Positions 1-42,245 of a stretch of DNA of 42,245 bases are shown in pieces (the first letter of the stretch is position 1; each line of letters opens with the position of its first letter). A model generated the notes under the pieces. The model had not been told where the DNA came from. It saw only the letters and a list, made by a program, of their open reading frames with translations, and made no database searches. Made by a program: the position numbers and the translations under genes. Location of the stretch: positions 1 to 42,245 of the forward strand of contig DAOORA010000004.1 of assembly GCA_035389045.1 (NCBI GenBank). The letters are read 5' to 3'. This DNA comes from Bacteroidales bacterium (GTDB lineage: Bacteria > Bacteroidota > Bacteroidia > Bacteroidales > CAIWKO01).

Positions 1-85
1 CTAAAAAATCCATCATAAATCTTATGTAACATAAAATCAAAACAGTTTCTAAAATAACGGGAGTCACTGAATGATTCCCGTTTTT

Positions 86-661
86 TTATCGGGCGACCAG
101 AGTTTCTCCCGCAATATCTTCAGCAATTGCAATAATTTCAGCAAAGGTCAGTTCGTCTCTCTGGCGGCTTGCCTCATATAAGCGGTGCGAAAAGCTTATC
201 AGGCCGGGAGCTACTGCTAACCTCAAAAACCGCACCTTCAGGTTTCCGTGACCCAGCCTTACCCTGTCGAGCGCATCGGCATCTTTTAATATGGCAGCGA
301 CCAGGTAATGCGGATGTCTTTTGCTCAGGTCGAACCACTGAGAATGGTTTGAAACAGCAGTTTTAATAACATTTATATCCTCATCGTCCAGGCCATATCT
401 TTCAAATAGCGGAATAAAGAAAGGTATTTTTTCCCTTGCCGATCTGGGCCCATGCTTCATGCAAAAGCCGTCGTGCCTTCGCGCCATGTCATGTACAAAA
501 GCTGCACAAAAAGCAAGCAGCGTCTGATGTTCAAGATTCATTTTTTTTCCGAGCAACAGCACATAGCACATCACCCTGTAGGTATGCAACGTTCCATGAA
601 GTTCGCTCTGGCGCATAAAATAACCCGGCCTGATATCAAAGTCGGAAGGGATAATCAGCAT
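86..661 (-). CDS. HD-domain phosphohydrolase family protein
   Basis: Motifs HGTLHTYRV, FVHDMARRHDG, HG, LKDADALDRVR. Start placed at ATG 661 (MLIIPSDF) because the ORF-track extension to 973 crosses AT-rich and REP-containing DNA. Confidence 0.75.
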   Translation of the reverse strand: MLIIPSDFDIRPGYFMRQSELHGTLHTYRVMCYVLLLGKKMNLEHQTLLAFCAAFVHDMARRHDGFCMKHGPRSAREKIPFFIPLFERYGLDDEDINVIKTAVSNHSQWFDLSKRHPHYLVAAILKDADALDRVRLGHGNLKVRFLRLAVAPGLISFSHRLYEASRQRDELTFAEIIAIAEDIAGETLVAR

Positions 662-959
662 ACCTGCAAAATAACAAAAAAATAATGTACCGTGTGCATT
701 GCTGTTTAGAGTATTATTTCGGGTTAAATCTTTTTTTGAGGTGCTGACATTATGAAATGTACTTCTTTTAAAAATCAAATTGCCCGTTAGGGCATAAATA
801 TCCATTCCATAGAACATAAAGAATATCTGATTTTTTCCCCGCAGGCCTACCTGCCTCAGACAGGGAATGAACATCTGAATAATTCCATAAAAAATCAGGG
901 TTAATCCATTGGCAAAAAATGTAATGGTCATCACAATGAGTATCTCATTCTCACGTTTA

Positions 960-1023
960 TGTCCTACGGACAATAATTTATTCTTGATATGATCCTTCTA
1001 TTGATATTTAAGCCCTACGGGCT
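960..1023. repeat. REP-like palindrome doublet
   Basis: TGTCC-TAC-GGACA (960-972) and AGCCC-TAC-GGGCT (1011-1023). The second is preceded by TTCTATTGATATTT, like the doublet at 7689-7833. Confidence 0.6.
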
Positions 1024-1144
1024 AAGGGTAATAAGATTTTTATATGAATCAAAATACCATATTTAAGGAGAGAATCCGGACTGGCATCTCAAAAAAAGAA
1101 ATTGCCTAATTCATCAATTAAAGCGTTATATCATTTATTCTTAT

Positions 1145-1152
1145 TACTTTTG
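1145..1152 (+). promoter_or_regulatory. Bacteroidota sigma-A -7 box
   Basis: TACTTTTG matches TAnnTTTG, ~45 bp upstream of the FKBP start. Confidence 0.55.
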
Positions 1153-1196
1153 AGCCAAAATTTATTACTATCATTCATTATTAATTTGTAATTGCT

Positions 1197-1895
1197 ATGA
1201 AAAAAATTATTGTATTGGTTTGCCTGCTACCCTTTTGCTTTTGTGTTACAGCGCAAACAAAAATAAAATTAAAAACCAAATCAGATTCTGCAGCATATGC
1301 TCTTGGCTGCAATATCGGAGCCAACCTCAAGAAAAACCTTGACACGGACTCGCTTAATTTTGACCTGGATGTGCTCACACAAGGTATAAGAGATGCACTC
1401 AACGGTCCCGGCAAAACACTTTTTTCGGATGAAACCAACCAGAAAGTGATGGCACAGTTCCGTAAAGAAATGGAAGCAAAACAGTCAAAGAAAACAGCCC
1501 AGAATGCACAGGCCGTCAAGGCTGCCGGAATGCAATTCCTGGAAGAAAACAAGAGCAAACCCGGTATTATTACCACTCCTTCGGGCATGCAATACCGCGT
1601 TATAAAAGAAGGCGAAGGCGCCTCACCCAGCCCAACCAGCTCTGTTACCGTTAATTACGAAGGCAAATTTATTGATGGAAAAGTTTTCGATTCATCCTAT
1701 GAACGCAATCAACCTGCAGATTTTCCCCTCAACGGCGTCATCAAGGGATTTTCAGAAGCTCTGCTCCTTATGAAAGAAGGCAGTATTTATGAGATTTTCC
1801 TTCCCTCCGATCTCGCATACGGCGACATGGGAAATCAGGGAATACCGGGCGGTTCCACGCTGATCTTCAAAATTGAACTGATCAAGGTGAAATAA
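1197..1895 (+). CDS. FKBP-type peptidyl-prolyl cis-trans isomerase (FkpA/FklB-like), signal peptide
   Basis: N-terminal dimerisation domain (SAAYALG), then VTVNYEGKFIDGKVFDSSY, VIKGF, LAYG, IPGGSTLIFKIEL. Confidence 0.95.
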   Translation: MKKIIVLVCLLPFCFCVTAQTKIKLKTKSDSAAYALGCNIGANLKKNLDTDSLNFDLDVLTQGIRDALNGPGKTLFSDETNQKVMAQFRKEMEAKQSKKTAQNAQAVKAAGMQFLEENKSKPGIITTPSGMQYRVIKEGEGASPSPTSSVTVNYEGKFIDGKVFDSSYERNQPADFPLNGVIKGFSEALLLMKEGSIYEIFLPSDLAYGDMGNQGIPGGSTLIFKIELIKVK

Positions 1896-1956
1896 AGCGT
1901 ACGGGCTGTTTTACAGTGTTAAGATTCCATTCCAAGCGCTTGAGAAATCCAGGACA

Positions 1957-3192
1957 ATGCATAACATATTTATAATCCTGGTTTTTTGTATTGTATTATT
2001 TTCCGCTGAAGCAAAAGCCCAGGTATATGGCTGCACAGATCCTTTAGCCTCAAACTATAACGTCACGGCCACTGTAAACGACGGAAGCTGCATTTATAAT
2101 AACACATCGGTTGCACCGGTGACTTCCAAGCTGTTGTCTCCGCAAATTTCGGAAACCTCAGGACTGATTTTCTGGAACAACTATTTGTGGACACATAATG
2201 ACAACACCGATACGAATTTATATGTTTTAGATACCACAACCGGAGCTATAGTTCAGACTTATCCTGTTTATGGTTTTGAAAACACCGACTGGGAAGATAT
2301 TTCACAGGATGACCACTACATTTATATCGGAGATTTTGGTAATAACGCCAATGGAAACCGGACCGACCTCAGGATCATCCGTATTGAAAAAAATTCTCTC
2401 CTACAGAACATTACCGTAGCCGATACCATTAATTTTTCATACTCCAACCAGACCAACTTCATCCCCGCCGGTAGCTGCAACACTGATTTTGACTGCGAAG
2501 CATTCATTGTTACTTCAGACAGTATTTTTTTGTTTACCAAACAGTGGATCAGCAATCAAACGAGTATATATGCGCTGCCCAAAACACCGGGTACTTACAT
2601 TGCACAACTGCAAGCAACAAACAATGTAGACGGTCTGATAACAGGCGCCACCTGCCTTCAACCGGAAAAACTGGTGGTTTTATGCGGCTACAGCACTACC
2701 CTGCAACCTTTTGCCTTGCTGCTGTATGACTTTAACGGAAATGATTTTTTCAGCGGAAACAAAAGAAAAATATCCATCTCATTGCCTTTACACCAGATTG
2801 AAGGAATCACCACCAACAACGGTTTATTTTATTATTTCTCCAACGAATATTTTTCACGTATGAAGATAATCGCCACCGAGCAAAAATTGCATTTAATTGA
2901 CCTCAGTCCCTATCTTGGTGATTATTTGAATTATCCGGCAACTTATGGCAGCAAAACTGAATTTTCTGATGATGTTGCCATATATCCTAATCCTGGAAAA
3001 GATGTTATTTCTGTCAAAATCAACACCTCAAAAACAGAAAAAAACTATTTCATTTCCGATATTTCAGGAAAAATAGTATTGTCGGGAATATTAGAAAGTG
3101 ACAGCAGTAATATTCATGTAAATAAACTCAAAAAAGGCACGTATTTTTTGCAAGTGGGCCATAAAGATGTGTTTAAGTGGATCAAGGAATGA
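1957..3192 (+). CDS. Secreted T9SS cargo protein, probable beta-propeller with one GCTD repeat
   Basis: Signal peptide; GCTDPLASNY...DGSC repeat; ETSGL/WTHND/DWEDI/IGDFGNN/DCEA motifs; C-terminal IYPNP...ISDISGK...KGTYFL domain. Confidence 0.8.
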   Translation: MHNIFIILVFCIVLFSAEAKAQVYGCTDPLASNYNVTATVNDGSCIYNNTSVAPVTSKLLSPQISETSGLIFWNNYLWTHNDNTDTNLYVLDTTTGAIVQTYPVYGFENTDWEDISQDDHYIYIGDFGNNANGNRTDLRIIRIEKNSLLQNITVADTINFSYSNQTNFIPAGSCNTDFDCEAFIVTSDSIFLFTKQWISNQTSIYALPKTPGTYIAQLQATNNVDGLITGATCLQPEKLVVLCGYSTTLQPFALLLYDFNGNDFFSGNKRKISISLPLHQIEGITTNNGLFYYFSNEYFSRMKIIATEQKLHLIDLSPYLGDYLNYPATYGSKTEFSDDVAIYPNPGKDVISVKINTSKTEKNYFISDISGKIVLSGILESDSSNIHVNKLKKGTYFLQVGHKDVFKWIKE

Positions 3193-3255
3193 CCGTATTA
3201 CCGGCTGTTGTGAATTGATAGCGATCAAATTTTAGTAAATCATTATATCTTTAAT

Positions 3256-5457
3256 ATGAATAATATGAAATCAAGTCTCAGAATATTACTTTTTCTCATT
3301 GTTTTTTTTCCGGTAGTTGCTTATAATCAGACGTATTCGCCTGTTACGCTGGAGGATCTGTGGATCAACTATACTTTTTATCCTGAAAGGGCCGATGAAA
3401 TCATTCCTTTGAAAGACGGGGAGCATTACCTTATCATGACTGACGAGTATACTATTGATAAGTATTCATATACCAGCCCGGCAAAACAGGCTGGTGTGGT
3501 AAGCAAGGATATGCTCATACCTGTTGCCGGCAATACGGCGTTAAAAATTGAATCCTTCAGACTAAACGATTCGGAAACGGCTGTTTTGCTCCAGACTGAT
3601 GCAGAAGCTGTCTATCGCCATTCAGAAATATCATGGTATTACGTGCTTGACCTAATAACAAAAAAACTCACTTCTGTTTCAGATATAAAAAAGCAACGGC
3701 TGGCAGAGATATCACCTGACGGGTCAAAAGTGGCCTATATTATTGACAACAACCTTTATTTTAAAGACCTGGCGACCGGCAAAGAAACACAGATCACCTA
3801 CGACGGGCTTATCAACAATATCATCAACGGAACAACAGACTGGGTGTATGAGGAAGAATTCAGTTTTACCCAGGCCTTTTTCTGGTCGCCCGACAGCAAA
3901 AAAATCGCTTTTATGCGTTTCGACGAAAGCAGCGTAAAAGAATACCAGATGACCAGCTACGGTGAGCTATATCCCGAACAATACAAATATAAATATCCGG
4001 TAGCCGGCGAAGATAATTCGGTGGTATCTGTGCTTGTTTATGATCTGAGCAACCCGTCAAAGGCTCAAACCCGGGTGATGGATGTCGGCGCAGAAACCGA
4101 CCAGTACATACCCCGCCTATGCTGGACAAAAAATCCAGAAACTCTTGCCATCTTCCGGATGAACCGTCCGCAGAACAAACTTGAGATCCTGCTGGCCGAT
4201 GCATCAAGCGGTAACAGCAGGGTTTTCCTGACACAGGAAAACAAATATTATATCGAAATAACCGATGATTACCGTTTTCTGGACGATGGCAAACACTTCA
4301 TGATCATGAGTGAACTGGACGGATACAGTCATATTCACCTGTACGACCTCAGCGGCAAACATGTAAGACAGATTACCCGCGGCAACTGGGATGTGATCAG
4401 TATCAACGGAATTGATAAACAAAACCAAACTATTTATTATATCTCGGCTGAAAGCAAACCATACAACCGCGATCTGTGCAGCATAAAATTTGACGGAAGC
4501 GGTAAGAAAAGGATTTTCAATACTGAAGGCACCTATAATGCTTTGTTTAACAAGAATTTCCGATATTTTACCGCTACATTCAGCGACGGCAACACCCCTG
4601 CCCGTACTGCCATATATGACCATAAGGGCAAGGAACTGCAAACATTGATTGACAATCACAAACTGATTGAAAAGACCAGAGAGCATGGCTTTACAAAAAA
4701 GGAGTTTTTTACGTTTTCCACGCCCGAAAATGTGAGTCTGTCCGGCTACATGATAAAACCTCCCGATTTTGATGCCAATAAGAAATACCCTGTGCTGATG
4801 AACGTTTATGGCGGTCCCAACGCCCAATATGCGCTTAACCGGTGGGATGTTTATGATATGGTATGGTACCAGCTCCTGGCACAAAATGGTTATATCATCG
4901 TTTGCGTGGACGGCCGCGGCACCGGCTCAAAAGGTGAGCAATTCCGTAAATGTACCTATTTGGAATTGGGCAAACTCGAAACGGAAGACCAGATAGCCAC
5001 TTCGAAATACCTCGCTGCTCTTCCGTATGTTGATCCACAACGCATTGGCATCTGGGGCTGGAGTTATGGCGGTTTTGTTACAGCCTTATGCATGACAAAA
5101 GGCGCCGGTAATTTTAAAACCGGTATTGCCGTGGCACCGGTTACCAACTGGCGAAACTATGATAATATTTACACCGAGCGCTATATGCGTAAACCACAGG
5201 ACAATGCCTCCGGCTATGACGAGAACTCTCCCGTGAAATTTGCTAAGAATCTGAAAGGCAAATTGCTTATCATACATGGTGTGTCCGACGATAATGTACA
5301 CGTTCAGAACACCATGGAATTTGTCGATGCATTGGTAAAAGCCAACAGGCAATTCGAGATGCAGTTATATCCCAATAAAAACCATGGTATTTATGGCGGG
5401 TACACCCGTTATCACCTGTATAAAAGGATGACGGATTTTATTCTGGAGAATCTTTAG
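3256..5457 (+). CDS. Dipeptidyl peptidase IV (S9B family)
   Basis: DWVYEEE motif, GWSYGG nucleophile, DDNVH and catalytic His (NHGI); signal peptide. Confidence 0.95.
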   Translation: MNNMKSSLRILLFLIVFFPVVAYNQTYSPVTLEDLWINYTFYPERADEIIPLKDGEHYLIMTDEYTIDKYSYTSPAKQAGVVSKDMLIPVAGNTALKIESFRLNDSETAVLLQTDAEAVYRHSEISWYYVLDLITKKLTSVSDIKKQRLAEISPDGSKVAYIIDNNLYFKDLATGKETQITYDGLINNIINGTTDWVYEEEFSFTQAFFWSPDSKKIAFMRFDESSVKEYQMTSYGELYPEQYKYKYPVAGEDNSVVSVLVYDLSNPSKAQTRVMDVGAETDQYIPRLCWTKNPETLAIFRMNRPQNKLEILLADASSGNSRVFLTQENKYYIEITDDYRFLDDGKHFMIMSELDGYSHIHLYDLSGKHVRQITRGNWDVISINGIDKQNQTIYYISAESKPYNRDLCSIKFDGSGKKRIFNTEGTYNALFNKNFRYFTATFSDGNTPARTAIYDHKGKELQTLIDNHKLIEKTREHGFTKKEFFTFSTPENVSLSGYMIKPPDFDANKKYPVLMNVYGGPNAQYALNRWDVYDMVWYQLLAQNGYIIVCVDGRGTGSKGEQFRKCTYLELGKLETEDQIATSKYLAALPYVDPQRIGIWGWSYGGFVTALCMTKGAGNFKTGIAVAPVTNWRNYDNIYTERYMRKPQDNASGYDENSPVKFAKNLKGKLLIIHGVSDDNVHVQNTMEFVDALVKANRQFEMQLYPNKNHGIYGGYTRYHLYKRMTDFILENL

Positions 5458-5680
5458 GAAGAATTTCATCAAAGTTATACGCGTCTTTTTTCTCAAAGCA
5501 TCTGATTTTATTTTTTCTTGCGTATTCAGCAACTTCGTACTCAATTTTTTCTTCGCTGACCATCAGAAATTGTTTTGATCCGCCGGGGCGGAAATCTTTT
5601 CATATCTTTATGCATCTTTTAAGTCAGCAGCAACAAATTGCTGTTTTACCAAATGTTTACGAATTACTATACAAAAGATT

Positions 5681-7540
5681 TTAGTCCTCAATTTTTGCCT
5701 TGCCCGGCCAGAGAAGTTTTTTATACTTCAACGACGGCGATTCGATAAATTCGCCTAAGCCAAGCCCGGGCCATTTTTCATCCACCGCTTTTATGGTGTC
5801 ATCATTTGAAACAATCACGTTGGGCCACGGCCGGTCGAAGCCATCAAATTCTTTGGTTTTATGGGTACCGTCAACGATCAAAATCCCTTCATGAATAAAA
5901 ACATCCCTCGCCGGGTCCATATTGTTCAGCACCAGCCATGCCACGTCTTTCAGGTCATACACATCAACCTGCATATCAACAAAAACAAGGCATTTGACTC
6001 CTGATATCAACTTTTTTTCAAAAAGTGTTTTGACCGTTTCCTTAAGTTTGTTTTTCCCGTTTTTTTCAAAAGAAATGATCACCAACGAAATAGTTTCAGA
6101 CGGCAAGGAGTCATTTACCTGTTTTATTTCAGGTATTTCTTTTAATATTTTCTCTGTCTCAATGATCATAGGCATTTTACCGGCATGAGCTTCCCCGGTG
6201 GCATCGATGCCGATCTTTCCGCTATAGGCATATTTTTCAGCAGCATGGTCAAGAATATCAGCCGGCCCCTTAGAGTAAATCATATTCTGATTTAAATTCA
6301 CTCTTCCGGAAATCTCCCGTGCTATTTCTTTGTAATTGAAAATGTCTGTATGTTCATCAACAGCTATGATCAACTTGGCAAACATCATCTGTCCTGCTCC
6401 CCACAAGCCGTTTATGATCTTTTCCGCCTGTCCGTCGTACTGTTTTTTAATTTTTATGATGACAAGATTATGCATCACCCCTTCTACCGGCATGTGCATA
6501 TCAATAATTTCGGGTTGCATCGTCAGGCGGATCGGGCTTAAAAAAATCCGTTCGGTGGCCTTGCCTATCCAGGCATCTTCCTGTGGCGGAATACCAACAA
6601 TAGTAGCAGGATATACGGCATTTTTACGATGTGTGATGCAGGTGATATGAAAACGCGGAAACTCATCCTGCAACGAATAAAACCCGGTATGATCGCCAAA
6701 AGGTCCTTCAGCAATAAGTTCTTCCGAAGTGTCAATATACCCTTCGATCACAAAATCCACATCTTCAGGTACTTCCAGGTCGTTGGTCAGGCATTTGACC
6801 AGGCTTACTTTTTTCTTACGCAAAAAACCGGCGAATATGTATTCGTCAATACCATCGGGCAGCGGCGCTGTTGCAACATAAGTATACACCGGGTCGCCGC
6901 CCAGGGTAACGCTCACCGGCATCCTTTTTCCAAGTTTTTTATATTCGTTGTAATGCCGAGCCGAATTTTTATGCAGATGCCAGTGCATACCCGTCAGGTC
7001 AGGCCCAAAAACCTGCATACGGTACATCCCCACATTACGGGCTCCCGTATTGGGATCTACGGTATGTACGACAGGCAGTGTGATAAATGGACCACCGTCG
7101 TGAGGCCAGCAGGTAAGCACAGGCAGACGGCTCAGGTCGGGAACCGGCATCACGGTTTCCTGGCAGGCTCCTCTATGGCTGACACTGCGGGGCATCCACG
7201 AAGCGAGTTCATTCAGAAAAGGTAAAAGTTTCAGTTTATCAATAAAGCCTGTTTTTGCTGAAATGACTTTTTTGAACATTGTTTCGATGTCTCTGGAAAT
7301 TTCATCCAGGCCGGACACACCCAAAGCGAGACATATTCTTTTATCAGACCCGAATGCATTGATCAGCAGCGGAAAATCCGTACCGTTATTCCTGAACAAC
7401 AGGGCTTTACCCTGATTTTTAACTACCCTGTCGGTTATTTCAGCAATTTCATATTCAGGAGAAACAAATTCATTCACCACGGCCAATTCACCAGCCGTTT
7501 CAAGCAGATGGATAAAATCGCCAAGGCACTTGTAAGTCAT
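5681..7540 (-). CDS. UbiD-family prFMN-dependent decarboxylase (menaquinone biosynthesis decarboxylase, MqnL-like)
   Basis: RNVGMYRMQ, EGPFGDHTGFY, YPATIVGIPPQED, LWGAGQMMFAK; duplicated C-terminal domain. ATG 7540 preferred over the upstream TTG. Confidence 0.88.
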   Translation of the reverse strand: MTYKCLGDFIHLLETAGELAVVNEFVSPEYEIAEITDRVVKNQGKALLFRNNGTDFPLLINAFGSDKRICLALGVSGLDEISRDIETMFKKVISAKTGFIDKLKLLPFLNELASWMPRSVSHRGACQETVMPVPDLSRLPVLTCWPHDGGPFITLPVVHTVDPNTGARNVGMYRMQVFGPDLTGMHWHLHKNSARHYNEYKKLGKRMPVSVTLGGDPVYTYVATAPLPDGIDEYIFAGFLRKKKVSLVKCLTNDLEVPEDVDFVIEGYIDTSEELIAEGPFGDHTGFYSLQDEFPRFHITCITHRKNAVYPATIVGIPPQEDAWIGKATERIFLSPIRLTMQPEIIDMHMPVEGVMHNLVIIKIKKQYDGQAEKIINGLWGAGQMMFAKLIIAVDEHTDIFNYKEIAREISGRVNLNQNMIYSKGPADILDHAAEKYAYSGKIGIDATGEAHAGKMPMIIETEKILKEIPEIKQVNDSLPSETISLVIISFEKNGKNKLKETVKTLFEKKLISGVKCLVFVDMQVDVYDLKDVAWLVLNNMDPARDVFIHEGILIVDGTHKTKEFDGFDRPWPNVIVSNDDTIKAVDEKWPGLGLGEFIESPSLKYKKLLWPGKAKIED

Positions 7541-7688
7541 AAAATCTGTTTTAGAAACTCGGTAAGACAAATGTAATCAATAAAACTTTCTTAAGGATCA
7601 ACCTTTTTTTGCTTCGTTTTAAATACCTATCAGATGACACTATTGTCCGGCAAAATATTTTGCACATGTTACTGCTTTGTTGAATCAC

Positions 7689-7833
7689 GTCCCTGACGGG
7701 ACTTGTTTATGGGCACCTTTAAAAACTTCAAATTTTTTCGTTCGTCTTCGTTCTTCAAATCCTTTCGTCCGGCAGGCTCAGCACAGGCATATACGCATAG
7801 TTTCTACAAATATTTTGTCCCTAACAGGACAAA
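7689..7833. repeat. REP-like doublet interrupted by a MITE-like fragment
   Basis: GTCCC-TGAC-GGGAC (7689-7702) and TTTGTCC-CTAACA-GGACAAA (7814-7833) enclose 7711-7800, of which 7715-7800 is an inverted copy of 29761-29846. Confidence 0.75.
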
Positions 7834-7967
7834 TTAATGATTACTAAAAATTGGAATACAACTTTTTGCATTGTTTTCAATCACATATCAGATAAACGTA
7901 ATTAAAAATAAATTTTATCTTGCTTTGCGGATTTTCGATATTAACTTTGTCTAAAACTTAAAAAATC

Positions 7968-8468
7968 ATGAAAACACTAAAACTATTAGTTGCGCTGCTC
8001 ATCATTGCAGCTGTAGCAACTTCATGCGAAAAAGAAGCAGGGCCTGCAGGACCGGCAGGTACAAACGGTACCAATGGCAATGCCAATGTTACGGTATATG
8101 GATTTAGCGGGCACACCTTTTCTTCCCTCCTCCCGGGAACACAATATACGCTCCCGATATCCGGCGGAATGGCAGATTCTTCATTGATATTACCCTATTA
8201 TCACATATCGGATTATTGGTATCAGATGGGCGAGATCGGTTATGGGGCCAATTTTGCATCCAGGTATTTTATTGAACCACTCCCCACAGTTACCTACCTG
8301 CGGATTGATATCAAAAATGTTGATGGATCAAATTATACCGGCGGGGATATTACCTGGGATTCTATCAGAGTTTTTGTTATTCCTGCAAATATTTTCAGGA
8401 GTGCACGGTTGGATAACATTGATTTTAAAAATCATGGTGAAGTATCTGCTTATTTTGATGAAAGATAG
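7968..8468 (+). CDS. Lipoprotein with short collagen-like Gly-X-Y repeat (paralog 1)
   Basis: Lipobox ATSC-EKE, GPAGPAGTNGTNGNAN; own TAACTTTG box at 7942-7949. Confidence 0.85.
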   Translation: MKTLKLLVALLIIAAVATSCEKEAGPAGPAGTNGTNGNANVTVYGFSGHTFSSLLPGTQYTLPISGGMADSSLILPYYHISDYWYQMGEIGYGANFASRYFIEPLPTVTYLRIDIKNVDGSNYTGGDITWDSIRVFVIPANIFRSARLDNIDFKNHGEVSAYFDER

Positions 8469-8576
8469 ATTTTTATCTGAATTAAGATTTAAAGTCCTCA
8501 TCAAAAAGGCAGCCTTATTTTTTTGTTAAAAATTTGTTTTCATTTATTATTTTTGTATAAATCTAAAAAAATAATT

Positions 8577-9086
8577 ATGAAAACATTAAACCTATTAATT
8601 GCGCTGCTCATCATTGCAGCTGTAGCAAGTTCATGCGAAAAAGAAACCGGTCCGGCCGGCCCTGCAGGCCCTGCGGGCACTAAAGGTGCCAATGGCAACG
8701 CCAATGTATCGGTTTTTGGTTTTGGGGAACAAACATTTACCACCATCGCCCATAGTCATTTTTACAACCTCCCGATATCTGATGGAATGGCAGACTCCTC
8801 TTTGATATTACCATATTATGCGGATGGTAACTTTTGGTTTCAAGCAGGAGAAATAGGACATAGTGCTAATTATCTTACAAGATATTACATCGCGCCTTAC
8901 GCGACTTATTCAAATCTTTGGATTAAGATTTTAGATGTTGACGGATCCGACTATTCCGGTTCTGATATCACATGGGATTCCGTTAGGGTATTTGTTATTC
9001 CGGCCAATATTTTCAGAAGTGCACAGATGGATAACATTGATTTTAAAAATCAAAACGAAGTATCTGCATATTTTGATGCAAGGTAG
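8577..9086 (+). CDS. Lipoprotein with short collagen-like Gly-X-Y repeat (paralog 2)
   Basis: Start set by alignment to paralog 1 (MKTLNLLIALL); ASSC-EKE, GPAGPAGPAGTKGANGNAN. Confidence 0.85.
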   Translation: MKTLNLLIALLIIAAVASSCEKETGPAGPAGPAGTKGANGNANVSVFGFGEQTFTTIAHSHFYNLPISDGMADSSLILPYYADGNFWFQAGEIGHSANYLTRYYIAPYATYSNLWIKILDVDGSDYSGSDITWDSVRVFVIPANIFRSAQMDNIDFKNQNEVSAYFDAR

Positions 9087-9221
9087 ACCAGTTCCAGAAT
9101 CAATAGAGACTTTTAGAAATTCATACCAATCCCGTCAAAAAGATCATCGGGATATATTCAGATGTTTGGATTGATTATTTCAAGTTGTAACAATACCGGT
9201 AAGAAGAAATTTTCAGGATAA

Positions 9222-10061
9222 TTACCTGACAATGCTTATCTTGCTTTTCATATAACCATCCGGTGTTGTTGCACCGAGGATGTAGATTCCTTCTGAGAGA
9301 CCGGATACATCAATACTTCCATCGGTACCGCCGATATGTTTGCTCAACACGATCTGCCCGGTGGCGTTAAACAGATCCACCCGTCCCGGTTTCTGCGCCG
9401 TATGTATGTATACAACATCACTAACCGGGTTGGGATAAATATTGATGCTCATATTATCCATGGTAGACCCGGTACCCAGATAGTTGTCCTCCACAACCAC
9501 ATCGTCGAAACCGAATTCACCGCCATTTTGTCCGTAGAGAAAAAAAGCAATTTTCACCGTTGCAGCATTAATACAGTTAGGTGGCAGGTCAATGATCTCC
9601 TGTTTCCAAGTGAATTGTTGCCAGCTGTTCGTATCCATCTCTTCATTAAAAATATTTGTCCAGCCTGAACCATCATCAGGTCTTGAATGTACAGTGAAGT
9701 TCACATTATTGTTTGGAGGCAGAGAATGATATCTGTCGCCGCTCCACCAGAAAGAAAAAGTCGGATGAACGGTTCCGGTAAGGTTAATATAGCCGGTAAT
9801 AAGCCATTCATCCTGCATTCCCATGGCAAAATCCGGATTTATTCTGATATACTGCGATCCGGAATGTGCGCCCACCGCACATACAGCCCAAGTCTGGTTG
9901 AGATTGGTCTGCAAAAGGTTCCAGCCATGCATATTCCCGGGTATCGCAAAAGTTTCAAAATCTTCATAAAATAAATTGACTTTCAGCCCTGAAGTAGTCT
10001 GTTGTGAAAATCCTAAAACCGTTGCTGATATCAGCAAAAAACAAAGGGTAATTTTTTTCAT
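9222..10061 (-). CDS. Secreted T9SS cargo protein with cleaved-adhesin/MAM-like domain
   Basis: Signal peptide, YEDFE...GW...QDEWLIT...FDDVVV, C-terminal IYPNPVSD...GLSEGIY. Confidence 0.8.
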   Translation of the reverse strand: MKKITLCFLLISATVLGFSQQTTSGLKVNLFYEDFETFAIPGNMHGWNLLQTNLNQTWAVCAVGAHSGSQYIRINPDFAMGMQDEWLITGYINLTGTVHPTFSFWWSGDRYHSLPPNNNVNFTVHSRPDDGSGWTNIFNEEMDTNSWQQFTWKQEIIDLPPNCINAATVKIAFFLYGQNGGEFGFDDVVVEDNYLGTGSTMDNMSINIYPNPVSDVVYIHTAQKPGRVDLFNATGQIVLSKHIGGTDGSIDVSGLSEGIYILGATTPDGYMKSKISIVR

Positions 10062-10384
10062 GTGTGTAAGTTTTTGATCAATAAGAATAGTTTATGTTGG
10101 TATGTTTCAATTTATGGATATTTTGAAATATCCATAAATATTGACATAAAAATACATTTTTTTCCCATTGAAATAATTTTAAAAAATTTTTTATATAAAT
10201 ATCAAACCAATATCAATTTGTCTACTACAAAGGTAAATGTACGTCAAGTCCGAAAAAAAACACCCGGGAAAAATAAGAAATTGTTTCTAAAAATCATACT
10301 AAAAAATGCCGGTAATAAGATGTTTTCAAAATTTCTCGTTTTATTTTCATATTTTTGTACATAATTATTTTAAAAACACTATTT

Positions 10385-10894
10385 ATGGAAAAACATCAGG
10401 GCATTATTACATTTGGAGGCAATCCTCTTACGCTAACAGGAACTATGGTTAAGGAAGGCGAACAGGCAAAAGATTTTACTGTTCTGTCCAGCGATCTGAA
10501 ACCTCACAAACTCAGCGATTATGACGGAAAAACGAGGATCATATCCGTGGTACCGTCGGTTGATACCGGTGTCTGTGCAGCACAAACACGCCGTTTCAAT
10601 GTTGAAGCGGCTAAACTCGACGACACGGTAATTTTAACTGTTTCGTGCGACCTTCCTTTTGCTTTAGGCCGTTTCTGTGCTGCTGAAGGCATAGATAAAG
10701 TGATTACCTTATCGGATCATAAAGAGACCGATTTCGGTTTGAAATATGGATTTCTGATCGACGAATTACGTCTGCTGGCACGCGGCATAGTTATCATCGA
10801 CAAATCCGGAGTGATCCGTTATGTTGAATATGTCAATGAAGTCACTCATCATCCCGACTATGATAAGGCTCTGGCAGCTTTAAAATCTATTTGA
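10385..10894 (+). CDS. tpx: Thiol peroxidase (atypical 2-Cys peroxiredoxin)
   Basis: ITFGGNPLTL, VPSVDTGVCAAQTRRFN, SCDLPFALGRFC, HPDYD. Confidence 0.95.
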   Translation: MEKHQGIITFGGNPLTLTGTMVKEGEQAKDFTVLSSDLKPHKLSDYDGKTRIISVVPSVDTGVCAAQTRRFNVEAAKLDDTVILTVSCDLPFALGRFCAAEGIDKVITLSDHKETDFGLKYGFLIDELRLLARGIVIIDKSGVIRYVEYVNEVTHHPDYDKALAALKSI

Positions 10895-10966
10895 TATAAT
10901 TCTTATATATAATATACAAACTTATTGTTAAATTCATTTCATTTTTAACCCTATAAATTATTAAGT

Positions 10967-12826
10967 ATGAAAAAATACCTATTACTCATTTTAACTCTTT
11001 GGACAAGCTTGCAGGTATCTTTAGCACAAACAACATTGTATACTACTGACTTTGAAAGTGATACCATAGGAAGGCTGGCCATACAAGCCGGTGATCCCTG
11101 GACTACCTGGTCGGGTACACTGGGAGGCGGTGAAGATCCCTTTGTTTCGAATACCCAGGCTCATAGCGGGATACATTCCGTTTACGTGGTCAATAACAAT
11201 GATTGCGTTCTGAATTTATATGATAAAACGACGGGGCGTTTCAAGGTGCAATGGTATATGTATGTGGAGAGCGGGAAACTCGGCTACTTCAATCTGCTGA
11301 GTGATTTCAGTTCAGGAAGCAGCACCTGGGCATTTCAGGCCTACATTTACCACGACACCATTTTTATTGATGCGGACGGCTACCATACCGCCATGGCTCC
11401 CTTTGCATCTGACACATGGGCAAAAGTGACTCTGATCATCGATCTTGACGATGATTTTGCAACATTTTTCAAAGATGATGTAGAAATCATAAGTTATCAA
11501 TGGAGCAAAGGCGCGCAAGGTTCTGACAATCTGCTGAAACTTGATGGTATTGATTTTTATGGCTGGGACGGAACCGATAGCCCAGTTGAGGGCACACCGT
11601 CAGGTTATTACATTGACGACGTGAGTTTTGATTCAATAGTCGCGCCGGGGATAGCCCCTTCCAACCTGACGGCAACACTGAACAGCGGTGATATTGATGT
11701 GGCATGGACAGCCTCAGCGCCTGCGCCCGATCTTTACAAATTAAGCCGGAACGGAGCCGTTGTCCATTCAACTTCAGGGCTTAGCTATACGGATGTTCAT
11801 CCCTGGCCTGATACTTATATTTATGCTGTCAGGGCGAAATACGACAGTCTGGGTTATTCTCACGCCTCAAATTCGGATACTGCAACCATTACCGGAGGTG
11901 TGAGCCGCGACCTTGTGCTGATGGAAAAAGGAACTTCGACAAACTGCCCTTATTGTCCGTATGCCGCTATGGGATATAAAAGTTTGATCGAGACCAACCA
12001 TAAAGATGCAGCAGGTATTGCCTATCACCCTTCAGCATTATGGAACAGTTTCGAAGATGCTTATACAAATTCAGCCTCGGTAGCGCGTTTAATTTATTAT
12101 AATATCGAAGGATTTCCCACTGTGATCTCAGACGGTAAATGGAGGATCAACGGCGTTACCGGTACCACGAACCAGTATTCGGTATATTTAAATTTTTATA
12201 ACGACAGGATTGATGCTGCATCATTTCACACCATCGATCTTAATGTGGTTCCGGCAGGTACTGATACCTATACGGCCACCATCACTGCCGAAGAGTCCTT
12301 TACGGCATTTTCTCCGGTAAAACTACATGTTGTTCTCACCGAATCAAATATTCCCGTTGTATGGTACAGCCAATCGGAACTGGATTATGTCTGCCGTGGT
12401 ATGTATCCCGATGCAAACGGAACTACCATAGATTTCTCCACACAAAACCCGCAAACCTTCAACATAAACTTTTCGACCAGCGGATATGTAAAAGATAACT
12501 GCCAGCTGATCGTATTTATCCAGGATCCTGCCTCAAAATTAGTCACTCAGACCGTGAAGCTGAACATGTCTGCCGTATCGGGTATGGATGAACTCAGCGG
12601 GAAAAATATAAGCCTGTATCCCAATCCGGCAAGTGAATACGTTATTGCCCACACCAGCGGTAACGGACAAATGGAAATTTTTGATATCACCGGAAAATGT
12701 GTTTTACAAGACAACATCACACAGACTTCTCAGACTTATGATGTCCGTGGCTTAGAAAAAGGCATTTATTTTGTCAGAATTACAACAAAAGAAAATTCCT
12801 TCTCAGAAAAGCTGATCATCGATTAG
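10967..12826 (+). CDS. Omp28-related T9SS-secreted protein (N-terminal beta-sandwich, FN3-like, thioredoxin-like Omp28 domain)
   Basis: VLMEKGTSTNCPYCP, IAYH, GFPTV...DG, LHVVLTES, LIVFIQD; C-terminal LYPNPA...KGIYFVRI. Confidence 0.8.
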   Translation: MKKYLLLILTLWTSLQVSLAQTTLYTTDFESDTIGRLAIQAGDPWTTWSGTLGGGEDPFVSNTQAHSGIHSVYVVNNNDCVLNLYDKTTGRFKVQWYMYVESGKLGYFNLLSDFSSGSSTWAFQAYIYHDTIFIDADGYHTAMAPFASDTWAKVTLIIDLDDDFATFFKDDVEIISYQWSKGAQGSDNLLKLDGIDFYGWDGTDSPVEGTPSGYYIDDVSFDSIVAPGIAPSNLTATLNSGDIDVAWTASAPAPDLYKLSRNGAVVHSTSGLSYTDVHPWPDTYIYAVRAKYDSLGYSHASNSDTATITGGVSRDLVLMEKGTSTNCPYCPYAAMGYKSLIETNHKDAAGIAYHPSALWNSFEDAYTNSASVARLIYYNIEGFPTVISDGKWRINGVTGTTNQYSVYLNFYNDRIDAASFHTIDLNVVPAGTDTYTATITAEESFTAFSPVKLHVVLTESNIPVVWYSQSELDYVCRGMYPDANGTTIDFSTQNPQTFNINFSTSGYVKDNCQLIVFIQDPASKLVTQTVKLNMSAVSGMDELSGKNISLYPNPASEYVIAHTSGNGQMEIFDITGKCVLQDNITQTSQTYDVRGLEKGIYFVRITTKENSFSEKLIID

Positions 12827-12844
12827 AAACTGATCCGGATTTTT

Positions 12845-12875
12845 AAAGAGGCCTGTTGAATTGCAGGCCTTTTTT
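12845..12875. terminator. Probable bidirectional intrinsic terminator
   Basis: AGGCCTG-TTGAATTG-CAGGCCT hairpin followed by a T-run, between convergent genes. Confidence 0.8.
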
Positions 12876-12906
12876 GTTTCAGATTTGAGCGGTTTCAGGC
12901 TTTCAA

Positions 12907-13989
12907 TTATTCTGTATCGCCCTTTTCTTTTATGTAAAAAGCGGAATCACCCCATTCACCGTAAGCGAGCTCGCATCCGGCACTCCTGATACACTCTGCA
13001 AGAGAGCGCCCGCAATCAGCAGGCTCATCATGCAGACCCGGCTTTCCTTCATAGAGATCATAGTTTTTTTTATATGTTACAGGGGTAATGTTGGGCATCA
13101 TCACATTGGCTCCGGCAAGCAGACCCTTCTCCCTGCCCTGGGGATCAAGTGTCTGAAGGGCTGTAGATGATGCGATGTTTATTTCTGGACGTAACAACCT
13201 CAGGATGGCAATCATTTTCAACGATAATTCCACACGTTTTTCCGGTGGCGATAGTGTATCCTTGTATTTAAAAAGCGGGGTGTCAGCATGTTCAATGTAT
13301 GGGCCCATGCCTACCATATGCACACCTGAATCTCTGATAAAAAAAAGGTCTGCAGCAAGGTCATCCATGGTCTGAAAGGGCAGTCCTATCATAACCCCCG
13401 TGCCTGCCTGGTATCCTATCCTGATCAGGGAGTTGATGGCTTCCAGCCTTTTATAATAACTATGCTTTGCATTACGCGGATGAAGCCGGTGATACAAAGC
13501 AGGGTCAGAAGATTCAATTCTCAGCAGGTATCTTTTCACTCCCAGGTCGAACCATTTGCGGTAAATTTCCTCATGTTGTTCACCACACGACAATGTAATA
13601 CGCAGGTTATTTTCGGTCACCAGATGAATTTTTCGTATCAGTTCTGAGATCCGGCTGGTAAATGCGCTGTCGCTGCGTTCGCCCGACTGCAGCACTAAGG
13701 ATCCATAATTATTCTTCCATGCAAATACCGCTGCTTTCAGCACTTCATCCTCCGGAACCTCATACCGTAACACTTTGTTGTTTCCGGCTCTGATGCCACA
13801 ATAAAAACAGTTTTTTGAGCATAAATTCGAATACTCTATCAATCCTCTTATAAATACCTTGTTGCCGATCAACGAATCTCTTGTTTGACGGGCGGCGCCA
13901 AGAAGTTCTCTGATTTGGATATCATCATCAACAGACAGCAAATACTTCACTGCATCATAATCCAGGTTTGCAAAGATTTTACTGTCCAT
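12907..13989 (-). CDS. hydE: [FeFe]-hydrogenase H-cluster radical SAM maturase HydE
   Basis: RGLIEYSNLCSKNCFYCGIR, VLQSGE, GMGPYIEHADTP, GANVMMPN, YDLYEGK. Confidence 0.95.
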   Translation of the reverse strand: MDSKIFANLDYDAVKYLLSVDDDIQIRELLGAARQTRDSLIGNKVFIRGLIEYSNLCSKNCFYCGIRAGNNKVLRYEVPEDEVLKAAVFAWKNNYGSLVLQSGERSDSAFTSRISELIRKIHLVTENNLRITLSCGEQHEEIYRKWFDLGVKRYLLRIESSDPALYHRLHPRNAKHSYYKRLEAINSLIRIGYQAGTGVMIGLPFQTMDDLAADLFFIRDSGVHMVGMGPYIEHADTPLFKYKDTLSPPEKRVELSLKMIAILRLLRPEINIASSTALQTLDPQGREKGLLAGANVMMPNITPVTYKKNYDLYEGKPGLHDEPADCGRSLAECIRSAGCELAYGEWGDSAFYIKEKGDTE

Positions 13990-14004
13990 AAATGAAAAAT
14001 ATTC

Positions 14005-15243
14005 TTATCTGGAGGTGACCGGTGGAACAATTGTATCTGAGGTTTGAAAAAAAGGCTGCAGGGCCCGTGTAAAGATTCCGTTCATATAAGCTATTGCCAT
14101 TCCGTAATTTGTTATGGAAACCGCATTTTCCGTGAATGGTTTCAAACGGTTGAGTATTTGTTTGCGGGTCACCATGCAGCCTCCGCATTGAATAACCAAT
14201 TTGTAATCCCGGACATTTTCCGGCAACATATCCAATCCGGATATATTTGTAAAATATAATTTTTTTCCTGTGAATTTTGAAAGCCACATAGGTATTTTAA
14301 CCCTTCCGATATCATCACAGCTCACATGATGGGTGCAGGACTCAAGAATAAGTATTCTGTCGCCGTCTTTGAGTTCACTGATCGTTTGGGTTCCTTTCAC
14401 AAAATTTTCAAAATCTCCTTTCAGCCGTGATAACACAATGCTGAAACTGGTAAGCTGAATATCTGCGGGCACTAATTCCTTTACGGTGCCGAATACCTGG
14501 CTGTCGGTGACAACCAGACAAGGTTTGATGCTGCAGGTTTCAAAAAAATGTTTCAACTCTGTTTCTTTAAGAACCACGCAGATACAATCATTGTCAAGCA
14601 CGTCGCGGATGGCCATCTGCTGAGGCAGGATCATTCGTCCTTCGGGAGCTTCCGAATCTATTGGGGTTACCAACAATACGTAATCGCCTTTACGGATGAT
14701 GTCGCCGATCAGCGAATGAGCAGCGTAGGCTGATGCTGGAATTGTATTTTTCAATGCTGATATCACCAAACCGATATTTGAGGATGACCGGACACTAAGG
14801 TCAATAATATCACAAATACAATACTTTTGAATAATTTCCCGTGTATTTTCGGATAACGGATTTACATCGGACTTGTTGTGAACAATGATGAACGGCACAT
14901 CATACTGAATAAATTCATTGACTAACTGCATCTCGGGTTGCCCGAATTTATTATCAGCAATAACAAGCACAGCGCAGTCGATGATTTTCATAACCTGCAG
15001 GGTTCGATCAATCCTTTTTTTGCCTAACTCACCGGTGTCGTCAATACCGGCAGTATCAACCATTATCACGGGACCTATGCCGGATAGTTCAATAGATTTT
15101 TTCACAGGGTCGGTGGTTGTTCCTGCATGTTCCGAAACAATAGCCACCTCCTGCCCTACGAGGGCATTTATGAGTGAACTTTTCCCGTTATTTCGTCTTC
15201 CAAAGATACCGATGTGTGGTTTTAAGTCCCTGCCCTTATCCAT
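14005..15243 (-). CDS. hydF: [FeFe]-hydrogenase H-cluster maturation GTPase HydF
   Basis: GRRNNGKSS, GTTTDPV, DTAG, NKSD, APEGRMILPQ, ESCTHH...CGGCM, TNYG. Confidence 0.95.
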   Translation of the reverse strand: MDKGRDLKPHIGIFGRRNNGKSSLINALVGQEVAIVSEHAGTTTDPVKKSIELSGIGPVIMVDTAGIDDTGELGKKRIDRTLQVMKIIDCAVLVIADNKFGQPEMQLVNEFIQYDVPFIIVHNKSDVNPLSENTREIIQKYCICDIIDLSVRSSSNIGLVISALKNTIPASAYAAHSLIGDIIRKGDYVLLVTPIDSEAPEGRMILPQQMAIRDVLDNDCICVVLKETELKHFFETCSIKPCLVVTDSQVFGTVKELVPADIQLTSFSIVLSRLKGDFENFVKGTQTISELKDGDRILILESCTHHVSCDDIGRVKIPMWLSKFTGKKLYFTNISGLDMLPENVRDYKLVIQCGGCMVTRKQILNRLKPFTENAVSITNYGMAIAYMNGIFTRALQPFFQTSDTIVPPVTSR

Positions 15244-15291
15244 GTTTGCTGAATTAAATTATGATCACTTCAAACAATATTCCTGATGATA

Positions 15292-16719
15292 TTAAAAATA
15301 CAAATCCCGTTTTCCGTCTTTAATCTGGTTGATCCTGTTTCTGATCTCAGCCACATTTTTTGCATCGCTGAGGGCTTCCAGTTCTTTTTCAATAAGATTC
15401 CATCCCTTGTCGGCATTCACCTTATTGCCATAATCCACGAGATATTCAGCCAGGGTAAGTATGGCATTCGGTGTACAGAAGCGTTTTATGAAACCGGGAA
15501 CGGAAAATTCCATAAAATGTTCACCGGTTCTGCCGAGTCTGTAACATGCTGTACAAAAGGAAGGGAGCATCTCCTGATCCAGAAGTTCAGAGATGATCTC
15601 GCTCAGCGACCGGTTATCGTTGATCCTGAACTGGCCTTTATTAAGATCCTGCTCAGATAGAGATGTTTTGGCATAACTGCCCAGTTCGAGCCGTGTACCG
15701 CCGTCGATTTGGGAAACTCCGAATTGTATCACTTCATTGCGTAACGCCACAGGCTCCCGGGCGGTTAGGATCATGCCCGTATAAGGCACGGCCAAACGGA
15801 GAATGGCAATCATCTTTGCAAAATTCTCATCATTGACAAAGTATTTATTGCCCATACTGAGCATGGACGCATCTTTGATCCGTGGAAATGAAATAGTATG
15901 AGGCCCGACATTATAACATGCTTCCAGATGGTTGGTATGCCTGACTAACCCCAGCACTTCGAAACGCCAGTCGTATAATCCGAAAAGCGCCCCTATGCCC
16001 ACATCGTCGAGCCCTGCCTCCAGGGCACGGTCGAGGGAAGAAAGGCGGTATCCGTAATCAGCTTTTTTTCCCCTGAGATGGTAAGTTTTATAGGCTTCGG
16101 GGTGATACGTTTCCTGAAACACCTGGAACGTGCCGATACCGGCATTTTTTACGGTTCTGAACCCTTCTATGTCCAGAGGCGCTGCATTTATATTCACACG
16201 CCTGATCTCGCCATTGTTTTTTTTAACAGAATAGGCCAGGCGGACGGTATGTGCAATAAATTCCGGATTATACTGGGCATGCTCTCCATAAACCAGGATA
16301 AGCCTTTTCTGGCCGTTATCTTCCAGCGCTTCGATTTCTTTAACGATCTCATCATCGGTGAGGGTTACCCGCTTTGCCTCGGGATTTGATGCTCTGAAAC
16401 CGCAGTAAAGGCAATTATTGGAGCATTTGTTGCCTATATACAGGGGTGCAAACAAAACAATGCGGTTGCCATAAATCAGTTTTTTCAACTGACGTGCACC
16501 CTCTTTTATTTCTTCGACAAGTTCAGGATCGGTAGTATTGACTAATATTGCTGTATCAGCAAGACTCAGCCGTTTTTTAGAAAGCGATTTTGCAATGACC
16601 GACCTGACAGATTCTCTGGTTGACACCGTATTGTTAAGATATTCCTCAATCTCCGCTGCATCAATAAATGGCTGCATCGGAACATCAGGTATGTTGTATT
16701 TTTCAGGCGTAAATTTCAT
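15292..16719 (-). CDS. hydG: [FeFe]-hydrogenase H-cluster radical SAM maturase HydG
   Basis: GNRIVLFAPLYIGNKCSNNCLYC, GEIRRVNIN, GPHTISFPR, PSFCTACYR...FCTPNA. Confidence 0.96.
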   Translation of the reverse strand: MKFTPEKYNIPDVPMQPFIDAAEIEEYLNNTVSTRESVRSVIAKSLSKKRLSLADTAILVNTTDPELVEEIKEGARQLKKLIYGNRIVLFAPLYIGNKCSNNCLYCGFRASNPEAKRVTLTDDEIVKEIEALEDNGQKRLILVYGEHAQYNPEFIAHTVRLAYSVKKNNGEIRRVNINAAPLDIEGFRTVKNAGIGTFQVFQETYHPEAYKTYHLRGKKADYGYRLSSLDRALEAGLDDVGIGALFGLYDWRFEVLGLVRHTNHLEACYNVGPHTISFPRIKDASMLSMGNKYFVNDENFAKMIAILRLAVPYTGMILTAREPVALRNEVIQFGVSQIDGGTRLELGSYAKTSLSEQDLNKGQFRINDNRSLSEIISELLDQEMLPSFCTACYRLGRTGEHFMEFSVPGFIKRFCTPNAILTLAEYLVDYGNKVNADKGWNLIEKELEALSDAKNVAEIRNRINQIKDGKRDLYF

Positions 16720-16747
16720 TTGATTACCTCATTCAAATTTATTCCAA

Positions 16748-17878
16748 TTAGTAGTTTTTGGGGAATTCAACAGTAAAGGTACTCCCGATATCGGGTTGGC
16801 TGGTAACCGTAATAGTGCCATGGTAGTTCTCCTCTACGGTTTTTTTCATTATGGAGAGTCCAAGTCCGCTTCCGCTGATACCCTTGGTTTTTTCATTCTT
16901 TATACGTACAAATTCCTGAAACAGTTTAGCCATATCTTCTTCATTCATTCCGATACCGGAATCTGCAACGGATATTTTCACTTTGTTATCATCTGCTGTA
17001 ATTTTGCAATCAACAGTTCCGTTCATTTTATTGTATTTTACCGCATTGGAAATCAGGTTATTGAAAACAATTTCTATTTCATTAGGATCAGCGTTCATAT
17101 AAATATTAGGCTCATCTGAATCGAGAAAAACTTTGACATTTTTCTGGACAGCCATAGGATTCATGGTATCAATAGCGATCTGTGCAATTTGTAGGATGTC
17201 CACTTTGGATATTGCACGTTTTTTCTTTCCGTTTTCGAGTTTGGTGAGGTCAAGCATATCCATGATGAGTGAGCGCATGCCTCTGATACGTTCCAGGGAA
17301 CGCTCGATCATCTGTTCATAATCACTCAGATCGTTGCCCACCTGTTTGTCCTGCATGATGCGCAGATAACCTTCAATGGCATTTATCGGGGATTTGAGTT
17401 CATGAGACAGCACCGATAAGAACTGAAAACGGATTTGTTTACCTTCTTCGTTTAGTTTTTTAGTCATCCGGCTCAGATACAGATGTTTGGTAATACCTTC
17501 CATAGCCGTTTTCAGTTCCTGCGGTGTAAAGGGTTTGGGCACAAAATTATAGGCGCCGTTATTGGTAGCTTTGATGGCCAGGTCGAGAGAAGCATAGGAC
17601 GTGATCATCATCACCGAAGTATCAATATTTTTTTTGTTAATATATTCCAGCACCTCAATGCCATGGATACCGGGTAGTTTATTATCAAGGAGGACAATGT
17701 CAATTGGTGTGGAATCCAGATATGTCAGGGCGTCTTCACCCGTACCTACTTCTATTGTTTCAAAAGTAAATGCTTCTTCAATAAAAGGGAAATCCACTGA
17801 AAAGTTTTTAAGTATTCTCGATAGTCCCGATCGAATTCCCGCTTCATCATCGACTATCAATACTTTCAAAATTGCCAT
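16748..17878 (-). CDS. Hybrid receiver-histidine kinase (REC-HisKA-HATPase), no sensor domain
   Basis: LIVDDE...LLDNKLPG...PKPF; SHELKSP; NLISNAVKY, DSGIG, GSGLGL. Confidence 0.92.
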   Translation of the reverse strand: MAILKVLIVDDEAGIRSGLSRILKNFSVDFPFIEEAFTFETIEVGTGEDALTYLDSTPIDIVLLDNKLPGIHGIEVLEYINKKNIDTSVMMITSYASLDLAIKATNNGAYNFVPKPFTPQELKTAMEGITKHLYLSRMTKKLNEEGKQIRFQFLSVLSHELKSPINAIEGYLRIMQDKQVGNDLSDYEQMIERSLERIRGMRSLIMDMLDLTKLENGKKKRAISKVDILQIAQIAIDTMNPMAVQKNVKVFLDSDEPNIYMNADPNEIEIVFNNLISNAVKYNKMNGTVDCKITADDNKVKISVADSGIGMNEEDMAKLFQEFVRIKNEKTKGISGSGLGLSIMKKTVEENYHGTITVTSQPDIGSTFTVEFPKNY

Positions 17879-17882
17879 AACG

Positions 17883-18287
17883 TTATTTTTTATTTTTTAA
17901 TAGCTTATTTACCTGTACCTGCAATTGGTCGAAACGGATACCTTTTTCCAGGTAGAGGTCAGCTTTTATCCATTGCTTATCTTCATCGGAATTAAGGCCA
18001 AACATCATCCCTGTTTCGGCGGTAACAGCGGTTGCAATAATTACAGGCACATCGGGATAATTCTTTTTTATTTTATAGCTGAGTATAAAACCACTGTCTT
18101 TATTATCCATCATCAGGTCGAAGATGGCCAGATCGGGCTTGATTTTATTGATTAATTCTTCACCTTCTTTTTGTGTTTCTCCGGTGATCACATCAAAACC
18201 CATGTTTTGCATGTATAGTTTTAACTGTGTCAAACTATCGATATCATCATCGACGATCAAAACCAATTTTTTTTCTGTCGTTGTCAT
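17883..18287 (-). CDS. Single-domain response regulator
   Basis: LIVDDD, AIFDLMM, ATAV, YLEKG; ATG 18287 abuts the upstream stop codon. Confidence 0.9.
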   Translation of the reverse strand: MTTTEKKLVLIVDDDIDSLTQLKLYMQNMGFDVITGETQKEGEELINKIKPDLAIFDLMMDNKDSGFILSYKIKKNYPDVPVIIATAVTAETGMMFGLNSDEDKQWIKADLYLEKGIRFDQLQVQVNKLLKNKK

Positions 18288-18288
18288 T

Positions 18289-20283
18289 TTATAAGGTTTT
18301 ATTTTTGTTTCTTGGTATTCTGATTTTAAAACAGGTACCGGTTGGGCCTGTTTCGGGCTTATCATTTGTTTCGATGTTTATTTGTCCGTTGTGCATTTTT
18401 ACAATGCCATAAATCAGCGGCAATCCGAGGCCTGTTCCTTTGCCTATTGGTTTGGTGGTAAAGAAAGGAGTAAAGATTTTATCCAGATTTTCTTTGGATA
18501 TTCCCGGCCCTGTATCGGCCACCCAAAACTCAATATCATCATTGCTTTCCCGCAAAGTAATACTAATTTTTCCGCCGTCGGGCATGGCCTCAATGGCATT
18601 TTTTTCGAGATTGGTCAACACCTGCATCCACTGATCGTTATCTATGAAAGCATACGTATTGGACAATTCACATTTAACTTCCACTTCGACATTGGACGGC
18701 AAAATGACGGATTCTATGGAATGATTGGTAAACTTCAGGATATCTGTTTCCACCAGTTTAACCTGGTTCTTACGCGCAAAATTCAACAAACCGCCAACAA
18801 TTTTTTTGCATCGTTCGGCCTGTTCGGCAATCAGTTCCAGGTCGTCGCGTATAGGGCTTTCGGCAGGAGCTTCTTCTTTCAGAATATTGCTGTACATAGT
18901 GATAATTCCCAGCGGATTGTTCAATTCATGAGCGATACCTGCAGACAACTGGCCCATATTGGCGAGTTTTTCGGATTGTTGCAGCGATTGACGTGCGCTT
19001 GCCAGATTTTCGTTCGAGAGATTGAGTTCCTGTATCGAATTGTGAAGTTTTTCAATGGTATTGGGCAGGCACATTTCCACCTCGGCAAAACCTTCGATGA
19101 TTGCAATGGCATGTTCAATGCACGAATCGTAACCGCAGGCTCCGCAGTTGAGGTGATCTTCGGCTTTTACTTTCCCCATGCTTTCCAGAACCTTCGAGAT
19201 GGCTTCCACGGAGGGCGTTGGAATACGCCGGTCGGCCGGTTTAAACTGTTGGGAATAATCAAGGTCCTTAAACGTGTTAAACTCATTTTTCCAGGTATCC
19301 TTATCCAGTAATTTCATCTTTTGTCGCACATAGTTTCTAATCCTGGTGGTTTTGGTGAACAACATATTATTATAGGTCATTCCCGGCCCCATGATGCATC
19401 CCTCACAGCACAGCAGTTCGAGGTGCTGCGATTTTTTAAGGCCTTCTTCAAATTCATGGATTGCCTCCCTGAAATGCACTCTCCCGGAGGCCACAATAAT
19501 ATTTTCCTCGCAAATATCATCCGTTTTATTGATAGAATGCAGTTTGCCCCGGGTGACAGGAAATATTGATGCTTTTCCGGCATAAGGCGGGTCAAAATCA
19601 GATGGTTCAGTGTTTTCTGGAGTAATGCCTGCTTTTTTAAACAGTTTTCGCAACTCGATAAAGGTTATCACCTGATCTACCTCGTTTGATTCTGCTTTTT
19701 TGGCAATACAAGGTCCCATAAAAACAGTCTTAACATCCTCACCATATTTTTTCTTTACGATCCTTACCATAGCCACCATCGGTGAAACGATCGGGGCTAA
19801 GGATTCTATCAGTTCGGGATGATAATGCCTGACATAATAGGCTATGGCCGGGCAGTCGGATGAAATGCTTTTGGGGGCATCCACATCATTCATTACCTTT
19901 TGGTATTCATTGGCCACCATATCGGCACCAAATCCTACTTCCACCACCCAGCTAAAACCTAATTTACGGAGCATGCCAACAAATTTCCTGTAATCGCAAA
20001 TCTCAGCAAATTCGGCCGGAAAACTCGGAGCAACGCAGGCTACAGTTTTTTCATTCGTGGCCAGGTATTCTTCAACAGGTGCTGTGGTATCCACAAACAC
20101 TTTTGCTTTCTGGCTGCAAACTTTAGTGCAGTTTCCGCATCCGATGCATCTCTCCGAGATAACCTCCGCCTGGCCGTTTATTATTTTTATAGCTTTTACA
20201 GGACATTCTCTGACACAGGTATAACATACCCTGCAGCGGTCTTTTACTGTGTAAACTAACTCGTTATTTATCAGATTTCCCAT
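18289..20283 (-). CDS. Putative sensory [FeFe]-hydrogenase (group C) fused to a histidine kinase
   Basis: 2x[4Fe-4S] (CRVCYTC...CP; CIGCGNC...C); variant H-cluster motifs [27 protein letters not shown]; FeS domain [10 protein letters not shown]...C; H-box [27 protein letters not shown]. Confidence 0.9.
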
Positions 20284-20314
20284 TGTCCTGAGCTTGCTAT
20301 GCGGTTATTTATTA

Positions 20315-22039
20315 TTATAAAAGCACTTCGCGTTTGAAATATTTAGTATGCAGAAGTGTATGGCTTTTGTGCTGAAGTGGTTCGCCCAGGAAATTAGCAT
20401 ACAATTCAACAATTTCAGGATTTTTATGCGAAACCTTCAGTGTTTCCTTGTCATCAATTTCATAGAGTGCGTTCATACGTGCTTCAATAACTTTTTCAGT
20501 TATTCCGATACGTTGACCGCCACCGGCAATACATCCTCCCGGGCATGTCATAACTTCAATAAAATGAAGATCATTTCTTCCGTTACGGATTTCTTCTATC
20601 AGTTTGCCTGCATTGGCAAGGCCACTGACAACGGCGACTCCGATTTCCATATCATTGATCTTTATACGTGCCTCTTTATGTCCTTCAAGTCCTCGAACAG
20701 CATTTATTTTAAAGTTCGTCAGTTCATTTCCCGTAAGTTGTTTATAAGCCGTTCGTAAGGCTGCTTCCATTACACCGCCTGTAGCGCCGAAAATTTTTCC
20801 TGCCGAGCTGCGAACGCCCAGTGGGGAATCGGTCAGTTCAGGTTCAATGTTATGCATATCAATGCCATGGAGTTTTATCAGCTCAATGAGTTCGCGGGTA
20901 GTCAACACCATGTCTACATCGTTAATGCCCTCACGGCCCATGGTATCCCGTTGTGCTTCAAATTTCTTGGCGGTACAGGGCATAATAGATACGGAAAAGA
21001 TGTCTTTGGGTTCCAATTTGGCCTGCTGTGCAAAATAACTCTTAATTATGGCACCGGTCATCTGCTGCGGCGATTTGCAACTCGAAAGGTTATCAAGATA
21101 ATCGGGAGCAAACTCTTCGGCATATTTTACCCATGCGGGGCAACAGCTGGTAAACATGGGCATGGTTTTACCCTTTACGATACGATCAATAAGTTCTGCC
21201 GATTCTTCCATAATGGTTAAGTCGGCTCCGAAGGTGGTATCAAACACGTAAGTAAATCCTATCTTGCGCAGGGCAGCATTAAGGATTCCATTAATATCCT
21301 GCCCCGGTTTCATGCCAAACTCTTCAGCCAGGGAAACAGAGATAGACGGGGCATACTGCACCACGGCAACTTTGTCCTTATTGTGTAAAACATCCTGAAT
21401 TTCAGCGGTTTGGTTTCTTTCCGACAAGGCGCCGGTAGGGCAAACCATGATACACTGTCCGCAATTGACACAACTGGAAGTATTGAGGCCTTTGCCCATT
21501 GAAGTACCTATGAGTGTTTTGCTGCCACGGTTGATGTATTCAATGCACGACACGCCCATTACTTCTTCGCACACTCTGACGCATCGTCCGCAGAGGATAC
21601 ACTTTGCCGGGTCACGGATAATACTCAGGCTGGAATGATCCATTTTATGTTTGTTTTTTATGCCATGGATACGGCGGTCAACCACGTGATATTCTTTTGA
21701 AAGCTGCTGCAGCTCGCAATTTGCGTTTCTCACGCAGTAGAGGCAATCGTCGGGATGATTTGACAGCAGCAGCTCGACAATAGTTTTTCGTGCATCTAAT
21801 ACGCGGGGCGAATGCGTGTTGATTTTCATTCCGTCGCTGACAGGAAAAGAACAAGAACTCACGAGTTTGGCACTGCCTTCGAGTTCCACCACGCACATCC
21901 GGCAGGCGCCCGAGGGGATGAAGTTTTTCATATGACAAAGTGTAGGCACTTTGATACCGTTGCGGTTAAGCACTGTCAGAATCGTTTCGCCTTTTTCTGC
22001 CTGATATTTTTTTCCGTTGATTTCTATAGTCAAATTCAT
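20315..22039 (-). CDS. hydA: [FeFe]-hydrogenase catalytic subunit, group A multimeric type
   Basis: Canonical TSCCPAW, MPCTAKKFE, EVMTCPGGCIAGGGQ; N-terminal [2Fe-2S], HxxxCxxCx5C and 2x[4Fe-4S]. Confidence 0.96.
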   Translation of the reverse strand: MNLTIEINGKKYQAEKGETILTVLNRNGIKVPTLCHMKNFIPSGACRMCVVELEGSAKLVSSCSFPVSDGMKINTHSPRVLDARKTIVELLLSNHPDDCLYCVRNANCELQQLSKEYHVVDRRIHGIKNKHKMDHSSLSIIRDPAKCILCGRCVRVCEEVMGVSCIEYINRGSKTLIGTSMGKGLNTSSCVNCGQCIMVCPTGALSERNQTAEIQDVLHNKDKVAVVQYAPSISVSLAEEFGMKPGQDINGILNAALRKIGFTYVFDTTFGADLTIMEESAELIDRIVKGKTMPMFTSCCPAWVKYAEEFAPDYLDNLSSCKSPQQMTGAIIKSYFAQQAKLEPKDIFSVSIMPCTAKKFEAQRDTMGREGINDVDMVLTTRELIELIKLHGIDMHNIEPELTDSPLGVRSSAGKIFGATGGVMEAALRTAYKQLTGNELTNFKINAVRGLEGHKEARIKINDMEIGVAVVSGLANAGKLIEEIRNGRNDLHFIEVMTCPGGCIAGGGQRIGITEKVIEARMNALYEIDDKETLKVSHKNPEIVELYANFLGEPLQHKSHTLLHTKYFKREVLL

Positions 22040-22052
22040 AATATTCTAATTT

Positions 22053-23972
22053 TTAAATCATTTCAATAGCATCAAATTTGCATGTTTCGTAGCAAGCGCC
22101 GCAACCGATACATTTATCTTCCTGGATAAAATGCGGAGCTTTTCGGGATCCGATAATGGCCGAAGTGGGGCATTTTTTGGAGCAGGCCGTACAACCGGTA
22201 CATTTATCAACAATGATATGAAATTTTCTCAGGTCGGTACATTTTCCTGCCGGGCATACCCTCTCAAACACATGAGCTTCATATTCATGGCGGAAATAAC
22301 GCAGTGTGCTTAACACGGGATTGGGAGCAGATTGTCCGAGGCCGCAAAGCGATGTTTCTTTAATGACTTTTGCGAGTTTTTCCAATTGCATGACACCCTG
22401 AAACCTTTCGAGGGCATCTTTGTCGTCGTTGGATTTTGGTTTCGAGGTAATACTCTGTAATATTTCGAGCATACGCTTAGTACCTTCGCGACAGGGTATA
22501 CATTTACCGCAGCTTTCGCGCTGAATGAAATCCATAAAGAATTTCGCAATATCAACCATACAGGTTTCTTCGTCCATCACCACCAATCCTCCGGAACCCA
22601 TCATGGCTCCAACGGACAGCAGGTTTTGATAGTCAATTTCAATGTCAAGATTTTCTTCGGTAATACATCCACCCGAAGGACCGCCGATTTGTACCGCCTT
22701 GAATTTTTTGTCGAAAGCGATGCCGCCGGCAATATCAAAAATTATCTGGCGAACCGTTGTTCCCATGGGAATTTCAACAAGACCGGTATTTTTAACATTT
22801 CCTGACAGGGCAAATACTTTGGTTCCTTTGCTCTTGTCGGTGCCCGTGGAGCTAAACCAGTCAGCGCCCCTGAGAATGATTTCGGAGATGTTGGCATACG
22901 TTTCCACATTATTAATTACACTGGGTTTGCCAAACAAGCCGCTTTCGGCCGGAAATGGAGGACGAGGGCTGGGCATTCCGCGAAATCCTTCGATGCTGTG
23001 CATCAGGGCAGTTTCTTCGCCGCACACGAAAGCTCCGGCTCCCATTTTGATTTTTATTTTCAGGTCGTATCCGGTATTCAAAATATTATGACCGAGCAGA
23101 CCATATTCTTCTGCTTGTTTGATAGCGATCTTCAGGCGCTGGATAGCGAGCGGGTATTCGGCACGGATATAGATATAGGCCACAGTGGCGCCTACGGCAT
23201 ACGATCCGATGGCCAGACCTTCGAGGAGCCGGTGGGGGTCGCCTTCGATGACAGCGCGATCCATAAAAGCGCCGGGGTCGCCTTCGTCGGCATTACAAAT
23301 CATGTATTTCTGGTCGGCCTGAGTTTTGAAAGCCAATCTCCATTTGGTTCCTGTAGGGAATCCGCCGCCGCCACGTCCGCGCAAGCCGCTTTTTTCAATA
23401 GCAGAAATTACGTCTTCGGGCGACAGGGTTTTCACGGCTTTGATAAAGCCGGCATAGCCGCCCCTGGAGATATATTCTTCAAAACTCACGGGATTAATAA
23501 CGCCACAGTTCTTAAGAACTAAACGTTTTTGTTTGACAAAAAACGGGTGCTGGTTGATATCATTAACACCCTGCCACGGTTTTAGTTCATCGCTCATAAA
23601 CTGTCCGAGAACATTTTCTGTCATCGTTTTTCCGGCGATAACGGTGTTGAGAATATCATTGACTTTATCAAAGGTCACTTTTCCGAAAGATATCCTGTTC
23701 CTGCCCGGCAGCCTGACATCCATAATGGGTTCAACGGCACAGAATCCTATGCAGCCAACTTCTACTATATCGGCTTCCATAGTATTGAATTTCAGATATT
23801 CTTCGATGGCCGCTTTAGTCTTTGCCGCACCAGCGCCAAGTCCGCAGGTTCCTGCACCTATAAAAATGGAAGTTTTGTCGTGACCTGCATTTCTTTCAAA
23901 TGCACCGTTATTTAAGTCAGTTTCTATGCCGGCAGCGAGGTTCTCCAGGTAATGTTTTACTGAATTGTTCAT
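22053..23972 (-). CDS. hydB: NuoF-like diaphorase subunit HydB of the hydrogenase
   Basis: N-terminal thioredoxin-like [2Fe-2S], SGLRGRGGGGFPTG, NADEGDPGAFMDR, GAGAFVCGEETAL, GGPSGG, ESCGKCIPCREG, C-terminal 2x[4Fe-4S]. Confidence 0.95.
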   Translation of the reverse strand: MNNSVKHYLENLAAGIETDLNNGAFERNAGHDKTSIFIGAGTCGLGAGAAKTKAAIEEYLKFNTMEADIVEVGCIGFCAVEPIMDVRLPGRNRISFGKVTFDKVNDILNTVIAGKTMTENVLGQFMSDELKPWQGVNDINQHPFFVKQKRLVLKNCGVINPVSFEEYISRGGYAGFIKAVKTLSPEDVISAIEKSGLRGRGGGGFPTGTKWRLAFKTQADQKYMICNADEGDPGAFMDRAVIEGDPHRLLEGLAIGSYAVGATVAYIYIRAEYPLAIQRLKIAIKQAEEYGLLGHNILNTGYDLKIKIKMGAGAFVCGEETALMHSIEGFRGMPSPRPPFPAESGLFGKPSVINNVETYANISEIILRGADWFSSTGTDKSKGTKVFALSGNVKNTGLVEIPMGTTVRQIIFDIAGGIAFDKKFKAVQIGGPSGGCITEENLDIEIDYQNLLSVGAMMGSGGLVVMDEETCMVDIAKFFMDFIQRESCGKCIPCREGTKRMLEILQSITSKPKSNDDKDALERFQGVMQLEKLAKVIKETSLCGLGQSAPNPVLSTLRYFRHEYEAHVFERVCPAGKCTDLRKFHIIVDKCTGCTACSKKCPTSAIIGSRKAPHFIQEDKCIGCGACYETCKFDAIEMI

Positions 23973-24439
23973 ATCGTTTGTTCTTTAGCTATAAATGATT
24001 CAACTATTTCCTTTAATTTTTCAGTGGTGACCTTAGCAAAAAACTCTCCGTTGATGTTTATCACCGGGGCAAGACCGCACGCACCGATACATGCCACGAC
24101 CTCAATGCTGAAAAGTCCATCACGGGAGGTTTGTCCGGCTTTAATTTTCAAAATAGATTCCAGTTCCTGCAGTACGGTGGCCGATCCGAGCACATGACAG
24201 GCTGTACCCCGGCATACCATGATATGGTATTTTCCGATGGGTTCAAACCTGAATTGATTATAAAATGTAGCAACACCGTAGATTTTGCTGGTAGGTATCT
24301 TCAACTTCAGTCCGGTTTTAACAATTGCTACTTCGGATAAATAACCTTCATGTTCCTGGATTTCCTGTAAAAGCGGGATCAAAGAGTCCCTGCCGCAGTT
24401 TTCGTAGTTTTCAAGTATTTTATCAATTGCTTTTTCCAT
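23969..24439 (-). CDS. hydC: NuoE-like [2Fe-2S] subunit HydC
   Basis: GVATFYNQF, VCRGTACH, ACIGACGLAP; stop overlaps the hydB start (ATGA). Confidence 0.95.
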   Translation of the reverse strand: MEKAIDKILENYENCGRDSLIPLLQEIQEHEGYLSEVAIVKTGLKLKIPTSKIYGVATFYNQFRFEPIGKYHIMVCRGTACHVLGSATVLQELESILKIKAGQTSRDGLFSIEVVACIGACGLAPVININGEFFAKVTTEKLKEIVESFIAKEQTI

Positions 24440-24475
24440 ATTAATAGGTGTTGCTACATTTAAATTTGTTAATAA

Positions 24476-24982
24476 CTATATTTGTTTTTCACCTAAAATC
24501 CGTGTGAGTTCGGGAAGTAACCTTTTGACGTCAACCGGTTTTCTGATGAAACCGTCCACCGGGAACCAGATGCTTTTTCCGTCTTCCGAAAGATAATCCA
24601 CGCCGGCTTTTCCGGTATTGATATCTTTTACCAGGATGACATGTAAATCTTTAAATCCCGGATTTTTTCTGAATTCCCGGGCCATCGCCTGAACATCCGG
24701 TTTGGTAGTGGTCAGAATGTCAATGGAGGTTTGCATCAGTACCGGCATTTTCGAAAGCTCAGGATCATCGGTAATTTCTTTTGCCAGTTCAAAACCCTCG
24801 TAATGAGTTGTCATCATTACATCGAGTATCGCCAGATCGGGTTTTTCTTCCCTGATCTTTTTCATGCCTTCGATTTTGTCATTTGCGGCAATGACAATGT
24901 ATCCTTCTTTTTTAAGGATTGTTTCAATGATGGTGATCACATCAATGTCATCATCTACGATTAAAATTTTTTTGGTTTCCAT
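24476..24982 (-). CDS. Single-domain response regulator with internal insertion
   Basis: LIVDDD, AILDVMM, MQTS, then ~50 residues before DGFIRKP. Confidence 0.9.
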   Translation of the reverse strand: METKKILIVDDDIDVITIIETILKKEGYIVIAANDKIEGMKKIREEKPDLAILDVMMTTHYEGFELAKEITDDPELSKMPVLMQTSIDILTTTKPDVQAMAREFRKNPGFKDLHVILVKDINTGKAGVDYLSEDGKSIWFPVDGFIRKPVDVKRLLPELTRILGEKQI

Positions 24983-25002
24983 AACTTGTTTTTTAATGTT
25001 CG

Positions 25003-25395
25003 TTAATAATTCTTTATTTTGAAAAAGTCTCCTGTTTTAATACCATTTATTATACCTGCCAGCAAATCGTAATTATCCGCTGATTTCGACAGGAAACCGT
25101 TGGCTCCTGCTTCAATCATCCGGTCTATATAATACTGTGTCTCATAAGATGAAAATGCCATAATAGGCAGTTCGGGATAAACGGTTTTTGCTCTGCGTGT
25201 AGCCTCTACGCCATCCATCACCGGCATTTTGACATCCATAAAAACAAGGTCGGCGGCACATTGGCCGATCAGGTTCAGAAATTCCTCCCCGTTGGAGGCT
25301 TCAGCAACGATTTCCACATCACCGATGTTGAGAAGGATCGTTTTCAAAGCTTTACGAAAAGTTTCTTCATTATCAACTATTATTACCCTGATCAT
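25003..25395 (-). CDS. NarL-type receiver domain protein without DNA-binding domain
   Basis: MIRVIIVDNE...FMDVKMPVMDG...GANGFLSK; resembles the N-terminal half of 25949-26587. Confidence 0.85.
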   Translation of the reverse strand: MIRVIIVDNEETFRKALKTILLNIGDVEIVAEASNGEEFLNLIGQCAADLVFMDVKMPVMDGVEATRRAKTVYPELPIMAFSSYETQYYIDRMIEAGANGFLSKSADNYDLLAGIINGIKTGDFFKIKNY

Positions 25396-25415
25396 TGTTA
25401 CCTTTTTTGACGATA

Positions 25416-25423
25416 CAAAATTA
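25416..25423 (-). promoter_or_regulatory. -7 promoter box of the hydrogenase operon
   Basis: TAATTTTG on the minus strand, 20 bp upstream of ATG 25395. Confidence 0.6.
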
Positions 25424-25468
25424 TAATGGTAACATGGGGCAGAAAAGAGTAAAACACACATACAGCAT

Positions 25469-25488
25469 AACAGGTATAAACACCTGTT
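25469..25488. promoter_or_regulatory. Palindromic operator candidate 1
   Basis: Perfect AACAGGT-N6-ACCTGTT, ~45 bp upstream of the -7 box. Confidence 0.65.
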
Positions 25489-25637
25489 TTGAAATAGGAA
25501 TGTCTTTGCCAATAAGGGTTACAGAAAAAAATGCTTGCTTACATTCTCCGGAAATTTTTCATTACAATTTTATAAACACTTGATTTTGATCTGTTTACAC
25601 AAATTTGATTTTTAAATTTTTCTTTTTAATTTTCCAT

Positions 25638-25657
25638 AACAGGTATTTATACCCGGT
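25638..25657. promoter_or_regulatory. Palindromic operator candidate 2
   Basis: AACAGGT-N6-ACCCGGT; shares CATAACAGGTAT with site 1. Confidence 0.55.
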
Positions 25658-25948
25658 ATTAAACTGGCCTTTTGTCGATATTTTTTACCTGTTTGTCGAA
25701 AAATAAGGTAACAGAAGGAGTAATCCGACAAAAAAATCTGTACTATTTTGCCTTACGTTCCATATATTATAATGTGAAGTTCGGTTTTTTCACCTTAAAG
25801 GTGGTGAAGCAGGAATATATATTACTAATAAATCAAATGACAGAGGTTATTACCTTACAGGTGAACACTGAAAAGTGATTTGAACGGGATTTGATGTTTA
25901 CGGCGGTATGGCTGCTGCTAAAACCGGATTAAAGTAGTATAATGATGA

Positions 25949-26587
25949 TCAGGCATTTATCAGCCCGTTTTTTATAGCAAACATCACCAGGTGCGGAGAG
26001 TTTTTAGCTCCTGTTTTTTCGAGCAGGTGGGCACGGTGTCCGTCGACGGTTCTGGCGCTGACACCCAGAAATTTGGAAATCTCGGCATTTGACATTCCCC
26101 TGCAGATCAGTTCAAGCACTTCCTGTTCCCGGTCGGTAAGTTCGATGCTGGCTATACGTGAGACTGGCCGCTGAGTGCGGTTTACATTGCTGATAAACTC
26201 TTCTGAAAAATAGTTCTCGCCCAGCATCACCTGGTTGATGGCACGCTGTAACTCATCCTTGTTGGTTTTTTTCAGCAAAAAGCCATCTGCGCCGGCTTCG
26301 ATCATCTGATTAAAATAACTGATCTCTTCGAACATGGTCAGGGCGATAACCTTGATTTTCGGATATTTCTCTACAATTCTCCGGGTAGCTTCAATGCCAT
26401 CCATCACAGGCATGCGTATATCCATCAGTACCAGGTCGGCCTCATGATTTTTGAGAAGGTCAAACAATTCGTGTCCGTTCTGGGCTTCACCAATAACTTT
26501 AACTTCATCCATTTCATTCAGGACGATCCGGAGTCCTTTGCGAAAAATCTCGTGATCATCGGCAATCACTAATCTGATGATGTGCAT
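25949..26587 (-). CDS. NarL/FixJ-family response regulator with LuxR HTH
   Basis: IADDH, LMDIRMP, LTDREQEVLELICRGMSNAEIS...RTVDGHR. Confidence 0.95.
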   Translation of the reverse strand: MHIIRLVIADDHEIFRKGLRIVLNEMDEVKVIGEAQNGHELFDLLKNHEADLVLMDIRMPVMDGIEATRRIVEKYPKIKVIALTMFEEISYFNQMIEAGADGFLLKKTNKDELQRAINQVMLGENYFSEEFISNVNRTQRPVSRIASIELTDREQEVLELICRGMSNAEISKFLGVSARTVDGHRAHLLEKTGAKNSPHLVMFAIKNGLINA

Positions 26588-26594
26588 AAAGATT

Positions 26595-27896
26595 TCATTT
26601 TACATTCAGCGTAACCAGCACCGACATGCCCTCTCCTTCCCTGCTCTTGATCAGCGACATGCCGTTGATAGTTTTCACTTTGTTTACAATATTATTCAAA
26701 CCGAGGCCGGCAGGCTGCTGCAGTTTTTCGTCCACGTCAAACCCGATACCATCATCTTTGTAATAAAGGTTTACCTGATTGTCGTGGCTTTCGAGAAAAA
26801 TCTCAATGTTCGCAGCCTGCGAGTGTTTCAGCGAGTTATTCACGAGTTCCTTGATACTCTGGAACAGCACCGTTTCTTCGATCCGCGGGCCGCTTAGTCT
26901 GTACTGCGAAGTGTCGAGGGTGATCTTTACCGACCGGGTGTTATTGATATAATTACAAAAATCCTTCACTGCTGCCGGCAGACCAAAATCATGCAGTATG
27001 CTGGGCATGATATTGTTCGATATCTCACGAGCGGAAACGATAGCTTTATCAATAAGTTCGTCAACAGATTGTAAAGTTTCAGCCGGACTTATTTTATTAA
27101 AATTACCTTTCTTCAACAGGTCGGTATAAAGTTTTATGGTTGACAAAAGAGGCGCCAGGCCATCGTGCAGGTCGGCAGCAAAACGCTGACGTTCCCGTTC
27201 CTCGGTTTCGATGATGGCAGCGGCAATTTTCCGTTCAATTTCCTTGCGTTCGGTGATATTGCGGGCAATGCTGAGTATCGCTTTTTTTCCGAAATAATCA
27301 ATCACCCGGCTTGACATTTCAAGAAATATCACCGAGCCATTTTTTGTCAGGTGTTCGGTTTCGTAAATGTGGTGGCCATTTTTGATGATAATTTCTATAT
27401 TCTTTTTTACCAAAGGAATATATTTAGGTGTTTTGATATCGGCAAAGTTCTTTTTCATCAGTTCGCTGCGTGTGTAACCCAGGCGTTTGATAACTTCCTG
27501 GTTGACTTCGATGAAATTACCTTCAAAGTCGGCGAGAAAAATCTCATCTCCCGAATTATCAAACAATAGTTGAAAACGGTTTTCCGATTCTATTCGCCTT
27601 TCATCCGCTTTTTTTACGCTGCGCAACAGGTTGCCTATGCGTAACACCCCCACGGATAAAAGTACAGCGACAAACAATACCAAGACGAAATAAATTGTGA
27701 GTATAACTGAATATTTTTGGCCGGAGTACAAAATGAATATTTCGATCAACTGTGCCACAATGAAAAAAACTATGGCCAGACCAATCATAATCCACGACTT
27801 ACGGCTTTTGACGTAATCAAGCATCCGGATGATAAATGTCAGCGTGATGATCAGAATTATTGAAGTCAGGATCAGAATGACAATATTAGGAAGCAT
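26595..27896 (-). CDS. Membrane PAS-domain sensor histidine kinase (HisKA_3 type)
   Basis: Three hydrophobic helices, PAS/PAC (RNITERK), ERQRFAADLHDG, ELVNNSLKHS, DDGIGF, GLGL; TAACTTTG box at 27914-27921. Confidence 0.93.
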   Translation of the reverse strand: MLPNIVILILTSIILIITLTFIIRMLDYVKSRKSWIMIGLAIVFFIVAQLIEIFILYSGQKYSVILTIYFVLVLFVAVLLSVGVLRIGNLLRSVKKADERRIESENRFQLLFDNSGDEIFLADFEGNFIEVNQEVIKRLGYTRSELMKKNFADIKTPKYIPLVKKNIEIIIKNGHHIYETEHLTKNGSVIFLEMSSRVIDYFGKKAILSIARNITERKEIERKIAAAIIETEERERQRFAADLHDGLAPLLSTIKLYTDLLKKGNFNKISPAETLQSVDELIDKAIVSAREISNNIMPSILHDFGLPAAVKDFCNYINNTRSVKITLDTSQYRLSGPRIEETVLFQSIKELVNNSLKHSQAANIEIFLESHDNQVNLYYKDDGIGFDVDEKLQQPAGLGLNNIVNKVKTINGMSLIKSREGEGMSVLVTLNVK

Positions 27897-28037
27897 GTCT
27901 GTATTTTATGAGGCAAAGTTAATGATAAATGTCTTTTAAAAGGTAAATTGTTTTACCCTGGCAGGCTTGAAGATTCAATCATACCAGAGGAAAATCAATA
28001 GGTTCTCCCAATCAAAGTAACGGTGGCTGCGTACAAC

Positions 28038-28358
28038 TTAAAATGTTACCACTTTGTCAGCCCAGATTACCAGGTTTACACAATCTAACATAGACGACAG
28101 CGGACAGGCTTCGGAACTGCTCAACTGCCTTGCTTTTAAGCATGTTCCACAGGCAAGTATTTCTCCGCCAACAGAAATAAATTTCCTGAGTTGATCGTCC
28201 ACATTATATTTTTCATGCGTCAAACCTTCACATTCAACGGCTTCTCCCATTAAAAACATTTTTACTTCATGTCCCTGCTTTTTAGCTGTAACAGCAAATC
28301 TGAATGCATTCCAGGCCTTTTCATATTCTTTGGTTTCAAGTATTACTCCGATTTTCAT
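28038..28358 (-). CDS. DsrE/DsrF-family protein
   Basis: AWNAFRFA, MFLMGEAVE, ILACGTCLKAR, CPLSSM, ADKVVTF. The alternative start at 28385 falls inside a MITE-like terminal repeat. Confidence 0.88.
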   Translation of the reverse strand: MKIGVILETKEYEKAWNAFRFAVTAKKQGHEVKMFLMGEAVECEGLTHEKYNVDDQLRKFISVGGEILACGTCLKARQLSSSEACPLSSMLDCVNLVIWADKVVTF

Positions 28359-28370
28359 GTTATTTATTTT

Positions 28371-28696
28371 ACTGAAGTTTCGCATGATTTTTTTATGTCA
28401 CGCGGACACAGCGCGGCAATGAGGGTTGATACGAACCATTTTCTTGATGTTTAATTTATTTCTTCCTTCGTGTCCCTTTGTGAATTTCCTTCGTGCGACT
28501 TCGTGGTTAAGTTTTTTTACCACTAAGGCGCACAAAGTGTTTGCACTAAGGCGCACAAAGGAGAATCTGCTCTGACTGACCGTGGTTTTGTTCTTTTTGA
28601 CTATATGTAAAAAAGTTGTTTTCTATAATGTTATTCTCTTTGCAATCCACAAATGATACGTATTTATCAATTTTATTTTTTATGCGAAACTTCAAT
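28371..28696. mobile_element. MITE-like non-autonomous element with internal hairpin repeat
   Basis: Perfect 13-bp terminal inverted repeats TGAAGTTTCGCAT (28373-28385) and ATGCGAAACTTCA (28682-28694); internal imperfect palindrome at 28465-28561. Confidence 0.6.
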
Positions 28697-28699
28697 TAT

Positions 28700-29119
28700 T
28701 TAAAATGTCAATACAATTTTATTTTTCCTGACGACATCGTACAGATCCGCCATGGAAGAATATACACAAACCTTAGGCGAATTTAGATTTCTGCTTTGCA
28801 AACATGTTCCGCATCCTTTTATTTTCCCTCCCCAGTCCAAAAACAAGTCTGTTTGTTCTTTTAGTTCCTCATTTGTTTTTACAAGTGTATCCAGTTCAAC
28901 TCCTTTACCTAATAAAAAAATGGTAACCGTGTCGCCCGCTTTTAATGAAAAGTTGGCCAATCGCAGCGCATTCCATACTGTTTCAATATCATTGGAGTAT
29001 ATCACCATACCAATACTTGTAGGTTTTGTGGTATTCGTAAGGTTTTTTTCACTCTGACCATAAATAACGCCGGCCAGAATACATATCAAAACGAATAGAA
29101 AAAACAATTTTCTTTTCAT
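28700..29119 (-). CDS. DsrE/DsrF-family protein with signal peptide
   Basis: MKRKLFFLFVLICILAGVIYG leader; VWNALRLA, IFLLGKGVE, GCGTCLQSR; paralog of 28038-28358. Confidence 0.88.
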   Translation of the reverse strand: MKRKLFFLFVLICILAGVIYGQSEKNLTNTTKPTSIGMVIYSNDIETVWNALRLANFSLKAGDTVTIFLLGKGVELDTLVKTNEELKEQTDLFLDWGGKIKGCGTCLQSRNLNSPKVCVYSSMADLYDVVRKNKIVLTF

Positions 29120-29681
29120 AATAAAGGGGTTTTAATGATTAATTTATCCAGTATCAATGCCTATTCCAGATAAAACATAACAGGCTGCTAAAATATTGAT
29201 TTTTTTCAAATCCAATGTAAAAATAATCAGCATTTTTAATTACTCATTCAGCACTATCAATAACAAAAGTAAATATCTTAATTTGTTTCCCAGTCGCCGT
29301 GTGATAAGCCGCAGCAAACATCGTGCGTTACAAGAAAGCTGCTTTATTTACCGCCGCACGATTTCCCCGCCTGCCGTCGATGCCCTTATTGTTGGCATTC
29401 TTGGACATGAGCATCCTTTCACTATCAGTTCAGTGTTACCGGAAAATTTATTGGTTGACCGATCAAAGTGGCGGTGGACAGGCTCATTCACCGAAACAGG
29501 CTCAGCCACATGGGAATTAGAAGGCAGGATGGATAAATATTTTTTATTTTGTTTGTAAAAGGAAAATCATTGGTGTTTTCGGCCGAAGGGAGCAAATTGA
29601 TTTTCAAAACCTGCATGACTGGCTTAGTCGGTCAGTTACTTTTCGATATATGAAATATGTAAAAATACAGCACTATGATTA

Positions 29682-29846
29682 GGGCATCTCTGATACACCT
29701 CACCGGGGGCTTATAAAAACGAAAATTCGAGGCAGTCGGAGTTCTAAAAACCGCAGTGTGCTAAACGTACATGCCTGTGCTGAGCTTACCTGACACAAGG
29801 ATTTGAAGAACAAAGACGAACGAAGAACTTTGAAGTTTTTAGAGGT
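29682..29846. mobile_element. Degenerate MITE-like repeat
   Basis: Begins GGGCATCTCT and ends GTTTTTAGAGGT; 29761-29846 matches the reverse complement of 7715-7800 at 74/86 positions without gaps (hand count). Confidence 0.7.
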
Positions 29847-29999
29847 AAATATATAAATATTTAGTATTTATTTACACTACTGCAATTAAACCTATCAAAT
29901 GGGGTTAATAGATTTTTATTCTTGATTGTAAGAGAATATTTTTAAAATCAATTAAAATCAATAATTTTGCTTTTTAATGTAATTAACCAACACATTTAA

Positions 30000-30422
30000 A
30001 TGATGAATAAAAACCAAATTACTGATGCCATAGCAATTGAATTTAAAAAAATAGCAGCTGACAATTTTTTGCTCTGGCAAAATGCATTACTTAGCGGAAG
30101 TGCAGAACAGGTAGCTGAATTATATACGGAAACGGCAACTTTTCTTCCTACGGTTTCTGCAGAATATAAAAAAGGAAAAAACGGCGCAACATCCTACTTC
30201 AGACATTTTCTGGAAAAAAATCCATCAGGCAGTGTTGTTCTGGACGAAGTACAGGTAATAAACAAACAAAACTATGTACATTCAGGATTTTATAATTTTG
30301 AAGTCGGTCCTCCGGATAACAGGAAGGTGCTTGAAGCAAGGTTTACTTTTGTATGGGGGCTGAACGAATACGATGAATGGAAGATTTTACACCATCATTC
30401 ATCTCTAAAACCCACAATTTAA
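30000..30422 (+). CDS. NTF2-like COG4875/SgcJ-EcaC-type protein, candidate iota-class carbonic anhydrase
   Basis: WQNAL...VAELY...FLPTVS...YFRHFL...SGFYNF...ARFTFV...WKILHHHSS. Confidence 0.8.
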   Translation: MMNKNQITDAIAIEFKKIAADNFLLWQNALLSGSAEQVAELYTETATFLPTVSAEYKKGKNGATSYFRHFLEKNPSGSVVLDEVQVINKQNYVHSGFYNFEVGPPDNRKVLEARFTFVWGLNEYDEWKILHHHSSLKPTI

Positions 30423-30484
30423 CAAATTCATCCGTTTATTCCTGTTTTTTTTATACTTTTACTCCCAAAATAATAAAAATAATT

Positions 30485-30940
30485 ATGACTATGGATATGT
30501 ATAAACAAATTCTATCACAAGCCATACTCAATGAAATTGAAGCATATGAGTTTTATAAAAGTGCAGCAGAAAAATCCGCCAACGCTTCACTGAAAGAAAT
30601 TTTCAGCGAACTTGCCGAAGAGGAAAACAAACATAAAATTATGCTTGAAGCTTTCCTGAACAGCAATGTCACCGTCCTGAATTTTCATACAACAGCTGAT
30701 TACAAAGTTTCCGAGTCTGTTGAATTGCCTAAATTAACGCCTGATATGTCGTTTACTGATGGTCTTGCCCTGGCCATGAAGAAAGAAGAAGAAGCTATGG
30801 TGATGTATCAGAAATTCGCCGATGCAAGTTCAAGCGAAGAACAGAAACATGCTTTTATCCAACTTGCAAAAATGGAGCAAGGCCACAAGGCGCGGCTGGA
30901 AGAACTTTATACCAACACCGCCTATATCGAAGAATGGTAA
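30485..30940 (+). CDS. Ferritin-like (rubrerythrin-family) diiron protein
   Basis: AILNEIEAYEFY...EEENKH and AMKKEEEAMVMY...MEQGH repeats; no rubredoxin domain. Confidence 0.9.
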   Translation: MTMDMYKQILSQAILNEIEAYEFYKSAAEKSANASLKEIFSELAEEENKHKIMLEAFLNSNVTVLNFHTTADYKVSESVELPKLTPDMSFTDGLALAMKKEEEAMVMYQKFADASSSEEQKHAFIQLAKMEQGHKARLEELYTNTAYIEEW

Positions 30941-30996
30941 TTTACGGAATTTGCTGAGAACCATTTTCCCTGGGATTTAAAAAATCAAAAAAATTT

Positions 30997-32037
30997 TTAT
31001 CTCTCAACCATCAGATATTTTTCTTGTTTCGGATTTACATTGCCGATAAGAGTTGTATTTTTAAAACCTGATTTTTTAAAGGCTGAAACCACAGCAGATG
31101 TTTTTTCTTCAGGACAGGAAATCAACAAACCTCCTGATGTTTGCGCATCCATCAACAGCATTTTAAATTCATAAGGCAAGTTGGCAGCAAATACAATATC
31201 CTGCTCCACAAAGTCAAGGTTGCGAAAACAGGCTCCGGGTATACATCCCATTTGTAACAAACGGAGCGCACCGTCGAAAACAGGTACATTTCGTGCGTTA
31301 ATCTTTAAAGTTACTTTGCTGCCCATCGCCATTTTTAAAGCATGCCCGGCAAGTCCGAAACCTGTAACATCGGTCGCACACTTAATATGATGTTCCTGCA
31401 TAATCGCTGCTCCGGCCTTGTTAAGCTGTTTCATGCTTTGAATTACGCTATGGTATTCATTTTCAGTAGTTTCGCTGATTTTTTTTCCTGCAAGCACCGT
31501 ACCGCCACCTAAGGGTTTAGTGAGAATCAGCACATCACCCGGACAGGCAGCAGCATTAGTAATGATTTTTCCTGGATGAACAATGCCGGTAACCGCCAGC
31601 CCATATTTGGGAACATCGTCAACAATGGTATGCCCTCCGACTATCACTCCTCCGGCTTCTTTCACCTTATCAATACCTCCGCGCAAAATCTCTTTTAAAA
31701 TTTCCAAAGGAACTTTTGCCGGGAAAGCAACTATGTTAAGCGCTGTTATTACCTCTCCGCCCATGGCATACACATCGCTGAGGGCGTTGGCAGCCGCTAT
31801 TTGCCCAAATTCATAAGCATCAGAACAGAGAGGAGGAAAAAAATCAGTAGTTTGTATAAGAGCCATTTCATCACTTATTTGATACACCCCGGCATCGTCA
31901 TGGGTTTCAATGTCTATCAGCAGATTTTTATGTTTTATCTTTGGCAATCCGGTTAAGGCTTTGCTTAATTCCCCTGCAGCAAGTTTTGCAGAACACCCGC
32001 CATATTCTACCGTGGATAAAAGGTCAAATTTAGCCAT
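30997..32037 (-). CDS. selD: Selenide, water dikinase (selenophosphate synthetase), Cys form
   Basis: GGCSAK (TGT codon), DDAGVY, QTTDFF, AANALSDVYAMGG, GGHT, TDVTGFGLAGH, DAQTSGGLL. Confidence 0.96.
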   Translation of the reverse strand: MAKFDLLSTVEYGGCSAKLAAGELSKALTGLPKIKHKNLLIDIETHDDAGVYQISDEMALIQTTDFFPPLCSDAYEFGQIAAANALSDVYAMGGEVITALNIVAFPAKVPLEILKEILRGGIDKVKEAGGVIVGGHTIVDDVPKYGLAVTGIVHPGKIITNAAACPGDVLILTKPLGGGTVLAGKKISETTENEYHSVIQSMKQLNKAGAAIMQEHHIKCATDVTGFGLAGHALKMAMGSKVTLKINARNVPVFDGALRLLQMGCIPGACFRNLDFVEQDIVFAANLPYEFKMLLMDAQTSGGLLISCPEEKTSAVVSAFKKSGFKNTTLIGNVNPKQEKYLMVER

Positions 32038-32042
32038 AAGTA

Positions 32043-32273
32043 TTATTTTTCGTAAACAGAAAATTCAATATTGTTATTTTCCAAAATCTCCGCAAATTCA
32101 CTTCTTTTATGCAGTGAAACAAGTATCCTTATGGACATACCGCAATCTGAAGTTATTTCTTTGGGTGTGGGGATAATATCGAGTTTCACCTTGGCCGAAA
32201 GGAGCAATTGTTCAGCTTTCAGTACCTTATGGGTAGAATTAAAAATCAGAATATAATAGTTCACTATTTGCAA
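32043..32273 (-). CDS. DUF3343-family putative Se/S carrier protein
   Basis: FNSTHKVLKAE...IIPTPKEITSDCGMSI; start uncertain (TTG 32273 or GTG 32264). Confidence 0.8.
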   Translation of the reverse strand: MQIVNYYILIFNSTHKVLKAEQLLLSAKVKLDIIPTPKEITSDCGMSIRILVSLHKRSEFAEILENNNIEFSVYEK

Positions 32274-32291
32274 CTAAGATTAATACTGCTT

Positions 32292-32900
32292 TCATGGATA
32301 AATGACACTGCCCGCCATGCTTAGACGGTTAAGAATATCGTACATATTTGAAACCATGCCTACACCTACTTCATCTTTTTTCTTATAAAAATCAAGGCAG
32401 GTACCGCAAACAAGAATCTCAACACCGTCACTTTCAAGTTTTTTGAGACTATCAAGTACAACAGCATCTTTTAACGTCAGAAAAATACCCGAATTAAGGA
32501 ATAGTAGTTTTGACGGCTTGTTTTCGATTTCAGGCAAGGTATTTATAAATGCCTTAAGCAGAATTTTACCAAGTTCGGGGTCTCCATCACCAAGAAAATT
32601 TCGTTGAAAAGCAATTACATAATCAGAAGTTCCCGCGGTTGAGATTTCGCAATAATCCTCAGATTTTGAATATTTTGAAAATTCTCCAGTTTTATTTACA
32701 AACAGATGAAACACACCCGCCAATGTTTGAATGATTGTTTTCATTCCGTTGTCTTCCAAAAAACGGGTAACATTCTTCAGGGAGGTTTCATTATCAATCA
32801 GGATTTCCAGCGTTTCATCAACGGCAATTTCTTCTAAAGCTTTTTTAGCCATTATCAATGGCATGGGACATTGCTTTCCTTTAGCATCGATTGTTTTCAT
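32292..32900 (-). CDS. yedF: Sulfurtransferase-like selenium metabolism protein YedF (TusA + DsrE domains)
   Basis: IDAKGKQCPMPLIMAKKAL; LGDGDPELGKILLKAF; LNSG; VCGTCLDFY; SNMYDI. Confidence 0.9.
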   Translation of the reverse strand: MKTIDAKGKQCPMPLIMAKKALEEIAVDETLEILIDNETSLKNVTRFLEDNGMKTIIQTLAGVFHLFVNKTGEFSKYSKSEDYCEISTAGTSDYVIAFQRNFLGDGDPELGKILLKAFINTLPEIENKPSKLLFLNSGIFLTLKDAVVLDSLKKLESDGVEILVCGTCLDFYKKKDEVGVGMVSNMYDILNRLSMAGSVIYP

Positions 32901-34045
32901 ATATTACCTGTTATTTTCTTAAATGCCCTTATTGTATATGTAATTTCTTCTTCGGTATTGAAACAGCCCAGACTCAGTCTCAGTGTTCCCTGCGGAAAAG
33001 TCCCCAGCGACTTATGTGCCAAAGGGGAGCAATGCAGGCCTGCACGTGCCAAAATACCATAATCCCGGTCAAGCATCAATGCGAGTTCGCTGGATAGCAA
33101 ACCATCAACATTTAATGACACCAGAGGCAATCTGTTATCACCAGAATCTGGTCCATACAGGGTGATATGATCTATTTCTTTCAGTTGGCTAAGAAAATAC
33201 GACATCAGTTGATTAAGATGCTCACGTATAATGTCAGTCCCCTTCTCCTTCAGGTATTCCAATCCGGCTTTTAAGCCAACAATACCAACTGTATTAATGG
33301 TTCCTGCTTCCAGGCGGTCGGGATAGAAGCCGGGGTGAAATTCCTCATCAGATTTGCTGCCGGTTCCGCCATGGATAAGCGTATCAATGGACAGATCGCT
33401 ATTGATGCATAAACCGCCAATACCCGGAGGCCCATATAATTTCTTATGCCCAGTGAAAATAAGAATATCAATATTGTCTTTTTGCATGTCAACAGGAATG
33501 AAACCGGAAGTCTGAGCTGCATCCGTCATAAAAATGATTTGCTTCTCATTGCATAGTTTCCCTATGTGGCTAACAGGCATTACAGCCCCGCATACATTTG
33601 AGCCATGGATGCATACTACAAGCTTTGTATTCGGTTTTATGCTTTCTGTAAATTTCTGCAGACTGAAATACGCTGTTTCGTCAGCTGGTATAACAGTAAT
33701 TTCAATCATTCCAAGGCTTTCAAGGTATCGCAACGGCCGGATAACAGAATTATGTTCAAAATTACTCACGATAACATGGTCGCCTTTTTTCAACAGGCCT
33801 TTGATGGCTATGTTGATGGCATGAGTAGCATTTGCCGTAAATATTACCTTTTCAGAATTCCTCACATTAAAAAAAGACGCCAATAATTCTCTGGTTTCAA
33901 AAACCTGCCGTGCAGCCTGTAACGACATGCTGTGCCCCGACCGTCCGGGACTTGCGCCATAATCATCAAGATAAGCTGTGATAGCCTTAGCTACCGTCGG
34001 CGGTTTGGGCCACGAAGTGGCCGAATTATCAAGGTAAACTTTCAT
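32897..34045 (-). CDS. Cysteine desulfurase / selenocysteine lyase family (class V PLP enzyme)
   Basis: YLDNSATSWPKP, EHNS, DAAQT, FTGHK, EAGT, RAGLHCSP. Confidence 0.92.
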   Translation of the reverse strand: MKVYLDNSATSWPKPPTVAKAITAYLDDYGASPGRSGHSMSLQAARQVFETRELLASFFNVRNSEKVIFTANATHAINIAIKGLLKKGDHVIVSNFEHNSVIRPLRYLESLGMIEITVIPADETAYFSLQKFTESIKPNTKLVVCIHGSNVCGAVMPVSHIGKLCNEKQIIFMTDAAQTSGFIPVDMQKDNIDILIFTGHKKLYGPPGIGGLCINSDLSIDTLIHGGTGSKSDEEFHPGFYPDRLEAGTINTVGIVGLKAGLEYLKEKGTDIIREHLNQLMSYFLSQLKEIDHITLYGPDSGDNRLPLVSLNVDGLLSSELALMLDRDYGILARAGLHCSPLAHKSLGTFPQGTLRLSLGCFNTEEEITYTIRAFKKITGNI

Positions 34046-36011
34046 GCAATAATTTTTTCCCGTTTTGAGTAATCATGATTCTGGTTTCAACATCAGCGCC
34101 ACGTTGCACGGCAATGATTTTTTCCGCTTCGTAAATATCTGCCAGCAAAGCCCTGAATCGTTTCGTCCCTCCGATAATTTCCTTAAATTCTTCTATCTCA
34201 AGACCTGTTTCCTTGGTCGAAAGTTCCTTCAGAAGCTGTAAGCGAAAGTGATCAAGAACCGAAGTATGAATAAAATCATTCTGAAAAAAACGCACCTTAC
34301 CTTCGCTTACCAGGTTACTGAGATACATTTTAATTTTTTGCTTTGTGATATTTTTTGATGCTGCAAGCTCTTCTATTTCAGATAACACAGGCTTTCCGGT
34401 ATCATACCTGAGTATTTCATTTTCAAGCCATTGGATTTCCTCTCTTGTCTGTTTATCCATTACAGCTTTATGCCCCGCTATTATCCACGTGTTTCGGAAA
34501 GCATCAATAAGCTTTTCCGATTTCATTTTAGCAAGCAGAAAATCGAGGTAGGGCTTGCCAGCCTTTATTTTTGATAAACCCAGTTTGCCGATTACCTCAT
34601 TTGTTTCGAGCCCATGATGAAATATGGGAAATTTGTTATGATATTCCTGTAGAATTTTAACAACTTTGTTTTTTAAAACCTTTTCATAATTGAAGTTTAT
34701 CAATATATCACCTTCGGCAGATCTGTAAATACAGAATCCGGATGATACGATATCTTTATCATCAGGCATATCATCTGTTTTCAGGTGAAGTTTTTCGACG
34801 ATCTCACTTACAGTATGTGGCCTGAATTCTTTTTTCAGTTCGGTATTGATGATTTCCACGATACTGTTTTCGCTGCTTGATCCGGCAGCCAGCTGTGTTA
34901 AAGTCTCAATAAGTTCGGTAGTTCTTTTTTTATGGTGCAGCGGGTTGCTGTCAATAACAAATCCGCCACCCAGGGTAATCTCTCCCGAAGAATTCCGGAT
35001 AATAAACCTGTCTTTGTTCAACAACACAGCATCCTTAGAAAGATGCATCTGCACGATGGCTTCGTCACCGCCCTCACATATATCTTTGTTTAACAAATGA
35101 ACTCTGGCTGTGCACTCAAAAGTTCCGGAAATAAAAATCACGTTCGACCATAAATTCAGTGAAATATCATCATTAAAAAGAGAAATTTTGGCATCCACCA
35201 TGGAAGTTGTCCTGAGCTGTTTTTCCGAAATCAGCATTCCGCGTTCAAAATCTTCATTTTTCAGTCCGATTAAATTAATAGCAGCCCTGTCTCCTGCAAC
35301 AACTTTTTCGACAGGCACACCATGTCTTTCCATTGACCGTATTCTTAATTTTTTGTTTTCGCCCGGCAGTAAAAAAACATCTTTCCCTGTTTCGATACTC
35401 CCCCCTGATACGGAGCCTGTCACCACATTTCCAAAACCTTTTATTGTAAATATCCTGTCGATATACATTCTGAAAATGCCATCGGGTTCTTCAGGTTCTA
35501 TCAGTGAAACTACATTTTCTATCGCTTGAATCAATTCAGGTTTTCCTTTTCCTGTCACACAAGAAATCCCGACCACCGGAGATCCTTTCAGCGAAGTATT
35601 TTCCAGATAATCGGAAATTTCATACCTGGCCATTTCTATCAGTTCATCATCCACTAAATCTGTTTTGGTAAGAGCCACTACCCCTTTGTTAATGCCCAGG
35701 GCGGTAACAATATTGATATGTTCGACTGTCTGGGGCATGATACCGCTATCGGCAGCAATAACAAGTAAAACCAAGTCGATACCACATGCACCGCCCACCA
35801 TAGTGTTAATAAAATCTTTATGGCCCGGCACATCAATGATTCCCAGTGACTCTCCGCCAGGCAGATTCAGCGCCGAAAATCCAAGATTGATAGTAATACC
35901 TCTTCTTTTCTCTTCTTCATGAGTGTCGCAGTCAACATCAGTCAGGACTTTAATAAGAGAAGTTTTCCCATGATCAATATGTCCGGCTGTTCCCATTATC
36001 AGGTGTTTCAT
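34029..36011 (-). CDS. selB: Selenocysteine-specific elongation factor
   Basis: GTAGHIDHGKT, RGITINLGF, DVPGH, IDRIF...GFGNVVTG, GDRAAIN, TLGGG, long C-terminal extension; follows selA. Confidence 0.93.
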   Translation of the reverse strand: MKHLIMGTAGHIDHGKTSLIKVLTDVDCDTHEEEKRRGITINLGFSALNLPGGESLGIIDVPGHKDFINTMVGGACGIDLVLLVIAADSGIMPQTVEHINIVTALGINKGVVALTKTDLVDDELIEMARYEISDYLENTSLKGSPVVGISCVTGKGKPELIQAIENVVSLIEPEEPDGIFRMYIDRIFTIKGFGNVVTGSVSGGSIETGKDVFLLPGENKKLRIRSMERHGVPVEKVVAGDRAAINLIGLKNEDFERGMLISEKQLRTTSMVDAKISLFNDDISLNLWSNVIFISGTFECTARVHLLNKDICEGGDEAIVQMHLSKDAVLLNKDRFIIRNSSGEITLGGGFVIDSNPLHHKKRTTELIETLTQLAAGSSSENSIVEIINTELKKEFRPHTVSEIVEKLHLKTDDMPDDKDIVSSGFCIYRSAEGDILINFNYEKVLKNKVVKILQEYHNKFPIFHHGLETNEVIGKLGLSKIKAGKPYLDFLLAKMKSEKLIDAFRNTWIIAGHKAVMDKQTREEIQWLENEILRYDTGKPVLSEIEELAASKNITKQKIKMYLSNLVSEGKVRFFQNDFIHTSVLDHFRLQLLKELSTKETGLEIEEFKEIIGGTKRFRALLADIYEAEKIIAVQRGADVETRIMITQNGKKLLHESLP

Positions 36012-36022
36012 CTCGCTGCTGT

Positions 36023-37444
36023 TTAGTTTATATTCAACAAAACATTTTTGTGGGTTTCGGAAATAATTCCGGCAACCGTTTCCATTTCATTACTTTCCAG
36101 TGTCAGCACATCAAATAAAACAGCTCCCTGTTTGAGAATTCCCAGCACAGGTAATGGTTGTTGCAACAGTCCGCTGTACATTTTTTCGGCATATTCGGAC
36201 CGTATTTTGTTTGCAGCCTTTAGTTTTATCTTTACTGCATAACTTTCAATGACTGTATCAGGCATGGTTCCCCCGCCGCATTGTCCGAAAGAAGATACGA
36301 TCTCTGTATCCACTCCTTTGTCATTAAGTATTTTTTGAAAAGTTTTTGCTTTGTTTTTCAGTTCACTTTTCGGTGTACTCAACATTCTGAAAACCATATT
36401 TTTTTCTTTCAGCAGCTTCTCATTAAGATAATAAGTGCAAGCTGTTTCAAGAAATGCCGTAGTAGCTTTACACACCCGGAGCGCCCGCATCATGGGTTCT
36501 TTTTTTAATATGTCTGTGAATATTTTTTTCCCGGCGATCATTCCGGCCTGCGGGCCTCCTAAGAGTTTGTCACCACTGAAACAAACCAGGTCAACACCTT
36601 TCTCAAGCGAACTTCTTACATCGGGTTCATTTTCAAATGCCGGAATATCCATTTTTCTGAGCAAACCAGAGCCAAGGTCATAAACTACAGGTATATGGTA
36701 CTGTTTCCCTATGTTAACCAGTTCCGGCAGTTCCACTTCCTGAGTGAATCCTTTAATCACATAATTGGATTTATGGGCTTTAAAAAGAACGGAAGTATTT
36801 TCATTGATTGCTTTAATATAATCCTGAGCTCTGGTATTATTGGTAGTTCCTACTTCCACCATTTGGCAATCAGCAGCAGCCATGATCTCAGGTATTCTGA
36901 AAGAACCTCCGATTTCAATCAGCTCCCCTCTGGATATGATGACCTCCCTACCCCTGGCAAAAGTTCTGAGAATAAGCATTACGGCGGCTGCATTATTATT
37001 TACTATTAAAACATCCTCTGCTCCGGTAAGAAACTTCAATAATTCGGCGGCGTGCTCATCGCGGTGACCCCTGGCGCCTTGCTGCAGGTCAAATTCGAGG
37101 TTGCTATAACCTTTCAGTATCTCTGAGGAATCTGCCAGCAGATGCTCTCCGAAGGGGGCACGCCCTATGTTGGTATGAATTATCACACCGGTGGCATTGA
37201 TCACTTTTTTCAGGCTTCTTCCTGCGAACATCTTTGATAAGCTCATTATCTTATCGCTGATCTCGGTCGTAGTAGGCGGGGAATTTCCCTGTTTGATTTT
37301 TTCTCTGTAAAAAGATAATGCCTGCCTGATCGAAAAGGTAATTACTTCTTTCCCATATTCGCAAATACAGGAACGAACTTCCGGCAGCGCCAGAAGCGTA
37401 TTAACAGCTGGAAGGCGTTTGAATGCCTCCGGGTTTGAATTCAT
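36023..37444 (-). CDS. selA: L-seryl-tRNA(Sec) selenium transferase
   Basis: VINATGVIIHTNIGRAP, NLEFDL, VNNNAAA, ISRGELIEIGGSFRIP, EVGTTN, DLGSG, FSGDKLLGGPQAG. Confidence 0.97.
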   Translation of the reverse strand: MNSNPEAFKRLPAVNTLLALPEVRSCICEYGKEVITFSIRQALSFYREKIKQGNSPPTTTEISDKIMSLSKMFAGRSLKKVINATGVIIHTNIGRAPFGEHLLADSSEILKGYSNLEFDLQQGARGHRDEHAAELLKFLTGAEDVLIVNNNAAAVMLILRTFARGREVIISRGELIEIGGSFRIPEIMAAADCQMVEVGTTNNTRAQDYIKAINENTSVLFKAHKSNYVIKGFTQEVELPELVNIGKQYHIPVVYDLGSGLLRKMDIPAFENEPDVRSSLEKGVDLVCFSGDKLLGGPQAGMIAGKKIFTDILKKEPMMRALRVCKATTAFLETACTYYLNEKLLKEKNMVFRMLSTPKSELKNKAKTFQKILNDKGVDTEIVSSFGQCGGGTMPDTVIESYAVKIKLKAANKIRSEYAEKMYSGLLQQPLPVLGILKQGAVLFDVLTLESNEMETVAGIISETHKNVLLNIN

Positions 37445-37479
37445 GATTTGTTATAAAAATATTTCATGACACCATGTTG

Positions 37480-37571
37480 CAGAGAGGGCAGGAATCGAAC
37501 CTGCCACAGCCGATTTTATACGTCTGCTACCGGTTTTGAAGACCGGCCGAAACACCAGATTCTTCCTCTCT
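37480..37571 (-). tRNA. selC: tRNA-Sec (anticodon UCA)
   Basis: Hand fold: AGAGAGG/CCTCTCT acceptor; GAATC-TGGT-GTTTC D arm; GCCGGT-CTTCAAA-ACCGGT anticodon arm; long variable arm; GCAGG-TTCGATT-CCTGC T arm; G discriminator; CCA not encoded. Lies directly upstream of selA, with a TAATTTTG box at 37610-37617. Confidence 0.95.
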
Positions 37572-37671
37572 TTTTGTTAACAGTTCAACTAACTGATTTG
37601 ATTACACCGCAAAATTAAATTAATATTTTAAACCAAAAGTAGTTTTGTGCTGAAACTTTGATAATGAAACT

Positions 37672-38601
37672 TTACTCAGCTATCTTGTCTTGTTTATTAT
37701 CCTGAGGTTTTTCAGCGTTTTTTTTCTGCAATTCCATTGTGAGGGCTGCAATACCTGACAAGCCGCCCAACTGCATGGAATCCACCGCAGAACTGGGCAC
37801 AATTACAATGGTCGAATTCTGTTTTAATCCTTCATAAAGCATATTCATCGCCCTGAGGTGCAAAGCAGTAGGATTATCAGCATACGTTTTTGCGGCCTCG
37901 CCAAATTTATCGGCCACTTGCTTTTCAGAATCTCCCAGTATCACACGTGCCTGCCTTTCGCGCTCAGCTTGTGCCTGCATCGACATGGCGTCTTCCAAGG
38001 CCGAAGGAATCAGCACATCTTTCACCTCCACAGATATCACATTGACGCCCCATGGCTCTGTGCGATCGTCTATTATTTTCTGAAGTTCATGGCTGATTTT
38101 TTCCCGACCTTCGAGCATGTCCGAAAGCATTGTCTTTCCGATGACATCCCTCAATGCCGTTTGCGAAGCCCAGGAAATAGCCGTTTGATATTCAGCAACA
38201 TCCAGCGCCGCCTTTTTCGGATCAATTACTTTCCAGAACAACACGGCATCCACATCCACAGGTACCGTGTCTTTAGTCAGTGTCTTTTCGGTTTTAAAAT
38301 TGGTGGTAATTACACGGGTATCAATCCAGTATGCGATAGTATCAATTACCGGTATAATAAAAAACAGCCCGGGACCTTTAAGTGCACGAAATTTTCCCAA
38401 CCTCAACAATACCGCTTTTTCCCATTGATTTGCCACTTTAATGGATGAAGTAACAAGTCCGGCAATCAATAAGGTTACAACAGAAGTCCAGATGGCAAAA
38501 GAATAGGACTCCTGACCGGAGTAATTGGCATAAATTACCCAAAAGCCTATGCCAACAATAATTACAAAAATAAGGCTTGCAAAATAATTGATTTTTCTCA
38601 T
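37672..38601 (-). CDS. SPFH/band-7 (stomatin-like, slipin) membrane protein
   Basis: Two TM helices, QWEKAVLLRLG, GPGLFFIIP, LTKDTVPVDVDAV, QAQAERERQA; GGAGGA upstream of ATG 38601. Confidence 0.92.
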   Translation of the reverse strand: MRKINYFASLIFVIIVGIGFWVIYANYSGQESYSFAIWTSVVTLLIAGLVTSSIKVANQWEKAVLLRLGKFRALKGPGLFFIIPVIDTIAYWIDTRVITTNFKTEKTLTKDTVPVDVDAVLFWKVIDPKKAALDVAEYQTAISWASQTALRDVIGKTMLSDMLEGREKISHELQKIIDDRTEPWGVNVISVEVKDVLIPSALEDAMSMQAQAERERQARVILGDSEKQVADKFGEAAKTYADNPTALHLRAMNMLYEGLKQNSTIVIVPSSAVDSMQLGGLSGIAALTMELQKKNAEKPQDNKQDKIAE

Positions 38602-38991
38602 GGCATTACATCCTCCAATTTTGTTTTTATACAAAAATAAAAGGCAAGACCAGGTATCTTGCATTTGTACAAATATACTAAATATTTCACTTCAAATCCA
38701 ATAAAAATCAAATGAAGCATGTTAATAGAACCAATTTTTATCTTTATTACTGAGAAAAAACAAATCCTTTGATATATACCATCTATAACGCAAAAGAATT
38801 ATTGACCTGTCGGTCAGTTTGTTTGGCAAAACCCGAAAAATAAAATATAAAACATACCAGGTGGTCGTTTTTTCCATCTTTTTTGTTGAATAAAAATGAT
38901 TTAATAATCAGATATTCTGTAACTTATTGCATTAATAAAAAAATATTAATTTAAAAAATTAAAGAAAGCTTTTTAATTATAAAAATCCTCT

Positions 38992-38999
38992 TATTTTTG
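38992..38999 (+). promoter_or_regulatory. -7 promoter box for the fdh operon
   Basis: TATTTTTG 45 bp upstream of the fdhF start. Confidence 0.55.
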
Positions 39000-39043
39000 C
39001 ACCTTAAAATTCAGTAATTCAATAATAACAAACCCAAATATAT

Positions 39044-41758
39044 ATGGAAAACAAATTAACAATCACAATTGACGGGAAAGCATATACTTCTTCTCCCGGG
39101 CAGACGGTTTTGGATGTTGCCCGTGAAAACGGTATCTACATCCCTACCCTGTGCTATCATGCACGCACAGGCAAAGCCGGAAAATGCAGGGCATGCCTGG
39201 TTGAAATTGAAGGATTGCCAGTGCTGAAAGAAAGCTGTGGTCTGGAAGTCAGAGACGGTATGGGAATAAAAACAAATACCGAAAGAATTCTTGAGGTCAG
39301 AAAAATGATTGTGGAATTGCATTTATCAAATTGCAAGCACAATTGTTATGCCTGCGAGTCAAACGGTCACTGCGAACTTCAGGATATGGCCTATCATTGT
39401 GGCATCGAAGAACCTCATTTTCCGGTGGATGTTCCCTCCATTCCCCTTGATGAATCATCCGAAGGCATAATCCGAGATGCCAATAAATGCATACAATGCG
39501 GCAGATGCATCAAAGCGTGTAATAGTAATGTGATGAACGAGGTTCTTGACTTCGGCTGGCGTTCCGGAAATACCAGGGTTATCTGCGACGATGACAAGCC
39601 CATGGGCGAATCAAGCTGCGTACAATGCGGTGAATGTGTGCAGGTTTGTCCGGTGGGTGCACTGACCTTTAAGAATGCCAAAGGCAAAGGTCCTTTCTGG
39701 ACACTGGAAAAGAAAAAAACAATATGTACTTACTGCGGAGTTGGTTGCTCCATAGATATGTATGTAAAAGATAACAAATGGGTATTCTCACACGGCACCG
39801 AAGACAACTGGGAAAAACAGGTGAACAAAGGGATGCTTTGCGTAAAAGGACGTTTCGGGCTTGACTTTCTCAACCGTGAAGAACGTTTGAAAACGCCTCT
39901 TATCAGGAAGAACGGCCAACTTGAAGAAGCCTCATGGGAAGAAGCCCTTGATCTGGTGGCTTCCAAATTTTCCTCTATTAAAAAAGAACACGGACCCGGC
40001 GCAATAGGTTTTTTCTCTTCCGCACGGGCTTCCAATGAAGAAAATTATGCATTTATGAAATTCGCGAGGGCAGTGGTGGGCACCAACAGTGTCGACCACT
40101 GTGCACGACTGTGACACAGCTCTACGGTTGCGGGACTGGCAGCCACGTTAGGTTCAGGAGCAATGACAAACAGCCTGCAGGAAGCAGAAAAATCTGATGT
40201 CATCTTACTGACAGGTACAAACACCACCTGGAACCATCCGGTTTTTGGCGGAATGGTTAAAAGAGCTAAAAAAATAAAAGGCATAAAACTGATTGTGTTC
40301 GACCCCAGGGAAACAGACCTGGCAAAATGTGCCGATATCCATCTTAAACAAAGACCCGGCTCTGATGTCGCCTATCTGATGGGAATGCAACATATCATCA
40401 TCAAAAATAACTGGCACAACCAGGAGTTCATTAACGAACGTTGCGAAGGATGGGATGAGTATGTTAAGAGCCTTGAATTCTTTACACCTGAAAAAGTGGA
40501 AGAACTCAGCGATATTCCCAAAGAACAACTGTATGAAGCGGCCAAAATGTATGCTACTTCAGGAAGAGGAGCCTTATACTATGCCATGGGTATCACACAG
40601 CACACCCACGGAGTTGACAATGTAAAAGCCTGCTCAAATCTGCAGATGATACTGGGCAACTTTGGACTTGAAGGTACAGGCGTGAATCCTTTACGCGGCC
40701 AAAACAATGTGCAGGGAGCATGCGACATGGGCTGTTTGCCAAATGTATTCACGGGATATCAGCCGGTCATCAACGAAGATGCCCGTAAGAAATTTGCCGA
40801 AGCCTGGGGCGTAAAATCGGAAGACCTCGACGATAAGGTAGGACAAACGGTAACCACTATGGTAAACAATGCCGGAGATTCTATCAAAGCTTTGTACATC
40901 ATGGGTGAAAACCCTCTGGTTTCGGATCCTAACCTGCACCATGCCAAAGAACAATTCGCAAAACTTGACTTCATGGTTGTGCAGGATATTTTTCTTACCG
41001 AAACAGCCCAAATAGCTGATGTGGTATTACCTGCCTGTGCTTTTGCCGAAAAAACAGGAACTTTTTCGAACACAGAACGCCGTGTTCAACTGGGCAGAAA
41101 GGCATTGAACCCTCCACAGGGAGCAAAACTCGACTCCGAAATCATTGCCGCAATAGCTAAAAAAATGGGCTATGAAAATTTTGCATCCTCAGCCGAAGAA
41201 CTCTTTGAGGAAATGAGACAACTTACCCCCTCCTACAAAGGAATGACTTATGATCGACTCGAAAAAGAATGCGGACTAAGATGGCCTTGCCCTACGGAAG
41301 AACATCCGGGCACCCCCATACTTCACATCGGAAAATTTTCACGCGGAAAAGGATTGCTGGTGCCCATGGAATACAGGCCTCCTGCAGAAGAAACCAGTCC
41401 GGAATATCCTATAATTCTCACCACCGGACGTCTGCTGCAACATTATCATACCGGCTCTATGACCCGAAGGTCAAAAGTTTTGAACAACCTGAAACCTTAT
41501 GCCGAAGTTGAAATTAATGTTACAGACGCCGAAAAATTAAAGATTGAAAATGGTGAAGTAGTAAAAGTATCATCAAAAAGAGGCTCTATTGAAGTTAAAG
41601 CTAAAGTAACGACAAAGATCTCTGAAGGAATCGTATTTATTCCTTTCCACTTTGCTGAATCTGCTGCAAATCAACTAACTAACGACGCCTTGGATCCTAT
41701 TGCAAAAATACCGGAATACAAAGTATGTGCCGTAAAAGTTGAAAAAATTGCGAAGTAA
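39044..41758 (+). CDS. fdhF: Selenocysteine-containing formate dehydrogenase alpha subunit (904 aa; UGA 40112-40114 read as Sec)
   Basis: Two track ORFs are in frame and joined by [35 protein letters not shown]...LCVKGRFG, PLRGQNNVQGACDMG, TGRLLQHYHTGSMTRR, PEYKVCAV. Confidence 0.95.
40126..40144 (+). promoter_or_regulatory. Bacterial SECIS element
   Basis: GGTTGC-GGGACTG-GCAGCC hairpin starts 11 nt after the UGA, the same spacing and 5' arm as the E. coli fdhF SECIS. Confidence 0.85.
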
Positions 41759-41795
41759 TGTTGATATTAAATTGAAGTAATGTTGATATTAAATT
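41752..41795 (+). repeat. Perfect 22-bp tandem duplication
   Basis: GAAGTAATGTTGATATTAAATT twice, spanning the fdhF stop codon. Confidence 0.95.
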
Positions 41796-41803
41796 ATTTT
41801 ACC

Positions 41804-42245
41804 ATGAAAGAAGACATAAAAAATAAAATAGAGCAGCTGATGGCCAAATATCCCAAAAAGGAATCTGCCTTATTGCCTGCATTAAGATTGGTACAAAAAG
41901 CACATGATAATAATCTTACTCATGAACTCGTAAACGAAGTGGCTGACGTCATTGGCGTTTCACATTCGAGAGCTTACGGAGTGGCCACCTATTACTCGAT
42001 GTTCAACATCGACCACGTGGTAGGAAAATACCATCTGCAGGTTGACACCAACATCCCTGCTACCTTGATGGGAGCTGTTAAAATTTACAATTATCTCAGC
42101 ACCAAACTCGGTATCAGTCATGGACAAACCACTGCCGACGGTTTGTTTACCTTAAGCCATGTGGAATGTCTGGCCTCGTGCGGAACCTGCCCTGTAATAC
42201 AGGTAAATGATAAGTATTACGAAATGATGACCTTTGAAAAGGTGG
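41804..42245 (+). CDS. NuoE-like subunit of the formate dehydrogenase complex (3' end cut off by the window edge)
   Basis: Open frame MKEDIKNKIEQLMAKYPKKESALLPAL...GVATYYSMF...GQTTADGLFTL...ECLASCGTCPVIQVND; missing from the ORF track because it has no stop codon. Confidence 0.9.
   Translation, partial: MKEDIKNKIEQLMAKYPKKESALLPALRLVQKAHDNNLTHELVNEVADVIGVSHSRAYGVATYYSMFNIDHVVGKYHLQVDTNIPATLMGAVKIYNYLSTKLGISHGQTTADGLFTLSHVECLASCGTCPVIQVNDKYYEMMTFEKV

Follow-up and report, generated by a model that had tools for sequence, protein, structure and literature searches.

A selenocysteine tRNA with a 12-bp (7/5) acceptor and T arm at the head of a Bacteroidales selenocysteine operon

Results

The window, by which we mean the whole analyzed stretch of 42,245 nt from a Bacteroidales genome, carries on its minus strand a run of selenocysteine (Sec) genes in the order selC-selA-selB-sclA-yedF-selD. 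The gene at the head, selC (37480..37571), encodes tRNA-Sec(UCA) and extends over 92 nt from A1 (37571) to the discriminator G73 (37480); it was identified with ARAGORN and Rfam model RF01852. The selA gene (36023..37444) begins 35 nt past G73 and encodes an L-seryl-tRNA(Sec) selenium transferase of 473 aa (TIGR00474, 521 bits), which matched the structures of the SelA proteins from Aquifex aeolicus (E 1e-98) and Escherichia coli (E 6e-92). It is followed by selB (34029..36011) for the Sec-specific elongation factor of 660 aa (TIGR00475, 306 bits; Pfam GTP_EFTU and Beta-barrel_SelB), by a cysteine desulfurase/selenocysteine lyase-like gene (32897..34045; TIGR01977, 463 bits) that reached 369 bits with the SclA model NF040779, short of the cut-off of 525, by a gene for a yedF-like selenium metabolism protein (32292..32900; TIGR03527, 202 bits), and by selD for selenophosphate synthetase (30997..32037; TIGR00476, 371 bits).

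Thirty-eight nucleotides upstream of A1, on the same strand, lies the promoter-like box TAATTTTG (37610..37617). It matches TAnnTTTG, the consensus of the Bacteroidota -7 promoter box. Such a box occurs within 100 nt upstream of selC at 13 of 25 homologous loci, all of them from Bacteroidota; among the same 25 loci, it was absent from the three Cloacimonadota rows, the Fibrobacterota row, and a row titled Chromatiales (L110). The position of the box upstream of selC therefore suggests that selC begins the operon transcript. At five of the 13 loci, the box is only 5-14 nt away from A1, and transcription may start there at or adjacent to the mature 5' end of the tRNA.

On the plus strand, a gene for the alpha subunit of formate dehydrogenase (fdhA, 39044..41758) contains one in-frame TGA (40112-40114), which corresponds to residue 357 in the context CARLUHSS. 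The protein is likely a client selenoprotein of the Sec system encoded in the window. The gene annotates as two open reading frames unless the TGA is read as Sec (U357). A SECIS element was sought at this TGA, and the hairpin 3' of it folded no better than shuffled sequences (z 0.05). The next gene, at 41780-42244, encodes a NuoE-like 2Fe-2S thioredoxin-like protein, a neighbor that suggests an NAD-linked formate dehydrogenase complex. The rest of the window encodes proteins with sorting domains for type-9 secretion as well as an [FeFe]-hydrogenase cluster and its maturases, a gene content that fits an anaerobic member of the Bacteroidota. One gene (18289-20283, minus strand) combines an [FeFe]-hydrogenase large-subunit domain with HisKA and HATPase_c domains, as in a hydrogenase-like sensor kinase; its neighbors are response-regulator genes on one side and a HydABC-like hydrogenase (20315-24439) on the other. 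The maturase-like genes occupy 12907-16719, with HydF domains at 14005-15243 and two adjoining radical-SAM proteins.

ARAGORN called the tRNA gene itself, on the minus strand and at exactly the coordinates of the original prediction, as tRNA-SeC with the anticodon UCA. The covariance model RF01852 gave 57.3 bits (gathering score 47, E 3.8e-9), and this was the only tRNA-Sec match above the cut-off in the entire genome, a draft of 4.46 Mb in 135 contigs. The gene has the UCA anticodon, G73, the long variable arm, and the 6-bp anticodon stem of the RF01852 family, and it also has the corresponding gene context, with selA, selB, selD, and a UGA-containing selenoprotein gene. What it lacks is the 13-bp (8/5) acceptor and T arm. 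G73 is followed by C-A-A, so that CCA is not encoded. We conclude that the window encodes a genuine tRNASec with an acceptor arm one base pair short of the bacterial norm.

The acceptor stem is formed by AGAGAGG (positions 1-7, 37565..37571) and CCTCTCT (37481..37487), and the T arm (37488..37504) consists of a 5-bp stem, GCAGG (37504-37500) with CCTGC (37492-37488), and the loop TTCGATT. Both the ARAGORN drawing and our own parse of the sequence thus bore out the predicted count of seven plus five, that is, 12 bp. The acceptor stem starts with A1-U72, as had been noted, and it cannot be extended outward because A37572 would face G37480 in an A·G non-pair; inward, A37564 is opposite C37488, which is already a base of the T stem. 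In the ARAGORN drawing, G37480 is unpaired. A T stem of 6 bp, in which the G before GCAGG pairs with C66, was considered and rejected; it competes with pair 7:66 and leaves the total at 12 pairs.

A single nucleotide, A8 (37564), links the acceptor stem to the D arm in our layout table, and this A is invariant in the homologues. The D arm (37548..37563; AGAATC, loop TGGT, GTTTCG) has five pairing positions, G-C, A-U, A-U, U·U, and C-G, around a 4-nt UGGU loop. These five positions with the U·U mismatch, also part of the original prediction, are seen in the ARAGORN drawing. Alternatively, the D stem can be drawn with six positions, of which the outermost is an A·G closing non-pair, again with A37564 as the single-nucleotide linker. 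When measured against a 6-bp D stem with a 4-nt loop, the loop is thus present, while the stem has A·G at the outer position and one inner U·U. Only six of the 25 homologues have a standard pair at this outer position. The anticodon arm (37529..37547) has a 6-bp stem and the loop CTTCAAA with the anticodon TCA at 37539-37537. It is followed by a long variable arm of 24 nt (37505..37528) with a stem of up to eight positions; one of these is a conserved A·G, and this genus has a U·U at another. The U·U mismatches of the genus, in the D stem (37558-37562/37549-37553) and in the variable stem (37513/37520, minus strand), are replaced by A-U and G-C pairs in relatives; that of the D stem also occurs in a separate lineage (L122). 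When the single sequence was folded by energy minimization, 12 stacked pairs with a free G73 were obtained (z -2.74; 1 of 200 shuffles was as good).

Homologous tRNASec genes were collected from the relatives of the window genome, from the flanks of the best 80 SelA loci (one genome per species), and from the genomes of those SelA loci that had no adjacent selC. A true tRNASec was found in 5 of 40 relatives of the window genome, the remaining matches being tRNA-Ser, tRNA-Leu, and tRNA-Tyr. The search yielded 25 distinct sequences that align without gaps over the 92 nt from A1 to G73 and share 79-100% identity with the window tRNA. The window and a pair of copies from a single genome (L126 and L127) are among the 20 rows from Bacteroidales/Lentimicrobium; of the rest, three are from Cloacimonadota, one is from Fibrobacterota, and one is L110. 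Two further sequences from another Bacteroidota class bring the 7/5 layout to 27 distinct sequences in 26 genomes. The original prediction had called for a look at close homologues for an extra base pair, as expected for an assembly error; none was found, and all 27 sequences have the same length and layout. A second genome of the genus (L013/L038) has a tRNA body identical over all 92 nt. The two copies L126 and L127, from genome G047, have identical 7/5 bodies on two short contigs with different flanks, CCA following one of them and CTA the other.

Imposed on the 25-row alignment, the 7/5 cloverleaf had 92.5% of its 800 cells paired, and changes on both sides were observed at 13 of the 32 pairs. 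The covariation that the original prediction had proposed to look for includes the acceptor stem, which was paired in 96.6% of its cells and had both-side changes at three of seven pairs (5:68, 6:67, and 7:66); these double changes are G-C or A-U swaps in L122 and L012, with G·U intermediates also present. The variable-arm stem had both-side changes at five of eight pairs, while the T stem is invariant in the 25-row alignment; L136 has U-A for C-G at its second pair. None of 500 shuffles matched the observed percentage of paired cells, the numbers of pairs and cells with both-side changes, or the covariation score, and 25 of 500 reached the observed number of further pair types; relatedness is not corrected for in this shuffle control but is in the control with slid registers, in which only 36-48% of the cells were paired. 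When RNAalifold was applied to the 25 homologues with no structure supplied, it returned the same cloverleaf and no -1:73 pair. Position 1:72 is mismatched in the three Cloacimonadota genes L119-L121 (A·A in two, A·G in one) despite an encoded GCCA, and L110 has A·C there. The open acceptor top of these lineages resembles that of an initiator tRNA.

The identity of the discriminator was derived from the bases around the 3' end (37479..37480), with the homologue alignment and the tRNA genes of the window genome as the two sources. G73 is followed by C74 in all 25 homologues, and the complete GCCA is encoded in 11 of them. Likewise, C74 (37479 in the window gene) is encoded in all 40 tRNA genes of the window genome, only 10 of which have the full CCA. 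Since the G is always followed by C, and C74 is encoded genome-wide, this G-C represents positions 73-74, and the G is not position 72. Thus, G73 is the discriminator. In the same 40 tRNA genes, position -1 is occupied by T (19 genes), A (12), C (6), or G (3).

To place the enzymes, we calculated a FastTree phylogeny of 84 SelA sequences (80 of 81, after one partial sequence had been dropped, plus four more), the root of which is arbitrary. All 24 SelA proteins from loci or genomes of the 7/5 type formed a single clade with a support of 1.0, and the SelA proteins of two Bacteroidota genomes with an 8/5 tRNASec fell outside it. In the tree, the 7/5 tRNA type thus tracks one SelA clade (24/24). 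The window SelA shares one clade with Cloacimonadota SelA (support 0.96); its closest relatives come from Bacteroidales metagenome-assembled genomes, and the nearest ones outside the Bacteroidota from Cloacimonadota and Fibrobacterota.

The alignment of SelA and SelB from 12-bp and other systems, another suggestion of the original prediction, did reveal clade-specific differences, but all of them stem from one evolutionary split. At position 447 of the window SelA, L is found in 21 of the 24 clade members and F, H, or M in one each, whereas all 60 other sequences, of which only 17 are of known tRNA type, have R. L447 aligns with R432 of A. aeolicus SelA, for which no role was found in the accessible parts of the literature. 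Compared with the same 60 sequences, the SelA clade lacks 1-2 residues in a loop of the N-terminal domain (following window residue 55) and two residues near position 375, and most of its members carry an insertion at 410-415 (77-100% by column). In the first 420 residues of SelB, eight positions are conserved differently between 19 clade members and 49 others, and the clade has single-residue deletions after residues 264, 282, and 397. As these contrasts derive from a single split, they are leads and not evidence of adaptation; an adaptation of SelA and SelB to the short arm is only suggested.

The 7/5 module was found in 26 genomes of three phyla: in Bacteroidales, Lentimicrobium, a second Bacteroidota class, Fibrobacterota, and Cloacimonadota. 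Of 400 other Bacteroidota genomes sampled, a single one (G278) had SelA, so that the use of Sec is rare among the Bacteroidota genomes searched. That genome belongs to another class and has a classical tRNASec, with eight residues before GCCA. It was encountered again, as G656 with an identical contig, coordinates, and score, in a sample of the class of L110 (G450); the L110 record, titled uncultured Chromatiales bacterium, is therefore grouped inside the Bacteroidota. Among 401 genomes of this class, five encode SelA; three of them carry a 7/5 tRNA (G450, G750, and G791) and two an 8/5 tRNA (G278, identical to G656, and G830). A class-wide RNA search around the L110 genome, in this Sec-poor class and with 26 candidates scored per genome, gave no match in 150 other genomes at E<=1e-9. 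No tRNASec was found in G042, an incomplete genome of 1.4 Mb with a SelA of the clade; the genome of L051 was left out of the tRNASec search.

Discussion

According to the textbook view, a 13-bp acceptor and T arm is the signature by which SelA and SelB separate tRNASec from ordinary tRNAs. The gene described here most probably (with a probability of about 0.9) represents the functional selC of an anaerobic Bacteroidales member, encoding a 12-bp, 7/5 tRNASec with a one-nucleotide linker that would be charged, converted, and delivered by the established bacterial route, with tRNA, SelA, and SelB forming one inherited module. The original prediction of a non-canonical Sec system in the Bacteroidota is thereby supported, given the complete set of Sec genes and a layout that is conserved in relatives. 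Some points count against this reading. The D stem of the window tRNA is weak, with a U·U and an A·G closing position, and the variable stem also contains a U·U. Moreover, Baron and Bock reportedly found in 1991 that the 8-bp stem is the determinant that distinguishes SelB from EF-Tu in E. coli.

A rival explanation would be that the true fold is 8/5, namely that RNase P leaves the nucleotide before A1 on the tRNA and that this nucleotide forms a pair with G73, which would restore the 13-bp arm. There are precedents for such an arrangement: tRNAHis has a G-1:C73 pair, and Burkard and Soll are said to have attributed the eighth pair of E. coli tRNASec to an unusual RNase P cleavage in 1988. In 21 of the 25 homologues, the base at -1 is indeed a U or C that could pair with G73 (13 U·G and 8 C-G). 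However, it is A in the window, which does not pair with G, and A or G, likewise unable to pair, in three other homologues; furthermore, G73 never covaries with -1. A pyrimidine at this position is also a general feature, as it precedes 25 of the 40 ordinary tRNA genes of the window genome, where -1:73 would be pairable in 22, and it is present in 13 of 15 canonical 8/5 tRNASec genes located next to more distant SelA genes. In those 15 genes, G73 is certainly free, because GCCA comes after eight paired positions. Finally, pairing of G73 would deprive seryl-tRNA synthetase (SerRS) of a free discriminator. We therefore regard the 8/5 fold as very improbable for the window tRNA.

An error of assembly or sequencing could also account for the missing base pair, since the genome is a metagenome-derived draft of 135 contigs. 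Among the contigs of two DNA and two RNA runs, out of 14 public runs, none spans the tRNA; it is touched only by 48-nt pieces that derive from relatives and carry four differences, and one RNA-library contig (37151-37449) covers the 5' part of selA and ends before the tRNA. The identical 92-nt body in the genome of the same genus excludes an assembly error, and the same length and layout recur in 27 distinct sequences from 26 genomes, so that the probability of this explanation is close to nil. Another candidate is a tRNASec look-alike, namely an allo-tRNA, a tRNACys of the selC* type, a tRNA that suppresses UGA, or a pseudogene in decay. In favor of it, EF-Tu prefers a 12-bp arm, as described in PMC5389517 and PMC10778597, and the D stem of the window copy carries a U·U mismatch. 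Against this, the selC* tRNACys has U73 and the allo-tRNAs are 8/4 or 9/3 according to PMC5389517, while the window tRNA combines 7/5 with G73. The gene lies 35 nt upstream of selA-selB in a genome with an intact selD and a TGA-containing fdhA, its sequence is conserved with compensatory changes, the D-stem U·U recurs in the second lineage L122, and no other Rfam tRNA-Sec match above the cut-off exists in the genome. A look-alike thus has a very small chance of being the correct explanation.

For the functional 7/5 tRNASec, the following working model, built on the established bacterial pathway, can be proposed. SerRS would charge the tRNA with serine via G73 and the long variable arm; a preference of this enzyme for 12-bp arms is described in PMC7609411. 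The adjacent SelA would then convert the serine to Sec with selenophosphate provided by SelD. Recognition by SelA would presumably rely chiefly on the D arm with its long stem and 4-nt loop, and SelA reads the D arm through its N-terminal domain, as stated in PMC11047290. The adjacent SelB would deliver Sec-tRNASec to UGA codons, for example that of the neighboring formate dehydrogenase gene. The acceptor pair and one linker nucleotide are lost together, and this may keep the D arm correctly positioned relative to the shorter acceptor arm. The tRNA, SelA, and SelB form a single, jointly inherited module.

A further-reaching reading holds that this is a co-adapted 12-bp Sec module, separate from the classical one, in which the loss of the SelA arginine, the small SelA insertions and deletions in a loop of the N-terminal domain and in the C-terminal domain, and the fixed changes in domains I-III of SelB would be adjustments on the protein side to an arm shortened by one pair. 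Such a module would extend across the Fibrobacterota-Chlorobiota-Bacteroidota group and the Cloacimonadota and would coexist with 8/5 modules inside one Bacteroidota class. We consider this reading tentative and rather doubtful. If true, the enzymes would be ready-made parts for Sec insertion with tRNAs of ordinary shape. Natural 12-bp systems show that the 13-bp rule is rewritable, and the SelA employed for the production of selenoproteins with EF-Tu-compatible tRNAs comes from them. The classical 8/5 systems in close relatives offer a natural contrast for locating the protein residues that read the arm length. Annotation tools that assume 13 bp would misplace G73 in these genomes.

Canonical 8/5 tRNASec, as represented by E. 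coli, A. aeolicus, and RF01852, shares with the window tRNA the UCA anticodon, G73, the 6-bp anticodon stem, the long variable arm, the 4-nt D loop, a long D stem (in the window tRNA with A·G and U·U at two of six positions), and, as presumed for the window tRNA, the use together with SelA and SelB. The difference is that the window tRNA has one acceptor pair and one linker nucleotide fewer (a linker of 1 versus 2), and consequently 12 instead of 13 stacked pairs. It also starts with A1-U72, whereas all 17 canonical 8/5 tRNASec genes that we examined have G-C. Deviations from 8/5 had been reported earlier in Epsilonproteobacteria (PMC5330540). The premise of the original prediction that rare 12-bp tRNASec lineages exist is confirmed in section 10 of the same article (Santesmasses et al. 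2017), which summarizes the "Cloacimonetes-type" 7/5 tRNASec of Mukai et al. 2016. It also describes 47 further 7/5 candidates from Gamma- and Alphaproteobacteria, Clostridiales, Spirochaetes, Rubrobacter, and Dehalogenimonas, most of them with a bulged acceptor nucleotide. Like the window tRNA, these other 7/5 tRNASec species detected with Secmarker have a 12-bp acceptor and T arm, G73, and a selC gene near selA and selB (PMC5330540); unlike most of them, the window tRNA has no acceptor bulge. The assumption that 12-bp systems are valued for Sec engineering proved correct as well: the SelA of Aeromonas salmonicida accepts a 12-bp branch and serves this purpose in combination with allo-tRNAs (PMC10778597). 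As a natural SelA for a 12-bp branch, this system resembles that of the window, but it belongs to an unrelated lineage.

The closest match is the Cloacimonetes type, which, as summarized in PMC5330540, has the same 7-bp acceptor stem, 5-bp T stem, and G73, an acceptor-D linker shortened by one nucleotide, and no acceptor bulge. The three Cloacimonadota genes L119-L121 align with the window tRNA without gaps at 79-82% identity. In contrast to the A·A or A·G at 1:72 of these genes, the window tRNA has a paired A1-U72, and its host belongs to the Bacteroidales. The window genus also departs from the Cloacimonetes type by having a U·U mismatch in both the D stem and the variable stem. The passage on 7/5 tRNASec in PMC5330540 does not name Bacteroidetes, although Mukai et al. 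2016 may already list them, and among the papers listed by a literature search, none concerned tRNASec structure in Bacteroidetes by title or abstract. New here are the host group, Bacteroidota, a well-sampled lineage, the short tRNA that travels with a distinct lineage of SelA and SelB, the absence from this SelA clade of an arginine common to the 60 other SelA proteins, and the clear contrast with 8/5 relatives. On account of the matching layout, the lack of a bulge, and the homology to the Cloacimonadota genes, the window tRNA is, by sequence comparison, a member of the already described Cloacimonetes-type 7/5 class and not a new kind.
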